In this document: piece by piece, positions 1 to 64,000 of the stretch
Layout of the letters: the number at the start of each line of letters is the position of its first letter
Numbering within the stretch: the first letter of the stretch is position 1
The notes under the pieces: model-generated
The model's database searches: none
What the model saw: the letters and a program-made list of their open reading frames with translations, nothing else
What the model was told of the DNA's origin: nothing
From: a virus
Strand: one strand, 5' to 3'
DNA: 64,000 nucleotides
IMG/VR virus record: IMGVR_UViG_3300030099_005362
Made by a program: the position numbers and the translations under genes

Positions 1-100
1 AAAACGCAGTCTGGATGCCACACGCATGAAAAGCGTTAGCCCACGCCATTCTCTGATAGTAGTGTGCGTGCGTTCCATCATTAGAAATAAGTACTCTCAT
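1..100 (-). CDS. 5' part of a CDS running off the window (MRVLISNDGTHAHYYQRMAWANAF...), possibly a glycosyltransferase
   Basis: ATG at 100 overlaps the TGA of the upstream gene (ATGA); open to the window edge; glycan cluster context. Confidence 0.5.
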   Translation of the reverse strand, partial: MRVLISNDGTHAHYYQRMAWANAFHACGIQTAF

Positions 101-807
101 TTAATATCCTTTATTCTATCTATTTCCACAATAGACATTTTATCGGGCTCATAACATTGGAAGTTCCCACCAGAAGCCAGTATCATGTTTATAATTTCAA
201 ACGATAATTTTTTCTTATCTTGGTTTTCATACTTGTGAAAGATCCCTTTTAGTATTTTATACTCTCTGCCGGTAACATAGGCTATTTGTGCCCATTTTGT
301 AGGTAGGCCATAAGACATAATAGAAAGTTTGCCGTCACACGTTGTAAGCCCAACCTCGGTGTCTTTTATTTGTTCGTTGTTGTCTACGATAACAAAAGAC
401 TTATCATAGTTAACCTTTAATGTCGATTCGTTGAAATAAAGATCCCCATGCATAAACAAGATGTTTTCATTTATTGTATTGTTAAACGCTAGCCTCAAAC
501 TTTCAGAAGAATTACTGTCCTTATATAGTTGGTTTTCTACTATTCTTGTTTTTCCTCTTGTCTTTTTTACGATCTTATTTGCATGGCAACCGACGACATT
601 TATTATTTCTGGCGACTCAAAACACTGGTTGATAGTATTTATCTGGTGCTCTATTAGTAATTTACTTCCTATCTTCAATAAGCTACGTGGCTCGTATGAC
701 TTTATTCTACTACCTATTCCGGCAGAAAGAATAGCAACAGAAACCTTCCTATCAGTTCTTGTTTTTCTTTTTGGGTCGTTTGTTATTTTTGTTGTAAATC
801 TAGTCAT
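97..807 (-). CDS. sugar/choline-phosphate nucleotidyltransferase (NTP_transferase, LicC-like)
   Basis: N-terminal ILSAGIGSRI...PRSLL motif; HGDLYF. Confidence 0.75.
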   Translation of the reverse strand: MTRFTTKITNDPKRKTRTDRKVSVAILSAGIGSRIKSYEPRSLLKIGSKLLIEHQINTINQCFESPEIINVVGCHANKIVKKTRGKTRIVENQLYKDSNSSESLRLAFNNTINENILFMHGDLYFNESTLKVNYDKSFVIVDNNEQIKDTEVGLTTCDGKLSIMSYGLPTKWAQIAYVTGREYKILKGIFHKYENQDKKKLSFEIINMILASGGNFQCYEPDKMSIVEIDRIKDIK

Positions 808-1535
808 TATCTAGAACCTAAAATCCTTGCCTGCTCTCTAAATATCTCTGGAGTCATTTTCATTGACTGGTTGTTTCCGTGTTGATTTGCAATACCTAGA
901 CACTCTGGTACGTGTGTCATAATGCAGTGATTAGCAAGTCTTATCCAGAGATCGTAATCTTCCGTACAACCTATAAAGCCCTGACTGGCTGGGCCATGAA
1001 GCCTGCTGTCAAAAAACTCTCCGTTAGGAAGCCGGATCTTTTCTAAATATTTCTTTTTAATTAACGAGTTGCTATGAACAATGCACTTATTAAGTAGCTT
1101 CACTTTATTGTAAGAAGGTTTGAATTCCGTCTTTGAATATTCTGGAAACACATTTTTGTAGTCCGCGTATGCCACTCCTACTTCTTCGTATTCGACAAGC
1201 TTTTCGACAAGCTTTTCTACTTTTTCGGGAAGATAGGCATCGTCAGCGTCCAGTACTCCAAATATGTCTGCCCATTCCCAAGCCTCATTAATCGCCACGT
1301 TTCTGGCCACCGATGCTCCGGAGTTTTTGATTCTCATAAAGCAATACTTATCTTTGTCTTCTTTTGACTCTTTGTATTCCTTTAGCTTTTTCCAAGAGTT
1401 ATCAGAAGATCCGTCATCGACCAAAAATATTCTAATAGGCCCAGCGTATGTCTGGTTGTCAATGCTTTTCACGGCATCTATAACATATTCACCATAGTTG
1501 TAGTTCGCACATATTATTGCTACTTTAGGAAGCAT
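807..1535 (-). CDS. glycosyltransferase family 2
   Basis: ANYNYG, VDDGSSD, GASVARN, LDADD, EDYDLW motifs. Confidence 0.9.
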   Translation of the reverse strand: MLPKVAIICANYNYGEYVIDAVKSIDNQTYAGPIRIFLVDDGSSDNSWKKLKEYKESKEDKDKYCFMRIKNSGASVARNVAINEAWEWADIFGVLDADDAYLPEKVEKLVEKLVEYEEVGVAYADYKNVFPEYSKTEFKPSYNKVKLLNKCIVHSNSLIKKKYLEKIRLPNGEFFDSRLHGPASQGFIGCTEDYDLWIRLANHCIMTHVPECLGIANQHGNNQSMKMTPEIFREQARILGSR

Positions 1536-2370
1536 TTAGTTCCTCCCAGCTATATATTGTTTTTGTTCCCGATTTTTTCTCTGCTGATTTCAATTTGTCT
1601 ACAAACGTGCCAGTGATCGAGCTGGTATCTTCAAAAACTTTTGGTTTATTGCCGTTTAAAAACTTAAACAGAAACGAAGGAAATGTCAGACCAGAAAAGA
1701 AGTTATCTGCATCTATCATCAGCAGTTGCAACATATCTTCGTTAACGGCCTTATGAATCACACTAAGTATATTTTTAGGAATAGTGTCGCCGCTTTCAAC
1801 TGAGCGTATCCAGCCATTTTGTGCATGTTGGAATGAAGCGTCCATCAATAGCTCCATATCTTCAGGAGTAAAACTCATCTGTACAACGTGATATTTTGTA
1901 TCTGACTCTCCGAGTCTTTTGTGTAGGGCGTCCCATATTTGTTCGTTATACTCTACCTTGTCTGTGATCACGGCTACCGAGGCTATATTCGGATCGTCAA
2001 TCTCTAATAGACTATCTAGGGTCACTTCTAAAGACTGTATCGACTCGTTTCTTCCCTTGTCTATTTCTGTTTTTAGTCTTATAAATAGGCAGAGACGGGG
2101 ATAGACCTCATCCAATACCGTCAATTCTGGATTCATGGATTCTTCTAAATCCAAATCGTTAAACCACTCTTCAGGACGATATGTATTACAGAAACGACTG
2201 GTGATAAAGTTTTTTTCTTCAAGCTTGTCAACACCAAGCTTTTCGTGCCTCCCGAGACTGCATCCCATCTGGGTTTTCTCTTTATTTGTTTGAGCAAAAA
2301 CACAGCCCTTGCAATTTGTTTTCAGCGTCTGACTCATTTGTTTCTCCTTATTTTTATTATGGAGACACAT
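1525..2370 (-). CDS. hypothetical protein, Cys-containing N-terminus (likely start MSQTLK)
   Basis: ORF inside an overlapping gene run; CxxC...C...C. Confidence 0.6.
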   Translation of the reverse strand: MCLHNKNKEKQMSQTLKTNCKGCVFAQTNKEKTQMGCSLGRHEKLGVDKLEEKNFITSRFCNTYRPEEWFNDLDLEESMNPELTVLDEVYPRLCLFIRLKTEIDKGRNESIQSLEVTLDSLLEIDDPNIASVAVITDKVEYNEQIWDALHKRLGESDTKYHVVQMSFTPEDMELLMDASFQHAQNGWIRSVESGDTIPKNILSVIHKAVNEDMLQLLMIDADNFFSGLTFPSFLFKFLNGNKPKVFEDTSSITGTFVDKLKSAEKKSGTKTIYSWEELNAS

Positions 2371-2756
2371 GACTGTTCGTCAAAATGTTTTTCGATCACG
2401 TCTAAAGCGGGGTTTATCATTCCCGCTATTTTATCCATTGTCAGCATACATTTTATAACATTGTCCTTAAAAACAATTCCGTTAATAATATCTATATGCA
2501 CGCTGTCTTTGAAAAGATGTTTTGATATCAAATAGAAGTCTGGCTCAATTATGGTTAACTGACAGCCTGTCCTCATCTTCTTAAATATAATCTCTAGAAG
2601 CTTCTCGGTTTCAGAATATGAAAACGACGACAAAAATCTATCGCATACAATTTCCTGTGCCTCACTATCAAGGACTCCTCTAGAGAATGATGCTATGTTA
2701 CTAAAATGCTTAAACGAATCATCTCCGGTCTGGCTCTGACTAAGATAGGCTTTCAT
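2334..2756 (-). CDS. hypothetical protein, possibly a degenerate SAM-methyltransferase fold
   Basis: KMRTGCQLTIIEPD resembles the LKPGGxLxIxxPD segment of methyltransferases; no motif I. Confidence 0.4.
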   Translation of the reverse strand: MKAYLSQSQTGDDSFKHFSNIASFSRGVLDSEAQEIVCDRFLSSFSYSETEKLLEIIFKKMRTGCQLTIIEPDFYLISKHLFKDSVHIDIINGIVFKDNVIKCMLTMDKIAGMINPALDVIEKHFDEQSCVSIIKIRRNK

Positions 2757-3798
2757 TAGAGACCTCCATTGTGTCTGTATAATTTTCCACTGTATTGTAT
2801 AATAGATCGTTCCACTTCTCTATAAACGGATCTAAACCGTATCTCTCGCATATAGTTTTTCTTGCTTCGGCTCCTAGTTTCTTGGCTAGATCCTCGTCTT
2901 TTAGTAATAGCTCTAGAAACGATCTAAGTTCGTTCTTGTTGTTTGATATGAATCCATTTTTGCCGTGCTCTATAATCTCTGGAATCATGCATGTTTCTGT
3001 GGAAACAACCGCACACCCACAGGCCATAGCTTCCAGCAACACAGTGGGAACGGGCGAGTGTATTGATGTGTTATAAAAAATTCTTGAGTTTTGATATATT
3101 TGTCTAAGATGACTTGCGTCTCTGGCAGGCTCAGAGAAGCCCTCGTTTCTGCCGGTACATTTCCCAACGACTGTAACAGGAAGTCTCCCACTGGTCTCTC
3201 TCCAAAGATTAAAACCGCAGCACCAGTCTCTGCTTGGCCATTCGTTGACTACAGATAGACAGGTGTTTTTTCTTTCAGCTTCCTTGTCGTAGTTCCAAAA
3301 TTCTGTGTCTATTCCGTGCTCTATTACGATCCCCTTATCGCATCCCCACGCCTTCTTATTAAAGTCTGATATGAAGGAGTTTTGATCTACCGGTATAGAT
3401 TGAAAAGCGTTTATTTCTTGCTTTGTGTCAAAACGGATATCGGGTAAAACATGGCAATGCCTAAGAATTGGTATCGAAATTCTGTTTGTTTGAGATCCAT
3501 ATGTTCCAGAGAGTAGATCGTGTACAACCTCAATCCTATTGCAGCTTGTATGACTCAAGACCAGATCAAAATCAACATAATCAGGAAGCGTGTCAATGAT
3601 GTGATAGTTCTGCGGAACTTCAGCATACGATGTGTCCCATTCTTTTCCGTATCGGAGAGAATAAAACTCATGACCCGTTTTGCATAGGTTTTCTTCATAT
3701 CTCTCGTGGGTCGCAAATGTAAGAATGTTCAGCTTGTCTCCACGCCGAACTTTTCGCATTAAAGACCTTATAGATCTTCTGTTGGCATTAGCTGTCAC
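2740..3798 (-). CDS. glycosyltransferase family 4 (GT-B)
   Basis: HGIDTEFW; PTVLLEAMACGCAVVST; EIIEHGKNG. Confidence 0.9.
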   Translation of the reverse strand: MTANANRRSIRSLMRKVRRGDKLNILTFATHERYEENLCKTGHEFYSLRYGKEWDTSYAEVPQNYHIIDTLPDYVDFDLVLSHTSCNRIEVVHDLLSGTYGSQTNRISIPILRHCHVLPDIRFDTKQEINAFQSIPVDQNSFISDFNKKAWGCDKGIVIEHGIDTEFWNYDKEAERKNTCLSVVNEWPSRDWCCGFNLWRETSGRLPVTVVGKCTGRNEGFSEPARDASHLRQIYQNSRIFYNTSIHSPVPTVLLEAMACGCAVVSTETCMIPEIIEHGKNGFISNNKNELRSFLELLLKDEDLAKKLGAEARKTICERYGLDPFIEKWNDLLYNTVENYTDTMEVSNESLS

Positions 3799-4897
3799 TC
3801 AATAACTCCTTCATTATTTTTCCCACTGATTGGTGATCAAAATTTTTGGCCGTAGACAGGCACTCCTGCCTTCGTTCTTTTTCGTCATTAGTATGATACT
3901 TATTATATGCATCACGCATAGCTTTTGACAACTCTAAAATATCTATTTCTGACCATAATGTCTCGGCAGTATCTATGTCTGGAAGCGTATCAACGGCACC
4001 AAAACATGGCGTAAGTCTAGACTTTACAGGCGTTCCAACACAGAAGTCCATTCCGATACCATCTGTATATATGGCCGGAATACCTAGTGCCATAGCCTCT
4101 AACGCTGGAATGCAGAACGCCTCTCCCCTGCTAGGCATAACAAAAGAGTTTATCTGACCCATGACTGAGATGTAATCATCTTTTGGCAGGATTCCAGCTA
4201 GTACAATTTCTTCCTTGTATTTACTTCTTATCTTAAGGCCGTCCTTTACGGCTGTGCAATATCCCTGTACTGTATCCAAGTCTGCCCTAGATGTTTTTAT
4301 AAAAAGATTAACAGGCTCTCTTGGGTCAAACTCTATGTGAAAAGCCTGAACTAAAGCTTTTAGATTCTTTCTTTCTATAAACTCGCCAACAAACCCAAAA
4401 GTAAACGAGTCCTCCATCTGTTGAATTTTTCTTCCTCTGCTTTTAGTGAAGAATCCATTTGAATAACTGTCGATGTCTATAGAGTGCGGCACGATCTTTA
4501 TAGGAACCTTGACACCGCTTCTTCGTGCGGCTTCTAGATTCTGTTGACTAGGAACCCATATCTCATCCATCATGTTAGCATAATAGTGCCATGCAGTCAT
4601 AGAAAAGTCGTGAGACTCGCTATCAAAAAATCCTATGTTCTTGTACGCTGAATTGTAGCAGTACAAATGCGGCAAGGTGTGCTGTATAACAGTATCGCAG
4701 TCATTGTTACTGCTTCTAGAGCTATATTTTGCCTCCAGCTCTTTGATTCTTTGTGGATACTCTGTGTCCTGAGAATTAAAGCTTATAGCCCTCGGAACAA
4801 CCTCTACTCCCGCAGCATCTAGTGCTAATATGTTACCGGCACAGGCGTTCGCCCATCCCGTACCGTCTCGGTAGTTTCCTATATATAGTACTTTCAT
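3788..4897 (-). CDS. glycosyltransferase family 4 (GT-B)
   Basis: ERKN; PSRGEAFCIPALEAMALGIP. Confidence 0.9.
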   Translation of the reverse strand: MKVLYIGNYRDGTGWANACAGNILALDAAGVEVVPRAISFNSQDTEYPQRIKELEAKYSSRSSNNDCDTVIQHTLPHLYCYNSAYKNIGFFDSESHDFSMTAWHYYANMMDEIWVPSQQNLEAARRSGVKVPIKIVPHSIDIDSYSNGFFTKSRGRKIQQMEDSFTFGFVGEFIERKNLKALVQAFHIEFDPREPVNLFIKTSRADLDTVQGYCTAVKDGLKIRSKYKEEIVLAGILPKDDYISVMGQINSFVMPSRGEAFCIPALEAMALGIPAIYTDGIGMDFCVGTPVKSRLTPCFGAVDTLPDIDTAETLWSEIDILELSKAMRDAYNKYHTNDEKERRQECLSTAKNFDHQSVGKIMKELLSDS

Positions 4898-5583
4898 GCC
4901 CTAAGTATTTTCCCTATAATCTGGTCTCTGGTTAGGTTTTCAGAAGAAATCTTCTCATATTTGTCAAATGTTTCTTGATCAACATACCAGTCTTCTACTG
5001 GCTGATTCGGATGAAGACCAACGTTGCCAAAAAGTATTTTATACCCTGAAGAAATAAATTTGTCTCTAGAGTCTCTGTGCACTTTCTTCCAGTTGTCATC
5101 CTGAAAACTTAGGTGCAGGTTGTGCTCAAAAGTTATTGCTCGAAAGCTATATGTAGATAAATCCAAGTCTTCCAATACCTTCTCTTGTGCTGCGTCAACG
5201 TCAAAAGAAAGATAGTCCATTTTTTGTGGGGCGTCGTGCTGTTTTAGTATCTCGTTTATATTTGTTTTCATGAGATCCTCGCAGACGAGCGTACATGAAC
5301 GAAATTTGTTTGCTTCCCTTATGTATACATCGTCATAATCTATTGCTATTCCGTTCCAGTCTCTAAACCTTTCTAGACCATAGGTGTTGCTCATGCAGCT
5401 AATGATAACTTCTTCGGCATTTAAGTCGCTGACACCAGCACCTATGTCCAAAAAGAATCCTTCATCAATATCAAGTATTCTATTTATAACCCAGTCCTGA
5501 CTAAACTGAGAAAAATCAAAGCTATATTTTATGTCATCTTTGTCGTAGGTGTCGGCCCAAATGACCCTCTTTTCTTTTTGCAT
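4894..5583 (-). CDS. FkbM-like SAM-dependent methyltransferase
   Basis: SQFSQD, FFLDIGAG, SNTY, WNGIAID, DYLSFDVD, EDWY. Confidence 0.75.
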   Translation of the reverse strand: MQKEKRVIWADTYDKDDIKYSFDFSQFSQDWVINRILDIDEGFFLDIGAGVSDLNAEEVIISCMSNTYGLERFRDWNGIAIDYDDVYIREANKFRSCTLVCEDLMKTNINEILKQHDAPQKMDYLSFDVDAAQEKVLEDLDLSTYSFRAITFEHNLHLSFQDDNWKKVHRDSRDKFISSGYKILFGNVGLHPNQPVEDWYVDQETFDKYEKISSENLTRDQIIGKILRA

Positions 5584-6161
5584 TAATGTTCCCTCATATC
5601 TACTGTAATCATTCCGCCGTTTCCGATATCATGGAAAGTAAAGTTTATTTCGTTTGCCTTGAGATACTGCTGTAAAAGTCGTGCCTTGGTTTCAACATCA
5701 TCAACGATCACCAGCGATTTGGTTGTTTCTATTCTTTGAAACTGTTCTAGGGTTTGTTGGTGTCCTAGTGGCTCATCCGCTCCGTCTAGATAATAGATAT
5801 CGTACCCCGATTTTATATGGTTGATAGCGTCCCCAAGCTTTAATTGCAGGTCATATCCTCTGCTCCTTGCAACTAAAAATGAGTGTGCTAAATGATCTAG
5901 ATTTATGTCGGCAATCGTTAGGGAGCCTCCATTCTTCAGTATATAATCACCAAAAAAGGTGTCACTCCAACCAGAGCCCACTCTAAACCTTCCGTCGAGA
6001 GACTCTATAGCACCCACTTGAAATACTTTTATAGGGCCACTAAAGGTGGATAATAGATCCTGAAATAATGAGTCCCTTACCTTGACATCCCCCACAAATT
6101 CAAACTCGCCTTCCTTATGCTGCAACAATGCTTCAGCGTAACTAAAATCAAGTTCACTCAT
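5583..6161 (-). CDS. class I SAM-dependent methyltransferase-like protein
   Basis: VFQVGA, YDIYYLDG, LVIVDD; start moved to the ATG overlapping the upstream stop (ORF track start 6200). Confidence 0.6.
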   Translation of the reverse strand: MSELDFSYAEALLQHKEGEFEFVGDVKVRDSLFQDLLSTFSGPIKVFQVGAIESLDGRFRVGSGWSDTFFGDYILKNGGSLTIADINLDHLAHSFLVARSRGYDLQLKLGDAINHIKSGYDIYYLDGADEPLGHQQTLEQFQRIETTKSLVIVDDVETKARLLQQYLKANEINFTFHDIGNGGMITVDMREH

Positions 6162-7798
6162 ACCATTGCTCCAATCATTTGTCCCCTTAGCTGCTCCCAT
6201 TCATTGATCTGATTCCTGAAGTTTATCATCTCATTACACGCTGCCTCAAAAGAGAAACTTTCATACTTATCCATCGAGCCTAGATGTGACTCGTTGAAGT
6301 AAAAGTTGTCATCTAGATTACGAACTCTATATTTGTAGGTACAGTCTCTAAGTATTTTAGACCACAGATATCCACCTATCCATTCCGGTTTATATAGTAT
6401 GTTGTTGAATATAAAGTTCACCTTGTCTGTCATGTCTATAATGTCAGAAGGTATACCAGTTGCTGGTGTACGAATATCTGGAGCAGACAGCCAAGTGTCT
6501 TTTGGGTCTCTAAGCTCAATCGACTCTATATGCTTCAGCCAAACATCTGCCGTCTTATCCCAGCTATACTTCTGCCTTGCTGTTTTTGCTATCTGTAGAC
6601 CTTTCGGCCTTAAGGCGTCTTTGTTTTTTATCAATGTTTTCAGTAGTTCCACGAAGTGATCATTATCTGGGATTGCTCTGTAGCACCCTGTTTCACATTC
6701 CATAGAATAAGAAAGGGGTGGAACTTTATATCCATCTATATTGTCCACTACGGATTCCATAGCGGAGTAGTATGTAGACACCACAGGAACTCCAGCATAA
6801 GCCGCTTCAAGCTGAGGCATCCCAAATCCCTCGCTGTTTGCATACTGAACATACAAGTCAAATACGTTGTATATACTATTAAGCTCTTGATCGTTTACTG
6901 GATTTTCTAGTCCAGCCAGAGTCCGATTAAGTGTCCCACAATTACTACAGTAGCCAACACAGTCTTGAAAAAAGTCCATATGCAAGTGTCCGCATTTGGT
7001 ACATTTGTAAGTAAACAATACTCTGTTGTTTAATCCAAATTCATCAAGAAGCTTGGGGGTTTCCCATCCGATATCTGGATAGTATTTATGGCAGTATAGG
7101 AATGTGTCTGGATCTTTGGTCTGATCGAGATATTTTCTAAAGGCCTTGAATAAATCGGGATAGAGTTTTCTTCTTTGGTTTCTCATTACCGTACCCACGA
7201 TATTGCAGGTAGGGTCGATTCCCATTTTGTCTTTGTGTGCAGCCTTGTCTTCTGCTGGAAAAAAGTCCTGACTAGCCGCCGGAGACGCAATGTTGATGAA
7301 GTTGATATCATTACATTGCTCAAGCATTGTATCTCTACCAAACTCCGAGTATGCAAAAACCGAATCCGCCGACCGGAAGGTGTTTATCCATTGTGGATTC
7401 TGGGGTGCAGCATCTACGGTAGGCATGATCGCCCAGTGAAACATATCTCTAAATGGCGACCTCTGCTGATATTCAAACATCCACCAGTCACGGATATCCA
7501 TCACGACATCCGGCATAAAGTCTAGCACCACAGAGTTAAACGTCTGTTCACCAAATACAGCCGTAGGTCTTCCGTAATACGAAGCAAACTCTGGAGAGTC
7601 TTTTAGCGGCTTGTTGGGATAAACTTTCCAAGGCCTATTGTAAACTTCTGGGTCAGCAGAAGAAGCATAGCAGGCCAGTTCTGCCACCTCAAGAGAATCT
7701 ACTTGGCTTAGTCTAGTAAGAATTTCTCTTGTGTACGTAGAGTATCCCGTTTTTTTCCAAGATGCCTCGGAAACAAAAAGAACTTTCTTCTTTCTCAT
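6158..7798 (-). CDS. glycosyltransferase family 4 with zinc-ribbon insertion
   Basis: TGYS, RNQRRK, CTKC..CSNC insert, EGFGMPQLEAAYAGVP. Confidence 0.85.
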   Translation of the reverse strand: MRKKKVLFVSEASWKKTGYSTYTREILTRLSQVDSLEVAELACYASSADPEVYNRPWKVYPNKPLKDSPEFASYYGRPTAVFGEQTFNSVVLDFMPDVVMDIRDWWMFEYQQRSPFRDMFHWAIMPTVDAAPQNPQWINTFRSADSVFAYSEFGRDTMLEQCNDINFINIASPAASQDFFPAEDKAAHKDKMGIDPTCNIVGTVMRNQRRKLYPDLFKAFRKYLDQTKDPDTFLYCHKYYPDIGWETPKLLDEFGLNNRVLFTYKCTKCGHLHMDFFQDCVGYCSNCGTLNRTLAGLENPVNDQELNSIYNVFDLYVQYANSEGFGMPQLEAAYAGVPVVSTYYSAMESVVDNIDGYKVPPLSYSMECETGCYRAIPDNDHFVELLKTLIKNKDALRPKGLQIAKTARQKYSWDKTADVWLKHIESIELRDPKDTWLSAPDIRTPATGIPSDIIDMTDKVNFIFNNILYKPEWIGGYLWSKILRDCTYKYRVRNLDDNFYFNESHLGSMDKYESFSFEAACNEMINFRNQINEWEQLRGQMIGAMV

Positions 7799-7809
7799 TT
7801 AATTACCAA

Positions 7810-8115
7810 TCAACCGTGCAAAATTTTAAAACTTGTTACTCTAAAAACTATGTCCATATCGTTTTCTGACGAGTCGTCATTTCTTGCAATTGCCTCTACA
7901 GCAATCATACAGTCGGGATATGCGTATTTTTTTATAGCTTTAGCTGCGGTATCCCAAGCTTCAAACTCTAAATAGGTGAAGGATCTTATTTTTTCTCCGT
8001 CTCGCCCCTTCCTATACTCTTCTACTTCCAATGTAAATCTTATTACTGACACGCCCTTTTCGATGTATACATCCGGTTCTCCATCAAGCTTCCCTAAAAA
8101 ATGACATTTATTCAC
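7810..8115 (-). CDS. divergent single-stranded DNA-binding protein
   Basis: MNKCHFLGKL...FTLEV...FEAWDTAA SSB OB-fold pattern; next to dnaE. Confidence 0.7.
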   Translation of the reverse strand: MNKCHFLGKLDGEPDVYIEKGVSVIRFTLEVEEYRKGRDGEKIRSFTYLEFEAWDTAAKAIKKYAYPDCMIAVEAIARNDDSSENDMDIVFRVTSFKILHG

Positions 8116-8125
8116 TTTATTCCTT

Positions 8126-9703
8126 TCAAATTTGTGATACCTGATTGACTATTAACGATGTTTTATCTTTCTTAGATGTTTCGCCAATCATTAGTACCGT
8201 ATTGCCTTCTATCAATAAATCCCTGTGTTTTTCATAACACTCTGGGAAAACAGTAATCGAATCAACTGAGCCGCTTCCATCCTCAGCACACAAAAAGGCC
8301 ATCAATTGGCCGGGGTTTTTACCACGTTTAGTTTTATAAGTTCTAACAGATACAATCTGTGCAGCGAGATTCGCTTTACCTGTTATCGTGCCATTTGCTA
8401 TGTCTTTGCACATATTAGTAGCAACATTTAGTTGTATTCCATCAATTTTATCGCAAGTTAATGAACAACTCATATATTTTTCTTCGTCGGTGGCTATTGT
8501 AGCGGCTGTATCGTTTAAATCGTAAAACGGATTTTCCAAAGAGTTTTTGATATCTAGCACGGTCGGGGTTCTTCTGGAGTTCACCTTTATTGTTTTTAAC
8601 ATATGTGATATTGCATCCGCAAGTCCTTCTGCGTACAGTGCGGGATCTTGACTGTTATGATTATCCGCTATCGCCTGTTGCTCTCTAGCTGAAAGCTGCT
8701 TCCAACTATCGAACTCATACAGCATCTTCTGTCTGCTCTCGGTGTTGGACTTCCCATTAAATGCCCCAACAGATATGAGAGATATGACAGAACGCTTATT
8801 AAGATTTAATTTGTAAATTATATTTACCAGCGAATCCATCCAGCTATAATTTGACACGTCTGTCTCAGACAGCATGTTCTCGATTTTTTCACACTCTTTA
8901 ATGCCAACGTTCTTGATGTGTCTCATACCAAAGTAGATAACATCCTTATCGTTGCTTCTTGTAAAGTTGGTGTGTAGATGCTGTAACCTTGGAGGAAGAA
9001 TATCTATATCCGATCTTCTGGCATCCATTATAAGTTGCTTCTTCTCGATGTCTGGCTTTGGCTTTCTATCTGCACGATTTAGGTATTTCTCATAAAACTT
9101 TTTGAGTCTATAGGTTTTACAATAGGCGGACCAGTAGGCGTTGATGGCATATGAAACAGCATGAGATTTATTGAACGCATATCTATTGGACTTTTCAATC
9201 CAAGAGAAAAGCTCCTCGGCCACCTCTTGTGTTACAATACCCATCTTTTCCGTTCCCTTTAGAAAGGTCTCCTTAACCGCCTCCATGAGATCCGCTTTCT
9301 TTTTACCAATGGCTTTACGCAAGGCGTCCGCCTCTTTAAGATCGAATCCAGCCAGAACCTGAGCTATCTTCATAGATTGTTCCTGATAAACAAGAACGCC
9401 ATATGTCTCTTTCAAAATAGGTTCCAAAGACTCATGTAGATACTCCACAGGACTATTAGGCTTACCAGCCTTTCTATCAGCGTATACCTGCGTCATACTC
9501 TTTCCGTCAGCGTCTTTTGCCTTTAGACAACCGGGGCGAATTAGGCTAATTAAAGCCGCTAGCTCCTTTACGTTTCTAGGCCTGACTTCTTTAGCCCAAT
9601 GTTTACCTAGACTAGACTCTAACTGAAAAACACCCTTTGTGTTTCCGTCACAGATTAAGTCCCAAACTTTCTCGTCTTCAAAGTTGTTAATATTAAACGA
9701 CAT
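8126..9703 (-). CDS. dnaE: DNA polymerase III alpha subunit, C-terminal half (fingers, HhH, OB)
   Basis: GVFQLES, IRPG, YQEQ, LRKAIGKKK, YAFNKSHAVSY, MAFLCAEDGSG; likely start MSFNINN at 9703 (ORF track 9733). Confidence 0.92.
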   Translation of the reverse strand: MSFNINNFEDEKVWDLICDGNTKGVFQLESSLGKHWAKEVRPRNVKELAALISLIRPGCLKAKDADGKSMTQVYADRKAGKPNSPVEYLHESLEPILKETYGVLVYQEQSMKIAQVLAGFDLKEADALRKAIGKKKADLMEAVKETFLKGTEKMGIVTQEVAEELFSWIEKSNRYAFNKSHAVSYAINAYWSAYCKTYRLKKFYEKYLNRADRKPKPDIEKKQLIMDARRSDIDILPPRLQHLHTNFTRSNDKDVIYFGMRHIKNVGIKECEKIENMLSETDVSNYSWMDSLVNIIYKLNLNKRSVISLISVGAFNGKSNTESRQKMLYEFDSWKQLSAREQQAIADNHNSQDPALYAEGLADAISHMLKTIKVNSRRTPTVLDIKNSLENPFYDLNDTAATIATDEEKYMSCSLTCDKIDGIQLNVATNMCKDIANGTITGKANLAAQIVSVRTYKTKRGKNPGQLMAFLCAEDGSGSVDSITVFPECYEKHRDLLIEGNTVLMIGETSKKDKTSLIVNQVSQI

Positions 9704-10379
9704 ACATATCACCATTAGCGAACGTTTTTTCAAACTTAATTTTTTTAGATAGGTTTCTCTGCATCTTTAGGAACTTGATTAAGATGTTCGCCGTATCTTT
9801 TACGTCCTGTAGTGCATCGTGAGCATTGTCTTTAGGCATACCAAAATAGTCTCTCATATAGTCCATGCTATACCCCTTAACATCTGAGTTGTTTTCAAAC
9901 CAGCAGTAGATATGCTGCATTAGATCCATAGTGAAGATCGGATTGAAAATTTTCTGGCGTCCTTTTTTCTCATCGACTGGGCCATACATTTGACACATAC
10001 GCTCAACAATGGGCATGTCATAACCGTTGATGTTGTATCCAGCAGCAATAGGTGCGGAGAAGCTTGTCTTCTTAAAGTTGTACTTGTCACAGAACTGGGC
10101 AAACTTCTTCCATACTGTTTTTGGTAGGGGTGCTTTGGCTAAAGCCCCTCTGGTTTTCCTAGTAATTTCTAGTGCCTCGTCTTCAAGCGGGTCGAATCCA
10201 GCAGCGACAGCCTTTTCGTCGTCAATGATCGGCCTGATCTCACTATTGAAAGTTCCTCCCGGTTGTAAGGTAAGCTTCCGAGCATGAATCGCCACCGCAG
10301 CAATTTGTGTTGGTTGACACTTGTGAGGATTTCTGCCTCCGGTCTCAAAGTCAAATACAATAATGTCTCTATAGTTCAT
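9693..10379 (-). CDS. DEDDh 3'-5' exonuclease (DnaQ/epsilon-like)
   Basis: VFDFETGG, GYNINGYD, HDALQD. Confidence 0.9.
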   Translation of the reverse strand: MNYRDIIVFDFETGGRNPHKCQPTQIAAVAIHARKLTLQPGGTFNSEIRPIIDDEKAVAAGFDPLEDEALEITRKTRGALAKAPLPKTVWKKFAQFCDKYNFKKTSFSAPIAAGYNINGYDMPIVERMCQMYGPVDEKKGRQKIFNPIFTMDLMQHIYCWFENNSDVKGYSMDYMRDYFGMPKDNAHDALQDVKDTANILIKFLKMQRNLSKKIKFEKTFANGDMYVV

Positions 10380-10415
10380 GGGTGTCTCCTAAAGGTTTTG
10401 TTGTTTGTAGTATTT

Positions 10416-11060
10416 TTAGATATGTCGTTCCGCAGACGGATAGTAGAGTGTTAGCTCTTGCGGAGTGTGAAATATTTTATAGTCTGGATGGTCGCAAATT
10501 CTTCCGCAAAATTCTGAATCCTGCCCTGTTCTCTGGTGCTCTTTGTATCGCATTTTACCAATGGAAAACATATCTGTCCTGCATGTGAGATGTCCATGAT
10601 GAACACGCTCTCCATTCGGGGGTTTGAGGCATTTATCATGTTCTTTAACTTCCACTGGAAGATTTTCAAACTCAAGGTTAAGATCTTTCCAGCTTTTAAA
10701 CTCTTCGGCAAAATAATATCTGCCAACCAACGCTGATATCTGTGGGTTCCGGAAAACATTTTTTATGTATTCGCATCTTTGGGGATGCATCTTGTCATCA
10801 ACATCACAAAACGTTATGATGTCTCCGGTACTTATGTCTGCTCCGCTGTTTCTTGCCCATCCCGCAAACTTTCTAGATGGTGAATTGTGAACAACATAGT
10901 CTAGCCTTTTAGAGCTTCCTATTTTCTTATTCCAATCGAACCCGCTAGAGACGACTATGACTTCATCTGGCTTGACGGTTTGTTGAGACATGGAGTCTAA
11001 ACACGCATCCAAAAGATGCACGTCCTCATCATAGCACGTTATACAAAGCGAAATCTTCAA
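10416..11060 (-). CDS. glycosyltransferase family 2
   Basis: AGWARNSGA, FCDVDD, GQDSEF. Confidence 0.85.
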   Translation of the reverse strand: MKISLCITCYDEDVHLLDACLDSMSQQTVKPDEVIVVSSGFDWNKKIGSSKRLDYVVHNSPSRKFAGWARNSGADISTGDIITFCDVDDKMHPQRCEYIKNVFRNPQISALVGRYYFAEEFKSWKDLNLEFENLPVEVKEHDKCLKPPNGERVHHGHLTCRTDMFSIGKMRYKEHQRTGQDSEFCGRICDHPDYKIFHTPQELTLYYPSAERHI

Positions 11061-11062
11061 AA

Positions 11063-11290
11063 TTATCTTTTTGTTTTTAGTTCAATGAATTTGTCAATGG
11101 CCTCGTCTAGAGTGTGAAAAAGTCCATGAAATCTGTCTCTGTCCGAGACTACTTGGTATTTAGCTCTAGGTACTCCTATTCTGTTTTTTAAGAAATCTTC
11201 TAGGTTACACAATGAAACACCTTTAGACTCTATATAGCAGCCAGAATAAACCACTGACCTGTATTCTTGTTTAGTGGCCTTAATCAGCAT
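11063..11290 (-). CDS. hypothetical protein
   Basis: 75-aa ORF overlapping the dnaE-N stop. Confidence 0.6.
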   Translation of the reverse strand: MLIKATKQEYRSVVYSGCYIESKGVSLCNLEDFLKNRIGVPRAKYQVVSDRDRFHGLFHTLDEAIDKFIELKTKR

Positions 11291-12875
11291 TTGAAATCTC
11301 CATTATCTTAGATAGTAAATCAATTCCCAACACGTCAAACTTGACATGTCCCTGAACCTCTAGGTCGCCCATATCAAAGGCGGCAACAGTATCTCCTGAC
11401 TTATCTTCAGTCATTGGACATACGTGAGCGAGTTTATGTTCCGATATAATCACGCCCGCTGGGTGTTTGCCTTGCGACTTATTGGTTCCTTCTATTTTTA
11501 TAGCCTGCTCAAACAGGTGCGACAGCGGGCCTTCTAGTTCGCCGTCCTCATTCATCATGCACCAGTTTTTGAGATTCTCTGGCTCGTTTTCTAGTGTCCA
11601 TTTTATAATAGACTTGTCTTCCATTAATTCTAGTTGGTCAGATATCTTTGCTTCGTCTGGGATACTATCTGTTATAGCATTCATTTCTGCAAATGACACA
11701 GCATCATTGATTCTTAGTACCTCTTTTACGGCTGCTCTTCCCTGAAGGCGACCAAATGTGATCATCTGAGCTACATTCTCTTCTCCGTATTTATATTTTA
11801 TATAGTCAATAACTTCGTCCCTGTGTTCGGCAGGAACATCCATATCAATATCTGGTAGGGAAACGTAGTTTTCTGTGTTTCTTCCCTCATTGTAGAACCT
11901 CTCAAAAATCAAATCATACTCAATAGGGTCAACGTCTGTTATACTAAGCAGGTATGACACCAAGCATCCAGCAGCAGAGCCTCGTCCCGGACCAGCTAAC
12001 CAACCCTGCTTCTTGACAAAGTTAACTATATCCTGAACTATCAAAAAATAACCAGATAGTTCAGCCTTGATAATAACCTTTAGCTCCTGCTTGATTCTCT
12101 CGGCGTAAATGTCTTTATCCTGCTCGCTAGAAACTTTATTTTGAGCCTGTAGCCTGTCTCTCCATCCGTCTCTACAAAGTTGTGTGAGATATTGATCTTC
12201 GTCTACTCCTTCTGGACAGTCAAACGCTGGAAGCATCGGCTTTCCAGCAACCTCGTAGTCTTCGCACATGCTCGCTATTTTGTTAAGCATATCTATGTCG
12301 TTCGTTTTGTTGTTTGGCTCATGTAGATAGAAGCTGTCATTCTCAAAAAAGTGCTGATTAGCAACCTCTTGATTGTTTTTTAGTAATGAGTTTACCTTCT
12401 TCATTGTTGTCTTCATACCTGAGCACAGCATGATCCTATGACAATCCGCATCGCTTTTGTCTACATAGTAAACAGCATCATCATTCATAGCCCCATATTC
12501 AAAGTGATTGCTTTTAAACAATTTTCTTAGACCGTTTGAGTCAGGCGACACACAAATCAGATTACCCCTTTTGGAAACTTCCTTTAAGACATCCAAGTTC
12601 TGATTTGAAACATACTTAATAAGGTCAAACCAGCCATCTTTATTCTTTGCATATAAAATGTATCCGTCAAAATCACAACCAATGATTGGTTTGACATCAT
12701 TTTTTCTACACTGCTGATGGAAGTCTACAGCTCCAGCTAGCGTTCCAAGATCTGCTATGCCGCAAGCACTATACTCATACTCTTTACATCTTTCCGAAAG
12801 CAGGCTGTTTTTGCAAAAACCCTTTTGCAGACTGTAGTGTGTTTTACAATTTAGTGGTATCCAATTTGAATTCAT
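11280..12875 (-). CDS. dnaE: DNA polymerase III alpha subunit, N-terminal half (reduced PHP + palm/thumb)
   Basis: THYSLQKG, GPGRGSAAG, LIFERF, PDIDMD, KHPAGVII, KFDVLG. Confidence 0.92.
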   Translation of the reverse strand: MNSNWIPLNCKTHYSLQKGFCKNSLLSERCKEYEYSACGIADLGTLAGAVDFHQQCRKNDVKPIIGCDFDGYILYAKNKDGWFDLIKYVSNQNLDVLKEVSKRGNLICVSPDSNGLRKLFKSNHFEYGAMNDDAVYYVDKSDADCHRIMLCSGMKTTMKKVNSLLKNNQEVANQHFFENDSFYLHEPNNKTNDIDMLNKIASMCEDYEVAGKPMLPAFDCPEGVDEDQYLTQLCRDGWRDRLQAQNKVSSEQDKDIYAERIKQELKVIIKAELSGYFLIVQDIVNFVKKQGWLAGPGRGSAAGCLVSYLLSITDVDPIEYDLIFERFYNEGRNTENYVSLPDIDMDVPAEHRDEVIDYIKYKYGEENVAQMITFGRLQGRAAVKEVLRINDAVSFAEMNAITDSIPDEAKISDQLELMEDKSIIKWTLENEPENLKNWCMMNEDGELEGPLSHLFEQAIKIEGTNKSQGKHPAGVIISEHKLAHVCPMTEDKSGDTVAAFDMGDLEVQGHVKFDVLGIDLLSKIMEISNAD

Positions 12876-12888
12876 TTGCTGTGCGGTC

Positions 12889-13482
12889 CTATCCTTCTGG
12901 TCTGTGGTAATTCGAGTGCGGCTCTGGCCATAAATCCATCATGTGATGAAAACTTCTTTCTCGAATACTCCACTCAATATTATCTTCCCAATATAGCTCT
13001 AATGCCATACTGGGTCTAAAAAATTCTTCAAGCACTGTTAGCTCGACAGGCGTAATTCTAGCCTGTATTGCTACCCCCTTGGGTTCGGCTGTTAGTTTCA
13101 TATTTACGTCATCAAAATTCATCCACCAAACGTGCTCCTCTCTGTTCCCATATGTAAGGTTATCGAACAAGGGAAGAGGAACCTCTATGTAGCCACGCTT
13201 TGCAATCCTAGACAGCTCTGTTAAAAATTTATCTAGATCATGCATGTGTTCGGCTATATGACTAGCTATGACAAAATCGAACTGCTTATCATCAAAAGGG
13301 GTATTAGCCGCGTCCGACTGAACAAAACGTTTTTCTGGATATAGATCCGTGTGATCGACTATATCAGAAAGAGTTTGTGCCTCTTCCCAAGCAAACCGAC
13401 CACATCCCAAATCTAATATTTGCCATGTGCTGTTGTCTCTCAGCACTTGAAGTATATGGCTCTTGTGAGTTCTTTTAATCAT
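12889..13482 (-). CDS. class I SAM-dependent methyltransferase
   Basis: ILDLGCG, PFDDKQFDFVIASHIAEH. Confidence 0.85.
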   Translation of the reverse strand: MIKRTHKSHILQVLRDNSTWQILDLGCGRFAWEEAQTLSDIVDHTDLYPEKRFVQSDAANTPFDDKQFDFVIASHIAEHMHDLDKFLTELSRIAKRGYIEVPLPLFDNLTYGNREEHVWWMNFDDVNMKLTAEPKGVAIQARITPVELTVLEEFFRPSMALELYWEDNIEWSIRERSFHHMMDLWPEPHSNYHRPEG

Positions 13483-13958
13483 ATCTTCTTTAAGTCACTG
13501 ATAGCGATATTGTAACAGTCCGCTTTAACTCTAAAGTTATTATCGCCGTCAATCTGCCCCTTCTTCAGAAACTTAGCATCTTCAAAATATTTGTGCTTAT
13601 AGTATTGTCCAAGCACCCAAGCCCTTTTCCAGCGACCGTTGATATTTTCTAGTCTGACAAATACATATATATCACAGTCCTGCTTTTTTTGTAAAGAGGC
13701 GATGGAACACTCGTAATAATCTTTTGGTTTGCTAGTGCATCTCTTGGTTTTGACATCGTACCTAATTCCATCTTTTACTATATCATAGCTGTAAGTGTTG
13801 GTTATGTCACCTTTTATTATTTCATTAGCAACTTGTTCACCCAAAAAACCCGCAATGTTCCCCTCGCCCTTTGTTATTGAGTTGTTTATCTCTCCCATTT
13901 CACGAGCCTTTCTCCAAGCTCGCTGTTTCATGTCTTGTGTTATTTCTACTTCAATCAT
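13479..13958 (-). CDS. putative PD-(D/E)XK nuclease-fold protein
   Basis: GE...YDIV...DVKTK pattern. Confidence 0.55.
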   Translation of the reverse strand: MIEVEITQDMKQRAWRKAREMGEINNSITKGEGNIAGFLGEQVANEIIKGDITNTYSYDIVKDGIRYDVKTKRCTSKPKDYYECSIASLQKKQDCDIYVFVRLENINGRWKRAWVLGQYYKHKYFEDAKFLKKGQIDGDNNFRVKADCYNIAISDLKKI

Positions 13959-14649
13959 CTCTGCTCCACAGTATAATTCTTCCTTTTTTATCCTTCTTTG
14001 CCTTCTCAGTAATAGTAATAGGTATCAATGATCCTGTTTGATTATGCTGTTTCCAATGTGACACATCTAAATCTAAATCTTCTGAGAAAAAGTCTTTAAT
14101 TTTAGTAGCATCATCTTCTTCTATGTTGAAGACAAGTAAATCATTCGGCCTGTCCTTAAAGTATTCTAGCACATTACTGATATGAGCATTCCACTGATTT
14201 TCCCATAAAGTCAATACTTCTTCTTCGGTCATTTTCATATGATGCATGTATGAACCGAGATAGGTTCTTCCACTACCAAACACATGGCTTTGCCTACTTT
14301 TAATCCATTTAATTAGATTTCTACGATTTAATATGAACTTGGAATTTGGATATTGTTTGTCAAGTTCTGTGAAGTAATTTATATACGCATGAACACAGGG
14401 AAAGTAATCGTCCGAGTCGTCATCAAATCCGTCTAAATGAGACTCCATATCTGAATAGAAATCAAAGTTTTCCATACCCTCAAGAAGAGGGCGGTCATTT
14501 TCATAGTTTCTTTTCATTTCAAGTGCGACATACTTGTGGGCACTTTCATGCCACCATCTCCAATGAACAGATGCAATGCCATTACCTTTGAAGAAATGGT
14601 ATAAGCTTGATGTACCACACTTGTTGAATCCTATTTGAAAAATCTTCAT
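13951..14649 (-). CDS. sulfotransferase family protein
   Basis: IGFNKCGTSSL PAPS-binding loop; YPNSKFILNRR...WIKS. Confidence 0.8.
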   Translation of the reverse strand: MKIFQIGFNKCGTSSLYHFFKGNGIASVHWRWWHESAHKYVALEMKRNYENDRPLLEGMENFDFYSDMESHLDGFDDDSDDYFPCVHAYINYFTELDKQYPNSKFILNRRNLIKWIKSRQSHVFGSGRTYLGSYMHHMKMTEEEVLTLWENQWNAHISNVLEYFKDRPNDLLVFNIEEDDATKIKDFFSEDLDLDVSHWKQHNQTGSLIPITITEKAKKDKKGRIILWSRDD

Positions 14650-14834
14650 TGCTGCGTTCCTGCCGCTCGCTTTATGTCGCTGCCTATGGCACTAAGACCT
14701 AAAAACAATCCAGCCACTAAGAACCAAGTCCAAGCGTCTTTATCTTCTAAAGCTAACCATGTAGAAGACGCTATACATAGTGAACATATAATGTAACCCA
14801 TATTAAAATTATCCCGGAGCTTCGTAGTATCCAA
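14646..14834 (-). CDS. small membrane protein (2 TM)
   Basis: two hydrophobic stretches; overlaps both neighbours. Confidence 0.55.
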   Translation of the reverse strand: MDTTKLRDNFNMGYIICSLCIASSTWLALEDKDAWTWFLVAGLFLGLSAIGSDIKRAAGTQQ

Positions 14835-15831
14835 TGTTATGTCCTTCTCTTGTACAGTTATCTATAGTTTCCTGCTCTCCAAATGCCTTAAGATGTTCCT
14901 CTACGTGCTCACACATAGAAATATTAGTTCCCGGCCAGTTGTTCTTGTAGAAATGGCAGAGCTTAGTGCATTTGAAGCTGGTTCTGTTTCTAGAACAGGG
15001 TTGTGGAAAATCGTTTCTCTGTATCTGCTTAAATCTTTTTTCAAGCATACCCAGAAACTTCTCCTGATCAGACTTGTCAAAACACATGCTAAAAGGTCCA
15101 CCGTCTCTTATATAAAATATCGTCATTATCGCCTGAGTATATTCAGGGTAAAGTTGCGATATAGCATAATTATACAGTAACAATTGCGGATCGTCAAGTA
15201 GTTTCTCGTAAGTTTTTTCTTCCCCAGTGGCCCAGTTCAGTCTTCTTCCGGTTTTCCAGTCAACAACCTCAATCGTATCATCCGCAACCTTAGTAACAAG
15301 GTCAATAGTTCCCTTGATCGCAAGTTGCCCTTCTACCTCTTCACCGTTAGGCATCTTGTACTTAAACTTTGCCCAAGGCTCGTCGATAGCTATGTCGAAC
15401 TGTGGCTCAGCGTCTACGATGTCCCTTTTTCTTGGATCAAACTGGCCATCATTGTAAGTTAAGGCTGTTTCAACCTGTGTTCTACAAAACTTTACATCCG
15501 CACCAGTATATTTATGAACACACGTAGATGTATAGTGCTCATAGCTTTTGTCTAGTATCCTAGAGACAAACGTTTTTGTGAACAGGCTTCTAGGAGTAAA
15601 GTTGACTTTGCCAATCGCATCGTCTTTTATATATAGACTTTTTTTGTCTGGGCTTTCTTGTAGTTTCTTTTTACATGAAGACAGAACTTCCATAACTTTA
15701 TGTACTATAGTACCAAGCTGTGCCTTCTTGCCAGATGTCGATCTGTGCCCTAAAACATAAGTTATGAAATATTGCATTTGACAATAGTCATAGTTATTAT
15801 ATGATGAGCTTCTTATGTAGGTTACAATCAT
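14809..15831 (-). CDS. PD-(D/E)XK exonuclease (RecB/AddB/Cas4-like, probable Fe-S cluster)
   Basis: N-terminal Cys, GTIVH, GTIDLV, DWKTG, QLLLY, C-terminal Cys cluster. Confidence 0.8.
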   Translation of the reverse strand: MIVTYIRSSSYNNYDYCQMQYFITYVLGHRSTSGKKAQLGTIVHKVMEVLSSCKKKLQESPDKKSLYIKDDAIGKVNFTPRSLFTKTFVSRILDKSYEHYTSTCVHKYTGADVKFCRTQVETALTYNDGQFDPRKRDIVDAEPQFDIAIDEPWAKFKYKMPNGEEVEGQLAIKGTIDLVTKVADDTIEVVDWKTGRRLNWATGEEKTYEKLLDDPQLLLYNYAISQLYPEYTQAIMTIFYIRDGGPFSMCFDKSDQEKFLGMLEKRFKQIQRNDFPQPCSRNRTSFKCTKLCHFYKNNWPGTNISMCEHVEEHLKAFGEQETIDNCTREGHNIGYYEAPG

Positions 15832-16715
15832 TCTCCAGTAACCTCTTTGATGGTATGAATACCCCCAACAAGCTGTGGCTCTGGTTCAGAAACAGGTTCT
15901 CCGCTTTGAACGTGTTTAGCAAGTTTCTCATTTGGCTGTTGCAGTGTTGTTTCTTTGCCTAGCCATCCCCAGTCGCCTAGAACTCGTATTAACTCTTTGC
16001 ACGACTCATGTATTGTCATGCCTTCGTTGTCTATTACGGCATCAAAATTATCCCACTCGGACAATGCCGACTCGCTTGCGTGGCTGTCTTGGTGTGGAGA
16101 CCTAGTAAGTCTGATGACTTTTCCGCCTGCTCTTTGTATAGCGTCGGCCTCGTTCGGGAATCGGCAGTCATCCACAATAGATAATAGAGGATTTTCAAAT
16201 TTTATATCTGCTATACATCTATCAACCCAGATGTTGTCATATATCTTTCTACAAACATCTGTGCCAAAGTACTGAAGAAACTCCCTTGCTGTCATTTTCT
16301 TGTTTCTTTTCTTTTTATTATTGATCTTTAGAGGCAAGTCTCCCCATTTAATGTTGGTAAGAGTGTTCTTTTGGCTGTCTGTTCCATAGCACTGCTCATG
16401 AGAAAGACCAAATAGACCGGTGGCTATCTCCTTTAGTGGTGCAGCAAAGGAGTACTTTTTGACATATGGCCACATACTATATATTGCCCACTCTGAAAAT
16501 TGCAGATCAGTTCTAGATACGTCTAGTACAGCGTTGCCCTTTTCTTCTCTTCCTTGTTCGTCGATTATGTTTGTTGTTACAACCAAGTCGCCGTCAGCAA
16601 TCTGGAAATCTTCCACGATTCCGTGGCAAGCCATTTGATAACCATGAAGAAAATTAGAACAGGTTGTTTTTCCAGACTGCTTAGTTCCAGAAAAAGCCAG
16701 AATTCTACCTTGCAT
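15828..16715 (-). CDS. deoxynucleoside monophosphate kinase
   Basis: GTKQSGKT, SFAAPLKE, REFLQYFGT, DDCRFPNE, HASE. Confidence 0.85.
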   Translation of the reverse strand: MQGRILAFSGTKQSGKTTCSNFLHGYQMACHGIVEDFQIADGDLVVTTNIIDEQGREEKGNAVLDVSRTDLQFSEWAIYSMWPYVKKYSFAAPLKEIATGLFGLSHEQCYGTDSQKNTLTNIKWGDLPLKINNKKKRNKKMTAREFLQYFGTDVCRKIYDNIWVDRCIADIKFENPLLSIVDDCRFPNEADAIQRAGGKVIRLTRSPHQDSHASESALSEWDNFDAVIDNEGMTIHESCKELIRVLGDWGWLGKETTLQQPNEKLAKHVQSGEPVSEPEPQLVGGIHTIKEVTGE

Positions 16716-17748
16716 TATTTGTTCCTTTCAACTGGGGATATAATTGTTCTTTTATTTGTTCGATTGTCATGTCGCCAACATCCTTTTCGGATATGCTGGG
16801 ACGGTAATAATTAAATCTTCTTCCGCACTTTTTAAGTATCTGCGAATAGGCCTTGTCTCCGGCCTCATCTGAATCCGTGAGTATCACTAAATTTAATGCA
16901 CCACTAGATTCAAGCAATATCAGTTGGTCTTCATTTATACTAGATCCAAAAATTCCAACTGCATTTTTAAGACCGGCCTCATGTAGCCTCCAAACATCTC
17001 CCTGCCCCTCAACAAGAATGGCAGTGCGTGTTTTCAATATTTCTTCTTTTGCTATGTTTAAACCATATAGGACTGACTTTCTAAAGCCCTTGCTGTGCAG
17101 CCACTTTGGCTTCATGTCGTCATTGGTGGATCTACCCACGCATCCTATATAATTATAGCCCTCATCGTAGATTGGGACAACAACTCTTCCCGACATTGGC
17201 TGATTTTTTGCCGAGCATAATCCAACATCGAAGGAATCTAGGGTTTCTGGGCTGTAGCCTCTACCTATATAGTATTGTGCTGGTATTTGAATTTTCGATC
17301 TTATTTCTTCTCTACTTATTACGGGATCGTTTCTCTGTATCTTTCTATTGAATACATCAATAACCTTGAATGTATTTTTTTGAGTGCTTTCTAAATCTAG
17401 ATCGTCTATATCTTTCTTTAAGAAATTAGCACAGAAAGATGCTGTTTCATTCATGGAGACAGACTTGTTTCTTTTCTGAGAAAGACACCCCCTAACAAAC
17501 CCAAAAAGATTATTTGCATACTCTTCTTCGCAGTGCTGTGTCCAACATGCCCAGTTTCCCTTTTGCGTCATGCCGTCTGTGAAGATACAGCACCCTTCTG
17601 GGTTGTCACCGCCATGAACAGGACAAGCAAACGCTACTCTGTTGGGATACTCTACATATTCTATGTCGAAATAGGTCAATAAAGCATCAAGCCTCAGAAA
17701 CATTTCGTTAGAAAGTGCTGATATCTGATTGTTCGTTAATGTCCTCAT
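16705..17748 (-). CDS. dnaG: DNA primase (zinc finger + TOPRIM)
   Basis: CPVHGGDN...CWTQHC; GRVVVPI; VEGQGD; DSDEAG; KDVGD; start uncertain (ORF track 17835). Confidence 0.88.
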   Translation of the reverse strand: MRTLTNNQISALSNEMFLRLDALLTYFDIEYVEYPNRVAFACPVHGGDNPEGCCIFTDGMTQKGNWACWTQHCEEEYANNLFGFVRGCLSQKRNKSVSMNETASFCANFLKKDIDDLDLESTQKNTFKVIDVFNRKIQRNDPVISREEIRSKIQIPAQYYIGRGYSPETLDSFDVGLCSAKNQPMSGRVVVPIYDEGYNYIGCVGRSTNDDMKPKWLHSKGFRKSVLYGLNIAKEEILKTRTAILVEGQGDVWRLHEAGLKNAVGIFGSSINEDQLILLESSGALNLVILTDSDEAGDKAYSQILKKCGRRFNYYRPSISEKDVGDMTIEQIKEQLYPQLKGTNNAR

Positions 17749-19192
17749 CCGTCTCGAATCCCTCTTCTCTGGTTCTTGAGTTCTCATGTATCTCGTTTCT
17801 AGTATCACCCTCTTCAATTCTACCAAATCTCCCATGCATCTTCATAGACACATAGTCTCCGTCGTCTAGACCTTCTCCATGTCTAGCAACGACTGGAACA
17901 AGTTTTCTGTTGCCATTGTCTATTCCGTCTGTGGCCACCTCCTCGTCAGATTTCAGCTTAAATATAGAGAAGCTAGTACATAACCAGATTAGCCTGTCAG
18001 AACCAGAAACAACATCTGTAGATTCTTTTGTTATACCGTCCCTATTTAACTGCACAAAGGCTAAGCATGGCACATCATACTTCACCACAAAGTTGTGTAG
18101 CTTCGTGATCTGAAAACCTAAAACCTGATACTCCTGCATCGAGGCACTAATTCCCTCTGAGCCCATCAGCTTAAGATAGTCATAGACCACTAGGCAGTCC
18201 TTTGTTTGTCCGTTTTCATCAAATCCAACATGCTGATAGATCCACTTTCTCATCTGGCTGAGTATGTTCTCAAAAGACTCGCCAGCAATGCTGATATAGT
18301 GATATGGAATATCTTTTAACTTTTCGGCAGCGGCGAATACCTTTTCTTTTTCTATTTCGTTTTCAGAAAACCTACCTGTAGATATCTTATTAATTTCTAC
18401 TCCTGACATATTTGCCAAGATTCGATTGTAGTGATCTTCTTTAGACATTTCTGTATCTAGCATCAATACGGGAATATCTAGTTCGCCCGCCACATGCATT
18501 GCTACGGCATCGCCAAACATAGACTTACCAACCTTTGGTCTAGCGGCCACTAGGTCAACACACTTTCTCCGTAGTCCACCACCAATGGCCACGTCAAACC
18601 TTGAGAACCCACTTGGTATACCCACAAAATCAGACACGTTTTCGCTAAGATATTCTACGTAGTCTTCTACGCCCTCTCCTAGTATCTCTGTCTTTTTTCT
18701 AGATGATTGGTATATGTCGCCCGTCGCTTCTAGTAGCGGCTCTTCTATTTTAGCCACGAGATCCATTACGTCTTCATCGCCCGTAATTGAATCTAGGTCG
18801 CTTTCACACGCCTTTAGTGTCTTCTTAAGATCTCTGGCTAGTTTAAGCTTTGCTATTTTGGCGGCATGACTAGCAACATTCTCTTTATGTATTGGAAAGT
18901 TAAAAAGAGATCGTATAAAACCAATCTCGTCTTTGTTGTTTATTTGATCATGCACACCAAGATCATTCGCAGAAGACAATATAGAGGAAAGCTCTACTTG
19001 CGTGTTCTCCGATATAGATCTATATATACAGTCAAATATCAACTGATTCATTGGATCAGTAAAAGACTGCGAGCTTATAAAATCAACTTCTAGATACGCA
19101 TCTAGTCCATATTGACATAGTGCTGCCAAAACGGCTCTTTCTGCGGCTAGATCTTCTAGTTTTCTGGTTATCTTCTTAGGCATTTGTCGCAA
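17708..19192 (-). CDS. dnaB: replicative DNA helicase
   Basis: AERAVL, AARPKVGKS Walker A, TEMS, VYDYLKL, QLNR. Confidence 0.92.
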   Translation of the reverse strand: MRQMPKKITRKLEDLAAERAVLAALCQYGLDAYLEVDFISSQSFTDPMNQLIFDCIYRSISENTQVELSSILSSANDLGVHDQINNKDEIGFIRSLFNFPIHKENVASHAAKIAKLKLARDLKKTLKACESDLDSITGDEDVMDLVAKIEEPLLEATGDIYQSSRKKTEILGEGVEDYVEYLSENVSDFVGIPSGFSRFDVAIGGGLRRKCVDLVAARPKVGKSMFGDAVAMHVAGELDIPVLMLDTEMSKEDHYNRILANMSGVEINKISTGRFSENEIEKEKVFAAAEKLKDIPYHYISIAGESFENILSQMRKWIYQHVGFDENGQTKDCLVVYDYLKLMGSEGISASMQEYQVLGFQITKLHNFVVKYDVPCLAFVQLNRDGITKESTDVVSGSDRLIWLCTSFSIFKLKSDEEVATDGIDNGNRKLVPVVARHGEGLDDGDYVSMKMHGRFGRIEEGDTRNEIHENSRTREEGFETDEDINEQSDISTF

Positions 19193-19578
19193 ACGTAAAA
19201 TTCTCTTTGATGCTGAGGATGTGTTGAAAAAGTCTTATTGCATCTAGTGCAAAGCTGTTCAATCTTTTGAAACGGTCTTCTTTTTCTTTCGGTTAGCTGA
19301 ACCTCTGGTGTAACATCGTCAGTGTGTTCAGAACCGTCATCCTTAAACTTGTTAAATCTAGGCATGTCCGTTACCGGCACGCCTGTAATCTGTCCTTGTG
19401 TCTTTCTTTTCTTGATCTCTGTCATGCCTTCGGGTAGGCTAGACGCCCTAGTCGCTGGCTTTTCTTCTGGCGACGGAGGATCAGACTTGACGTTGGAGTT
19501 CAGTATTTGTTGAATAAGCTCTTGCTTCTGTTCTTGCGAAAGAGAATCAAGAAGTTTTTTCACAACTTCGTCACTCAT
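19168..19578 (-). CDS. hypothetical protein with C-terminal zinc ribbon
   Basis: CTRC...CDKC. Confidence 0.6.
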   Translation of the reverse strand: MSDEVVKKLLDSLSQEQKQELIQQILNSNVKSDPPSPEEKPATRASSLPEGMTEIKKRKTQGQITGVPVTDMPRFNKFKDDGSEHTDDVTPEVQLTERKRRPFQKIEQLCTRCNKTFSTHPQHQREFYVCDKCLRR

Positions 19579-19579
19579 G

Positions 19580-20053
19580 CTATCTCCTTTTTGATAAATT
19601 GTTTAATATTTGGGCCATACTCTGTATTCTATCTGCCTTGCCACTTAGCATCTTTACCCTTGCGTCGGCGTGGTTTTTTACTTTTAGTATTTGCGATGCT
19701 AGCGGGTTTTCTTTAATTGCCGAATAGTATTTTTCTTGCCACTTAGTATATTGTGTCCCATAGTTCTGCATCACTGTAGATATTATATACCAAATACTGG
19801 AATCTGCCCATTCTAAAATTGCATTTTCTTTTGTTCTTAGCGTCTCTATATACTCAGCGTAAGCGTATAGCTCATAAGCATAAAACGCACAGTCACTGTT
19901 TGATAAGGAGCTAAGGTCTTGTCTTCTGAAATTTAACGCTTCTGGAACCTCTTTTCTAGGCTCACTGCTATGTACATATTTAGAGTTAACCCAAGAGTCT
20001 ATAGCCTCTACAAACTCAACTAACTTTTCTTCTCCAGTCATCCCAGTCCTCAT
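19580..20053 (-). CDS. hypothetical helical protein (possibly a UvsY-like recombination mediator)
   Basis: size, helical character and position in the recA-dnaB run; function is inference. Confidence 0.4.
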   Translation of the reverse strand: MRTGMTGEEKLVEFVEAIDSWVNSKYVHSSEPRKEVPEALNFRRQDLSSLSNSDCAFYAYELYAYAEYIETLRTKENAILEWADSSIWYIISTVMQNYGTQYTKWQEKYYSAIKENPLASQILKVKNHADARVKMLSGKADRIQSMAQILNNLSKRR

Positions 20054-20423
20054 CGTAATTGAATTCTACTAATTTTATATCGTTTAACTCGCACCATTCT
20101 TTTTTATCTCGATCTCTAGCTTGAGCCTTAAAAAATGACAACTTGTCTTTGAAGAAAAACTTATTAAATTTAAAGTGCTGCTCGCCATGAACTTCAACCA
20201 TTAGGTTTCTATTCGGTATAAAAAAATCAGCACGAAGAGTGCCTTTTCTGATACCGTTGTTAGTTCCTACTAGCGAAACTTCTTCTAGTATTCTATCATA
20301 CGGAAAGAGAATGTCAAGTAGCTCCTTCGCATTTTTATGTAAATTTGATCTTTTAGAAGATGAAGACTCTTTGCTAGAGGGGTTCCATTTGTATTCTTTT
20401 CCATCAAGGCCTGTTATTTTCAT
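20016..20423 (-). CDS. Vsr/DUF559-like endonuclease
   Basis: LRADFFIP..LMVEVHGEQH...RD..K. Confidence 0.7.
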   Translation of the reverse strand: MKITGLDGKEYKWNPSSKESSSSKRSNLHKNAKELLDILFPYDRILEEVSLVGTNNGIRKGTLRADFFIPNRNLMVEVHGEQHFKFNKFFFKDKLSFFKAQARDRDKKEWCELNDIKLVEFNYDEDWDDWRRKVS

Positions 20424-20686
20424 TTTCTAATGTTCCACTTTTTCTTAGCCTGTGTCCAGTCTTCAGCGTGACCAGAAGACGCACCACAATCTTCACATTC
20501 GTACCAGCACATACTTACGGTTTTTAGCTCTTCCTGCATCGCCTCTCCTCCGCAGAACGGACAGGGGAGCATCGTGTCTTCTGTGTACTCCACGACCTGT
20601 ATGTCGTGTTCTCCACACTTTATGCACCATATAGGCTTGTTATCTACATCGACAACCCTATTACAGCACTTTATTAAATACTTCAA
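20420..20686 (-). CDS. Lar-like restriction-alleviation zinc-finger protein
   Basis: LPCPFCGGEA...CEDCGAS...AKKKWNIR. Confidence 0.65.
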   Translation of the reverse strand: MKYLIKCCNRVVDVDNKPIWCIKCGEHDIQVVEYTEDTMLPCPFCGGEAMQEELKTVSMCWYECEDCGASSGHAEDWTQAKKKWNIRK

Positions 20687-20687
20687 G

Positions 20688-21770
20688 TTAAAGCATTTCC
20701 TTTATTGATAATTCTAAAAACTCTACTAGATTTGGGTTCTCGGATAAAAACGCATAAAGATTATCTTGGCCCTGAAATTTAAATGCTTTATTTAGAGCCT
20801 CTTCATCCTCTACATTTAGTTCAGGCTTTATTTTTTTCGCCTCTTCTTTGCACAGGCTCATAAACGAGCAACTGAACCAAGCACCCGACTTGTCTATAAG
20901 ACCAAGATCGCACGACAACATTAGCACCTCTTGGGTCTTGTCTATCCCGTGTCCATACCTAATGTAACTTTGAACCTGTCCTCCCGGTGCTCCCATAGAA
21001 GAGCAAATAATTTTCCAATTAACAACCTGACCAATTCTGTCGCCTCCAGTGCTAGTCCAAGGCGATACAGCAGAGACCTTCTCTCCTCCTCCGGCTATCT
21101 CCATTCTTGTATCCGCTTGATACTGGATCTTATTACCGCCGTCTGCCAGCTTCGCTTTACCAAACCCTCCTGTGTTTGCAATGTAGTGCGTTATGGCAAT
21201 AATTAATCCGTGTTGGCGAGGTAGTAGCTGTCCTATCTTCTTTGTAAAAATAGACAGTATCTTAGGAAGGCCAGCTCTTCCGGGACTAAAGTCTCCGTCT
21301 AGTTCTTTTTTAGGCATCAAAGATGATATCGAGTCGATAATTAGAACCGCACCGTAATAGTCAGGGTGGCTCATCATTTTGTATGCAACATCTAAGAAGT
21401 CTTCTGCCGGTATAGGTTTATCTTCTGGTGCAACGATGGTCATCTTGCTAGGATCTAGATCCGATACCTCAAAGTTCATGTCTTTTAGTCGGCCCTCGGC
21501 GTCCAAGTAGATAATTGGTCTGCCTTCTTTTTGACAGTTGGATGCTATCTGCATGGCCGTTGTTGTTTTACCCGACTTAGGGTCGCCTGTTAGTGTAAGC
21601 CAGCTACCTTCTCTGATCCCGCCGCCCAGTGCGATGTCTATGGCTGGGCTAACAGATATTGTTTTGAAGTTCTTCTTTTGCTCAAGAACATCTGTTCCAC
21701 TACGGATAATCTCCCCGTAGTCTTTGATGATTTTTTTCAGGTATTCAGGAGTCTTTGTTTTTGTTGCCAT
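20688..21770 (-). CDS. recA: RecA/UvsX-like recombinase
   Basis: DIALGGG, GDPKSGKTT, YLDAE, IIDSI, GGNKIQY, GLIDKSGAWF. Confidence 0.9.
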   Translation of the reverse strand: MATKTKTPEYLKKIIKDYGEIIRSGTDVLEQKKNFKTISVSPAIDIALGGGIREGSWLTLTGDPKSGKTTTAMQIASNCQKEGRPIIYLDAEGRLKDMNFEVSDLDPSKMTIVAPEDKPIPAEDFLDVAYKMMSHPDYYGAVLIIDSISSLMPKKELDGDFSPGRAGLPKILSIFTKKIGQLLPRQHGLIIAITHYIANTGGFGKAKLADGGNKIQYQADTRMEIAGGGEKVSAVSPWTSTGGDRIGQVVNWKIICSSMGAPGGQVQSYIRYGHGIDKTQEVLMLSCDLGLIDKSGAWFSCSFMSLCKEEAKKIKPELNVEDEEALNKAFKFQGQDNLYAFLSENPNLVEFLELSIKEML

Positions 21771-22230
21771 CTGCTTTCCTCAATTTCGACATTAAGCTAT
21801 TGTTTGATTTCTTTTTTCTTGGTTTGTATTCGCCGTCCGGTATGTCTATAACATTTCTTTCTTTGCTGTTTTTTTCATCAACTATTTTCTTTGATTCCTT
21901 TATCCCATCTTCTACAAAGTTTAGGGCGAGTACAAACTTCTTAGACTTATGCAAAAAACCAAGAGAATATATATTTCTACCTCTTGAGCTGTTTAGATAA
22001 TGTAGTACGGCCTGCTCGCCATATTTCTTAATAAGCTTTGATGCCACTCTAACTTGTGTCTGATATTGTTCGTTCTTAGAGTTGTTCCAAAATTTATACT
22101 CAAGACTGCCGTTGTTTTCTCTCTCGCTTTTTCGTATACATACCATCTCTGCAATGTACTGTGCGGCACTACACGGTTTTGAGGTTGAGATACTTTTGTA
22201 CTTTGGGGTTTTTGAGTTTTTCTGATTCAT
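21745..22230 (-). CDS. hypothetical basic protein
   Basis: ORF in gene run. Confidence 0.6.
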   Translation of the reverse strand: MNQKNSKTPKYKSISTSKPCSAAQYIAEMVCIRKSERENNGSLEYKFWNNSKNEQYQTQVRVASKLIKKYGEQAVLHYLNSSRGRNIYSLGFLHKSKKFVLALNFVEDGIKESKKIVDEKNSKERNVIDIPDGEYKPRKKKSNNSLMSKLRKADGNKNKDS

Positions 22231-22684
22231 TTTTAAAAATCATATTGTCCAAATTTACTTGGGACAATCCTCTTCTTGATGACTTCTGTTCAAATTCATT
22301 ATTTGGCCAAGTGTATTTAGCGACATCTATATAGTCACACGATTCATGCAGTAACGACACTGTTAAAGTTTGAAAAGATTGAGAGTGTGAGCCGTCCATC
22401 ATTTGGTTCTTTGCGATGCCCCTCATTATAGAGATGCCATCTAGTCCCGTGCTATCTTCAAAAAAGACCTTGTGCTGAGCACCAAACATATAAAGCTCTA
22501 CCTTGGCTGGCACAACGTCGTTTTTGCGACAATGCTCCTTTAATCTCTCTATGGGGTTTGGATAATTAGGTCTCTCATAATCCCCATAGACTTTGACTCC
22601 ATCTGTCAAGGTTATCTGCCAGCTTATCATCAGCTCCTGATGACAGAGCCTTTCCATATGTCCATCAAAATTTGTACAAATCAT
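22169..22684 (-). CDS. hypothetical protein
   Basis: ORF in gene run. Confidence 0.6.
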   Translation of the reverse strand: MICTNFDGHMERLCHQELMISWQITLTDGVKVYGDYERPNYPNPIERLKEHCRKNDVVPAKVELYMFGAQHKVFFEDSTGLDGISIMRGIAKNQMMDGSHSQSFQTLTVSLLHESCDYIDVAKYTWPNNEFEQKSSRRGLSQVNLDNMIFKNESEKLKNPKVQKYLNLKTV

Positions 22685-22887
22685 TTTGCTTCCTCTGTGT
22701 GTCTATTATATAGCTCATGATCAACGTAATATTCTCTTACGAGCATATCGACCAATATACTGAATAATTCAGGATCTTCAATACAAGACAATTTTTTTTC
22801 AGCCGCTCTTATGGCCGCCTCACGAAGAACCGTGGTTCCTCTGTGGGCATCGCCATATTGTCTTTTAGTGTAGTCTCGGCTTCTCAA
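22681..22887 (-). CDS. hypothetical protein
   Basis: ORF with 4-nt overlaps at both ends. Confidence 0.55.
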   Translation of the reverse strand: MRSRDYTKRQYGDAHRGTTVLREAAIRAAEKKLSCIEDPELFSILVDMLVREYYVDHELYNRHTEEAK

Positions 22888-23219
22888 TCTTTGATCTTAT
22901 GAATGAACTGTCTATATCTAGCGGGCGTCTGCGGCTCTCTACCTTGCTTAGATTCATCAGACGCCATTGAGGCTGACTCGGTCATAACCGTAACTCCCCT
23001 CTCTTCGTTTCTAGCGAATAGGTCTCCAGCCTTGTGTTCTGCTGGCTCCTGTGTGGCCTGCTCTTCTTTGTTTTCAGCAGCTAGGCTGTCGGCAAACTTT
23101 TTAACAATCGGCTTGGATCTGTCCATTTTTTCTGCTAGGGACGATAGGTCGCCATCAAATCTAGACAGATTTTTAGTTATATATTCTTTTTCTTTGTTTG
23201 AAAGTGGTCCTTTTTTCAT
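22884..23219 (-). CDS. hypothetical protein, possible N-terminal HTH
   Basis: LSNKEKEYI...LAEKMDRS pattern; GGAG RBS. Confidence 0.6.
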   Translation of the reverse strand: MKKGPLSNKEKEYITKNLSRFDGDLSSLAEKMDRSKPIVKKFADSLAAENKEEQATQEPAEHKAGDLFARNEERGVTVMTESASMASDESKQGREPQTPARYRQFIHKIKD

Positions 23220-23222
23220 TTT

Positions 23223-23564
23223 CTACTCCGTGATAGATCTTCTAGCTCTAGTGAAATACATTCTGTTTTTTGTCTTTAGATACTTTATATAGTTATTGAA
23301 AGACGACTCAGGTATCTTTTTGTATTTATAAAAAGACCTGTTCGCTCTCGTATCAACCCCGTGAGGATCTAATATCTCTCCTCGTCCATAAAGAACAAAT
23401 CTTTGAATAGACACCGTTTCATAATCAAGATTCGTGGCCACCACCTTGGCTACCGCGTTTTTCTCTTTGGTCTCGTTGCCTCTTGTGTCGTAAAATTTTA
23501 TATCTACCTTTGCTGGCTTTGGTATATCCAAGCCGGAAAGATCTTCTTTATCACCCCTTGTCAT
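23223..23564 (-). CDS. hypothetical protein
   Basis: ORF in gene run. Confidence 0.6.
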   Translation of the reverse strand: MTRGDKEDLSGLDIPKPAKVDIKFYDTRGNETKEKNAVAKVVATNLDYETVSIQRFVLYGRGEILDPHGVDTRANRSFYKYKKIPESSFNNYIKYLKTKNRMYFTRARRSITE

Positions 23565-23868
23565 TTATTCTCTCCAAAATTTCTTTTAGTTTTCTAATAC
23601 AATCGGCCTCGTCTACGCCTCTTACGTGGAACTGGCCCTTTCTAGTTAGTCCATATTTTTTTAACGCTCCGTTACCCATTACCGAATGATCTAAGGTTTC
23701 ATCTACATTCATTGCCCTCACATCTACTTTCAATGTCACTATAGCCAGATGTGGCTTTTGACTTCTAGGTATCTTTGGATAGTGATTACCTAATATCTCG
23801 GAACCAGAGGGCAGATCTTTTGGTTCCGGACTGTCTTTTGGTATCATCAGTCGCCCTCCTTGATCCAC
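23551..23868 (-). CDS. hypothetical protein (likely start MIPKDS)
   Basis: ORF in gene run. Confidence 0.55.
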   Translation of the reverse strand: MDQGGRLMIPKDSPEPKDLPSGSEILGNHYPKIPRSQKPHLAIVTLKVDVRAMNVDETLDHSVMGNGALKKYGLTRKGQFHVRGVDEADCIRKLKEILERINDKG

Positions 23869-24194
23869 TTTAGCTTTTGTTCTGGCGTCATGGATGTTAT
23901 TTTTTGATGTAGTTTTCTCTTTTCGTTCTTCTCGTTATTGAGGGCCTGATTGACGCCATCCTTTATCGCCCTATCCTGCTTCTCATAAAACCCCATGTTT
24001 CTAGCATTTTTGTCGGCAAGCTGCCCTATACTCTTGGCTTCTCCTCGAACAAACATTGCTGGGGGATTTATGTATACTTTTCTTAGTGTCTGCTCGTCGC
24101 AAACTGGGCACTTTAGCACTGATGGTTCGTGTACGGACTGTGATATCTCTGCGTAGTACGCACACTCTTCGCACTCAAAGTCATAGGTAGGCAT
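23847..24194 (-). CDS. FmdB-family zinc-ribbon protein
   Basis: MPTYDFECEEC...CPVC...LRKV. Confidence 0.8.
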   Translation of the reverse strand: MPTYDFECEECAYYAEISQSVHEPSVLKCPVCDEQTLRKVYINPPAMFVRGEAKSIGQLADKNARNMGFYEKQDRAIKDGVNQALNNEKNEKRKLHQKITSMTPEQKLKWIKEGD

Positions 24195-24256
24195 ATTGAT
24201 TACTCTCCTTAATTCAATTTCTATATTATGGTCAACAGATTCAGATAATGCACTAT

Positions 24257-24925
24257 TTATTTTAGTCTATTTAGAATATCTGAGATGATACTATTTCTAA
24301 CAATGTCAGAAGAATCTAACTCGCAGATGGCCACGCCATCAAGATTATCTAGCTTAGATATACAGGTGTGTAAACCTCCATATTCGTTACCCCTAAGATC
24401 AGTTTGATCTAGGTCGCCGTTTATAACGGCCTTAGACCCAAGCCCTATTCTAGTCAAAAACATTTTTATTTGCTCAAATGTAGCGTTCTGTGCTTCGTCT
24501 AAAATCATAAATGTATCATGAAAATTTCTACCACGCATATACTCAAGGGGACATATTTCAATTGTATTTGTTGCCCTCATGGAGTTGTATGTCTCTCTTC
24601 CTAGAAAAAGTTTCATCTCTTCTGTAATCGGAACCAGATACGGTTGGACTTTATCGGTCAGTGTTCCCGGTAAAAAACCCAGCCCTCTTCCCGATTCAAC
24701 TACAGGCCTGCTTATCACGATCTTTTGAACTCTATCTTGAAGCAAGTACTGACAAGCCAAGCCCACAGCGACCGCTGTTTTTCCCGTTCCCGCCGGTCCA
24801 CAGCAAAATGTAACATCCGCTTCTGACATTGATCTGATATAGTCAGACTGATTGTCTGTCTTTGCTCTAAGCTTTTTTCTGGCTGGTCTTGTTGGTTGAT
24901 TTTTTGTTTTTTTATTTCTTGGCAT
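24257..24925 (-). CDS. phoH: PhoH-like ATPase
   Basis: GPAGTGKT, RPVVE, LGFLPG, YMRGR, DEAQN, GDLDQTD. Confidence 0.95.
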   Translation of the reverse strand: MPRNKKTKNQPTRPARKKLRAKTDNQSDYIRSMSEADVTFCCGPAGTGKTAVAVGLACQYLLQDRVQKIVISRPVVESGRGLGFLPGTLTDKVQPYLVPITEEMKLFLGRETYNSMRATNTIEICPLEYMRGRNFHDTFMILDEAQNATFEQIKMFLTRIGLGSKAVINGDLDQTDLRGNEYGGLHTCISKLDNLDGVAICELDSSDIVRNSIISDILNRLK

Positions 24926-24935
24926 CTGCTATTTT

Positions 24936-26348
24936 CTAATAAATGTCTGGTGCTGTTGGGTTATCTATCTTTGCCGTGTGCGTTTTTGGTGCAAAGTCTC
25001 CCATTGCATTTTGATAAACTAGTGTACATTCCATGTTTCCTCCACCGGTGTCTCCTCCCGAAAGACCAAAATCAACTAAATAATTTTTCTTGCCCATCAA
25101 AAGATTATACCAATAGCTTGTTCCGCCGCTAGTGGCCTTGTTTCCTTTTAGATATATTGCTATTTCTTCGCCAGCCTTATACTTGTCAATTCCCAATCCT
25201 TCGTCACCATCTGCCTTACTGAAGTTTGTGTCGGTAGCCTGCCAATCAATACCGTTGTCGGTTAGCTGTGCAAGATTTCCGTAATAAAGATCTGATATAA
25301 TTCCAGTGTAACTTGTGCTAACGTTAATGGGTAAAGCAACCTGTTTCATAAGGTTTGTTCTTGCACGAGCCCCTCTAGCACCTCCAAACTCCCCTAGATC
25401 AAATAGCTCGTTATAGTCTATAGAAACGTCAATAGTAACGCTTTGTAAACCCAGCAGAGGAACGCTGGATCTGTCTTTGTGCCCATCTAAAGACGCATCT
25501 CTGGTTCTATTTGTCCATCTAAAGGCTCTCTCTACTTCTTTTGGGTATTTCCAGTCCTCGGTTATTACGTTTCTCCTACGTAGCGTACCCGCACCATCTA
25601 CAGTCGAATGAAACTCCGGATAGGAATTTATGTTTGACCCGCCTTCATTTTTGGTCATTATAGAGGTGGTGAAGGTTAAAGATTCGGTCATTGCACCTTC
25701 TACCGATAGGTTGTAACTAACGCTTCTCAACACGCAGCATCTGTAGGTTACATCGTGACAGGTGGATACGGTTTCATTGTTTGGCATCGTAGACCATACG
25801 CTGTAACTATTTAAACTATCTACCTTTGACGGAGCAGGTCCACCAACGGTTGGAGAGGTATTTAGGCTTGTTCCTGCGTCATCAAACATATCCCTAACAG
25901 AATCGGCTGGATTATCATCAGAAACGCCTAGATAGGCTTGGTTAGCACCCATTACCAAAGTTATATCATAATTTTTCAAAGCGTCTTGAAAACCATCCGC
26001 ACCCAAGTTGTCTTGGTTAAGAAGATGCATTGCCTGATAACCAGATGTCGCTGTCGGCTGGTAGAAAAAAGTAGCACCATTTTTGCCGTCTATTACTCTT
26101 TCTATTGTTATCTCAAACTCTGGCTTAGTATACGAGCCATATTCTTTTTGAAACCTACCGTAATCAGGGTATTCTGATCTACTTACAGAAGTATTTACTC
26201 CAACAGACTGAACCCCATGTAGCACCGTAAAGGTATTTGGATTTTCAGTTCCTCCGCTTTTTGTGGTGTTTCTCTCAAAAAAAAGAACACCAAGCATAGC
26301 GTAGAATATTCTACCGTTGCCAGCTAATAAACTTGGATAAGTTGTCAT
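24936..26348 (-). CDS. putative virion structural protein (tail-tube-like, internally duplicated)
   Basis: repeated GVQSVGVN / GLQSVTID and SVSYNLSVEG / DFGLSGGD segments; G/T/N-rich. Confidence 0.5.
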   Translation of the reverse strand: MTTYPSLLAGNGRIFYAMLGVLFFERNTTKSGGTENPNTFTVLHGVQSVGVNTSVSRSEYPDYGRFQKEYGSYTKPEFEITIERVIDGKNGATFFYQPTATSGYQAMHLLNQDNLGADGFQDALKNYDITLVMGANQAYLGVSDDNPADSVRDMFDDAGTSLNTSPTVGGPAPSKVDSLNSYSVWSTMPNNETVSTCHDVTYRCCVLRSVSYNLSVEGAMTESLTFTTSIMTKNEGGSNINSYPEFHSTVDGAGTLRRRNVITEDWKYPKEVERAFRWTNRTRDASLDGHKDRSSVPLLGLQSVTIDVSIDYNELFDLGEFGGARGARARTNLMKQVALPINVSTSYTGIISDLYYGNLAQLTDNGIDWQATDTNFSKADGDEGLGIDKYKAGEEIAIYLKGNKATSGGTSYWYNLLMGKKNYLVDFGLSGGDTGGGNMECTLVYQNAMGDFAPKTHTAKIDNPTAPDIY

Positions 26349-26380
26349 ATATTTTTTCCGTCTAGATTGTCAATTTATAC

Positions 26381-26390
26381 TATATACGCA
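26381..26390 (-). promoter_or_regulatory. TGCGTATATA motif, candidate phage-specific promoter
   Basis: same core recurs in other short intergenic gaps. Confidence 0.5.
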
Positions 26391-26391
26391 C

Positions 26392-26799
26392 TTAATCTTC
26401 CTCTTTTACAAAAATTCCATCTACCATTTTTCCCTTGCGGTCTTTGATATCGTTATAAGCGGCTCTTAAGCAGGAAGAAAGGCTTATTTTGTTTCTTTCG
26501 CAGATATTGATCATAACAACCAACATGTCTCCAATATCATCTTTAATATCCTTTTCTTTGCATACAGAATCAGATAGCTCGCCAAGCTCTTGTAGTAGCT
26601 TTAGAACCTGATCTTTATCTGAACTGCCGTCAATCAAGTTTCTATCGTGGTGCCACTTTTTAGTTTTTCTTATAAGTTCTTCCATACCATGACTGGGATC
26701 TATATAATGATCGTTCCTCATCAACATTTGCATCCTAGCCTTTTGATCAGGATTCATAGGCTCTCTGTCGTCGTAAGTAATTTTGTCCATTAAATTCAC
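26392..26799 (-). CDS. MazG-like NTP pyrophosphohydrolase
   Basis: QVLKLLQELGEL...KDDIGDMLV...AYNDIKDRKGKMVDGIFVKE. Confidence 0.8.
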   Translation of the reverse strand: MNLMDKITYDDREPMNPDQKARMQMLMRNDHYIDPSHGMEELIRKTKKWHHDRNLIDGSSDKDQVLKLLQELGELSDSVCKEKDIKDDIGDMLVVMINICERNKISLSSCLRAAYNDIKDRKGKMVDGIFVKEED

Positions 26800-26978
26800 C
26801 TCTTGAATTTTAAGTTTATGTCGTTTAAATGTATCGTTATAAAAGTCTCATCTCCGACTTCTTGGACTGAGACATTCTTAACTACCCCGTCAACAATCGA
26901 GGTAATCTTTTTAATCATCTCCTCAGAAACCCCGTACCTTTCTAATATGTCGTCTACGATAGAATCTACGATACCCAT
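26796..26978 (-). CDS. hypothetical protein
   Basis: 60-aa ORF overlapping both neighbours. Confidence 0.55.
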   Translation of the reverse strand: MGIVDSIVDDILERYGVSEEMIKKITSIVDGVVKNVSVQEVGDETFITIHLNDINLKFKR

Positions 26979-27604
26979 CAGTCTCTCCCGTTACAGATTG
27001 CTTGTAAAGTAAACTTAAATGGTTCGCCCTCAATAGTGGCAACCAAGTCCCACATCTGTTGTGCGATTTCACGAATTTCTTTCTGTGCGTGCTCGCTGTT
27101 TCTTAGATTGATAAAATTAGCGAAGCTACGTATGTTAAACATTATGTCAGCTTGAATCTGACTGTTGTAAGTCTTAAAGAATCGTGCTGACTCTTTTGCT
27201 CGCTTGCGTCCCAGAACTGGTTCAAGTTCAGTTAAGCATTCATGATATAGTTCATTGCCAGCCTCGGTGTATTCTATTAGTTTGTTTTGCCATTTACGAA
27301 CCCAGTCATCTGGAACGTAATACTTATCTTCTTTTAATTCTTTATACCTAGCAGACTCAGCGTTAAGAGAACTAATCCGGTGCTTAAGTAGATGAATATG
27401 ACTGGCAATATCAGTATCAACAAGGAAATGCACCACTCCTTTCTCGAATGGGGTTTCATGTCCGTTGACCCAGAGCATTTCGATAAGTCTTTGTATTCGT
27501 CCTCTTTTTTCATCTGTAAGTTCTCTCGATGTAGAAGTCCATGCTGAACAGGCGATAATCTCATCGCTTCCGTAATATCCTAAAAGCTCTACTTTATTCT
27601 TCAT
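26978..27604 (-). CDS. thyX: flavin-dependent thymidylate synthase
   Basis: GHETPFE, LKHRISSLNAESARY, AKESARF, LRNSEHAQKEIR. Confidence 0.93.
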   Translation of the reverse strand: MKNKVELLGYYGSDEIIACSAWTSTSRELTDEKRGRIQRLIEMLWVNGHETPFEKGVVHFLVDTDIASHIHLLKHRISSLNAESARYKELKEDKYYVPDDWVRKWQNKLIEYTEAGNELYHECLTELEPVLGRKRAKESARFFKTYNSQIQADIMFNIRSFANFINLRNSEHAQKEIREIAQQMWDLVATIEGEPFKFTLQAICNGRD

Positions 27605-28517
27605 TAGTCTCCCTTAGCCAGTCTTGAAGTTTAACTTTTGGCTCCCATCCAAAGGACTTAATTTTGTCTATGTTTGCCTGTGTGAACCTAGCCTCTCCCG
27701 GTCTTTCTGGTATGAATGTATAATAAGGATCTTCTCCACCAATAATGTTGACTAGATCTAGGATAGCATAGCTCACCCCAGAACCAACATTAAAAAGCTC
27801 TCCACAAACAGCTTTGTCTTTACATAGTGCCATTGTTATATTGGCGTTGACAACATCTGATACATGTGTAAAGTCTCTTGTTTGCAGCCCATCACCAACA
27901 ACGGTCATGGGATTACCTTCTCTGTTTTGCTTTTGGAACAGCCCTATTACTGGTGCATACTGACCCCTTGTTGGCTGTCGTTCACCATAGACGTTAAAGT
28001 ATCTAAACGAAACGGTCTCTAGCCCATAGAGGGTATAGTACATTTTGCACAAATCTTCTCCAGCACGCTTGGCGACCGAATACGGATTCAGGCAGTCGGG
28101 CATCATTGTTTCGATCATTGGGGGTTTGTTTTTTAGTCCATATGCCGCCGATGTTGAAGAGTATACAACCCTACTAACCGCATGAAGACGAGAGGCCTCT
28201 AGCACATTAAGGGTTCCGACAGTATTAGTCTGGAGTGCTAGGGCTGGATCTTCTATAGTCGGTTGTATTCTAGACTCTGCTGCCAAATGAAAAACATAAT
28301 CAACACCCATAAACAGGTTGTGAATATCATCATAGTTGTTTATATCTAGCTCATAATATGAAGCGTTTTTTGACGGATTGTAGTAAAAGCTTTCGTGACA
28401 GTCTGCGGAGAGGTTGTCAATGACCGCAACTTCATGCCCCTGATATATGAGTGAATCAACCAAATTAGATCCGATGAATCCACATCCGCCAGTGACAATA
28501 CATTTACTCATTATCAA
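27594..28517 (-). CDS. NAD-dependent nucleotide-sugar epimerase/dehydratase
   Basis: VTGGCGFIGS, HLAA, YSVAK, RYFNVYG, TRDFTHV. Confidence 0.92.
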   Translation of the reverse strand: MIMSKCIVTGGCGFIGSNLVDSLIYQGHEVAVIDNLSADCHESFYYNPSKNASYYELDINNYDDIHNLFMGVDYVFHLAAESRIQPTIEDPALALQTNTVGTLNVLEASRLHAVSRVVYSSTSAAYGLKNKPPMIETMMPDCLNPYSVAKRAGEDLCKMYYTLYGLETVSFRYFNVYGERQPTRGQYAPVIGLFQKQNREGNPMTVVGDGLQTRDFTHVSDVVNANITMALCKDKAVCGELFNVGSGVSYAILDLVNIIGGEDPYYTFIPERPGEARFTQANIDKIKSFGWEPKVKLQDWLRETNEE

Positions 28518-28947
28518 TTACCTTTTCTATTAATCCGCTTGAAGACTGAGTTTTTCCTCCTCCAACATTGAAAGCCATCTTTATGCCTCTCTTCTCACAA
28601 AGCTCATATTCAGGTATATTGTCTGACTTCCTATCCCCGCCATTCGCAAAGATCATCTCGTCAAAATCCCATTCAAGAGAGTATCTGGTATGCAGTATAT
28701 TCAGCGTTGTAACTACTGATCCATCTTCGTCAACCGATTCAACAGCACTGTTAACACACTGAAGTGCTTCAACTATCCTCATCCTTTCTTGACAATCCAT
28801 AAAGGGCTTGCTCCCTTTTATCTGTACTTGATTGTCATTATTGACTATTACTATTAAGTAGTCACCCAACTTTTTGGCACCTTCTAGGTAGTCTAAATGA
28901 CCTCCATGTATAGGATTAAAGTAACCAGAAACCACAACTACTCTCAT
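28504..28947 (-). CDS. cytidylyltransferase-like protein (TagD/RfaE-II family)
   Basis: SGYFNPIHGGH (HxGH); FANGGDR; KTQSSS. Confidence 0.85.
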   Translation of the reverse strand: MRVVVVSGYFNPIHGGHLDYLEGAKKLGDYLIVIVNNDNQVQIKGSKPFMDCQERMRIVEALQCVNSAVESVDEDGSVVTTLNILHTRYSLEWDFDEMIFANGGDRKSDNIPEYELCEKRGIKMAFNVGGGKTQSSSGLIEKVIDNE

Positions 28948-30026
28948 AAACTCATGTCTCCAAAATCCATGTCTTCTAAATCGTTTTTGCTAGCACCAAT
29001 TTTGTAACTTGTTATTTCATGCTCTTGTGGTGCAACCTGAACACTTTCGCTTTGCATCCAAGCCTGAGTCCATCCGGCTATGGGGTTTTTGCCAACGTTG
29101 TCGTATGGTAGTCCAATGCTTTTTCTCCTAGACATGCAGAGCCAGTCGATATATTGGTGAAGCACTGTCTCGTTAAGGCCAATAATTGACCCGTCCTTAA
29201 ACAGATACGACGCCCATTCTTTCTCTTCTTTTGCTGCGTTCTCAAACATCTTGACGGCATCTTCTTCGCATTGCTTGGCCACCTTAACAAAACCCTCGGA
29301 ATCCTCTTTATGTAGAATCTTCAAGATGGCCTGAGTATTTGCTAAGTGTAGTGCTTCGTCACGCTTGATTAACTTGATAATATCGGCATTGCCTACCATC
29401 TTTTTGTTCTCTGCAAACGCAAAGCTACAAACAAAGCTGACGTAAAATCTTATCGCCTCTAAAATGTTGATACTAACTACGGTCATATATATCTGTTTTT
29501 TAATATCCGTTGGCTTGTTCTTGTCGCAAGCCATGCCCATCAGATTATTGTAGTCAGTTATAGCAACATCTGCACGCTTCATTATCTCCTTGTCTTCATA
29601 AATTCCCTCAAACACCTCTGAGCTATCGGCGTAGACATTTTGTATGATATATGAGTATGATTGACTGTGAATTTTTTCAAAGAACTGCCAAGTCATAAGA
29701 CACGCTTCAAGCTCTGTGTTTGTAACAAACTCTAGCAAGGTTGGAACACCCCTACAGATAACGCTGTCCAGCATCGTTTGATATTTTAGGTTGGAGGTAA
29801 AAATAAATTTTTCGTTATCTGAAAGCGTCTGAAAATCAGCACGATCCTTTTTAAGTTCAATCTCTTCCGGTCTCCAGAAATTCATCATCTGCTTACTGTC
29901 AAGATCCTTGAATATAGGATACTTGACGACATCATATCTTTGAACCCCCAAATCTTTACCCAGAAAAAGAGGCTGAGACATAGGATCAACATTCTTGGTA
30001 TTAAAAATAGTTTTCATATTGCACAT
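28944..30026 (-). CDS. nrdB: ribonucleotide reductase class Ia beta subunit
   Basis: FWRPEEI, EKIHSQSY, LEAIRFYVSF, RDEALH, VAPQEHEITSY. Confidence 0.95.
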   Translation of the reverse strand: MCNMKTIFNTKNVDPMSQPLFLGKDLGVQRYDVVKYPIFKDLDSKQMMNFWRPEEIELKKDRADFQTLSDNEKFIFTSNLKYQTMLDSVICRGVPTLLEFVTNTELEACLMTWQFFEKIHSQSYSYIIQNVYADSSEVFEGIYEDKEIMKRADVAITDYNNLMGMACDKNKPTDIKKQIYMTVVSINILEAIRFYVSFVCSFAFAENKKMVGNADIIKLIKRDEALHLANTQAILKILHKEDSEGFVKVAKQCEEDAVKMFENAAKEEKEWASYLFKDGSIIGLNETVLHQYIDWLCMSRRKSIGLPYDNVGKNPIAGWTQAWMQSESVQVAPQEHEITSYKIGASKNDLEDMDFGDMSL

Positions 30027-32242
30027 GCTCCGGATTCGCAGTTCATACCCTTCTCGGTGTCGCCATCTCCATCGGGAGTATTGGCGTAATAGAAATTTTT
30101 AAGTCCGTACTTATATCCGTAGATTTGGTCTTTTATTATCACGCTAAGCGGAACATTTCCGTCTGCATAGTGAGAATAGTTATAGTATAGATTCGTACTC
30201 ATGCTCATGTCTACAAACTTCTGAATAACCGCTGCTATATTTAGCATCGCCTTATTGTCTTCCATTTCCCAAGCTAAAGTATAGTAGTTTTTTCTTCTTC
30301 TGTAGTTAGGAACTATTTGTTTAAGTACTCCGTTTTTAGCCTTCTTATAGAGAAGCAAACTTCTGACAGGCTCAATACCGTTAGTACTGTTTTGTATTAC
30401 ACTACTAGACTCACAAGGCATGATAGCAGATAAAGTGGAATGACGCAGCCCATGTTCTTTAACACGTTCACGTAGGCTCTCCCAGTCCATGTTGTATTTA
30501 GGCCAAACTAATTCGTCTACCTCTTTTTTATACCAGTCTATAGGAAGAAGGCCTTGAGCGTATTTAGTTTCGCTAAACTTTTCGCATGGCCCTATTTCTT
30601 CTGCAAGCTCACAGCTAGCACTTATTAGATTCCATTGTATCTTCTCCATCATTTCATGAACAAGCTCTAGCGACCCGTTATCCTCGTATTTGAGTTTATT
30701 CTTAGCCAAGAATCCAGCTAGATTTGTTATACCTATACCCAAAGACCTTCTGTTTTTAGTGAAGTTTTCTCCAGCCAAAACAGGATAATCCTGATAGTCT
30801 ATAACCGACTCAAGAGTTCTAACGGCCATTCGGCAAGCGTCTTCGATGTCTTTATCCGAGTTTAGCTCTAGCAGATTAATAGCAGACAGTATGCATATAC
30901 CTATTTCACCGTCCGGATCATCTATCGAGTTGATCGGTTTAGTTGGATGAATAATTTCTTGGCACAAGTTACTCATGTAAACAGGCACAGACCAAGAGCC
31001 GTGTTCGTTGGCGTTGTCTATATTCATGCTATAGATTCGACCCGTCTCTAGACGTTCTCTTGCGAAAATTTCAGCCAGTTTTCGGGCTGGTACTTTCTTT
31101 TTGAATTTCAGAGATCTAGCGTTTTCATATTTGAGGTATAGCTGCTCAAACTTTTCATTGTCTCCAAATGCTTCATACAGCCCTTTAGCCTCGTCAGGAC
31201 TGAATAGAGTCACATCTTCATTGGCTATCAGGCGGTCATAGAACAGCTTACAGAACTGGATACTGTAGTCCAGCTTACGGACACGATTGTCGTCTGTTCC
31301 TGCGTTGTTTTTTAGAACCATTACGTCTTCGATCTCGTAATGCCAGAAGGGTATGTGTACCGTAGCAGAGCCGCCACGCAATCCATTCTGTGATGTTGAC
31401 TTAACAGCCGACTCAAAGTTCTTTAGGTAAGGGATCAATCCTGTGTGGATGACCTCTCCACCTCGAATGGGAGAGTTAATTGGACGCATCCTGCCGATGT
31501 TGAGCCCGATCCCCGCTCTTCTCGCCGTGTATTTGCCCACTGCATGAATACTTGAAAATATAGCGTCAAGGTTATCGTCAACATCAACCAAAACACAACT
31601 TGCGAATTGACGAATGTTAGTGCGAACACCAGCCATAATAGGAGTGGGTAGATTAATTTTGAACGTTGAGTAGCAGTCATAAGCTTTTTTAACCTCATCT
31701 ACTGAATCAAATAGACACATAGCTATTGCCATGTATGCGAATTGTGGTGTTTCGTATATAACTCCAGTACTTCGATTTTTAACTAGATACTTGTCTATCA
31801 TTTGCTGTAGACCGGCATATGTAAACAGGTCGTCTCTACTGTGGTTTATATACCTTCCAAAACGATCTACATCTTTATCGCTCCATTTTTTAAGGATGTG
31901 CGGATCATATATACCATTATCTTCGTTTCTTTGCAGGAACAGCAGAAAATCGGTAGGCTCGTCTCCACAGCCCCACACCTCTTTTCTGAGCTGCATGTTT
32001 AACAACCTAGAGGCTACGTATTGATAATTAGGCTCTGATGTAGATATTAAGTCGTTTGCGGATTTTATTAAAATCTGGTGGATCTTAGAGGTCTCTATGC
32101 CGTCATGAATCGACAGGTTGGCGTTCATCTCTATGTCTGAAAAGGATACTCCATTAATTCCTTTTGTTGCCCACTCTACTACCTTGTGAATTTTTTCTAC
32201 GGAGAACGATTCCTTGTTTCCGTTTCTTTTTGTTACTTCCAT
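30014..32242 (-). CDS. nrdA: ribonucleotide reductase class Ia alpha subunit with ATP cone
   Basis: VTKRNG ATP cone, PTPIMAG, ASCVL, SNLCQEI, C-terminal CESGAC. Confidence 0.95.
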   Translation of the reverse strand: MEVTKRNGNKESFSVEKIHKVVEWATKGINGVSFSDIEMNANLSIHDGIETSKIHQILIKSANDLISTSEPNYQYVASRLLNMQLRKEVWGCGDEPTDFLLFLQRNEDNGIYDPHILKKWSDKDVDRFGRYINHSRDDLFTYAGLQQMIDKYLVKNRSTGVIYETPQFAYMAIAMCLFDSVDEVKKAYDCYSTFKINLPTPIMAGVRTNIRQFASCVLVDVDDNLDAIFSSIHAVGKYTARRAGIGLNIGRMRPINSPIRGGEVIHTGLIPYLKNFESAVKSTSQNGLRGGSATVHIPFWHYEIEDVMVLKNNAGTDDNRVRKLDYSIQFCKLFYDRLIANEDVTLFSPDEAKGLYEAFGDNEKFEQLYLKYENARSLKFKKKVPARKLAEIFARERLETGRIYSMNIDNANEHGSWSVPVYMSNLCQEIIHPTKPINSIDDPDGEIGICILSAINLLELNSDKDIEDACRMAVRTLESVIDYQDYPVLAGENFTKNRRSLGIGITNLAGFLAKNKLKYEDNGSLELVHEMMEKIQWNLISASCELAEEIGPCEKFSETKYAQGLLPIDWYKKEVDELVWPKYNMDWESLRERVKEHGLRHSTLSAIMPCESSSVIQNSTNGIEPVRSLLLYKKAKNGVLKQIVPNYRRRKNYYTLAWEMEDNKAMLNIAAVIQKFVDMSMSTNLYYNYSHYADGNVPLSVIIKDQIYGYKYGLKNFYYANTPDGDGDTEKGMNCESGACAI

Positions 32243-32284
32243 TTATATTTTTCTTCCATCTTCGATGTTATAATCATGTAGATT

Positions 32285-32313
32285 ATTATACACCATAAAT
32301 GTCCTTTTGTCAA
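32285..32313 (-). promoter_or_regulatory. consensus sigma70 promoter of nrdAB
   Basis: TTGACA-17 nt-TATAAT. Confidence 0.8.
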
Positions 32314-32335
32314 CCGAATAAAACCCAAAAAATAG

Positions 32336-32370
32336 AAAAACCGCCAGCAAATAAAAATTCACCGGCGGTC
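32336..32370 (-). terminator. intrinsic terminator
   Basis: ACCGCCGGTGAA...TTTGCTGGCGGT stem followed by a T run. Confidence 0.65.
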
Positions 32371-32398
32371 AAAATTTAAACGATTTTATTAAGCTAAA

Positions 32399-32719
32399 TT
32401 ACTCTTTCATTCCGTCTACTTTAGACATCAGAGATCCTAGCTGTTGACTTATCTGGTTGTGTAGATTTTTATTATCCTGAACAACCATTTTACACTCAGT
32501 AACGTTTTCGCTCATTTGATCTATCTTATCCTCTATGCCGCCGACACGCTTTTCTATACGTCCCATACGTTGATTCAAAGATTCATTTACCTTTTGTTCT
32601 AACACGATAATTTGCTTTCCATGTTGAACCATAGTGTACAGCACCCAGCCCAGAACGGGAATAAAAAACATTCCTATTACTTCAGTCACGTTTCTGATTA
32701 AGTCCCAAGTCTCGTTCAT
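32399..32719 (-). CDS. membrane-anchored coiled-coil protein (holin-like possible)
   Basis: one N-terminal TM followed by heptad repeats. Confidence 0.55.
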   Translation of the reverse strand: MNETWDLIRNVTEVIGMFFIPVLGWVLYTMVQHGKQIIVLEQKVNESLNQRMGRIEKRVGGIEDKIDQMSENVTECKMVVQDNKNLHNQISQQLGSLMSKVDGMKE

Positions 32720-32746
32720 GACATCTCCTATGGTTATATTAAATCC

Positions 32747-32780
32747 AAAAAAAACTACTCACCGCCGAAGCGGTGAGCAG
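32747..32780 (-). terminator. strong intrinsic terminator (UUCG loop)
   Basis: CTGCTCACCGC-TTCG-GCGGTGAGTAG-T8. Confidence 0.9.
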
Positions 32781-32794
32781 CAAGAAAATATGGA

Positions 32795-33502
32795 TTACAT
32801 ACCAGTGATAGGCTTGTAGTCGAAGAAGTTTCCGCTAGTACTGATATTAGCGTCAACAAAGTCAACCATCATCACAAGTTCACCCGGTACCGCACGAGTT
32901 GGGTTAGCGGCACTGTCGCTATTAGCCGAGGTTGAGCCAGCGGCTGGATCCCAGTAATTCTCGTTGAGAGCATCTGGAGCAGAAGCACTGTCAGCACCAC
33001 CTGTTGCAGCAGCAACCCAGTTGATTCTACTACCCAAAGCAGCACCAGCATCATTTCGAGATTTAGTGCTTGTCCAACTGAATCTGTTAGCTCGGAAAGC
33101 AGTAACGGTCTTAGCACCATACTGATTACGAGCACGCATAACGGCGTCGTTGGATGAGAACGATTTGCTTCTGGACGAAGACTGAATAGTGGTGTTTGCG
33201 TAGTTACCAAGACTGGTACTGACTCCCATCATTGGGAATCTAGAACCTGCTGCGGTTCCTCCATCCCAAGCAAAAGTACCATTCGCACCTTGTGCTTTGA
33301 TGTTTCTTACCAGACCATTTTCTACATTAGCTGGGCCAGTCGGAACGCCTTTTTCTACGGCACTGTCGGCCAAAGAAAGTGCCTTGGTAATTACGTCACC
33401 AGTGCTAGAGTTTCCTAAAATTGTACCGCCTTCTTTAGCGGCTGTAAACGTACCATTAGAGGTGTTCTTCAAATAGTTTGAAGTGTTACCCGGAACTGCC
33501 AT
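32795..33502 (-). CDS. putative virion structural protein (A/S/G/T/N-rich)
   Basis: composition, AAGGAG RBS, upstream motif and strong terminator. Confidence 0.5.
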   Translation of the reverse strand: MAVPGNTSNYLKNTSNGTFTAAKEGGTILGNSSTGDVITKALSLADSAVEKGVPTGPANVENGLVRNIKAQGANGTFAWDGGTAAGSRFPMMGVSTSLGNYANTTIQSSSRSKSFSSNDAVMRARNQYGAKTVTAFRANRFSWTSTKSRNDAGAALGSRINWVAAATGGADSASAPDALNENYWDPAAGSTSANSDSAANPTRAVPGELVMMVDFVDANISTSGNFFDYKPITGM

Positions 33503-33579
33503 AATAATCTCCTTGTTGATTAAAAAACAAAATTAAACGATATTTCCAATATTCCACAAAAAGATCCAGTTCCTAGCTA

Positions 33580-33589
33580 TATATACGCA
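33580..33589 (-). promoter_or_regulatory. TGCGTATATA motif, candidate phage-specific promoter
   Basis: identical 10-mer to 26381-26390. Confidence 0.5.
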
Positions 33590-33594
33590 ACTAT

Positions 33595-34074
33595 TTAATC
33601 TAAGCAATTTTTTTGGCAAACTTTTATGGCTTTTTTTAGTCTTCTACGTGCAGTCTCTCTGCTATACCCATTAGACTTGCCAATTTCCACCATTGTCATG
33701 TTATGATAAAACCTTTTATCAATCACATCTTTTAGCTCTGGATCTAGGCCGGTAAGTATGTCAAACACTTCCATGCGTCCACGGGTACTGATGTCAGTCT
33801 TGTCGAAATTTTCATCTCGATTGAATTCCATTCTTTTCTTCTTGAGTTTATTTTTAAAAGCAAAGCTAATCTGCTGATAGAGATATGAAGTGAACTTGGT
33901 GCCTCTATCGGCATCATATTTATCCATACATCTCCAAAGTGTTTGCATCTTAATTGACTCTATGTCGTCTGGGTCGATAGAGTTTTTGTATCTGTTCGCA
34001 ACCTTGTTCATAATATTTTGAACGTCAGAGCTTTTCCAATAGTCTTCGTAAGTAGTGCAATTATCCATGATCAC
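33595..34074 (-). CDS. phage RNA polymerase sigma factor (sigma70 family, regions 2 and 4)
   Basis: DDIES...LWRCMDKYDADRGTKFTSY; MTMVEIGKSNGYSRETARRRLKKA HTH. Confidence 0.85.
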   Translation of the reverse strand: MIMDNCTTYEDYWKSSDVQNIMNKVANRYKNSIDPDDIESIKMQTLWRCMDKYDADRGTKFTSYLYQQISFAFKNKLKKKRMEFNRDENFDKTDISTRGRMEVFDILTGLDPELKDVIDKRFYHNMTMVEIGKSNGYSRETARRRLKKAIKVCQKNCLD

Positions 34075-34717
34075 CTCTCAAAATGATTCCGCCTAGTTTC
34101 TGTTTAGTTTCCAATAATTCATTCAATCCGTCTAGATAGGCTTGGTCTAGATGGTCTGAAACAATATAGTCAACCTTGCCAGTAGGAGCAACTAGTATAG
34201 ACCAGTATTTCGTACTCTCAAGCTGTTCCTTAATTAAGTTTACTGTCGCTTGTGTTTGTTCGTCTGACAGTAATTCCTTTTCTGTATATCCGCATAACTT
34301 CTTTTCTATGTCTAGTCTAACCTCTTTAAAGCTAAAGAGCCTAGCTATTCCAATGAAGAAGCTGTATCTTCCTAATATCTTTAGTGCCTCAACACCCTTT
34401 ACTTTAGATAACGTCTCTTTAACCCCATGCGTAACATCAAAATTAGTGCTGCCAAGCCAACAGTCCCATCTATCGGACGGTTTGAATGGCGAGTCTAGGT
34501 GGTACATACCCATCGGCGTGTGTAGTATTTTGGGTTGTTGATCAATGAGTCCCGCAAATGGGAGTATTTGCATTTCGCCAGTTTCCTGCATTTCGCCAAG
34601 CTCGTTCTGTAGCTCTTCTAAAAGCAGTTCTTCTGTGCCTATTTGTTCATCTACAATAGCATTCCAGCTTTTCCAGCAAATCTTCTTACGTGATTTGAGA
34701 TTGTATTCATCGAACAT
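34061..34717 (-). CDS. hypothetical protein
   Basis: ORF with GGAGG RBS. Confidence 0.65.
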   Translation of the reverse strand: MFDEYNLKSRKKICWKSWNAIVDEQIGTEELLLEELQNELGEMQETGEMQILPFAGLIDQQPKILHTPMGMYHLDSPFKPSDRWDCWLGSTNFDVTHGVKETLSKVKGVEALKILGRYSFFIGIARLFSFKEVRLDIEKKLCGYTEKELLSDEQTQATVNLIKEQLESTKYWSILVAPTGKVDYIVSDHLDQAYLDGLNELLETKQKLGGIILRGDHG

Positions 34718-34728
34718 ATATTCCTCCC

Positions 34729-35076
34729 TTAAATGCTGGTTATTTTATCAGGAGGCACGACCACTGAATCACCTTTACTGTCAATCGACGCATACTTGTA
34801 TATTATATTCTCTATTGCCATAAAGTCGGTCTCCGCATTATTTAATACGCATTGGTTCTTAATTTCTTCAAATATTTTATTGCCCAAATCATCAATAAGC
34901 AGCTTGTAAAATATAGAAGCAACACCCAACAATCCGTCGTCTGTTGGCTCCCAGTCACAATTATATACTATCTCTCCCTCTTTGTCAACCAGTATAGTCA
35001 ATTTTGCTGAGAAATCTTGTTCGCTAGAACTGTTGTTGCTGGAGACATCTTGGTCTTTGTGAGAGTCCTCTGTCAT
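34729..35076 (-). CDS. hypothetical protein
   Basis: ORF in gene run. Confidence 0.6.
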   Translation of the reverse strand: MTEDSHKDQDVSSNNSSSEQDFSAKLTILVDKEGEIVYNCDWEPTDDGLLGVASIFYKLLIDDLGNKIFEEIKNQCVLNNAETDFMAIENIIYKYASIDSKGDSVVVPPDKITSI

Positions 35077-35413
35077 AAAATTCTTCCAAGTCCTGTAAAA
35101 GGTAAGGTTTAGTTAGTCTGTATCCTTCTTTAACGCCTAGAGTGCCCTCTGGTACTAATACTGAGTATAAAGCTTCGCACTCGGTAGAACCACGTTCATG
35201 TCTAATGTCAGACAAGAGCGGGGATGCCCAGTCACAATTCAGACTACAACAAGACTCATAAAGCTCTTGTATGGTTTCTGGTATTGTTTTGGTAGACACA
35301 TATTTACTAGGAAACCCCCCATCGTCACGCACGACGATATCTAAAAAGTCAGGTGCTAATGGACTAAAACTAGAATCTGCCTGCATCATTAGTAGCGTTA
35401 TCTTAAACTTCAT
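35024..35413 (-). CDS. hypothetical protein
   Basis: ORF in gene run. Confidence 0.55.
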   Translation of the reverse strand: MKFKITLLMMQADSSFSPLAPDFLDIVVRDDGGFPSKYVSTKTIPETIQELYESCCSLNCDWASPLLSDIRHERGSTECEALYSVLVPEGTLGVKEGYRLTKPYLLQDLEEFYDRGLSQRPRCLQQQQF

Positions 35414-35420
35414 AGATTAT

Positions 35421-35660
35421 CTAGTTGCCTTCCTGTGACTCGTCTTGGCTAACTTGTTCTTTTTGATTGGCCTGAACTTGACTCTGAAGCCTGTTCAATG
35501 TTTCTACTTCTGCAATTTTCCTAGTGTACGTTGCAACGGCCACAGCCAGTCTATCGACGGAACCTTTTTTTGTTGGTTCTGCTAGTACCGAATTTATCTC
35601 AAACGCAGCCACATCAATTTCTGATCTTAGTTCGCTTTTTAAAACGTTAATAATATCCAT
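35421..35660 (-). CDS. hypothetical protein
   Basis: ORF with AAGGA RBS. Confidence 0.6.
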   Translation of the reverse strand: MDIINVLKSELRSEIDVAAFEINSVLAEPTKKGSVDRLAVAVATYTRKIAEVETLNRLQSQVQANQKEQVSQDESQEGN

Positions 35661-35715
35661 CTTTTTTCCTTAAAGGAGGGGCGTCTCAGGGACACCCCTT
35701 ATTTAAAACATTCTC

Positions 35716-35856
35716 TTAGAATAAAAATCTTGACCACCAGCCCTGAGCGGCACCCAAGAAATAAAGACCTACAAGCACTCCTCCCACTACCGCAGCACGT
35801 CTAATAAGCTTGTGCTTTCTTATAAAAGTACCGATTGGCCCCTTAAAAAGTGGCAT
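35716..35856 (-). CDS. 46-aa membrane peptide MPLFKGPIGTFIRKHKLIRRAAVVGGVLVGLYFLGAAQGWWSRFLF (not in ORF track)
   Basis: manual translation; AAGGGGG RBS; fills the gap. Confidence 0.65.
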   Translation of the reverse strand: MPLFKGPIGTFIRKHKLIRRAAVVGGVLVGLYFLGAAQGWWSRFLF

Positions 35857-35877
35857 AAAACCCCCTTATGGTTATTG

Positions 35878-36327
35878 TTACCTAAAACACCAAGACAGGC
35901 CATCGAAATGGCTTGCCAACTTTTCTTTTTCTTCCTTTGTTATAGTATGGTTTTCTGTTCCGATTATGCCAGACATTAATCCAACTAAACCGCTAGAAAG
36001 ACCTTCGTATTTGCCCCTTAGTCTTCCTTTGAAAAACGTTTTACCAGCCTCAGTATAGATGTCATTTATCTGTTGAGCATCAACCGAGTAATCCTTAAGC
36101 CTCTCCGAAAAAACCTTATTGAAAGCAAACATATCCGCCCTGTCTTTACTATCGGTAACTTTGTCGGCTATACTTGAGACTCTCTCTAAAATTTCTTCGC
36201 TTGGTTCAACAACATTGTTGTCGTCAGGTTTAGGAGTAAAATCAGGAATCCTTTCCTGAATTACAGGCAAAAAAACTGCCGCAAGAATGAGAACCGCACC
36301 CAAGATTAATCTTGTTTTATTCGACAT
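35878..36327 (-). CDS. N-terminally anchored/exported protein
   Basis: signal/TM segment LILGAVLILAAVFLPVI. Confidence 0.6.
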   Translation of the reverse strand: MSNKTRLILGAVLILAAVFLPVIQERIPDFTPKPDDNNVVEPSEEILERVSSIADKVTDSKDRADMFAFNKVFSERLKDYSVDAQQINDIYTEAGKTFFKGRLRGKYEGLSSGLVGLMSGIIGTENHTITKEEKEKLASHFDGLSWCFR

Positions 36328-36335
36328 AATTGCTC

Positions 36336-36632
36336 CTAATCGGTTTCGTTGCTTGCTAATTTCTCAGTTTTCTTCTTTTTGCATAGAAGAGGAAAAACCT
36401 CTTCAAGTTTTAATGATGCCTGTTCTAGACCTAAGTCCTCGCACGCATCACACAGATTCTCCCACTTGAGAACTATGTCTGTTATAGTATTATCGGGTAT
36501 AGAGCCGATATCCTTTACTTTGTTTTCCTCTTTATTTGAGAAAAGCTCCATAACGACTGGGGCCACCAATAGGAGACCCATGCCCATCAATACTAACTGT
36601 AGTGGATTTAAGTCACTCAGAAATTGAAGCAT
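36336..36632 (-). CDS. single-TM membrane protein
   Basis: hydrophobic N-terminus. Confidence 0.6.
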   Translation of the reverse strand: MLQFLSDLNPLQLVLMGMGLLLVAPVVMELFSNKEENKVKDIGSIPDNTITDIVLKWENLCDACEDLGLEQASLKLEEVFPLLCKKKKTEKLASNETD

Positions 36633-36644
36633 TTTAAATCCTTA

Positions 36645-36833
36645 TTATTTTGTTTCTCGAACGGTGTCACCGATAACCCAAGCTACAACGATGGTTACAA
36701 CACCAACGATTTGCTCCGTGTCAAGAGTGAGCCCGAAAAGTTCAGACGATACGACACCAGCCAAACCAACAGCCGACACCCAGAATCTACGTGATTTAAG
36801 TAAAGATTTTACCTTATCCATTTTACTCTCCAA
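36645..36833 (-). CDS. holin-like 2-TM protein
   Basis: KSRRFW basic N-terminus, two TMs, charged tail. Confidence 0.55.
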   Translation of the reverse strand: MESKMDKVKSLLKSRRFWVSAVGLAGVVSSELFGLTLDTEQIVGVVTIVVAWVIGDTVRETK

Positions 36834-36855
36834 TTAAAAGTTTAACAAAACATAA

Positions 36856-37263
36856 TTATCTAAAAATAGGGAATAATAACCCCCTACTCCTAGTTACTTC
36901 TTTATTTTTACATTGACACGAGCACCCCTTTTTATTGCATCCACAGTCACAAGCTTCATTGTTGTTTTTTGCTGAGTGATATGGACACGGGGTAACGTGA
37001 CCGTCTCCTTGTATTATTTTTCCAGTGCCCTTACATACGCACTTTTCAGGATCCGGATCTGGCCCCAAAGGCGTATCATCTGGAACCGGAGTCTTTCCAA
37101 GTACCTTTGCCTCTGCTAAAGCAAATGACTTGTTAGCCTCTATCATTATACTCTCTATGTCGTAATTTGTCAAGTCTTTTTTTGAATTTTCTGGGTTAAT
37201 ATTGAAGTAAAAGAGTGCAACTACAACAACAAGCCCTACAATCGCCCTTTGTTTGAAATTCAT
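36856..37263 (-). CDS. membrane-anchored Cys-rich protein
   Basis: N-terminal TM; CVCKGTG...CPYH; CDCGC..CSCQC. Confidence 0.6.
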   Translation of the reverse strand: MNFKQRAIVGLVVVVALFYFNINPENSKKDLTNYDIESIMIEANKSFALAEAKVLGKTPVPDDTPLGPDPDPEKCVCKGTGKIIQGDGHVTPCPYHSAKNNNEACDCGCNKKGCSCQCKNKEVTRSRGLLFPIFR

Positions 37264-38183
37264 TAGAATACCTCGTCTATTGTCCAGTCTATTTTTCTAG
37301 CGGGGAATCCATCTACGTTGCTGAATACCCAAGCACCTCCGCCAGACAACATGCCTCTTGCATCCTTTTCTCGTATCCAAAAGCTGCCCTCTGGCTGATC
37401 GTGTTTCTTGGGGCCGGAGTTCCAAATTCCCCAACTATTTTGAACTAGAAAAAGTGTTTCGTTTAGAGTTTTGCGAGAATCATCGCAAGCGATCCAAGCC
37501 ATAGCATGACTCCACCTGCCAGAACGTTTGGCGATGCCGTTAGCATCCCTACGAGAACTGAAGCCATACCCACTACATACACTAAGTGCATAGCCATTAG
37601 CAAGGGCGTCTCTAGCTTCTTCAACTGTTCTGACGTTAGATATTGTTTTGACCTGATGCTTTTTAGCTTCCGTAGTATATACATCTTTTGGTATTCTCTT
37701 TTTTGCACCTAGTGACGAGTTGTAAACTGAAAGATCAACATCTCCGTAGTCTTTTCTTAGGAGTATGCCTCCCGTTTGATGAACATATCTAGCCGCACCA
37801 CTACATGTCATTCCTTGTCCGTTGTGACTTCTGGATTGATATATAGCTTCTGTAGCACCACGAGCGACAAAATCTTCTCTTTCTGACTTAACATCTATTT
37901 CCACAGATCTGGTTATATCTACAGCGTTTCTTGTGGAGTGGGATACGCAGTCTCCCGTCGTCTGTCTCTCCGATGGCCCAAAAGACGGATCGAACTTTAA
38001 TAGGCTTTTGAAGGGGAGACTTAGTTTGCCTTCACCAGAACCACATAGATCGTAGGCGGCTGCACCAAAAACAGGCATGGGAAGCTCTCCCATAAGTTTT
38101 TTCACATCTTCTTCGTCGCAGACCGCACCAATAAACCCGTCGCGATACTTATTTAGTATTCTTCTTGGTGTACTAAAGTCCAT
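37263..38183 (-). CDS. papain-like (C1) cysteine peptidase
   Basis: QTTGDCVSH (Q, C), WSHAM (H), QNSWG..W (N). Confidence 0.8.
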   Translation of the reverse strand: MDFSTPRRILNKYRDGFIGAVCDEEDVKKLMGELPMPVFGAAAYDLCGSGEGKLSLPFKSLLKFDPSFGPSERQTTGDCVSHSTRNAVDITRSVEIDVKSEREDFVARGATEAIYQSRSHNGQGMTCSGAARYVHQTGGILLRKDYGDVDLSVYNSSLGAKKRIPKDVYTTEAKKHQVKTISNVRTVEEARDALANGYALSVCSGYGFSSRRDANGIAKRSGRWSHAMAWIACDDSRKTLNETLFLVQNSWGIWNSGPKKHDQPEGSFWIREKDARGMLSGGGAWVFSNVDGFPARKIDWTIDEVF

Positions 38184-39243
38184 TTACTAGCTCCTTAGTT
38201 GAGTTTTGCCAACTAAATTTTTTGGCAGTTTCTATACCATCAGGATTATAAAGCGAACCAGTCTCTTGTTTTTCTCTATGTACAGATCTCATGTGCTGTA
38301 CTAGCTGTTCTTTAGGGGACTCTGATAACTCTGCCCATCTTCCATATTCACCAGAAAAGAAAATTCCGTCTTGTGCCTGTTCTAGGTTATCTACATTTAT
38401 TAATAGAGAGTTGTCTTGGTTGCAGAACTCGGTATGTGCCGAGTAATTTGTAGTAATAACCTTTTTACCACAGGCCATCATTTCTAGCAGCTCTAGGTTC
38501 CAGCCTTCAGCTCTCGCCGGAAAAACACCACAGTCGCTTTGACGCATAATAGTATACACATCTTTATGGGATGCTTGTCTAGGAATTATCCTTATCTTAC
38601 TGCCTAAAGGGGAATTTTTGTAAAGATCTGCCCACGCTTGGTTTTGATTGCCTATAAAGGGGTTTTCACACATCATCCACAATTCTACATCGTCATTGTG
38701 CTCAAATGCCAGATTAAAACACTCTAAAAGTATGTCGTGCCCTTTTCTCTTTTCCCATTTGCCGCAGTTAAAGAATATGGTCTTCGGGCGATTAGATATA
38801 AATGGCTGAAACACATCCGTGTCTACGCCAAGTGGAACCACATGGACACGCCCATCGTCAAAGAAGTGTCCGATCATCTGGTCTAAGATTATACTTTTTG
38901 CCCACTCAGAACAGACAAAAATCTTATCACAATGACTAAGGCTTAGCTTTTCTTCCTCGCTGAATTCGTCCAGCTCAAATATGGGAAACCCTATATGTTC
39001 CCCATGTCCCACAAATTGAAATAGGTCATTTTGATGCCATATTTTAACACATGGCTTTATGGTCATGTCGTCTCGGTTCTTTAGTCCGGTCTCGATATCT
39101 GAATCAATAAACTCTGGTTTTCCGATTGGGTACAGGGCAGTGGTGCGGTATTCCGCTAATAAGTTTTTAAATAAATTATATCCCGCTACCCCGTAGCCCA
39201 AACTGTTTATGGGTGTAATCAGATTTATCAATTTTGTTTCCAA
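38173..39243 (-). CDS. glycosyltransferase family 4
   Basis: GVDTDVF, KRKGHD, EGWNLELLEMMACG. Confidence 0.88.
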   Translation of the reverse strand: METKLINLITPINSLGYGVAGYNLFKNLLAEYRTTALYPIGKPEFIDSDIETGLKNRDDMTIKPCVKIWHQNDLFQFVGHGEHIGFPIFELDEFSEEEKLSLSHCDKIFVCSEWAKSIILDQMIGHFFDDGRVHVVPLGVDTDVFQPFISNRPKTIFFNCGKWEKRKGHDILLECFNLAFEHNDDVELWMMCENPFIGNQNQAWADLYKNSPLGSKIRIIPRQASHKDVYTIMRQSDCGVFPARAEGWNLELLEMMACGKKVITTNYSAHTEFCNQDNSLLINVDNLEQAQDGIFFSGEYGRWAELSESPKEQLVQHMRSVHREKQETGSLYNPDGIETAKKFSWQNSTKELVNGL

Positions 39244-39335
39244 TCTAGAATATGTAATCCGCTTTTTTTATATCAGAAAAGCGGCTTATAAAAACTGATT
39301 AATATATAGTCTATCGTCACTCAGACTTCTGCACA

Positions 39336-39728
39336 TTAAAACCTAAAATGAAAGAAAAAACCTTGAAAGGGTGCTGGGTAAACTGGCACCGGCTGAGGTT
39401 GAATAATCACCGGAGGATAATAAGACGGAACTCTATAGTATCTAAAGTATGGATTTACAGGTCTGTAGTAATAGTCATAGAAACCAAAACCATGTTTAGT
39501 TTCGATCCTTGGTTGCTGTGGCTGAGTCTGGGGTCTCTGCCACTGTTGCTTTCCGGGAATCTGTGGTCTTGTTACGGGTGGTCGTGTAAAATCTCTAGGT
39601 ACGCTCTTTACAGTCGGAGGCTTGATAACCTTGCGTTCGGGCTGCTCTGCTTCGGCTGACAAAGGAACAAACAAGAGACATAGTATTGATGCTAAATATT
39701 TCATTATGACACCTCGCAGTCTGGACAC
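39336..39728 (-). CDS. secreted Pro/Tyr-rich low-complexity protein (likely start MKYLAS)
   Basis: signal peptide ending in AEA; Y/P-rich tail. Confidence 0.55.
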   Translation of the reverse strand: MSRLRGVIMKYLASILCLLFVPLSAEAEQPERKVIKPPTVKSVPRDFTRPPVTRPQIPGKQQWQRPQTQPQQPRIETKHGFGFYDYYYRPVNPYFRYYRVPSYYPPVIIQPQPVPVYPAPFQGFFFHFRF

Positions 39729-39898
39729 TCACAAGCGTCTTGACATATACACTCTTGAACTGGGCATGGGCATTCGTTTTCGCATATATCACAAATCACA
39801 GGATTCTCCTTTGTAAACATGTTTTTTACTTCGTCTTTATTGATAAATAGGATTGCACCCACAATCAATACAGCTAAAAAGGGTATTTTAAACTTCAT
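39704..39898 (-). CDS. small membrane-anchored metallothionein-like Cys-rich protein
   Basis: TM followed by CDICENECPCPVQECICQDACECPDC. Confidence 0.55.
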   Translation of the reverse strand: MKFKIPFLAVLIVGAILFINKDEVKNMFTKENPVICDICENECPCPVQECICQDACECPDCEVS

Positions 39899-39909
39899 GA
39901 TAGTTATCC

Positions 39910-41166
39910 TTATATAATAATGTCTGTTAAAACTTTGCCGCCGTCTACGATTTCGATAGGTCTTTCGCCCGGAGCCATTAGCTCTTTATCGGCAACTATT
40001 CCCAATCTATTGTAGATGGTAGCGGCCCAGTCCTCTATGTTGACTGGATTTTGGTCTGGCTCACTAGCAGTGGCGTTTGAGGTTCCATATGTCATTCCTC
40101 CCTTGATTCCACCACCAGCAAGCACCGTACTAAATACCTTTGGCCAGTGGTCTCTTCCTGCACGATTATTAATTTTCGGCGTTCTTCCAAATTCAGAAAC
40201 AACACAAACCAAGGTGGAATCCAGTAGGCCACGCTGGTCTAGGTCTTCGATAAGACTTGCAAACCCCTGATCGAAAGCTGGTAGCTGGCTATTCATACCA
40301 TTGGCTATGTTGTCGTGCATGTCCCATCCGCCATAGGTAAGAGTAACAAAACGTGTTCCAAACTCAACCAGTCTTCGGGCAAGAAGCATTCTGGCACCCG
40401 CAGTATTTCTGCCGTACTTGTCTCTTGTCTGTGCCGATTCTTTCTCTATATCAAAAGCGTCCTTTGCATTTTGATCTCCTATCAAGCTATATGCACGCTC
40501 ATAAAAAGAGTTCATCGCCTTTACAGAGTCGGCGTTCTGCTTTTTGTTAAAGTTGGTATTTACTACATTAAGTACACGCTGTCTTCTTGCAAACCTTTCA
40601 TCTGGAACCGGAAGTTTCAGATCTCTAACTTGGAAGTCGTTACTGGCAGGATCAGACCCTAAACCAAACCCAGAATATGAGCTACTTAAATATCCAGTAC
40701 CTGCAAATTCGTTAGGCTGGTTGGGGATACAGACATACGGAGGAAGGTTTTTGCGAGGCCCAAACTCATGTGCAACCACTGAACCCATTGATGGGTATTG
40801 AAGGGCTGGGCTAGGTCTATAACCAGTAAACATATTGTGTGTGCCACGCTCATGAGCAGCTTCTCCGTGGGTTAGACTTTTTATAATCGTTAACTTGTCT
40901 GTAATCTTAGCGGTTTTCTTCAAAAGCTCGCCCACACGGATACCCGGAGCGACCGTGTCTATGCTGCCCAACGGGCCACGATACTCAAGAGGAGCGAATG
41001 GCTTAGGATCCCATGTTTCCTGATGAGCCATTCCTCCCGGTAAGTATATAAAAATTATGCTTTTTGCTGGGCCTTCCACGCTTTCGTAGTGCTTCTGATC
41101 GGCCATAGCCAGTGAAGCACCAAAGCTACCTAAAATACCAGCGTGTAAAAAAGATCTTCTATCCAT
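39910..41166 (-). CDS. DUF1501 family protein with Tat signal
   Basis: MDRRSFL; GGMAHQETWDPKP; LARRLVEFG; WDMH; EFGRTP; GRDHW; start at 41166 (ORF track 41307). Confidence 0.9.
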   Translation of the reverse strand: MDRRSFLHAGILGSFGASLAMADQKHYESVEGPAKSIIFIYLPGGMAHQETWDPKPFAPLEYRGPLGSIDTVAPGIRVGELLKKTAKITDKLTIIKSLTHGEAAHERGTHNMFTGYRPSPALQYPSMGSVVAHEFGPRKNLPPYVCIPNQPNEFAGTGYLSSSYSGFGLGSDPASNDFQVRDLKLPVPDERFARRQRVLNVVNTNFNKKQNADSVKAMNSFYERAYSLIGDQNAKDAFDIEKESAQTRDKYGRNTAGARMLLARRLVEFGTRFVTLTYGGWDMHDNIANGMNSQLPAFDQGFASLIEDLDQRGLLDSTLVCVVSEFGRTPKINNRAGRDHWPKVFSTVLAGGGIKGGMTYGTSNATASEPDQNPVNIEDWAATIYNRLGIVADKELMAPGERPIEIVDGGKVLTDIII

Positions 41167-41176
41167 TACTATTTCC

Positions 41177-42379
41177 TTACCACATTCTACAAGACCAGTA
41201 TCGTGCTTTCCATTTAGGCCCCGGGGCCGTGTCGCACTTATGTCTTGCCCTAAAACTTTTTCTTCTTTCGGGATTGTCTCTTTTGATCTCCATATTAGGA
41301 TCACCAAAACGAACTATAACAACTTTTCCAGAACCGTTTTTGGTATAGACAGCAAACTTCTTTGGGCCATCTGGAGTTCTGAATGGTTTATTTAATGTGA
41401 CCTTCCTGCCTTGATACTCTGCGGATTTACCTTTGTATAAAAGCGGAGTGCCGTCCTTTTTGTAGTTACCTTTTCTATTATAGCTAAATCTTTCACCCGT
41501 TTTTGGATTTTCATATACATAAGCCGCCTTGGATTTTTTAGGATGTCCCTTTGGCAGGAGGTCATTGTCCTGTGTATAGGCCGAGTTTGAGGGCTTGCCA
41601 GTTCTGAGCAAAGTAAGAAAAGCGTTTACTCTAGCCATAGCCCATCCATCTCTAGACATTTTTGGTGCGTGGCTTGTTGAGTAGGCTCCGGCACCCCTAC
41701 GATACACAGCCTTAAGCATACCAAGAGTAGCCTTTGATCCTTTGCCTTTGGCGTTATGCTCTTTTACTTTTTTAGAAAGTCTTTCAGTAGTCTTCTTGCT
41801 GAACGTAATCTTGCCACTAGGGTTCTTGGCACTGTCTGGCTTGTTTTTCTTAGATCCCCTTTTCTGATCTTTTTTGGGGGCTGGTGTTCTACGTGGGTCT
41901 CCCTTTGGCGGCTTGTCAGCGTTCGCCTCTTCAGCATAAGATGGAGGGCCAAGTTTCTTTTGTTTCTTCGGCCCCTGTGCTTTCTTTAATTCTTCTGGGC
42001 TTGGTCTACCCTCTTTTTCGGTTTTGGCTGGCCTGTAGTCGTCGCCTTCTCTCTGCTTCTTTTTACGAATGTTTTCCCATAGCCCCGGTTTAGCCACGGA
42101 AATATCCCACTCTTCAGTGCTTTCCTGAAAGTCTACATAATCAGCCTCTGCGGGTACGTAGAAGTTGTCTTCATTTATATCTTCTGTATATCCAAATGTT
42201 TCTATGTTGTATTGCATATCGACAGAAGCCGATGTTGACAGCCCTTCAAGAGCCTTAGACATACAGACCGCTGTTCTTTGTTTTCCGTCTGGAAACTCTT
42301 TTGACACCTTGTTGTCTGACATACATCTAGACATAAAGTTTTCTCTAGACTCGTCTTCTCTTCTGGAAGGCAGTGGCAT
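41177..42379 (-). CDS. basic multi-module phage protein
   Basis: modules FMSRCM, PGLWENIRKK, LKAVYRRGAGAY..WAMARVN, GDPNM..RRKSFRARHKC..ARYWSC. Confidence 0.6.
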   Translation of the reverse strand: MPLPSRREDESRENFMSRCMSDNKVSKEFPDGKQRTAVCMSKALEGLSTSASVDMQYNIETFGYTEDINEDNFYVPAEADYVDFQESTEEWDISVAKPGLWENIRKKKQREGDDYRPAKTEKEGRPSPEELKKAQGPKKQKKLGPPSYAEEANADKPPKGDPRRTPAPKKDQKRGSKKNKPDSAKNPSGKITFSKKTTERLSKKVKEHNAKGKGSKATLGMLKAVYRRGAGAYSTSHAPKMSRDGWAMARVNAFLTLLRTGKPSNSAYTQDNDLLPKGHPKKSKAAYVYENPKTGERFSYNRKGNYKKDGTPLLYKGKSAEYQGRKVTLNKPFRTPDGPKKFAVYTKNGSGKVVIVRFGDPNMEIKRDNPERRKSFRARHKCDTAPGPKWKARYWSCRMW

Positions 42380-42397
42380 TTTAATCTCCTGTTTTTT

Positions 42398-43609
42398 TTA
42401 AAATAGTTCTTTTATTATTTTTCCGGAATTAGCTATCTTCATAGGTCTTCCGCTTTTACTTGTATAAGTTGTTTGCAACGAAATACCAAGTGCCTTGCAA
42501 ACGGAAGCCATGACATCCTGAGATGTATATGGTTCGGTTTCAACACGAGTACCGTCTGAGTTGGTTTCCCCAACAGCTATGCCGCCCTTCATGCCAGCAC
42601 CACCAACAACGACACTCCAGCTTCGTGCCCAGTGGTCACGGCCAGCGTTTTGGTTGATACGTGGAGTTCTACTAAATTCGCCCATCCATATGATAGCCGT
42701 ATCCTCTAGTAGTCCTCTTTGCTCTAAGTCCTCTACTAAGGCACTCATGCCCTGATCGAGCATAGGTAACTTTGTATCTCTTAATGTTGGGAAGATGTTT
42801 TGATGGTTGTCCCATCCTCCTAAGCCCACTTCAATAAAAGGCACACCAACTTCTACTAGCCTTCTGGCCATCAGACACCCCTTACCGAAACTATTGTCTC
42901 CATATCTTTCTTTGACGTTTTCTGGCTCACCTTCAACTTTCATAGCATCCATCTCTGAGCTTGTCAAAACATTAAATGTTTTACGTAGAACCTTTTGGTG
43001 ATCCTTTGCTAAAGCTCCTCTGCTACTATTGATAAAGTTAGTTTCTATTATGTCTAGTGCCTGTGCCCTCTGATAAAATCTTTGATCTATTTTCATATTT
43101 AGATTTCTGATTCTACCATCGCTGTTTACAACGAACGGCGAATATTCCGCACCTAAGAATCCAGCACCAGCACTTGGGCCATTTACAGAGACAAACTGAG
43201 GTATCATAAGTTCTGGTTTTTCAAGCTCTTTAGATAACACAGCACCGTAACTAGGATGAACCATGTTCGGGTTTGGGACATAGCCTGTGTGCATGTAGTA
43301 TCTGCCACGCATATGATCAGCTTCACGAGTACTCATACTACGAACAATCGCCATGTTATGCATTTGCTTTGCCATCAGAGGCATGTGTTCACTTATTTGA
43401 ACATCACCACTGGTTGCGATTGGCTTAAACGGGCCTCCCGTTGGTGCATCTGGTTTTAGATCCCAAATATCCATAGTAGAAGGGCCACCTCCCATCCATA
43501 AGAGAATGGCCGATTTACCGTTTTTCTTTAGCTGTTCTTCATTGGCCTTTAAGGTGCTAGTAAGACCCAACACGCTGGCCGTAGTAGCTAAAAAATCTCG
43601 TCTTCTCAT
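42398..43609 (-). CDS. DUF1501 family protein with Tat signal
   Basis: MRRRDFL; WMGGGPSTMDIWDLKP; ARRLVEVG; WDNH; EFSRTP; GRDHW. Confidence 0.92.
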   Translation of the reverse strand: MRRRDFLATTASVLGLTSTLKANEEQLKKNGKSAILLWMGGGPSTMDIWDLKPDAPTGGPFKPIATSGDVQISEHMPLMAKQMHNMAIVRSMSTREADHMRGRYYMHTGYVPNPNMVHPSYGAVLSKELEKPELMIPQFVSVNGPSAGAGFLGAEYSPFVVNSDGRIRNLNMKIDQRFYQRAQALDIIETNFINSSRGALAKDHQKVLRKTFNVLTSSEMDAMKVEGEPENVKERYGDNSFGKGCLMARRLVEVGVPFIEVGLGGWDNHQNIFPTLRDTKLPMLDQGMSALVEDLEQRGLLEDTAIIWMGEFSRTPRINQNAGRDHWARSWSVVVGGAGMKGGIAVGETNSDGTRVETEPYTSQDVMASVCKALGISLQTTYTSKSGRPMKIANSGKIIKELF

Positions 43610-44853
43610 AGTATTGCCTTTGCTTCTCCCTCTAGTAAATATCTCGGCCTTCCTCCATTATCTATTCTTTGTATAGACTTATCTATACCAAAGTGGTCAA
43701 ACAGAGTCGCCTGAAGATCTAATGGCCCTACAGGTTTTTGTGTTGGACTGTATGACCTATCGGACTCTCCAATAGTTCTACCGGACGCATAGTTTCCACC
43801 AGCCATGAGCATTGGAGTAATAGATGGCCAATGATCCCTTCCGGAATTTGCATTTATTTTCGTTCTGCCAAATTCCCCCGTGACAACTAGCAGTATCTTT
43901 TTATTGAGACCACGAGACCATACGTCTTCAAGGAATCCAGATATAGCCTTGTCGATTGGTGCGACTCTGGTTTTGAGAGAGTTAGATATGTTGCTATGCA
44001 TATCCCATCCACCATAATGAACTGTTATGAATCTCGTCCCATGTTCTACTAGCCTTCTAGCAAGAATCATTTGCTCGCCAATATCGTTAGCTTTGGTAGA
44101 TCCATACATCGCCCTAGTTTTATCGGACTCTTTGTCTGTTGCGAAAGCTTCTTTTGCGGATCCTAAGATTACATCGTAAGCCTGCCCCTTGTAAAAATCA
44201 ACAGAGTCCGCACTTGAGCCAGCCACACTTCTGGCGTCTAGCCCTCTGAGTAGGTTCTTTCTGGTGGAAAATCTGTCTAGCTCAACTCTTGGTGTAAGGT
44301 TATCTTTGTTAGAGGGGTCAAATGGCTTATATGCTCCACCAAGCCAAGCACCTTCGTCTCCTTCGATTTTGCCCTGTTTAACATAAGAGGGAACTCCGTT
44401 CTCTGGATGGTTTGCTCCGTACACAGCAGAAACCACTGAGCCAAAGGATGGATACTTTGCTATGGAGGTCGTGGTTCTCTCTGGGTTATAGTGACCGGTC
44501 ATCATGTAATGAGTGCCCTGTCTATGCGAAGAATCTCTATGAGAGAACGAGTTTACTACATTTAGTTTTTGAGTATGCTTGGAAAGCTCAGACCAATCGG
44601 CACCTAGATTTATGTTAGTCTTAGGGTCGTAGATAGATCCATTTACAGGTCTCCATTCTACCGGCACATCTTCTGTTGGTGCGTGAAAAGTTTCAAACTG
44701 AGTCGGCCCTCCTCCTAGCCAAACCCAAACAACAGACACGTCTTCACTGGCTTCCTGTGCTATTGCCGCTTCTGAAAGACCAGCCGCACTCATGGCCGTA
44801 CCTATTCCACCTATCCTTAAAAAATCTCTCCTGTTAAAAGTGAAGTCTATCAT
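43606..44853 (-). CDS. DUF1501 family protein with Tat signal
   Basis: NRRDFL; WLGGGPTQFETF; ARRLVEHG; WDMH; GEFGRT; GRDHW; start MIDFTF (ORF track 44871). Confidence 0.9.
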   Translation of the reverse strand: MIDFTFNRRDFLRIGGIGTAMSAAGLSEAAIAQEASEDVSVVWVWLGGGPTQFETFHAPTEDVPVEWRPVNGSIYDPKTNINLGADWSELSKHTQKLNVVNSFSHRDSSHRQGTHYMMTGHYNPERTTTSIAKYPSFGSVVSAVYGANHPENGVPSYVKQGKIEGDEGAWLGGAYKPFDPSNKDNLTPRVELDRFSTRKNLLRGLDARSVAGSSADSVDFYKGQAYDVILGSAKEAFATDKESDKTRAMYGSTKANDIGEQMILARRLVEHGTRFITVHYGGWDMHSNISNSLKTRVAPIDKAISGFLEDVWSRGLNKKILLVVTGEFGRTKINANSGRDHWPSITPMLMAGGNYASGRTIGESDRSYSPTQKPVGPLDLQATLFDHFGIDKSIQRIDNGGRPRYLLEGEAKAIL

Positions 44854-44875
44854 AATAAACCCTCTCTGCAAAAAA

Positions 44876-45067
44876 TTATTCTTCAGCTACTCGTAATGCG
44901 TTTGTATTGGGTACAGGCTCTGGGAGTATTTCCGAGTCTCTAGACATGGGCACAGGCATAGGAACCTGCTGTATTACTACCGGAACGTGTCTTATGTGTT
45001 CCCAGACAATATATGTTGTAAGACATATGGAAACACTAACAAAAAAACCAAACCAGAAATTTTTCAT
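44876..45067 (-). CDS. small single-TM protein
   Basis: hydrophobic N-terminus, Pro-rich tail. Confidence 0.55.
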   Translation of the reverse strand: MKNFWFGFFVSVSICLTTYIVWEHIRHVPVVIQQVPMPVPMSRDSEILPEPVPNTNALRVAEE

Positions 45068-45068
45068 T

Positions 45069-45743
45069 TTAACCTACCTTCTCCGGAAATAAGTCCGGAA
45101 ACAAATTATACTTTACATTTTCCCAAAGTGCCCCAGAAATCACCATCGACGCATCATTGTCTGAGGGGTAGTGTACACCCTGTAGACACCTAGCGTAGCC
45201 AGCCAGCCCTATCCTCCGAAAGAAGTAAGAACTATACTGTGGATACATCGCTGCCATTTGATAGGCCGCAAACGCAGCATAGGCAGTGTGCCCAGAAGGA
45301 TATGCTGGTGTATGATGCGAGTCTGTTTCTAGTATGTTTATTTTTATGCCAAAGTGAGGTGCAAGCTGCTCTGGTCTAGGTCTATTGTAGATACCTTTTA
45401 AATTGGTGATTACCGGATCAAAGGTTTTATAGAAAAGATCTCTAAATTCCTGCCTATCAAAGCTGAGGTTTTTCTCCTCTAGGAAGGGCATAAAAAGATC
45501 TAGCGGATCTTTGTCAACAAGCATAACCAAAGAAACCTGTTCCTCTGTTAGTCTCTGGGTTATTTGAGACAAAAACTTTAGTTCCTTGAGGGTTATGGCA
45601 GAGGTATTCTTAGGTGGTTCCGGTAAAACGGTTTTCCATCCTATTGTTATCTCGTCGCTTACCTCCAAAGATTTTGGTGATTCGGTGTATTTTATTGAAT
45701 CAATCTTTTTGGAGACTTCTGAAACTATGTTGTTGGGATCCAT
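45069..45743 (-). CDS. PAP2-superfamily phosphatase
   Basis: KxxxxRPRP, YPSGH, RCLQGVHYPSD. Confidence 0.85.
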   Translation of the reverse strand: MDPNNIVSEVSKKIDSIKYTESPKSLEVSDEITIGWKTVLPEPPKNTSAITLKELKFLSQITQRLTEEQVSLVMLVDKDPLDLFMPFLEEKNLSFDRQEFRDLFYKTFDPVITNLKGIYNRPRPEQLAPHFGIKINILETDSHHTPAYPSGHTAYAAFAAYQMAAMYPQYSSYFFRRIGLAGYARCLQGVHYPSDNDASMVISGALWENVKYNLFPDLFPEKVG

Positions 45744-45802
45744 TTTTTTATTTTCCGTTTAGGTTGTGATGCACAAGATTATACACACAAACACGGGGTT
45801 TT

Positions 45803-46210
45803 TTAGAAACAATCCCTCAATACATCCTGAACGGTTGCGTGTCGGTCTTTTGACCCACAGCTATTAACAAGGTTTTTTGCATCTTTTGCGGTGTGTCCCA
45901 GAGAACGCAGTGCGGCTACAGCATCCGATCCTATTGATGTATCAGAAAATAGCTCAACTTTCTGCTTCTTCTGGGGGGTCTTCTTGCCCTTCTTCTCGGC
46001 CCGCTCAACGGTTTTTGGTCGCGTTTTGTAAACACTCCGATAGACAACCCTGTCAACCTCAACGGGAACGTACTGCACCATCGGCTTCTGCGGCCAGATC
46101 TCAATTATGTACGATAACATTCTGCAAAAAAACGCCAAGGTTATTGGTAGCGTAAAGCATAGTATTACCCAAAAGGCGATGTCTCCATTAAATGTTCCTG
46201 TGTTTTGCAT
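45803..46210 (-). CDS. membrane protein with RuvA C-terminal-like domain
   Basis: TM; DAVAALRSLGHTAKDAKNLV. Confidence 0.5.
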   Translation of the reverse strand: MQNTGTFNGDIAFWVILCFTLPITLAFFCRMLSYIIEIWPQKPMVQYVPVEVDRVVYRSVYKTRPKTVERAEKKGKKTPQKKQKVELFSDTSIGSDAVAALRSLGHTAKDAKNLVNSCGSKDRHATVQDVLRDCF

Positions 46211-46211
46211 T

Positions 46212-46514
46212 TTATACTTCCTCTTCTTTTGGCTTCCTGTATGTATTGCCTTTGTTCTGTAGCTTTTTAACTTCTTGCTCCAGCTTGAAGGTCTCTCTTT
46301 TTGCTTTTCTCTCTTTTATATTTTCGGCAAGTCTCGCATCTTTCTTTAGCTTGCCTCGTCTTTTTTTGGCCAGTTCTTTAGCTGCCTTCTTTTTTCCTCT
46401 CGCCAAGTCCTTCTGTTGTTTCTTTCTGTCTGGTTTCTTCATTGGGTGTCTCTCAATCCTATTAGTACGAGTCCGACATTTGCTAGGGCGTATGACATCC
46501 AAACCAGTGCCCAA
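46212..46514 (-). CDS. highly basic hypothetical protein (likely start MKKPDR)
   Basis: K/R-rich ORF. Confidence 0.55.
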   Translation of the reverse strand: MGTGLDVIRPSKCRTRTNRIERHPMKKPDRKKQQKDLARGKKKAAKELAKKRRGKLKKDARLAENIKERKAKRETFKLEQEVKKLQNKGNTYRKPKEEEV

Positions 46515-46557
46515 GCAAAATCCTTCTTAAACATATAGCACACTGCGACTATAAAAT

Positions 46558-46585
46558 ATAACGCCCCCACTAAGGAGGGCATTAT
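46558..46585 (-). terminator. putative terminator after hsp20
   Basis: ATAATGCCCTC-loop-GGGGGCGTTAT stem then ATTTT. Confidence 0.5.
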
Positions 46586-46611
46586 AAAAATCAGCGAGTC
46601 CAGAGTTTTCA

Positions 46612-47025
46612 TTACTTTATTTCAATCACTTTAGGTTGTTTTTCCGGAGGAAGAACTTCTTCCAGTGATACCTTAAGTAGGCCGTCTTCTAGTTCCGCAG
46701 ATTTTACCTCGATGTGCTCGCCAAGGCTAAAGGTTCTTTTGAATCTCTTAGTAGAGATCCCTTTGTGTAAGTGTTTTGTTTCTCCCGAAGGATCGTTGTA
46801 TCCCTCTATAGACAGAACGCCATCCTCCACAACAACGCTAACGTTTTCTTTCTTGTAACCAGCTATCGCTAGCTCCACAAGGATCTCGTTTTCGTTTTGT
46901 ATGATATTGAACGGAGGGAAATTGGTGCGTTCTACGTTAGACAGTCGGTCAAATATCCGACTCATTCCGATGGAATTAGAGAAGAGTTCTCTAAAGAGTT
47001 GTTCGTTTTTTGATAGTGCATTCAT
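46612..47025 (-). CDS. small heat shock protein Hsp20 (IbpA-like)
   Basis: FPPFNI, LAIAGY, LHKGIS.KRFKRTFSL, A.LEDGLLKV, PEKQPKVIEIK. Confidence 0.93.
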   Translation of the reverse strand: MNALSKNEQLFRELFSNSIGMSRIFDRLSNVERTNFPPFNIIQNENEILVELAIAGYKKENVSVVVEDGVLSIEGYNDPSGETKHLHKGISTKRFKRTFSLGEHIEVKSAELEDGLLKVSLEEVLPPEKQPKVIEIK

Positions 47026-47032
47026 ATTTTTT

Positions 47033-47079
47033 CTCCTAATTAAAGCGAGGTGTTTGACTGCCCAACATTAGGCACAGTC
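47033..47079 (-). promoter_or_regulatory. ROSE-like RNA thermometer in the hsp20 leader
   Basis: CUCGCU-UUAAUU-AGGAG hairpin pairs the SD with a bulged G; preceded by another hairpin. Confidence 0.6.
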
Positions 47080-47089
47080 TGTATAAAAA

Positions 47090-47280
47090 TGGAAGGGTGG
47101 GATTGCCTTTAACATACCCACAAATTTCGGAGCCAGTTATGGCATTGTTCCTACTTTAACCACTATCTTAACCATGTATAGCACTTGCCCGTCCGGTTAA
47201 GCCTCATGTGCTGTTACCATCACTGGCTTACTCTCGTATTTTCAGCCACCTTCCTTAGACTAGGAAGCTATCCCAGTCTA
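47090..47280 (-). ncRNA. structured non-coding RNA with tRNA-like ends, long helix and pseudoknot (possibly manA-like)
   Basis: several complementary segments directly downstream of a consensus promoter; no credible ORF. Confidence 0.65.
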
Positions 47281-47284
47281 ATAT

Positions 47285-47313
47285 ATTATAGCATATTCAA
47301 TGATCTTTGTCAA
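47285..47313 (-). promoter_or_regulatory. consensus sigma70 promoter with extended -10
   Basis: TTGACA-17 nt-(TGc)TATAAT. Confidence 0.85.
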
Positions 47314-47506
47314 GTCTTTTTTCAATTTTTTCTTTGGTTTTTAGTAGCTTCTTTTTTCTTCTGTTTATTTTTTTGGCTTCAGAGGTTGTTATGTCTGGGT
47401 TATAAAGACGATCCGAAAGTATGTGGATTCTGTCCTCTATGCTCTTTATCTGTCTGTTTGTCTTGTTTATTTTATTCATTTTTATAAACCTAGAACGTAG
47501 CGGCAC
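47297..47506 (-). CDS. small basic hypothetical protein (likely start MNKINK)
   Basis: K-rich ORF. Confidence 0.45.
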   Translation of the reverse strand: MPLRSRFIKMNKINKTNRQIKSIEDRIHILSDRLYNPDITTSEAKKINRRKKKLLKTKEKIEKRLDKDH

Positions 47507-47531
47507 CGCCGCAAGAACGAATGCCGCTACG
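47496..47531 (-). terminator. GC-rich hairpin after ssb (possible terminator)
   Basis: CGTAGCGGCA...TGCCGCTACG inverted repeat; weak U tail. Confidence 0.5.
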
Positions 47532-47545
47532 AACAGGATTGCAGC

Positions 47546-47893
47546 TTACGACTGTTCCGTAGACGCTAGTTCACGACTAGGTTTTACAACTTTGGAGAAA
47601 GTGCTAGGAAGGATACTGTAAGAGGTGCGAGACACCCCGTTTTTGTCTTCCCAATTTCTTTGACGCAATCTTCCGTCAATGATTACACGATCACCTTTGC
47701 TTAGTTGCACGTTTTGTGCGTAGGCTGCGTGACTACCCCATCCATCCACGTCAAGATACACGGTCTCTTCCCGACCGTTGCCAACAGATTCGTTGACTGC
47801 AATTCTGAACGTGACAAGATCCTTTTCAGAGATCTCTTTGTATTCCGGATCTTTGGTGAGGTTTCCCTTGAAAACTACTCTGTTATTAAACAT
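47546..47893 (-). CDS. ssb: single-stranded DNA-binding protein
   Basis: NRVVFKGNLTKDPE, FRIAVN, KGDRVIIDGRLRQRNWEDKNG. Confidence 0.9.
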   Translation of the reverse strand: MFNNRVVFKGNLTKDPEYKEISEKDLVTFRIAVNESVGNGREETVYLDVDGWGSHAAYAQNVQLSKGDRVIIDGRLRQRNWEDKNGVSRTSYSILPSTFSKVVKPSRELASTEQS

Positions 47894-47918
47894 AAAATTA
47901 AACTCCCTAAAATTAGAA

Positions 47919-48137
47919 TTAAGCGTTTGAAGATGCTCTACGGTAGAGTGCCTTCTTAGCTAGGTTACGACTTTTATCTACTCCGTGATTCTTAAGTAGC
48001 GATCTTGCGATGCTAGAGTTTGACGTTCCGGCGAAAGAGGAAACAAATTCCTTTCCCGTCATATCGCCTTTTGCAAAGTTAGAAACAGTACTTACATTAC
48101 GCTTCGTATTAAGAAGCGAGTTCCAATTTGTAGTCAT
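47919..48137 (-). CDS. hypothetical protein
   Basis: ORF with AGGAG RBS. Confidence 0.55.
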   Translation of the reverse strand: MTTNWNSLLNTKRNVSTVSNFAKGDMTGKEFVSSFAGTSNSSIARSLLKNHGVDKSRNLAKKALYRRASSNA

Positions 48138-48583
48138 TAAGACTCTCCTTTTCTTTTCTTTAAAGAAACACTAATTAATTTATGTGGACTATTATACATT
48201 CTGTCCAACATAGATGATTTTACTTCCTTACCCATGTATAGGAATTCGTATCCACTTGCATGTCTACCCTTACCTACAACAACTAAGCCGTTTTCCTTTA
48301 CGTGTTTTATTTGGTAAACTCCGGGATTTGTGAAATATAGCCTCTCACCGCTTTCCTTTAGATAGTAAGTGCCAGATCTACCAACAACCCTGACATGATC
48401 TCCGGGGTTTAGTTCTTCTTTCCAATTCTCAACAAATCTTTTCTTCTTCTTATAAAAAACGTAGCCGCACTTTTTACATGTCGCTAGTCTTGCGTGACAC
48501 TCTGTATTACAATCTGGGCACGCCTTTACCGGTTGTTTTCTTTTCTTCGCCATCTTTGTTTCCTCGCTTGGTCGGTTGGTCAT
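48137..48583 (-). CDS. zinc-ribbon-containing basic protein
   Basis: CPDC...CKKCG. Confidence 0.6.
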   Translation of the reverse strand: MTNRPSEETKMAKKRKQPVKACPDCNTECHARLATCKKCGYVFYKKKKRFVENWKEELNPGDHVRVVGRSGTYYLKESGERLYFTNPGVYQIKHVKENGLVVVGKGRHASGYEFLYMGKEVKSSMLDRMYNSPHKLISVSLKKRKGES

Positions 48584-48590
48584 TACTATT

Positions 48591-48619
48591 ATTATATATC
48601 AACTATCGTCGTTTGTCAA
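48591..48619 (-). promoter_or_regulatory. consensus sigma70 promoter
   Basis: TTGACA-17 nt-TATAAT. Confidence 0.8.
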
Positions 48620-48623
48620 TCGG

Positions 48624-49142
48624 TTATTTAGATTTTTTCTGAATTTTTTCTGAGGCTTCTATCAAGTGTTTCGCAGATAGGTCGTCTTTTGAGATGAATA
48701 TAAGGTCAATCTTTTCTTCAATCATCTTATATATATTCACGTAGTTTGGGGAGCTACTGCACATCTTTGGGTTGGAAATGTCTGAAAAATATATCTTTTC
48801 TATTCCACACTGGTAAAGCATCTGTAGGCAAGATAGGCATGGAATGGCCGTTATGTATGCCGAGGCACCTAATGTAGATCTACCAATCCTTACTGAATTA
48901 TATATGGCGTTTGCTTCGGCGTGTATCATGAAGGGATATTTTTCGGGTCTGGTGTTTGGCAAGCAGTCGTCGTCTATATCTCTTATAAAGCCATTATAAC
49001 CAGACGATATTACCGTTCTGTCTTTTACTAGAACACACCCGCATTGCGTTTGTGTATCGTGGCTTCTTCTAGACCATAGAGTAGCCTCTTCAAAAAATAT
49101 GTTGTCCCAATCGCTTGGTTTCTTTTTATTTAATATTACCAT
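48624..49142 (-). CDS. dCMP deaminase
   Basis: GYNG, IHAEANAI, PCLSC; start MVILNK just after the tmRNA. Confidence 0.9.
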   Translation of the reverse strand: MVILNKKKPSDWDNIFFEEATLWSRRSHDTQTQCGCVLVKDRTVISSGYNGFIRDIDDDCLPNTRPEKYPFMIHAEANAIYNSVRIGRSTLGASAYITAIPCLSCLQMLYQCGIEKIYFSDISNPKMCSSSPNYVNIYKMIEEKIDLIFISKDDLSAKHLIEASEKIQKKSK

Positions 49143-49153
49143 AATCCTAGCAG

Positions 49154-49494
49154 TGGAGGCGGCGGGAATCGAACCCGCGTCCTGCATTGATTCCATAAAA
49201 ACATCTACATTGTTAGCCTGCTGTAATCGCACAACAAACAAAGCTATCCGATTATCGGAGTCAGATGGATTACCATCATCTCACGATTAATTCAAGTAGT
49301 GAGTCCTCTATCTAGGAACGGCCTAGCCCGTTCATGATTGGGCATGAAGGCTCATGAAGCCCCCTGCTGCTACGCAGCGAGTGCGAAATTCTCTTCGACA
49401 CTTAAAAAAATATAATCGGTTTTTATACTGGCCAACCGATCAACCAGTCAATGCAGTCTTTACTTCCACAATCAGTCGAAGCCTAATCGCCCCC
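49154..49494 (-). ncRNA. ssrA: tmRNA (one-piece), tag (A)VEENFALAA
   Basis: 5' GGGGGCG-ATTAGGCTTCGAC; 3' GACGCGGGTTCGATTCCCGCCGCCTCCA; G3-U70 pair; tag ORF 49370-49399. Confidence 0.93.
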
Positions 49495-49496
49495 CC

Positions 49497-50051
49497 TTAT
49501 CTTACTTGTATTTCCATGTCCAGTAATCTTTCTATTTCCTTTGGTATTTTCTTTATTATAGTATGTCTATCGGGCTTTGTCAACTCCTTTCTTGAAGAAA
49601 TTTCCACAATTCTTGCGTTTAGTACTTCTGGATCGTACATTGTTTGTGTTCTCTTTATCTGTTTAGAGATCACAACCCTTTCACATTTATCTGACTGGTC
49701 ATAGTAATGAGTATACCATTTGTCTTTATAAAGATACGGAGAGATGCCGCTTGTTTTATTGAGTCCATAATTATTATTATGAAGAGTAAAATAGTCTATA
49801 ACTACATAGTCAGAGCCTTGATACCAATTTCCGGTAAGCTCACCTTCTTTTATCTCTGGTAGTAATACATTCTTGCGATACTCCCAGAATATAACTTGGG
49901 TGAATTGCTTTTTAATCTCTCCGCTGTCACTATCTCTAAAATACTTATGATTAATCTCTATCATATCTACGTAGTCAACGACAAAAGTTTTTTCTTTTGT
50001 CCCAGCGTCCAAGAAGACAATCAGTGTCAATATTTTGACTACGTTGAGCAT
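49497..50051 (-). CDS. hypothetical protein
   Basis: 184-aa ORF. Confidence 0.6.
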   Translation of the reverse strand: MLNVVKILTLIVFLDAGTKEKTFVVDYVDMIEINHKYFRDSDSGEIKKQFTQVIFWEYRKNVLLPEIKEGELTGNWYQGSDYVVIDYFTLHNNNYGLNKTSGISPYLYKDKWYTHYYDQSDKCERVVISKQIKRTQTMYDPEVLNARIVEISSRKELTKPDRHTIIKKIPKEIERLLDMEIQVR

Positions 50052-50057
50052 CAGACA

Positions 50058-50786
50058 CTATCCAACACCCAAGAGCATCATACTGCGTCCACCTCCGCCA
50101 CCGGCAGTACCTTCTCTGAGAGCAATATTAGCAAATGCAATGGCATCAACCTCACCGCCAACCACGCTAATTGTGTCTATCTGTAAGGCACCTACGGTCT
50201 CCGCTGAGACGGAGTTTTTCTGTATGCTAATCATTCCAACTTCTGAGCCTGTCAGTATTGCTCGTCTAGTATGACCCGTGAATGATTGTGCGTTGTCGAG
50301 CGTTCCCTCGTCACCGTTGTCGTTACACGCAGCAATTCTGAACAACTCATCATCAAATGAGTCTGTAGTACAGGACGCTATATTGAAATACGGAGGAAAA
50401 CCGGGGGTTTGATATTTTTTAACGTTGTCTTGGCCAGACCCTCTTAGCACAAGCGGCTGTCCTGTATTACATCCAGAAAATCTATGAACAATAAATCTCT
50501 TGTCAGAAGCGTTATCAGTACTACTTGTAACTGGATTTGATTCAGAGGAAGTGGCTATCTTGTAAAAAACAAAGAAACGACAAAGGTTTGTTCCAAAGTA
50601 AGCGTCTGTGGCCTGCTCATCGACAAGTTGTGTATAGCCAGTCGGGGTACTGAGTGCGAAGGCACCCTCGTGTACACCAGCAATAAGTATCAAATCGTTT
50701 TCTACCACTCCCGCAGGTAGGGCTATTGTTAAGCTAGTCCCCGATGTAAACGAGGTAGTTTGTGTGCCTTCTAATACTACTGCCAC
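50058..50786 (-). CDS. putative virion/tail-associated beta-rich protein
   Basis: T/S/G-rich; LPAGVVENDLILI...PTGYT...FYKIAT pattern. Confidence 0.45.
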   Translation of the reverse strand: MAVVLEGTQTTSFTSGTSLTIALPAGVVENDLILIAGVHEGAFALSTPTGYTQLVDEQATDAYFGTNLCRFFVFYKIATSSESNPVTSSTDNASDKRFIVHRFSGCNTGQPLVLRGSGQDNVKKYQTPGFPPYFNIASCTTDSFDDELFRIAACNDNGDEGTLDNAQSFTGHTRRAILTGSEVGMISIQKNSVSAETVGALQIDTISVVGGEVDAIAFANIALREGTAGGGGGRSMMLLGVG

Positions 50787-50849
50787 TTTACTGCTCCAAT
50801 TTTATTTTATGAAAACTTTTAAGCCACAATAGTATACACAATTTATCTT

Positions 50850-52232
50850 TTAACCGGCATTTGGATTATATAGATTTATCTCATCGTATTCATATCTATA
50901 TAGCCGTTTACCGTTATTTTGTCGGGGTATTTGTTCTAATAGAGACTCAGACCATGTGGCACAACGTCCACAGTTTCTTCTGCCCTTATTTCCACCGTGT
51001 GAAATTGCTGAATATTCAGCTATGTGCTGCACGGGAGAGGGGTCACAAAACCACATTGTTCTTCCCATTATGTTCATTATCTTTCCTATTGCTGTATCGC
51101 TGTTCTGCACCCTCCAAGGTTCTGCCCTTCTCTTCTCTTGCATTGACTCCCAAGCGGATTTTGTTCTTAGTCTTGCTCCTAGCCAGTTTTTAGTAAAGTC
51201 TAGCTCAACCACCTGCTCCAGTATTTTTCTAGGCCAAACTAGGGCACAGGCACCCCACATGCTCTTTGTTATTACTCTATTTACTCCACGATCCCTTTGC
51301 TCTGTCTTTTTGTGTGGCTTAAGACTATAGTGCTTGGGGGTGTAAAGTGAGACAAAACCAACCTCTGTATCTGGCCACAGGATGTTTTGCTCTAAAAAGG
51401 TCTTTGAATCGGGATGAAACAGTGAATCGTCCTGTACCGTAAGAATAGTATTTGCATCGCTATTTTCTAAAGCATATCTACAGGAGTCTAGCCAGTTATG
51501 CCAAACTCCTCTCTTTGTCTCATTGTTAATGGTAAATTCTTCGTATTGCTTCCCAAGGCCACGAACATTTGGTTCCGCAAATATAAAGGGAGTAAATCCC
51601 GCTATCTGTAGTGACTCAACACAGTTCTGTAGAGTTGAAACTTTTCTAGGTGCTGTAGTCACTGCACAGAACCACTTTGTCTTGGGATTATCGGCTTCTT
51701 CTTTTTCTCGTACCTTGTTAATAGCAGACTCCACCAGTCTTTTGGCTACAACTTTAGTAGCTGACGAAGGAACCCAACTAAACAAAACCCTTTTATTAGA
51801 CTCTGCTACTAGGTGATCAATTATTGCCTGTTTGTTGTTGGTGCATCCTTCTACTCCCCATATGTTCATCTTCTTGGCCCAGCTTTTACAAGAACAACCG
51901 GGCCTTTCTAAAAACTTTGGTATCATTTTGTGTAGCTCTGTACCAACTCCTTCTCCTATCTTCTCTGAGACAGAACGAAGAAGGTTTTCTCCTGATTCTT
52001 CTGCGGCCTTCAGTGCTAACTTTTGAACCGTCTTACAGGCCGCCGTTTTTCCATCCTTATGCCAGTTACAGATTTCACATCTGTAGGGATTTGGTATTTT
52101 TGCCGGAACCCCAGCCATATCAGATGCGAGTTTGCATATTTTATCTTCACCAAAATCTGCCAGATGATGACAGTCAATGTCTTCCCAAGTTGCGTCTGGG
52201 TTCCCTATTATCATGTGAAATTCTTTAGCCAT
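50850..52232 (-). CDS. Cys-rich N-terminal domain fused to a glycosyltransferase-like (GT-A) domain
   Basis: CSCKSWAKKMNIWGVEGC; VTTAPR, VQDDSLF, PSPVQHI. Confidence 0.55.
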   Translation of the reverse strand: MAKEFHMIIGNPDATWEDIDCHHLADFGEDKICKLASDMAGVPAKIPNPYRCEICNWHKDGKTAACKTVQKLALKAAEESGENLLRSVSEKIGEGVGTELHKMIPKFLERPGCSCKSWAKKMNIWGVEGCTNNKQAIIDHLVAESNKRVLFSWVPSSATKVVAKRLVESAINKVREKEEADNPKTKWFCAVTTAPRKVSTLQNCVESLQIAGFTPFIFAEPNVRGLGKQYEEFTINNETKRGVWHNWLDSCRYALENSDANTILTVQDDSLFHPDSKTFLEQNILWPDTEVGFVSLYTPKHYSLKPHKKTEQRDRGVNRVITKSMWGACALVWPRKILEQVVELDFTKNWLGARLRTKSAWESMQEKRRAEPWRVQNSDTAIGKIMNIMGRTMWFCDPSPVQHIAEYSAISHGGNKGRRNCGRCATWSESLLEQIPRQNNGKRLYRYEYDEINLYNPNAG

Positions 52233-52250
52233 TTGTACTTTCCGTTTGGT

Positions 52251-52496
52251 TTATATAATATAAATAGGAGTGTTATTACCGACATAGGCTCCAAAAGTAT
52301 TGTACTCAAGCCACTCTAGAGCCTCGTCTTGATCTATACTAAGATTATTTGCTGCTATCTCTACCATTTTCGGAATATAATAAGCAACCCTTCCTGAATC
52401 GTGGCCACCACAAACGCCAATAATAGCGTCGTCATAACCATTGGCAAACAGAAGATCATCGCCAAAATATTCGCACAACTTTTCACGAATTCCCAT
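52251..52496 (-). CDS. conserved phage hypothetical protein
   Basis: GYDDAIIG...EALEWLEYNTFGAYVG..TP. Confidence 0.6.
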   Translation of the reverse strand: MGIREKLCEYFGDDLLFANGYDDAIIGVCGGHDSGRVAYYIPKMVEIAANNLSIDQDEALEWLEYNTFGAYVGNNTPIYII

Positions 52497-52686
52497 GTCC
52501 CTTGAATCCTTTTTTCCATGTTTTCTTGTCCTTGTCCCACCATTGTCGATACTTTTCTACTATCGTCTTGGACTTTTCGTTAATCAATTTTATATGCTCC
52601 CGAAACGCCTGAAGCTCTGCTTCATCTGTTTTGCGGGGTTTATATTTTTTCTTTTTTGCCATATTAAGTTCTCTCAACGCAAACAA
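52483..52686 (-). CDS. small basic hypothetical protein (likely start MAKKKK)
   Basis: ORF in gene run. Confidence 0.55.
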   Translation of the reverse strand: MFALRELNMAKKKKYKPRKTDEAELQAFREHIKLINEKSKTIVEKYRQWWDKDKKTWKKGFKGHGNS

Positions 52687-53224
52687 CGGCGATCTGACGA
52701 CCTAACACAGAGCAGGGCTGTGAAACTTGGGCACACTGACAGTTTAGCGATCCTGTCGAGCTATCACATTCATCAACTATTATGTCATACGCCCAGTGAT
52801 CAAAACACTTCCATATACAGTAACCGTCTTGGAGGCAGTCTTCTCCGGGTGGCCCCAGACTTGAGAGCGAAAGAGACTCAGAAACCGTGGAAACCGACAC
52901 GGAACTAGAGCCTAACGACGACGAAGCAGACGACGAAACCGAAAAAGAGGAACTGCTACCCGACGAGGACGATCTAGATGAAGAAGACGATGAAGAAGAT
53001 AAAGACCTAGAGGAAGACAAGGATGACGAAGACGACAAAGATGACGAAGACGACGAAGCAGACGACGAAGCAGACGAAGAACTAGACGACGAAGACGATG
53101 AAGCAGACGACGAGGAAGAGCTAGACGATGACGACGACTGGGAGGAACTGCTGCCACTACTGCTACTTGATGAGCTTGAGCTACTACTAGGATCGTCTTT
53201 GCAGCACTTGCACGGCCTTCCCAT
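52664..53224 (-). CDS. poly-serine protein with Cys-rich termini
   Basis: MGRPCKCCK, ~110-aa Ser-dominated tract, Cys-rich C-terminus; GGAG RBS. Confidence 0.7.
   Translation of the reverse strand: MGRPCKCCKDDPSSSSSSSSSSSGSSSSQSSSSSSSSSSSASSSSSSSSSSASSSASSSSSSLSSSSSLSSSRSLSSSSSSSSRSSSSGSSSSFSVSSSASSSLGSSSVSVSTVSESLSLSSLGPPGEDCLQDGYCIWKCFDHWAYDIIVDECDSSTGSLNCQCAQVSQPCSVLGRQIAVVCVERT
52890..53190. repeat. low-complexity trinucleotide tract (Ser codons TCG/TCT/TCA/AGY)
   Basis: imperfect gacgacgaa/gacgaagaa repeats on the + strand. Confidence 0.8.
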
Positions 53225-53261
53225 TTCTTCTCCAGATACTAACTTTTACTATTTTTACTAT

Positions 53262-53594
53262 TTAAGTGGTCTCGTATGGCCAAATTTTTGCAAGCTCATC
53301 CGTAACTCCCTGTATCTCCACTATCCATCTACCGTATTTACCGGTCTTGTTTGTTTTTATAATAACGCTGCCCTCATAAGGAAAGGACGCCTTAGACTTT
53401 TCTAAAAGTTCCCTGCACATCTTTGCCGCCACGATAAAATCCTTGTGGCCTCGCTCTGGAGTATCTACACCAGCGAGCCTGCCCCTAACTTTCATATACA
53501 CACTGAACCCTAGATCTACGATAAAGTCAACAGTGTCTCCGTCAACAACCCTGTGTACAGTAGCCTTGTATTCATACATTATTGGGGAAACCAC
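53262..53594 (-). CDS. thermonuclease (SNase-like)
   Basis: RVVDGDT, RLAGVDTPE, GKYGRW. Confidence 0.85.
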   Translation of the reverse strand: MVSPIMYEYKATVHRVVDGDTVDFIVDLGFSVYMKVRGRLAGVDTPERGHKDFIVAAKMCRELLEKSKASFPYEGSVIIKTNKTGKYGRWIVEIQGVTDELAKIWPYETT

Positions 53595-53794
53595 CTGTCT
53601 AGTGTATCTAGTCTATCCTCTGCATCAGCCAGTTTTGACAATGCCTCGTTTAAATTGGAGTGTAGGTCTTCAGTGCTATGGTCTCCTATCCCAGCGGGAT
53701 GGTCTAGCATTATATTAAGACTGCACAAAGCCTCGGCTCTATCTGCTCTAGCTTTCATATAAAGGGACTCGATAGCACTATCTCTATATTCCAT
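53579..53794 (-). CDS. conserved phage hypothetical protein
   Basis: PAGIGDHS...LADAEDRL motif. Confidence 0.6.
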   Translation of the reverse strand: MEYRDSAIESLYMKARADRAEALCSLNIMLDHPAGIGDHSTEDLHSNLNEALSKLADAEDRLDTLDRWFPQ

Positions 53795-54536
53795 TTAATA
53801 TCCTTTTCTTAAAGTTGGTTTCACTGTAATTATAGTAAAGTTTAAAATCTTTAGCATATGTTTTTTGTAACCATTTCATATTTTTTTCAGATATTGGTCT
53901 TTGATCGGCGTTTGAGCTTCTATTTTTGTGAGGAAGAATGTAATCTAATCCTAGTTGTTTTGTTAGGTAGTCAATTTCTTGCTCTATATTATCCATTATA
54001 ATTACAATAGAGGGCTTGAGATACCAACTAGCCTGCGGCTCAAATGGAAATATATACTGACATTTTTTAGGGCCGATGTAGTTTAATGCTGATTCTAAAA
54101 CATTAGACTCTATAATATATTTTATGGTATATGCGAGTGCTCCCGTACCCTCTCTTAGTATAGAAATCCAAGCGTTTGGCCTATTCGACAAGGCCTGTAT
54201 GTCTTTAAAAATCTGAGATTTTCTATTGTCTATGAATGTTGGCAGACTTATCTTTTTGTCTTTATTTTTTTTTCTGATAGATTTGAAATGGTCATCTATC
54301 TTTTTGTGCTTTTCTGATAGTGTTTCTTCACACATTTCAAAAAAGTCTGAAACATACTTGACAGCAGACTTAAATCTATCTACTGGATTTCTAATTATTA
54401 GTATTTGATTTTTTATAGACGGGCTACTTACGTCTGCTCCGTGACCGTTGTACTTTATGAGGCCGTTGCTTTGAAGGCAAAGGTGTCTCATTGAAGTACC
54501 CGCTGTCTTGGGCACATGAATAAAATTAAACATCAA
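53784..54536 (-). CDS. sulfotransferase family protein
   Basis: FIHVPKTAGTS; RNPVDRFKS; YAKDF. Confidence 0.75.
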   Translation of the reverse strand: MMFNFIHVPKTAGTSMRHLCLQSNGLIKYNGHGADVSSPSIKNQILIIRNPVDRFKSAVKYVSDFFEMCEETLSEKHKKIDDHFKSIRKKNKDKKISLPTFIDNRKSQIFKDIQALSNRPNAWISILREGTGALAYTIKYIIESNVLESALNYIGPKKCQYIFPFEPQASWYLKPSIVIIMDNIEQEIDYLTKQLGLDYILPHKNRSSNADQRPISEKNMKWLQKTYAKDFKLYYNYSETNFKKRILNGI

Positions 54537-54853
54537 AAGTCAAGTTCGGAATTGAACTCCTCTGTCAACTCTATGTAGTCGGAAAGTGCCAGCATTATCA
54601 ATAATATATACTGATTCAACTCACAGGGAGTTAGTTCAAAGCCCTTTTCTGCTATTTTATGTCTTAGATGAAGCCTTTGTCCCCTATCTAGCTCGCAAAT
54701 TGTCATTAGATAGTGTGTTGTTTCTGGATCTCCATCTAGAAAAAGATCTATAAAGTTACTGTAGGAGTCCCAAGCTGTGTTCTCCTCAAGTGCTGGTTCA
54801 TACAGGCTCCTTAGTATCCTGCTAATTCTTTTTTTCTCCATTGTTCTATTCAC
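54533..54853 (-). CDS. hypothetical protein
   Basis: ORF in gene run. Confidence 0.55.
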   Translation of the reverse strand: MNRTMEKKRISRILRSLYEPALEENTAWDSYSNFIDLFLDGDPETTHYLMTICELDRGQRLHLRHKIAEKGFELTPCELNQYILLIMLALSDYIELTEEFNSELDF

Positions 54854-54892
54854 TTTTAACGAGGGTTTTCTCTGCTATATTTCTATACGCAA

Positions 54893-55951
54893 TTAAATCG
54901 AGTTATCAAAGTGTGTTCTACCTACTTTTATAGCCTTAGCACATTTTGGCAAATCCTTAAGGGACGTGGCTCCAACATAAGCACAACAGCTACGTAGACC
55001 TCCTTTAACGTCACTCATAACAGAGTCTGCTGATCCCTTGTATGGCACAATTTTAACTCTACCCTCGCTGGTAGCATAGTTATTCATGCCTCCGCTATGT
55101 TTATCCTGTGCTTTTTCGGACGACATACCGTAAAATTTAAGACCCGTTTTCTTTTCTTCAGTAGAATATTGCCACTCTCCCTCACATTCGTCTGTTCCTG
55201 CGAACATACCGCCCAGCATCACAAAGTCGGCATTAGCAGCGAAGGCCTTGCAAATATCAGCAGGGATTCTACATCCTCCATCGGCACATACCAGCCCCAT
55301 CTTTCCATCGCCGCTTTTTAGTCCGTGAGCAGCATGGCTACATTCAATAATTGCTGAAAGCTGTGGGTATCCTACTCCAGTTTTTAGTCTTGTTGTACAG
55401 GCACTTCCCGGTCCAATACCTATCTTTACAATATCAACACCGCCATGAAGAACCAACTCCTGAACCATCTCAGGTGTACAAACGTTGCCAGCCATAATGA
55501 TTGAATCTGGAAAATGTGATCTAACCAACAAACACCATTCTACAAATTTTTCAGTGTATCCATTGGCAATATCTATGCAAATATTTGGGCTAGAGTGGAT
55601 TCCTTTTTTGATGGCGTGTAGTTTCTCTAAATCGTTCTTATTCATTCCTATAGAAACCCACACGCTGGACTCTATATTGTAGTATTTAAAGTACTCCACA
55701 ACCCTGTCAGGATCGTGGTACTTGTGAAGGCATGTTACCGCTTCGTGTTTTGACAAAGCAGCACCCATATTAAAGGTGCCAGTAGTATCCATATTGGCCG
55801 CAATAATAGGGAGTCCATGCCACTCTTTTGGCGAGTGAAAAAACTTGAAGGTTCTTTTTAATTGTACTTCCTTTCTACTGGCGGAAGGCGAGCGTGCTGG
55901 AACCAATAGGATGTCGTCAAAGTCTAATTTAGTTTCGTCTACTATTTTCAT
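54893..55951 (-). CDS. guaC: GMP reductase
   Basis: [49 protein letters not shown]. Confidence 0.93.
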
Positions 55952-56566
55952 TTATTCCCAATCGTAAGATACAAACCATTTACTAAAGTCTTGCTGTTTC
56001 AAAACCACGCCCTGCTTACCGCCCATATAGCTTATGGGTCTGAAGCCAGCAGTCTTGTTGACGTTGTTATAAAATTCTTTAACTCTGGGCGACCACATTA
56101 TGCCCCATTTAATTTGCTGACTCTTGGACTCCACTAATTTAATATGGCGATCAAAGTCATAATCTCTTGGCTTTCTTAGGTCTGTTCCACATCTCACTGA
56201 ATTATAGATAAAGAGAATGCTCGCTTGTTCTCTAACATAAGCCTTCAGATCATTTTCTTTTAATGTAAATTTACCAGCCGTAGGAACCCACTTAATCTCT
56301 AGCGGCTCATCTGTTAGTTGTGCGTCTAATCCTTCGCCTCTTATTGATCCAGATATTTTATAGTCAGCACCGGCGGTATTCCCTTTAGCAATAAACTCTC
56401 CATCATTGCCGCAACCATTGTCACTCCATTCTGAAACATGTAGGCCGCACGCTCCAGACTTAACTTTTTCTAGCCACTCAGTAAAGAAATATTTCTCTAG
56501 TTTTGTGGCAAAGTGAATGTCTTTTTTAAAAGTTGACACGCTTCTGTTATCGAATCTCGTTGACAT
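55952..56566 (-). CDS. hypothetical protein, possible PD-(D/E)XK fold
   Basis: ADY...LEIK pattern. Confidence 0.4.
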   Translation of the reverse strand: MSTRFDNRSVSTFKKDIHFATKLEKYFFTEWLEKVKSGACGLHVSEWSDNGCGNDGEFIAKGNTAGADYKISGSIRGEGLDAQLTDEPLEIKWVPTAGKFTLKENDLKAYVREQASILFIYNSVRCGTDLRKPRDYDFDRHIKLVESKSQQIKWGIMWSPRVKEFYNNVNKTAGFRPISYMGGKQGVVLKQQDFSKWFVSYDWE

Positions 56567-57393
56567 TGTTTATCCTTTGTGGTTAGGTCACGGACTAATT
56601 CGTTATAGTTTTCTACTGCCTCTAAGGGGCTGGAATTTATATTGTTTTGTTTTGCTATTGAGATCATACTTGACAGTTCTTTTGGTAGACACTTGCCACC
56701 AAACCCCCTCTTTCCGTCATGACCGGGAACTTGCCAGTGAATGTCGCCCACGCGAGGGTCTGCTTCCTGCATGACTTCAATCATTTTGTTGTAATCTATT
56801 CCTAGAGAGTTACATATATCATAAATTATATTTGCGAAAGTAATTTTTGTCGAGAAGAAACTATTGGTTGTAGTTTTTATCATCTCTGCGGTAGTGGGGT
56901 CTGTATAGATACAATCAGAATCTGGCCAAGCCATGCTATGATAGTCTGAGAGCAAATGCTTCATCGAAGGGTCAGGTATCCCTAGAAGATGCTTAGTTGT
57001 GTTTTTAACGTCTTCTACTGCTGTTCTTTCGGTTAGAAACTCTGGATTGCATACCAAGACGCAGTGATTATACTTTTCTTGAAGTCTCTGTGTTGTGTGC
57101 GGAGACATCGTTGATTTTATTAGGACGACAGTAAACTTGCTGACTCTCTTGGAGTAGTAATTAATGAGCTTGCAAGCATTGTCCACATGCAGGGTGTCAC
57201 ACTTCCCATGTTTATCAGATGGAGTAGGGACACAAAGATATATAATGTTAGATTTTTCGACCACCCTTTGGTATCCTAAGTTCATGTCTACCGTATCAGA
57301 TAGATCATATGACGATACGCTAAATATCTTTTTCAGGTGCGACAACAAGGCGGAGCCAACAAAGCCCCTACCTATGATTCCTACGTTATACAT
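56497..57393 (-). CDS. UDP-glucose/GDP-mannose dehydrogenase family protein (lacks C-terminal domain)
   Basis: GRGFVG, CVPTP, IKST, NPEFLTE, GFGGKCLPKE. Confidence 0.85.
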   Translation of the reverse strand: MYNVGIIGRGFVGSALLSHLKKIFSVSSYDLSDTVDMNLGYQRVVEKSNIIYLCVPTPSDKHGKCDTLHVDNACKLINYYSKRVSKFTVVLIKSTMSPHTTQRLQEKYNHCVLVCNPEFLTERTAVEDVKNTTKHLLGIPDPSMKHLLSDYHSMAWPDSDCIYTDPTTAEMIKTTTNSFFSTKITFANIIYDICNSLGIDYNKMIEVMQEADPRVGDIHWQVPGHDGKRGFGGKCLPKELSSMISIAKQNNINSSPLEAVENYNELVRDLTTKDKQCQRDSITEACQLLKKTFTLPQN

Positions 57394-57394
57394 C

Positions 57395-57649
57395 TTACAG
57401 TCCTATGAGATTTTTAATTCCGCCCAAGTCAAAGCCGCCCTTAAATATAATTAAATAAGCGGCTATAGCTGCCACTATCATAAACACCAGCCACTTTCTT
57501 TTGGTTGCAACAGCATATGCTTTTGCGGTGACTTCTTTTATTCTTTCTAGGCGAAATAGCCTTCTAGACTCTTTTCTTTCTTTGAGTCTCTCGTGCTTCT
57601 CGTTTTTTAGTTTTTCTTTTTCTTCTTTGTTCTTTTTGAATAGTGGCAT
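57395..57649 (-). CDS. basic protein with C-terminal TM
   Basis: K/E/R-rich N-terminus; WLVFMIVAAIAAYLII. Confidence 0.6.
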   Translation of the reverse strand: MPLFKKNKEEKEKLKNEKHERLKERKESRRLFRLERIKEVTAKAYAVATKRKWLVFMIVAAIAAYLIIFKGGFDLGGIKNLIGL

Positions 57650-57650
57650 G

Positions 57651-57851
57651 TTATCTCCAAAATAGAAGGATTTTGTGCCAGAGTGGACGATCCTTCTTGT
57701 TTTTTGTTTGTTTAGTTTGTCTTTTGTGTCTGTTCTCTTCGTCGAAATAAATCTTTCTTAGTTCAGGCGTACTCGTTCTTTTCTTGAGTGTCAACGCAAC
57801 CCGACCATAATGAGAGTCAGACATATCCCTAGTTTCGCTTCGTCCTGCCAT
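57651..57851 (-). CDS. small basic hypothetical protein
   Basis: ORF in gene run. Confidence 0.5.
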   Translation of the reverse strand: MAGRSETRDMSDSHYGRVALTLKKRTSTPELRKIYFDEENRHKRQTKQTKNKKDRPLWHKILLFWR

Positions 57852-58046
57852 TTAATTTCCATCCCAACCCTCTTGCCAAGATCTAAATTCTGGATCTTCG
57901 TCTTCTTCAACGAAGCATATGTTAAATTCTTGGTGAAGTCTCTCGAAATACTTCATGGGGATTTTTATTGTTTGGTTGTAATGATCCGCCTCAAAAACAG
58001 AGTTGTACAGAACATCACCCCAAGCCTTCTTTAGTTCATGAAACAC
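57852..58046 (-). CDS. small acidic hypothetical protein
   Basis: likely GTG start overlapping the upstream TAG (ORF track 58079). Confidence 0.5.
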   Translation of the reverse strand: MFHELKKAWGDVLYNSVFEADHYNQTIKIPMKYFERLHQEFNICFVEEDEDPEFRSWQEGWDGN

Positions 58047-58144
58047 TATACACCCCCGTAGATATAGATGCCCATACAAAGACTTACGCCCAGAAGAAAA
58101 CCCAATACGAAGTCTTTAGTCTCTAAGTTATTCATTTTTTTCAT
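58046..58144 (-). CDS. 32-aa TM peptide MKKMNNLETKDFVLGFLLGVSLCMGIYIYGGV (not in ORF track)
   Basis: manual translation; GAGG RBS; directly after a promoter. Confidence 0.55.
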   Translation of the reverse strand: MKKMNNLETKDFVLGFLLGVSLCMGIYIYGGV

Positions 58145-58159
58145 TTCCTCTTGCCCCTT

Positions 58160-58187
58160 ATTATAAAGTACAATAGCTAATTGTCAA
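58160..58187 (-). promoter_or_regulatory. consensus sigma70 promoter
   Basis: TTGACA-16 nt-TATAAT. Confidence 0.7.
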
Positions 58188-58312
58188 GTCCTAATTTTGT
58201 TTTTTCTTCTTTTTATAACTTTCGACTCTTCTCTTTTAAGTAACGCAAAGGCTGTTAAAACTACAGAAATTTCTATAGCCCAAGCCAGTAGACCGGCCAT
58301 CAATGCTTTCAT
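58184..58312 (-). CDS. 42-aa TM peptide MKALMAGLLAWAIEISVVLTAFALLKREESKVIKRRKNKIRT (not in ORF track)
   Basis: manual translation; AAGGA RBS. Confidence 0.55.
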   Translation of the reverse strand: MKALMAGLLAWAIEISVVLTAFALLKREESKVIKRRKNKIRT

Positions 58313-58322
58313 AGTATATTCC

Positions 58323-58511
58323 TTACAACATGATCCATAGAGTCAATAACATCACCATAGCACATGCTACTATAACGCTAAATATTATAGCGTTTGATTT
58401 ACGTCTTTGCTTTTCTTTTTCTGAAATTCTTTGCTTTATTCTTTCGGCAGTTGCCCAGTATCCGTCTTTAATCGGATCAAACCCTAATTCTTCCCATTTA
58501 TGTTTCTTCAT
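58323..58511 (-). CDS. small protein with C-terminal TM
   Basis: hydrophobic C-terminus. Confidence 0.55.
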   Translation of the reverse strand: MKKHKWEELGFDPIKDGYWATAERIKQRISEKEKQRRKSNAIIFSVIVACAMVMLLTLWIML

Positions 58512-58689
58512 CGTCCTCTAGCTTCTCCCCGTGTTTGTCTACGGTTATCCATCCACATCCTTCACACAGGCAAAAGTACCTCTCCTTACCTCTAGCTATC
58601 CCAGCAAAATCATTTTTGTCGGCGTTCTCTTTTCCAAATAACTCAGCAGTGCAGGTGTAACAAAAATTAGCCACAATATTTTTCTCCAA
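58498..58689 (-). CDS. small zinc-finger protein
   Basis: CYTC...CEGCG. Confidence 0.55.
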   Translation of the reverse strand: MEKNIVANFCYTCTAELFGKENADKNDFAGIARGKERYFCLCEGCGWITVDKHGEKLEDDEET

Positions 58690-59392
58690 TTATTCTTTTT
58701 GTATCTGTCCAGTCTTGGACGTTATAGTATGTGTCACATTGTATCGCAAGAGTATGGTCGTTGCCGCCTAGTTCACATCTGTCACCAAAGAATATGGTTT
58801 CTCCGAACATATCAGAAAGCACCTGAGATTTATCTCTGCCGATTGGATATATGTCTATACTTATCTCTCCACCTATCGCAAAGGAAATATCTTCGTACTT
58901 GGAAGATAATTCGCTTACTATGTTTAGTCTTTCTCCTTTAAGTTTGTCCCATTCAAAGTATTCTTTTCTCTGAAGCTGGTTTGCAGACCTGCCTAGTGTA
59001 GAGAAGTTCACCATCATGGGTACACTATTCTTTTCACCTCTCCTATATTCAATATTATTTTCAGCCTTACCGTACCATTTACTTTTTGTAAGTATTTTTT
59101 TAAGGTCTTTGATTAAAGGGTCGGGTACTTGCCAATGCTTTTCCCATCTTAAACGATTTCTAATGTATAGTTGATTCCCAGAATTTTGATAGCACCCGTC
59201 TACATGTCTATAAAGGGATAGTCCAATTTGCTCTAGGGTCTTTCGTCTGTCTGAGCCGGTGACTAAAAAAATCTTGTTCCCTCTCTCCCTTTGAAATGTA
59301 ATCCAGTTACCGAACGCTTGACGAAAATTACTGTCCATAGTTTTTCTTGCGGGGGTCAGTGTTCCGTCTACGTCAAATAAAAAATTAATCAT
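58667..59392 (-). CDS. HAD-IIB eukaryote-type phosphomannomutase
   Basis: FDVDGTLT, VTGSD, NFSTLGR, GGEISIDIYPIGRDK, FFGD...GGND. Confidence 0.85.
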   Translation of the reverse strand: MINFLFDVDGTLTPARKTMDSNFRQAFGNWITFQRERGNKIFLVTGSDRRKTLEQIGLSLYRHVDGCYQNSGNQLYIRNRLRWEKHWQVPDPLIKDLKKILTKSKWYGKAENNIEYRRGEKNSVPMMVNFSTLGRSANQLQRKEYFEWDKLKGERLNIVSELSSKYEDISFAIGGEISIDIYPIGRDKSQVLSDMFGETIFFGDRCELGGNDHTLAIQCDTYYNVQDWTDTKRIIGEKYCG

Positions 59393-59588
59393 ACAATATA
59401 TCTCGGAATAAATCTACGAAGAACTTGAGTAAAACATTGTGAAAGAAGAAAATAAAAAGGAATAGCACTATCCAAAAAAAAGAAACCCAATCTGTCTCAT
59501 CATCTGGTCTTTGATGAATACCCTCGTTCCAACTATCTGATCTCCTTGCGGGGTTAGTCTTCGGTGGGCTGTAAGGATTCTTTTTCAT
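59385..59588 (-). CDS. small membrane protein
   Basis: NPYSPP N-terminus, one TM. Confidence 0.55.
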   Translation of the reverse strand: MKKNPYSPPKTNPARRSDSWNEGIHQRPDDETDWVSFFWIVLFLFIFFFHNVLLKFFVDLFRDILYD

Positions 59589-59856
59589 TGCTCAGATTTC
59601 TGAAGTTTTCTGCAAATTGTTGAAACCCCGCCAACACTTCTTCCCTTGCTACCTTTCTAGATATTGATTCCATTTCACGGGGAGCCATCTCGACAAAACC
59701 TTCCATCATCATCTCAACCTCTGCTAAATTTTGAAAACCGTCCATAAGCATACTTCTATTTTCAGCAACCATTTTGTGGGTCACATGGGATTTATACCCC
59801 AAGTATCCCAAGCTACCAAAAGTGATGACGGCAAAAAGTGTCATTAACTTATTCAT
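59554..59856 (-). CDS. N-terminally anchored hypothetical protein
   Basis: signal/TM segment. Confidence 0.55.
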   Translation of the reverse strand: MNKLMTLFAVITFGSLGYLGYKSHVTHKMVAENRSMLMDGFQNLAEVEMMMEGFVEMAPREMESISRKVAREEVLAGFQQFAENFRNLSNEKESLQPTED

Positions 59857-60097
59857 TTCTACTTTCCTTGTAAACGTATTTATTTTTTTCGTAATATTCT
59901 TTATTTTCTAATACAGAACTGGCTTCATGTTCATGCTTGAAGTAATGTTTGAATTGTTTGTACAGGGCTTTTACTTGTTCAAAGGCCTCGTTCTCGTCTA
60001 TCTTTCCTCCCTGCTCTAGGTCGCATATGATAGACATTTGTATGTTAAATGCCCTGAAGGGATCGTCGTACTTTTCAAATTTGAATTTACTACTCAT
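59849..60097 (-). CDS. hypothetical protein
   Basis: IICDLEQGGKIDENEAFEQVKALYKQ helical domain. Confidence 0.6.
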   Translation of the reverse strand: MSSKFKFEKYDDPFRAFNIQMSIICDLEQGGKIDENEAFEQVKALYKQFKHYFKHEHEASSVLENKEYYEKNKYVYKESRNE

Positions 60098-60251
60098 TGT
60101 ATAACTCCGGAAAATTATCTCTACAGTATTTGGTAAATATCTCTAAGGCCTCTGTGTATGTTGAACAAAAATCAATGACCTGTTCCACTTCGTCGTAGAC
60201 AAACCATCCGTCTTCCGAAGGACACCACACTATGTTTTTATTTACGGACAT
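60090..60251 (-). CDS. 53-aa hypothetical protein MSVNKNIVWCPSEDGWFVYDE... (not in ORF track)
   Basis: manual translation; fills the gap and overlaps both neighbours. Confidence 0.55.
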   Translation of the reverse strand: MSVNKNIVWCPSEDGWFVYDEVEQVIDFCSTYTEALEIFTKYCRDNFPELYNE

Positions 60252-61084
60252 GTGCCGTCTCTCTTTTTTCTGTTTTCAGATATGGATAGAGGTCTTGTAT
60301 TTTTATAGTTCATTACCTTGTAAACATTTTCTTTGTTGGTTAGGTCTACCGAGTTAAACGGAATTATATGATCTAGCTCCCACACCTCTCCCCGATTGTC
60401 CCAAGTCCAACCTTCTTCAAACTGAGACTCTATCCACTCCAAAAAGAAGTCCCTTGAGCAGCCGAGAGAATCTCTTATAAATGAGAACTGAGGACTTGCT
60501 CTTCTTCCGCTTTTTACATTGTAGTAGTCATTGTCTCTTATTTTAATATTGCTTTTATCAAGAACGTATTGTCTGACATCGTTTAGTTCTGCGTCTTGTC
60601 CCAAGTGATCCAGTGCCTCTCTAACCATATTAGACTTATTTAGGCTTCTCTTTGGTTCTCTTCTTATGAATTGATTTAATCCAGAACCCAATCTTGATCT
60701 TATTCTTGCCTGTTGATTATTTTGCTTTTCTTCTTTTCGACCAAGATTGTAACAATTTTTACACTTTGATCCACCGCTGTCTCCTTTTTGCCTAGCAAAA
60801 CTTCTATGATGTATAGAAGCACAACGTATACATAGGAACTCCTGTTCATGCACTCCCTCTATGATCGTACCTGACTGGAGCTGTGTGTTCCGAAATGTGG
60901 AGTCCTCTATTTTAGATTGATGTATCTTAAAGGATATAGTCCTACCACAGTCCGTGTCAAACTCAGCTATTAGCCCAGTTCTGTTTGCGGCATATAGGGC
61001 GACTAATCTTATTTTCTTTTTCCACCAGCCAGTGTCCCACGTTATGGTATTCTGCTCTAAAAGTTTTTCACGCTTAGTTTTCAT
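60242..61084 (-). CDS. HNH-type endonuclease with zinc finger
   Basis: CIRC..CKNC; WELDHIIP...NTRPL...ENRKK. Confidence 0.75.
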   Translation of the reverse strand: MKTKREKLLEQNTITWDTGWWKKKIRLVALYAANRTGLIAEFDTDCGRTISFKIHQSKIEDSTFRNTQLQSGTIIEGVHEQEFLCIRCASIHHRSFARQKGDSGGSKCKNCYNLGRKEEKQNNQQARIRSRLGSGLNQFIRREPKRSLNKSNMVREALDHLGQDAELNDVRQYVLDKSNIKIRDNDYYNVKSGRRASPQFSFIRDSLGCSRDFFLEWIESQFEEGWTWDNRGEVWELDHIIPFNSVDLTNKENVYKVMNYKNTRPLSISENRKKRDGTCP

Positions 61085-62288
61085 TTCTCCAGCCGTTCAT
61101 TAGTGTATTCAATGAGTTGCCACCCAGAAATCCCTTTATCTCATCATCAGAATATCTTTCCAAAGAATGTAAATATCTGGTTAATCTGGGAAGTTCTGAT
61201 ATGTCAACCATCTCATCAGGAGGATCGGTAAACCCGTCATAGTCCGTTCCCAATCCGACTACATTAGCTCCGGCAACATCTCTCATGTGACTAATTGTTT
61301 GTTCAATATACTTTAGCCCCAACGGTGTGTCAACTGGGCTTATCCAATAATTCATAAAGATAACACCTACAACGCCGCCATGATCTGCAATCCACTTTAG
61401 TTCCCAATCTTCTAGGTTGTATGGATCACGGTTAATTTCAAAGCATCCAGTGTGGCTAGATATAACGAGGCTCTGCTTGTCGCCAACTATTTCGTATACT
61501 TCTTTTCTAGCTTTGGGTGTACAGTGAGCAATATCAATTAACATTCCAAGCTCGGTCATTCTCTGTACGACCTTAGCACCTAAAGCGGTAAGCCCCTTAT
61601 TCATGTCCCATCCGGCCATGAGGTTTTTCCAGTTACTTCTTTTGATCCCGTAGGTGGGGTAAGGAAACACCGGAGGAGCTACTTTGTTAGGATAGAAGTG
61701 TGCCAGCGTCAGATATGCTACACCTCTTTGGGATAAGTATTCAAGGTTACTCAAAACCTCTGACTCTATGTCTTGGCTAATTTCTGATGTCTCGCTCTCT
61801 ATTCCTTCTAGGCTATGACCGCCCTCAACCGAATGTATAAAGGCTATATTCTTTTCAGCCAAAATATCTATCAAAGAGTTCTTGTCTTTGGCAAACTTTA
61901 TTTTTCTTTCTGGTTCTTTGTTGTTATACGACTCAGCCTCTTTCTCCATTGCATCCATCATAGACACGGTAGCGTCAAAATAGAAAGGATCGAAGACACG
62001 CTTCTTCGTTTCTGGTGATAAAGTCAAAGCCAGTTTTACAAGACCCTGATCTTCTATCCATTCTCGCTCAGGTATATAACACGTTGAGAAAACAACATCA
62101 ACGCCACCCTTGTCTAATAAGGGAAATGTGCTTCTCTGACTCAAAGGCCAGAAGGCTCTCTTAAATAAAGATGCTAAAAATTTAGTCTTGCTTGTTGTTA
62201 AGTCTCTGTCGAGGAGAAACTTTTTTAAGACTGCGTGATTGTGAAGGTCTACAACAGTAGCGTCTTCGTGTAATTGCTGCCAAGTCAT
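61074..62288 (-). CDS. membrane dipeptidase family (peptidase M19) metallohydrolase
   Basis: DLHNH, VEGGH, LTLAH, IDIAH, SSH, GTDYDG, LGGN. Confidence 0.85.
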   Translation of the reverse strand: MTWQQLHEDATVVDLHNHAVLKKFLLDRDLTTSKTKFLASLFKRAFWPLSQRSTFPLLDKGGVDVVFSTCYIPEREWIEDQGLVKLALTLSPETKKRVFDPFYFDATVSMMDAMEKEAESYNNKEPERKIKFAKDKNSLIDILAEKNIAFIHSVEGGHSLEGIESETSEISQDIESEVLSNLEYLSQRGVAYLTLAHFYPNKVAPPVFPYPTYGIKRSNWKNLMAGWDMNKGLTALGAKVVQRMTELGMLIDIAHCTPKARKEVYEIVGDKQSLVISSHTGCFEINRDPYNLEDWELKWIADHGGVVGVIFMNYWISPVDTPLGLKYIEQTISHMRDVAGANVVGLGTDYDGFTDPPDEMVDISELPRLTRYLHSLERYSDDEIKGFLGGNSLNTLMNGWRNEN

Positions 62289-62300
62289 TGGTAAAACTCC

Positions 62301-62804
62301 TTAAACTAGGTAGGACTTTACGCCCACACCCTTAGCTAATTCTATGTTCTCTCTATTATCGTCATAAAAATAGATTTTATCATACAATTTCATAATTGTT
62401 AGTAGTGATTTTTTCTTAGCGTTTGCTATTCCGCAGTGATCGTCGCTATCTCCCACGCATATAATTTGCTTGGCCTCTATGCCAGCTAATTTCAAAAACT
62501 TAGCTATAGCGTCTGCGACATCATTACTTCTAGCGGTTAAAATATATACATCATGCTGTTCGCCATATACTTCTTTAGCTAAATTGATTAGCTCGGTTGG
62601 CTTGCCGTCAATAACTAAATCGGGACACCTGAACTGAGAGAAGTCAAACCTCTCGCCATTCTTTAGTGTATAACCATTGAACTCAGCGGGAGTAAGTTCT
62701 CTGATATATCCCCTGCAAGTTTTTGTGTCGGGCATCACAACCAGTACGCAAGCTTCTGTTGTTGCGAGAGTGTCGTCAAAATCAAATACAAATGCTTTTC
62801 TCAT
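62301..62804 (-). CDS. HAD-superfamily phosphatase-like protein
   Basis: FDFDDTL, ILTAR, K, FYDDN. Confidence 0.75.
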   Translation of the reverse strand: MRKAFVFDFDDTLATTEACVLVVMPDTKTCRGYIRELTPAEFNGYTLKNGERFDFSQFRCPDLVIDGKPTELINLAKEVYGEQHDVYILTARSNDVADAIAKFLKLAGIEAKQIICVGDSDDHCGIANAKKKSLLTIMKLYDKIYFYDDNRENIELAKGVGVKSYLV

Positions 62805-63301
62805 TTTTGATCTCCTATATATTCATGTGAATAGCATACTCTCATAGATAGAGATTCTTTCACCATGTTATTATAGTTTTTCTTTCTGCCGATGTTATCG
62901 GGTCTTGCCTTCTTGTTCTTGCTGGTTGGTCGCCATACTTTTCGCTGACTTCGAGCTTCTCCTAATTTTATATTGGCGGTCTTTGAGAAAAATCTTTTTT
63001 CTTCTCCTGTTAAAATTTTACCAACACATTCTGACATGTTGTTGCCAATGCCCATGCCCTGATAGTCCGACAGGACAACGAGCCTATGTTCTCTCCAAGC
63101 GTTTTTAAGAGAGCCGCTCGGCATGGCTAGTACAGAGTTAAAGGCTACAGGATTGCCCCAGAGATAAGCAACCCAACAGCGTGCAGCCTTGTTGAGAGAG
63201 TCACCAAGATAATGATGCTTCTTAAAAAGATTCCAGTATCTTTCCTTGAACTCTTTTGGAATCTCATAGACTTCTAACTGTATGGTTGGTCTTTTGAACA
63301 T
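62801..63301 (-). CDS. GNAT-family acetyltransferase
   Basis: HHYL; RLVVLSDYQGMGIG acetyl-CoA motif. Confidence 0.75.
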   Translation of the reverse strand: MFKRPTIQLEVYEIPKEFKERYWNLFKKHHYLGDSLNKAARCWVAYLWGNPVAFNSVLAMPSGSLKNAWREHRLVVLSDYQGMGIGNNMSECVGKILTGEEKRFFSKTANIKLGEARSQRKVWRPTSKNKKARPDNIGRKKNYNNMVKESLSMRVCYSHEYIGDQK

Positions 63302-63921
63302 TAGTATATCTCTATCTTTGCTACCTTCTTTAATTGCTGGCGTGGATCGTCATTAACAAAACGTTCGCCGCTGTCACAGTCAAAAACCCAATCAGGTTCT
63401 ATCCATTCAATTATATCTTTATGACAAGAACATAAAACTACATTCCTGATGTCCTTGCGTCTGATATATTTGCTCAGGGCTACTGACAAACTCTTTGCTG
63501 TTTCCCTGTTGACCTCTGAGGTAAACTCATCCAATATCATACCGTTCCGTAACTTTCTAGCTACAACAGCACGGTACTTTTCGCCATTGCTAAGGACATG
63601 AAAAGGTTTGCATAACGTCGGGACAGAGGCGAGTCCACAAGCAAACAGTTTCTCAATAGCTTCGTCTGGTGTTTCAAAGTGTGAAACGATAGCCTTATCG
63701 TTAAGCCAGAGCGTGCTATTGTCATTGGCTCTGAAGTGATGGTTTAGAATCTGGCTTTTACCGCTTCCACTTGAACCTACAATCATGCCGATGTTGAAGT
63801 CAGCCATAGGCAATTCAAAATCTGGAATGTCGGTTGTGATAGTCCCGTCGAAGTCTAGGTCGAAAGCCTGTGCAACCTTAGAAGTAAAATCGTCTGGCTC
63901 TACGTTGATGCTAATTTTCAT
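63301..63921 (-). CDS. stand-alone ABC-type ATPase
   Basis: GSSGSGKS, LSNGEKYRA, ILDEFTS, CSCH. Confidence 0.85.
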   Translation of the reverse strand: MKISINVEPDDFTSKVAQAFDLDFDGTITTDIPDFELPMADFNIGMIVGSSGSGKSQILNHHFRANDNSTLWLNDKAIVSHFETPDEAIEKLFACGLASVPTLCKPFHVLSNGEKYRAVVARKLRNGMILDEFTSEVNRETAKSLSVALSKYIRRKDIRNVVLCSCHKDIIEWIEPDWVFDCDSGERFVNDDPRQQLKKVAKIEIY

Positions 63922-64000
63922 TGTAGGTAATTTCCCCCCTGTAGTTTATCTAATATGTTTTCCAGTGTCTCTGCTTGAAAGAGATTGGCTGACGCAAACG
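63918..64000 (-). CDS. 3' end of a CDS entering from beyond the window
   Basis: open frame ...ENILDKLQGGNYLQ* whose stop overlaps the next ATG. Confidence 0.45.
   Translation of the reverse strand, partial: FASANLFQAETLENILDKLQGGNYLQ

Follow-up and report, generated by a model that had tools for sequence, protein, structure and literature searches.

Three DUF1501 genes of a marine phage qualify as auxiliary metabolic genes: they are host-derived, intact, under selection and, judging from contigs of one sample, expressed. The reading we favor, and hold to be rather probable, is that they form a host-derived cassette in a planctomycete phage and that the products of two of them (b and c below) act with the PSCyt2/PSD1 partner proteins of the host. 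The region studied, positions 39910-45743, lies within the 64,000-nt IMG/VR record IMGVR_UViG_3300030099_005362, the whole of which we call the window. The window is phage DNA, with RNR, a split polymerase, DnaB, and primase, and it also encodes several GT1 glycosyltransferases and a sugar epimerase. The phage is large, of lytic type, uncultured, and marine; as far as gene relationships indicate, the most likely host is a planctomycete of the Pirellulaceae/Pirellulales kind. The three genes are full length, belong to PF07394, and are all on the minus strand:

43606..44850, minus strand: DUF1501 paralogue a (PF07394 E 2e-63; 414 aa from ATG)
42398..43609, minus strand: DUF1501 paralogue b (PF07394 E 6e-103; 403 aa)
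39910..41166, minus strand: DUF1501 paralogue c (PF07394 E 2e-113; 418 aa from ATG)

Against a Pfam gathering cut-off of 27 bits and a profile length of 390, the matches of c, b, and a scored 379.7, 345.3, and 215.1 bits and covered profile positions 1-390, 2-390, and 3-384, in that order. The ORF of a extends to a TTG at 44871 and that of c to 41169; the likely starts are the ATG codons at 44850 and 41166, as in the orthologues, and the longer TTG-start ORFs are probably not used. Twin-arginine motifs were found in c (DRRSFL), b (RRRDFL), and a (NRRDFL), and in each protein a hydrophobic stretch and then an A-x-A-like site come after the motif; c shows a cleavage-like AMA|DQ, and a gives a weak match to the Pfam TAT_signal family. 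The Tat motif is conserved across 166 phage copies, with RR in every listed orthologue. By motif, h-region, and A-x-A site, all three products are predicted Tat substrates. The motifs GGWDxH, EF(G/S)RT, and GRDHW are present in a, b, and c and are invariant across all five phage paralogue groups. The Pfam matches and sequences confirm the statement of an earlier note on this DNA that three full-length DUF1501 proteins carry twin-arginine signals and these motifs.

DUF1501 genes are widespread in related phages. In IMG/VR, 141 stretches carry one to four copies from the five paralogue groups (a to e), and the carriers include complete phage genomes of 145-197 kb; one to four copies were present in five genomes rated 94-100% complete by CheckV, one of them with terminal repeats. 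Among viral contigs, 80 independent ones, drawn from many samples, have the same genes in the same phage neighborhood. Paralogue b is the core copy, found in 80 of the 80 related phage loci at 64-94% identity, and a has 33 phage orthologues (57-82% identity), which start MLDF..NRRDFL. Values of dN/dS were 0.064 for a, 0.029 for b, and 0.047 for c, with a span of 0.029-0.069 over the five groups, and no internal stop was found in any DUF1501 copy examined. DUF1501 orthologues in this wide phage lineage are under strong purifying selection. RNA-library contigs were 100% identical to the window over c, a DUF5824-like gene, and the run from a through a 63-aa ORF to a PAP2 gene: contig X17 covers 43736-45250 (in the run from a to PAP2), and other RNA contigs cover 39998-40801 (c) and 41160-42355 (the DUF5824-like gene). 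RNA depth was uneven where the DNA run was flat; these contigs come from one sample, in which DNA carry-over is possible.

Host contamination, a chimeric assembly, or decaying passenger genes might be suspected from how closely b and c match planctomycete genes and from the slightly raised G+C content at 40-46 kb (0.43-0.45 vs about 0.40). This explanation is refuted, and we give it next to no weight: the 80 independent viral contigs, complete genomes included, share the neighborhood; DNA contigs from several studies span the cassette junctions; dN/dS is low and the copies examined are uninterrupted; and the flanks of the cellular orthologues have no other gene in common with the window. The viral relatives and complete phage genomes, the dN/dS values of 0.03-0.07, and the RNA contigs together support the view that the genes are phage-borne, intact, and selected. 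Relaxed selection and absent expression, which the earlier note had named as grounds against its claim, are contradicted by the same dN/dS range and by metatranscriptome contigs over the genes.

The DUF1501 genes are surrounded by the following features:

46557..46586, minus strand: terminator-like hairpin (consensus scan only), closing the hsp20 unit
45803..46210, minus strand: 135-aa protein, TM segment at the N terminus, C terminus weakly RuvA_C/UBA-like
45069..45743, minus strand: PAP2-superfamily phosphatase, 224 aa (PF01569 E 9e-14, 51.8 bits vs cut-off 27.2)
44876..45067, minus strand: 63-aa ORF ("small TM protein"), hydrophobic 19-mer at residues 4-22
41177..42379, minus strand: Lys-rich DUF5824-like protein, 400 aa (PF19141 E 6e-6; phrog_7595 E 9e-14)
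39704..39898, minus strand: 64-aa exported or TM protein, hydrophobic N terminus and Cys-rich tail
39336..39728, minus strand: 130-aa Pro-rich protein, signal-like hydrophobic segment at residues 4-26

Genes are tightly packed from 46514 down to 39336, with gaps of -25 to +59 nt. The hairpin is the probable upstream boundary of this gene run; the first gene after it encodes the 135-aa protein, which has weak homologues in two related loci (L047 and L008). The DUF1501 genes are not all contiguous, since the DUF5824-like gene (41177-42379) separates b from c. In most related loci that gene lies inside or adjoins the DUF1501 cluster; its product resembles DUF5824 in the middle and ends in a C-terminal phage module that is conserved. 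The earlier note counted a PAP2 phosphatase and a small TM protein with the DUF1501 genes as one apparent unit; support was found for neither. The PAP2 protein displays the three catalytic motifs, NRPRP, YPSGH, and AR-x5-H-x3-D (expected KxxxxxxRP, PSGH, and SRxxxxxHxxxD), and has no signal peptide, TM segment, or hydrophobic 19-mer, and it is predicted to be soluble and cytoplasmic. The ESM Atlas clusters into which it falls count 148, 380, and 97 members and are 95-100% viral; its gene lies within about two genes of a DUF1501 gene in 24 of 80 loci, on varying sides. The best NCBIfam matches, PhoC and SepP, were both far below their cut-offs, and therefore no subfamily is assigned; the protein belongs to a PAP2/VCPO-like family that is widespread in viruses, and it is loosely linked to the DUF1501 cassette. 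A search of the 80 related loci for the 63-aa ORF found no homologue at a threshold as loose as E<=1, and in L008 and L047, which are syntenic, only 17-23 nt separate the PAP2 gene from a; the standing of the ORF as a conserved part of the unit is doubtful.

Two small exported proteins downstream of c, absent from the earlier note, are conserved neighbors. Homologues of the 64-aa protein, 45-84% identical, occur beside c in many loci, and those of the 130-aa protein are 52-88% identical in related loci. In a sponge-metagenome variant, 1368 nt are inserted at the 39704..39898 gene. The PAP2 gene, the DUF5824-like gene, and the genes for small exported proteins are best described as neighbors of the DUF1501 genes.

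Several small signal- or TM-bearing ORFs are packed into the cassette, and these, together with the glycosyltransferases and epimerase of the window, could point to envelope remodeling or superinfection exclusion, in which the DUF1501, PAP2, and small exported or TM proteins and the glycosyltransferases would alter glycans or lipids of the periplasm or cell surface and so could keep further phages from adsorbing or ready the envelope for release. The envelope-acting superfamily members EptA, LtaS, and PbgA are also among the DUF1501 fold matches (see below). However, the DUF1501 proteins have no membrane anchor; the PAP2 protein, from a general viral family, is predicted to stay in the cytoplasm; the small TM ORF lacks conservation; and the host orthologues lie in PSCyt2/PSD1 modules rather than at envelope-synthesis loci. 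We regard this explanation as quite improbable.

The origin of b and c is visible in their cellular relatives. A Pirellulaceae protein shares 70-72% identity with paralogue b; across three Planctomycetota genomes identities were 72%, 68%, and 59%, vs 38-39% in two Verrucomicrobiota. In the tree b is monophyletic and sister to a pair from the Pirellulaceae genome G001, nested inside Pirellulaceae; phylogenetic placement thus indicates capture from a Pirellulaceae-type host gene. Cellular orthologues of c, 59-71% identical, occur in Planctomycetota and Verrucomicrobiota MAGs; 80 PVC loci gave 39-71% identity, and genes in PSCyt/PSD1 modules of three genomes (G001-G003) gave 66-68%. Both b and c nest inside cellular clades, and an AU test rejects a single phage clade (lnL difference 2019, p 2.5e-55). 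Because each is far closer to a distinct cellular DUF1501 group than to the other, b and c were captured separately, so that at least two DUF1501 genes were copied independently from host genes; phylogeny and AU test decide against duplication within the phage as the source of the paralogues. Paralogue a represents the most divergent group. Its close relatives are all on phage-like contigs, its best cellular match (in G001) is only 43% identical, and no match at E<=1e-110 was found among 301 Planctomycetota genomes. We assign a to an older clade; its product may act alone.

In the host, a PSCyt2-PSD1 gene precedes each of the two b-type copies of G001, and the c-type gene heads a DUF1501-PPC-PSCyt2/PSD1 module (L176); both arrangements agree with architectures described previously (PMC3542564; Kamneva et al. 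2012). Modules of DUF1501 with PSCyt1/PSCyt2/PSD1 (DUF1549/DUF1553) occur in Planctomycetes, Verrucomicrobia, and Lentisphaerae (PMC3542564), and in our searches one Pirellulaceae genome gave roughly 90 DUF1501 candidates and 67 PSD1 matches. The phages have the DUF1501 member without these partners. PSD1 (PF07587) gave no match in eight phage records (five complete or near-complete and three partial), where the positive control, G001, gave 67; PSCyt2 (PF07583) gave none in the five that are complete or nearly so; and tblastn with four host PSCyt/PSD1 proteins and one PPC protein as queries returned no match in the window and the 80 loci. The absence of the host partner families, stated earlier for the window, therefore extends to its relatives. 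Given that close cellular orthologues of a are lacking and that P0131, the nearest relative of the d group (itself related to a), has no PSD1 neighbor on its short contig, some copies may work alone. Our literature search found no paper describing a phage DUF1501 cassette.

An AF2 model of c (pLDDT 94.1, pTM 0.91) was compared with known structures by VIA-align. The best matches were ENPP6 and a Xanthomonas NPP (Z 19.5), followed by PafA (Z 19.0) and sulfatases (Z about 17); the superposition on 5ege (Z 19.5) has an rmsd of 3.1 over 244 residues, and 68 chains matched at Z>=8, with only 9-16% identity. The modeled fold is that of the alkaline-phosphatase superfamily, with an invariant His/Asp/Glu/Arg set, and bears out the kinship with alkaline phosphatases and sulfatases claimed earlier. 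The nucleophile position was mapped by aligning profiles, with probabilities of 94% and 66%, rather than by coordinates. In the hhalign comparison with 18 G001 sulfatases (probability 94%), Cys aligns with position 104, where b and c have Ala, a and e have Ser, and d has Gly; CxPxR is absent from every copy. An invariant His lies two residues after this position, at a helix N terminus. The sulfatase DD after strand 1 aligns with GG. A D283/H285 pair is present, the D-H position is occupied by E326-F327, and D340-H341 follow 14 residues later (profile alignment); the helix-strand segment with the second metal-ligand pair aligns at the sequence-profile level. The chemistry is probably metal-dependent. 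Because b and c have Ala at the nucleophile position and an invariant His two residues on, a canonical covalent mechanism with Ser, Thr, or formylglycine is improbable.

These results bear on whether the DUF1501 proteins are stand-alone periplasmic scavengers, that is, phosphatases, phosphodiesterases, or sulfatases that free phosphate or sulfate or desulfate glycans, each paralogue with its own substrates. NPP-type phosphodiesterases and PafA as best fold matches (Z 19-19.5), ahead of sulfatases, are consistent with such a role, as are Tat export like that of PhoX/PhoD, the conserved Asp/His motifs, the Ser in a and e, and the single copy with no partner nearby in two phage-like relatives (P0146 and P0217). 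The variable nucleophile position, however, leaves a plain phosphatase or sulfatase unsupported: it is Ala in b and c and Gly in d, and GG and E-F stand where sulfatases have their DD and D-H/N ligands. At least 99 true sulfatases are already encoded by the likely host, and every host orthologue of b or c is paired with PSCyt2/PSD1 genes. We consider stand-alone scavenging unlikely; scavenging of phosphate or sulfate, as guessed at in the earlier note, is not supported as the work of a standard enzyme, given the Ala in b and c and the E-F in place of the D-H pair in the profile alignments.

Of the three roles guessed at in that note, hijacking of host DUF1501 complexes fits best, as the host orthologues of b and c adjoin PSCyt2/PSD1 genes. 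For the favored reading, action with host PSCyt2/PSD1 partners, we propose that the DUF1501 proteins fold in the cytoplasm, where they would probably be loaded with metal, and that the host Tat system, which the phage is without, exports them to the periplasm; TatC is present in three candidate-host Planctomycetota genomes and absent from the two phage genomes searched. There b and c would serve as extra or replacement catalytic subunits with host PSCyt2/PSD1, a role read solely from host gene neighborhood. A periplasmic substrate-processing step would thereby be sustained or redirected, to the benefit of phage production; sustaining or redirecting a host step is the usual logic of auxiliary metabolic genes. 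More tentatively, and with the odds somewhat against it, the DUF1501 proteins could be orphan catalytic subunits that dock on haem-motif PSCyt2/PSD1 proteins of the host, with a metal center in which His replaces the usual nucleophile; the phage would then gain control of a periplasmic processing system that may be redox-linked.

DUF1501 and PSCyt/PSD1 are among the largest planctomycete and verrucomicrobial families and have been orphans since 2004-2012. That widespread marine phages keep only the DUF1501 half, in one to four copies, marks it as the half that limits or steers activity, and the phage copies offer a minimal natural variant set for DUF1501 biochemistry. The cassette also ties Pirellulaceae-type hosts, which to our knowledge have hardly any known phages, to an abundant phage lineage that is uncultured, and it represents a further class of phage auxiliary gene, one that neither PHROGs nor the genomes of isolate phages contain. 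Should the docking model prove true, auxiliary genes would gain a new type, one that supplies only one half of a two-protein host machine, and there would be a first experimental entry to DUF1501/PSD1 function; few systems in Planctomycetes are as expanded, or as little understood, as this target.

Several known systems invite comparison. PhoX and PhoD are Tat-dependent periplasmic metalloenzymes that are loaded with cofactor before export; their folds are unrelated to DUF1501, and the analogy extends only to the reason for using Tat. NPP, PafA, and S1 sulfatases share a common core fold with DUF1501, which has in addition the invariant GGWDxH, GRDHW, and helix-N-terminal His; they differ in having a Thr, Ser, or formylglycine nucleophile, a D-H pair, and DD, where DUF1501 has a variable residue, E-F, and GG. 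Cyanophage pstS and phoA are periplasmic nutrient-acquisition auxiliary genes with known functions, acting alone or with known transporters. Like them, the phage DUF1501 genes are host-derived, exported, and selected in a lytic marine phage, where they presumably sustain host physiology; unlike them, they are uncharacterized, Tat-exported, and present in one to four divergent copies, and the large partner protein that normally goes with the family is missing. The closest likeness is to the PSCyt/PSD1 modules (PMC3542564), to whose DUF1501 members b and c are orthologous (59-72% identity), with the same Tat signal and motifs. From these modules the phage keeps the DUF1501 member only, no PSCyt or PSD1 gene having turned up in the window, the 80 related loci, or the phage records searched (five for PSCyt2, eight for PSD1), and it gathers the DUF1501 genes of several modules into one cassette.

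Every gene of the window lies on the minus strand, including the three DUF1501 (PF07394) paralogues, here called a, b, and c, and the neighbors that form a cassette with them:

43606-44871, minus strand, DUF1501 a; Pfam PF07394 end-to-end, E 2e-63; NRRDFL
42398-43609, minus strand, DUF1501 b; Pfam PF07394 end-to-end, E 6e-103; RRRDFL
41177-42379, minus strand, Lys-rich 400-aa protein; weak DUF5824 match in the middle, C-terminal phage module phrog_7595
39910-41169, minus strand, DUF1501 c; Pfam PF07394 end-to-end, E 2e-113; DRRSFL
39704-39898, minus strand, small protein with a signal-like N terminus, downstream of c
39336-39728, minus strand, small Pro-rich protein with a signal-like N terminus, downstream of c

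Each DUF1501 N terminus carries a twin-arginine motif followed by a hydrophobic stretch and an A-x-A-like site, and GGWDxH, EF(G/S)RT, and GRDHW are all present in each protein. The starts of orthologues indicate ATG 44850 and ATG 41166 as the probable true starts of a and c, respectively. Neighboring cassette genes are separated by -25 to +59 nt, and a terminator-like hairpin (46557-46586) precedes this tightly packed run. The earlier note treated the three DUF1501 genes as one apparent unit, but they are not contiguous, since the Lys-rich gene separates b from c; its product has a Cys-containing N-terminal motif, and relatives consistently have the gene within or next to their DUF1501 cluster, often shortened or split. 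In a close relative from a sponge metagenome (run X19), 57 nt at window positions 39707-39765 are exchanged for 1368 other letters, within a 64-aa Cys-rich ORF; the size and position of this insert fit a further paralogue, d, which in relatives such as L006 lies between c and the Pro-rich ORF.

The unit had also been drawn to include a PAP2 phosphatase and a small transmembrane (TM) protein, which correspond to a 224-aa PAP2 protein and a 63-aa ORF with one hydrophobic segment, both 5' of a. The PAP2 protein has all three PAP2 motifs, with no signal and no TM segment; its ESM-Atlas clusters (148, 380, and 97 members) are 95 to 100% viral, no PHROG is assigned to it, and its place shifts among relatives (upstream of a, downstream of b, or before the DUF5824-like gene). 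It is a widespread phage protein whose tie to the cassette is loose, rather than a demonstrable partner in function. None of the related loci has a homologue of the 63-aa ORF, and in the two that share the gene order of the window, PAP2 abuts a directly, without this ORF. A unit that includes these two genes is not supported.

The window encodes large and small ribonucleotide reductase subunits, a split DNA polymerase, a DnaB-like helicase, a primase, a RecA-like protein, and a PD-(D/E)XK nuclease. The proposed search for DUF1501 in viral databases was run as a scan of IMG/VR with b and found 141 related stretches, from which 80 loci were fetched, on contigs of up to 197 kb. Five related records are 94 to 100% complete by CheckV, one with direct terminal repeats, and carry one to four DUF1501 genes each. 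Synteny analysis gave orthologue identities to the window copies of 57 to 82% (a), 64 to 94% (b), and 71 to 97% (c), and two extra paralogue groups lack a window member: d (e.g., L006:7484-8764) and e (e.g., L002:8164-9423). The RR motif is kept in 166 of 166 extracted phage copies, and pairwise dN/dS is 0.064, 0.029, 0.047, 0.035, and 0.069 for groups a to e. The stretch is present in 20 public runs from seven studies (marine, hydrothermal vent, and sponge), two of the runs being metatranscriptomes whose contigs match c, the DUF5824-like gene, and the segment from a through the 63-aa ORF to PAP2 at 100% identity. RNA-library contigs cover the stretch to uneven depth (5 to 54, and 471 on the tmRNA), while depth stays flat near 9.5 in a DNA run of the same sample; the uneven depth, in contigs from one sample, is consistent with transcription.

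Phage gene content, 141 viral stretches that include near-complete phage genomes, dN/dS below 0.07, and RNA contigs over the genes therefore rule out host contamination, a chimera, and decaying genes under relaxed selection; an artefact of any kind is scarcely credible. Outside the tmRNA, RNA-library contig depth peaks at window 46353-48702 (~54, versus 5 to 18 over the cassette), a region that includes hsp20 (46612-47025). Depth at the tmRNA (49153-49494) is far above its surroundings in RNA and DNA runs alike, probably owing to tmRNA contigs of other organisms aligning on its conserved ends. Host-like metabolic genes lie elsewhere in the window, for a Peptidase_M19 membrane dipeptidase (61074-62288, E 4e-51), an IMPDH/GMP-reductase-family protein (54893-55951, E 3e-61), and an NAD-dependent sugar epimerase/dehydratase (27594-28517, E 1e-56), and several GT1 glycosyltransferases are encoded as well.

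The earlier note left open whether the paralogues reflect three captures or duplication. Mutual identity of a, b, and c is 32 to 37%. Scanning 185,579 species genomes with c gave 80 loci at 39 to 71% identity, nearly all from Planctomycetota and Verrucomicrobiota metagenome-assembled genomes (MAGs), and each of five PVC genomes compared (G001 to G005) has one clear c orthologue (59 to 68%). For b, identity is 72% to two copies in G001, a complete Pirellulaceae chromosome, 68% to a second Pirellulaceae MAG, 59% to another planctomycete, and 38 to 39% to two Verrucomicrobiota; the signal peptide of host b resembles that of one phage b subgroup. The best identity of a to G001 is only 43%, and no a-type orthologue was found at E<=1e-110 in 301 sampled Planctomycetota genomes (six candidates scored per genome); its nearest 50%-identity cluster representatives are on other phage-like contigs. 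The homologous-protein search yielded phage orthologues at identities of at least 72%, cellular relatives being outside its range, and several cellular b-type loci in the b-group trees were located by tblastn. Every phage group is monophyletic, with cellular sequences separating the groups: phage c is placed within Pirellulales-type c sequences, and phage b has the G001 pair as its sister, followed by G002 and then G003. An approximately unbiased test rejected a tree in which all phage copies form one clade (lnL difference 2019, p 2.5e-55), for a grouping chosen after a tree was seen, the effect being very large. Cellular sequences thus stand between the phage groups, so b and c at least are, on this phylogenetic evidence, independent captures of already diverged paralogues; the origin of a is older, and the capture account extends to b and c.

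The nearest relatives of a and b outside this lineage, L162:8001-9239 (representative P0146) and L161:2438-3658 (P0217), lie on phage-like contigs with many small same-strand ORFs and matches to PDDEXK, Lar_restr_allev, and glycosyltransferase families, Arctic marine samples among them, so DUF1501 is apparently not confined to a single phage lineage. The closest cellular-looking homologue of c (L081, CAZMOU010000007.1; 71%) is on a 56-kb contig binned as Chitinophaga, in a Bacteroidota MAG, and the other close matches are all PVC; its 6-kb flanks have no other gene in common with the window, and the contig may be mis-binned. At L036, adjacent c (L036:1689-2954) and b (L036:2976-4184) have identical first 20 residues, MKRREFLTSTAGVLGLLQTL, as do those of L037 to L041, despite mature proteins only ~35% identical, a pattern suggestive of either a signal-peptide swap or gene conversion involving adjoining paralogues.

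An AlphaFold2 model of c, built from a 134-sequence alignment, had a pLDDT of 94.1 and a pTM of 0.91. A PDB sequence search with c alone gave nothing usable. Foldseek matched the model to sulfatases, LtaS, and alkaline phosphatase with low TM-scores, and VIA-align ranked NPP-type phosphodiesterases and PafA first (Z 19 to 19.5), then sulfatases (Z ~17). From these rankings the predicted fold is that of the alkaline-phosphatase superfamily, far from any solved member, which bears out the relationship proposed in the earlier note. Residue correspondences were drawn by profile comparison of DUF1501 with the PDB, with 18 G001 sulfatases (probability 94%), and with PVC Phosphodiest proteins (probability 66%), numbered on the 419-aa translation of 39910-41169. 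The metal-binding D-H/D-N pair of sulfatases aligns with E326-F327, and the DD after strand 1 with L-x-GG; the sulfatase formylglycine Cys and the NPP Thr both fall opposite position 104, where b and c have Ala, a and e have Ser, and d has Gly. His106 (the N terminus of helix 106-115 in the model), Asp283/His285, Glu326, Arg329/Thr330, and Arg339/Asp340/His341 do not vary across the phage groups and reach 90% conservation or more in the wider family, and position 51 is always acidic. Together these features suggest that there is a metal site, though not that catalysis follows the canonical covalent mechanism. Stand-alone scavenging of phosphate or sulfate is in keeping with the fold but, given the non-conserved nucleophile position and E-F for D-H, is unlikely, at least by a standard enzyme. 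Phosphodiest (PF01663) proteins of G001 to G005 (L212 to L216) have S-E-Y-G in place of the NPP S-D-H-G, the same Asp-to-Glu and His-to-aromatic change as E-F-G of DUF1501, and these changes may mark a common metal-site variant.

Neither PHROGs nor the genomes of isolated phages contain DUF1501: 22 kb of the window had no megablast match in 50,697 isolate phage records, a tblastn search of these records with b gave just a 26% partial match, in a Ralstonia phage, and the DUF1501 proteins of the window fall into no PHROGs or NCBIfam family. BFVD holds one auto-named "DUF1501 domain-containing protein," from an uncultured phage, at 15% identity. The literature searched on DUF1501, DUF1549/DUF1553, and planctomycete phage auxiliary genes yielded no paper on phage-encoded DUF1501, and the sole phage paper mentioning the family reports a weak match in a 61-aa protein. 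We class the cassette among phage auxiliary genes.

Host partners of DUF1501 are missing from the phages. PSCyt2 (DUF1549) had no match in five complete or near-complete phage genomes, nor did PSD1 (DUF1553) in these and three further partial phage records; the same PSD1 search gave 67 matches in G001. Four host PSCyt/PSD1 proteins and one PPC protein had no tblastn match in the window or 80 loci, and none of these families, nor DUF1800, has a member among the ten largest previously unannotated window proteins, in line with the absence of DUF1549/DUF1553 and DUF1800 genes noted earlier. TatC is present in three of three planctomycete genomes and in neither of two phage genomes. The phage tmRNA tag, VEENFALAA, differs from those of four PVC genomes compared (planctomycete AENNLAMVA, ADENLALAA, and ANSNYALAA; verrucomicrobial ANNEPELALAA).

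The best-supported reading is that the cassette consists of separately captured host-type DUF1501 proteins, Tat-exported as judged by their signals. Envelope remodeling or exclusion is more doubtful still than scavenging. Most likely b and c, the copies with a known host context, would work with the host's own PSCyt2/PSD1 partners. In G001, a PSCyt2-PSD1 protein directly precedes the b-type gene at both copies, and the c-type gene is first in a cluster of DUF1501, a PPC-domain protein, and PSCyt2/PSD1; these gene orders are the architectures of the modules, their function left open, of Kamneva et al. 2012 (PMC3542564).

Follow-up and report, generated by a model that had tools for sequence, protein, structure and literature searches.

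A divergent manA-type RNA upstream of hsp20 in marine phages, probably an RNA module of its own

The window analysed here is a stretch of 64,000 nucleotides from the IMG/VR virus record IMGVR_UViG_3300030099_005362. PHROGs matches to ribonucleotide reductase, primase, helicase and a UvsX-like recombinase identify it as belonging to a large phage. On its minus strand an RNA of about 195 nt (47087-47280) begins directly 3' of a sigma-70 promoter and is followed by hsp20 (Table 1). The first-pass annotation of this DNA had placed a perfect promoter directly before the RNA, and the promoter was recovered with all consensus positions matched and the upstream TG in place. Its -35 box overlaps the last codons of a 69-aa ORF, and further upstream lie an SSB gene and then a tmRNA gene, 1.9 kb away from the RNA.

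Relatives of the locus, found via Hsp20, belong to a widespread lineage of marine phages, represented in Tara, in other ocean assemblies and in IMG/VR, with genomes of about 155 kb according to CheckV estimates. The gene order of the lineage is SSB, small ORF, RNA, hsp20, RuvA_C-like gene and PAP2, and in most relatives an equivalent promoter precedes the RNA. A blastn search of the locus against the phage collection gave no match.

Table 1. Coordinates of the genes, the signals and the RNA elements at the hsp20 locus, in the numbering of the window.
Feature	Position	Strand	Description
tmRNA	49153-49494	-	Complete, one-piece; Rfam 107.7 bits; tag VEENFALAA; phage-borne
Small ORF	47297-47506	-	69 aa, Lys/Glu-rich; conserved, 60-79 aa in relatives
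Promoter	47285..47313	-	TTGACA-17-TATAAT, sigma-70, 12/12 matches, TG before the -10 box
P0, 5' hairpin	47256..47280	-	10 bp, UAGACUGGGA/UCCUAGUCUA, loop UAGCU; corresponds to the 5' hairpin of the manA model
Closing stem, 5' strand	47249..47254	-	GGAAGG, acceptor-like; followed by the U-G linker (47248-47247)
P3 arm	47210..47246	-	Outer stem GCUG (47246-47243)/CAGC (47213-47210)
P3 inner stem	47238-47234 / 47219-47215	-	UACGA/UGGUA; one G-G mismatch in the window copy
Loop L3	47233-47220	-	Contains GCCAGU (47227-47222)
Central arm	47161..47208	-	P4 CAU/GUG, P5 CUUAACCG/UGGUUAAG, P6 GGC-AAGU-GCU; RNAalifold consensus
P8	47129..47151	-	GGA/UCC stem, 17-nt loop L8
P9, T-arm-like hairpin	47097..47121	-	GUGGG (47121-47117)-15 nt UA...AAU-CCCAC (47101-47097); no spacer to the closing stem
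Closing stem, 3' strand, and tail	47080..47096	-	CCUUCC (47096-47091), unpaired A (47090), U-rich UUUUUAUACA
hsp20 leader	47026..47079	-	Hairpin GACUGUGCC...GGGCAGUC, CUCGCU ... AGGAGA (Shine-Dalgarno); outside the RNA module
hsp20	46612..47025	-	IbpA-like small heat-shock protein, 137 aa; Pfam HSP20, E = 1e-15
Terminator-like site	46586-46557	-	3' of hsp20; terminator scan

The minimum free energy of the 201-nt stretch was -65.8 kcal/mol, compared with -50.0 +/- 4.3 kcal/mol for shuffled sequences (z = -3.67), and conservation of the RNA extends over at least 16 distinct versions in contigs of marine phages. Both results bear out the earlier proposal of a structured non-coding RNA at this position.

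The sole Rfam family matched by the RNA was manA (RF01745). The match scored 24 bits, below the gathering cut-off of 55.2, with an E-value of 4e-4 for a search of 600 nt and of 0.042 for the whole window. Model positions 1-192 were aligned on 47280-47087, the ends with high posterior probability and the central domain being skipped. The Rfam comparison thus returned a full-length match, but not a strong one, and the RNA matched neither tRNA nor tmRNA models at E <= 10. The alignment agrees with the first-pass annotation, in which the ends were likened to manA and the core was described as different. No manA match was obtained in the 14 control genomes.

The element that occupies the same slot before hsp20 at locus L001 scored 56.7 bits against manA, above the cut-off, and further members of the window variant scored between 27.6 and 31.4 bits. 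When L001:2757-2949 was compared with window positions 47080-47282, the 5' and 3' parts were near-identical and the cores unalignable, which suggests that the cores of these orthologues may have been swapped by recombination rather than altered by gradual drift. Since the window RNA itself scores below the cut-off and its central domain is unmatched, its assignment to manA depends in part on the bridge provided by L001.

The manA RNAs were described from marine phages, upstream of ibpA, sugar, nucleotide or photosynthesis genes, and were classified as likely cis-regulators (Weinberg et al. 2010, PMC2864571). The context of the window RNA agrees with the published one: an Hsp20 gene lies downstream and the relatives come from marine assemblies. 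The single Rfam match, the L001 bridge and the ibpA context together assign the element to a manA subfamily that scores below the threshold and occurs in a context already published. It is a real RNA and a previously uncatalogued variant of this known family, and not the novel kind of RNA that it had been taken for.

The features shared with RF01745 comprise the 5' hairpin, the covarying closing stem, the GUG-RCUGAA-AUA junction, the P3 arm and a GUGGGUA...AAUCCCAC hairpin which abuts the closing stem and is followed by A and a pyrimidine-rich tail, in addition to the marine phage origin, the position before ibpA/hsp20 and the full-length model alignment. At the junction, where manA has GUG-aCUGAAUAA and P3, the window RNA reads GUG-GCUGAAAAUA; the manA 3' hairpin, GugGGUA...AAUCCcaC abutting the closing stem, was found at 47121-47097 and was the best-aligned part of the match. 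The differences are concentrated in the centre. The P4 domain of manA, with its three hairpins and GUGGUG/ACCA loops, is absent from the window RNA, where the comparative fold has a single long arm, P4-P5-P6, in its place; P8 is cut down to a 3-bp stem, the loop of which pairs with L3. The carriers differ as well: the variant is found in the marine phages of about 155 kb, and no cyanophage marker genes were found in the window.

Two alignments, of 14 (A2) and then of 16 (A3) distinct versions from marine phage contigs, were used to evaluate the fold by RNAalifold and by pair counts. In the 16 sequences the manA-like model had 98.1% of cells paired and compensatory changes at 17 of its 43 pairs, so that covariation is present among the homologues. 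None of 500 shuffles reached this support, a comparison inflated by the close relationship of the aligned sequences (mean column identity 85%), and slid controls paired at 30-46%.

The 10-bp hairpin at the 5' end, described in the first-pass annotation, is present and its stem covaries (CG:8/UA:4 and AU:6/GC:4); the loop U(A/C)GCU was kept even in L214 and L227, where the stem has been replaced. Also present are the acceptor-like GGAAGG with the following UG-GCUGAA and the T-arm-like GUGGG-15 nt-CCCAC abutting CCUUCC-A (47121-47097). All 16 sequences keep the closing stem GGAAGG/CCUUCC (47254-47249 with 47096-47091) fully paired (100%), L192 and L236 by compensatory changes; for P0 and this stem together pairing is 93-100%, again with compensatory changes. 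In the wider manA family the sequence of this stem varies freely while the stem covaries.

Compensatory changes were observed in the remaining elements too. The outer stem of P3 (RCUG/CAGY) contains a pair that is GC in 10 sequences and AU in 6, and its inner 5-bp stem contains pairs distributed as CG:9/GC:5/UA:1 and GC:14/AU:2. P5 and P6 show such changes in L002, L213, L227 and L231, P8 at columns 140-158 (CG:9, AU:4, UA:2, GC:1) and P9 in L192, where it reads GCAGG/CCUGC. The 3' part of loop L8, ACUGGC (47137-47132), pairs with GCCAGU in L3; this 6-bp pairing is 100% paired in the 16 sequences and covaries at two positions (AU:11/GC:5 and CG:15/UA:1). The sequence A-UUUUU after the closing stem was invariant in 16/16 versions, whether hsp20, a tRNA or a new promoter lies downstream.

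For the core, a different fold had been proposed from the single sequence: a 14-position helix, AGCCAGUGAUGGUA/UGCCAUAACUGGCU, enclosing an H-type pseudoknot made of the interleaved pairings AGCAC/GUGCU and CUUAACC/GGUUAAG. The long helix exists in the window copy and its outer 6 bp are kept, but its inner 7 positions were only 59% paired across the 16 relatives, which is the level of shuffled sequences. The CUUAACC/GGUUAAG pairing is conserved and covaries. The AGCAC/GUGCU pairing was at shuffle level, had no compensatory change, is broken in L227 and L231 and competes with the covarying stem GCUG/CAGC (GC:10, AU:6); for these reasons the H-type pseudoknot is unsupported as a conserved core fold. 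The inner part of the long helix and AGCAC/GUGCU, considered together, were 71.7% paired, as in shuffles, and were rejected as conserved features.

The long helix reflects a peculiarity of the window copy, in which two substitutions lengthen the L3-L8 pairing into the 14-position helix. The extended helix gave -47.8 kcal/mol in this copy and the family fold -40.6 kcal/mol; the family fold was the more stable one in 13/13 other sequences tested. A switch in which CUUCCU of the first hairpin pairs with AGGAAG is possible in the window copy, but the pairing was found in 78.6% of cases, the same as after a slide by one column, and the proposal was dropped.

The conserved L3-L8 pair could be either an internal pseudoknot or a contact between two molecules, and its covariation fits both. 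In a preprint of July 2026, manA RNAs were reported to form pentamer-based decamers and a 60-mer cage in vitro via kissing loops, the contacts in the pentamers being L5-L7', L8-L9' or L3-L8', the last in one construct; the core fold is common to the cryo-EM sets and the peripheral helices differ (bioRxiv 10.64898/2026.07.01.735769). The loops used in L3-L8' are the ones that are complementary and covary in the window variant. The variant, compared with these RNAs by description only, differs from them in being without the L5 and L7 loops. By analogy, which extends an in vitro preprint on other members of the family, copies of the window RNA may join through loop-loop contacts such as L3-L8. 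The self-complementary loop of P0, UAGCU, was also considered as a dimerisation site and was dropped because L231 and L236 carry UCGCU.

The ends of the RNA are similar to those of class II tRNAs. True tRNA-Ser genes share GGGAAGG-UG-ACUGA on the 5' side and GUGGGU...AAUCCCACCCUUCC on the 3' side with the subfamily, and the stem of P9 and the start and end of its loop are identical to tRNA-Ser T-arms; retrieval of these genes was biased by the search pattern, and the identity is partly a retrieval effect because the sequence of the closing stem differs freely across the family. A metagenome scan for AATCCCACCCTTCC returned, among the matches listed, chance matches and true tRNA-Ser genes and no new members. 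In a genome scan, 31 matches to the core 17-mer were taken as chance because none had manA-like flanks.

With class II tRNAs such as tRNA-Ser the RNA has in common the acceptor-like stem sequence, the U-G linker, RCUGA, a 5-bp T-stem that stacks on the closing stem, and both ends of the T-loop; it carries an extra arm where the long variable arm would sit. It differs from them in that the closing stem has 6 bp rather than 7, the 3' end is A-UUUUUAUACA rather than NCCA, the T-like loop is variable and has 12-15 nt rather than 7, the anticodon arm is absent and about 100 nucleotides are additional. It also fails the tRNA models, and the only ARAGORN call in the window was the tmRNA at 49153-49494. 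The earlier statement that this is not a canonical tRNA therefore holds. A literature search found no paper discussing a tRNA link for manA.

The RNA could still be a working tRNA mimic or decoy, offering a stack that tRNA enzymes or factors targeting tRNAs (RNase P/Z, the CCA-adding enzyme, SerRS, anticodon nucleases or other defences) would recognise; it would act by occupying such factors or by being CCA-tailed or charged. Such a role is consistent with the ends identical to real tRNA-Ser and with a layout that recalls the class II cloverleaf: the closing stem and the 2-nt U-G linker lead to a 4-bp stem, a large arm and an extra arm, after which come the 5-bp T-like stem without spacer and an unpaired A. 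Moreover, the RNA has tRNA genes or a tmRNA as neighbours in L214, in L227 and in the arrays with canonical manA. We consider this role very unlikely: no tRNA, tmRNA or tRNA-like model was matched, the deviations in stem length, 3' end (A-UUUUU), loop and anticodon arm are those listed above, and the freely differing closing stem weakens the likeness to tRNA-Ser.

A functional parallel, which also speaks for the mimic reading, exists in phage T4, whose tRNA cluster yields the tRNA-like stable RNAs species 1 and 2 (rnaC and rnaD). Like the window RNA these are small RNAs of unexplained role, co-transcribed with phage tRNAs, and at the end of rnaC a T-arm stacks on a stem of acceptor type; unlike it they measure only 119 and 139 nt, and the comparison detected no relationship in sequence. 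They gave no manA match at E <= 10 and were not retained as manA homologues. The larger phage-associated ROOL and GOLLD RNAs are likewise found near tRNA genes and form cages.

At L214 the RNA follows the 3' end of a class II tRNA and precedes hsp20. Other settings of the variant were located by a search for its invariant core motif. At L227 it lies between tRNA-Ile(TAT) and tRNA-Met/tRNA-Arg. L236 contains a stand-alone copy with its own 12/12 promoter and a U9 tail, the next gene having its own 11/12 promoter. At L231 a 12/12 promoter follows the RNA; a hairpin with U7 was seen by eye in between, and no terminator-like site was called there by the scan. The gene after the stand-alone RNA (L236:3-1271, minus strand) encodes at least 423 aa, its frame running off the end of the locus, with a GHKL/HSP90-like ATPase domain (PF13589, E = 3e-8). 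It would be a second chaperone-like neighbour, but has its own promoter.

Canonical manA copies in cyanophage-type contigs fill the spacers between tRNA genes exactly. L039 and L042 both show tRNA-Ile, then 21-22 nt corresponding to the 5' hairpin, manA, ACCU and tRNA-Pro, and about 20 of the 45 loci with the manA 3' motif lie in same-strand tRNA arrays. In the tRNA arrays of the cyanophage-type loci L016, L024, L028, L033 and L046 this motif lies between tRNA-Gly and tRNA-Pro; a few kb from these arrays ARAGORN called permuted tmRNAs with the tag ANDNFAPSEFALAA.

The gene hsp20 has a leader of its own. The leader hairpin and the motif YUYGCU ... AGGAGA are kept with or without the RNA module: the syntenic loci L003, L219, L222 and L223 are without the RNA and retain the hairpin and the Shine-Dalgarno region, and at L004, where a tmRNA occupies the slot of the RNA, the leader is kept as well. 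This leader looks like a ROSE-type thermometer and may mask the Shine-Dalgarno sequence; no Rfam ROSE match was obtained in it at E <= 10, and membership in ROSE was not adopted. The only Rfam match in the leader was a weak one to freshwater-2 (16.3 bits, E = 6.8).

The tmRNA of L004 (2545-2888, plus strand; tag AETSFALAA) lies directly before hsp20 (3001) and is followed by an extended -10 box. In L222 (hsp20 gene at 389) the place where the T-arm-like hairpin and U-tail would be, about 100 nt upstream of hsp20, is taken by a short hairpin, GUGGGAUGUCGUUCCCAU, and then UCUUUUAU. This could be what is left of a deleted module, or else a terminator of the ordinary kind.

According to the classical reading of manA, the RNA would be a cis-regulatory leader, a riboswitch or other sensor that controls hsp20 by modulating termination at A-UUUUU or the accessibility of the leader downstream, with alternative pairings as a possible means. 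In most relatives the RNA has the only detected promoter on one side and hsp20, in the same orientation, on the other; at the window locus it is physically the leader of hsp20 and may influence it. The U-rich tract 3' of the closing stem is invariant, the window copy has two competing folds (the P3 inner stem and the extended L3-L8 helix), and manA was regarded as a likely cis-regulator with ibpA genes downstream (Weinberg et al., PMC2864571).

Against this, the same RNA also occurs within a tRNA array and as a free-standing unit with a promoter for the next gene behind it, the hsp20 leader is retained in relatives without the RNA, and canonical manA lies between tRNA genes with no ORF to regulate. 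In addition, no terminator-like site was called after the RNA at the window locus and the proposed 5' switch helix paired no better than its slid control. The RNA is not always in the 5' UTR of one gene class with an expression platform, as a riboswitch would be. A cis-regulator tied to hsp20, which the first-pass annotation had also suggested, is therefore unlikely.

The copies in the tRNA array and in the stand-alone unit, together with the leader kept where the RNA is missing, indicate that the RNA behaves as a gene of its own and not as an hsp20-specific switch; as judged from these sequence contexts, an autonomous RNA gene appears to fit better. We conclude that the element, for which the family relationship, fold, conservation and variety of contexts are observed directly, is probably a divergent, uncatalogued manA subfamily below the Rfam threshold that acts as an autonomous RNA module and not as an hsp20 sensor.

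The RNA would be transcribed from the consensus sigma-70 promoter as the first 200 nt or so of the hsp20 transcript. The module, which would be self-folding, in effect its own gene and not a sensor controlling hsp20, keeps the manA shell, with the central domain swapped for one long arm and with L3 and L8 joined by the 6-bp pairing. At the window locus no promoter was detected from the RNA to hsp20, so that the gene must be reached by read-through, presumably past the A-UUUUU tail; hsp20 has a leader hairpin to itself and a motif that would mask the Shine-Dalgarno sequence. Release of the free RNA would probably take place at the tRNA-like closing stack or at the U-rich tail, and the RNA may act in trans.

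A more specific possibility, which we regard as rather doubtful, is that the manA shell, that of the window RNA included, stems from a class II (tRNA-Ser-like) tRNA and serves as a handle to recruit the tRNA-processing enzymes of the host. The RNA could then be cut out of any carrier transcript, whether this is an hsp20 leader, an array of tRNA genes or a separate unit, and the freed RNA would form closed RNA-only particles through L3-L8' in infected cells. If true, this would link the manA cages observed in vitro to a defined biogenesis route.

Since 2010 the manA RNA has counted as an orphan "riboswitch candidate", and the 2026 preprint reports RNA-only cages. The subfamily described here falls below the Rfam cut-off, having kept the shell and swapped the core, and occurs in three kinds of context, as hsp20 leader, in a tRNA array and as a stand-alone unit. 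The three contexts and the swapped core argue that the manA family consists of RNA genes and not of gene-specific switches. This pattern also points to the shell and to the covarying loops L3 and L8 as parts that selection has kept, and the tRNA-Ser-like ends offer a testable route by which such RNAs may be released from transcripts.
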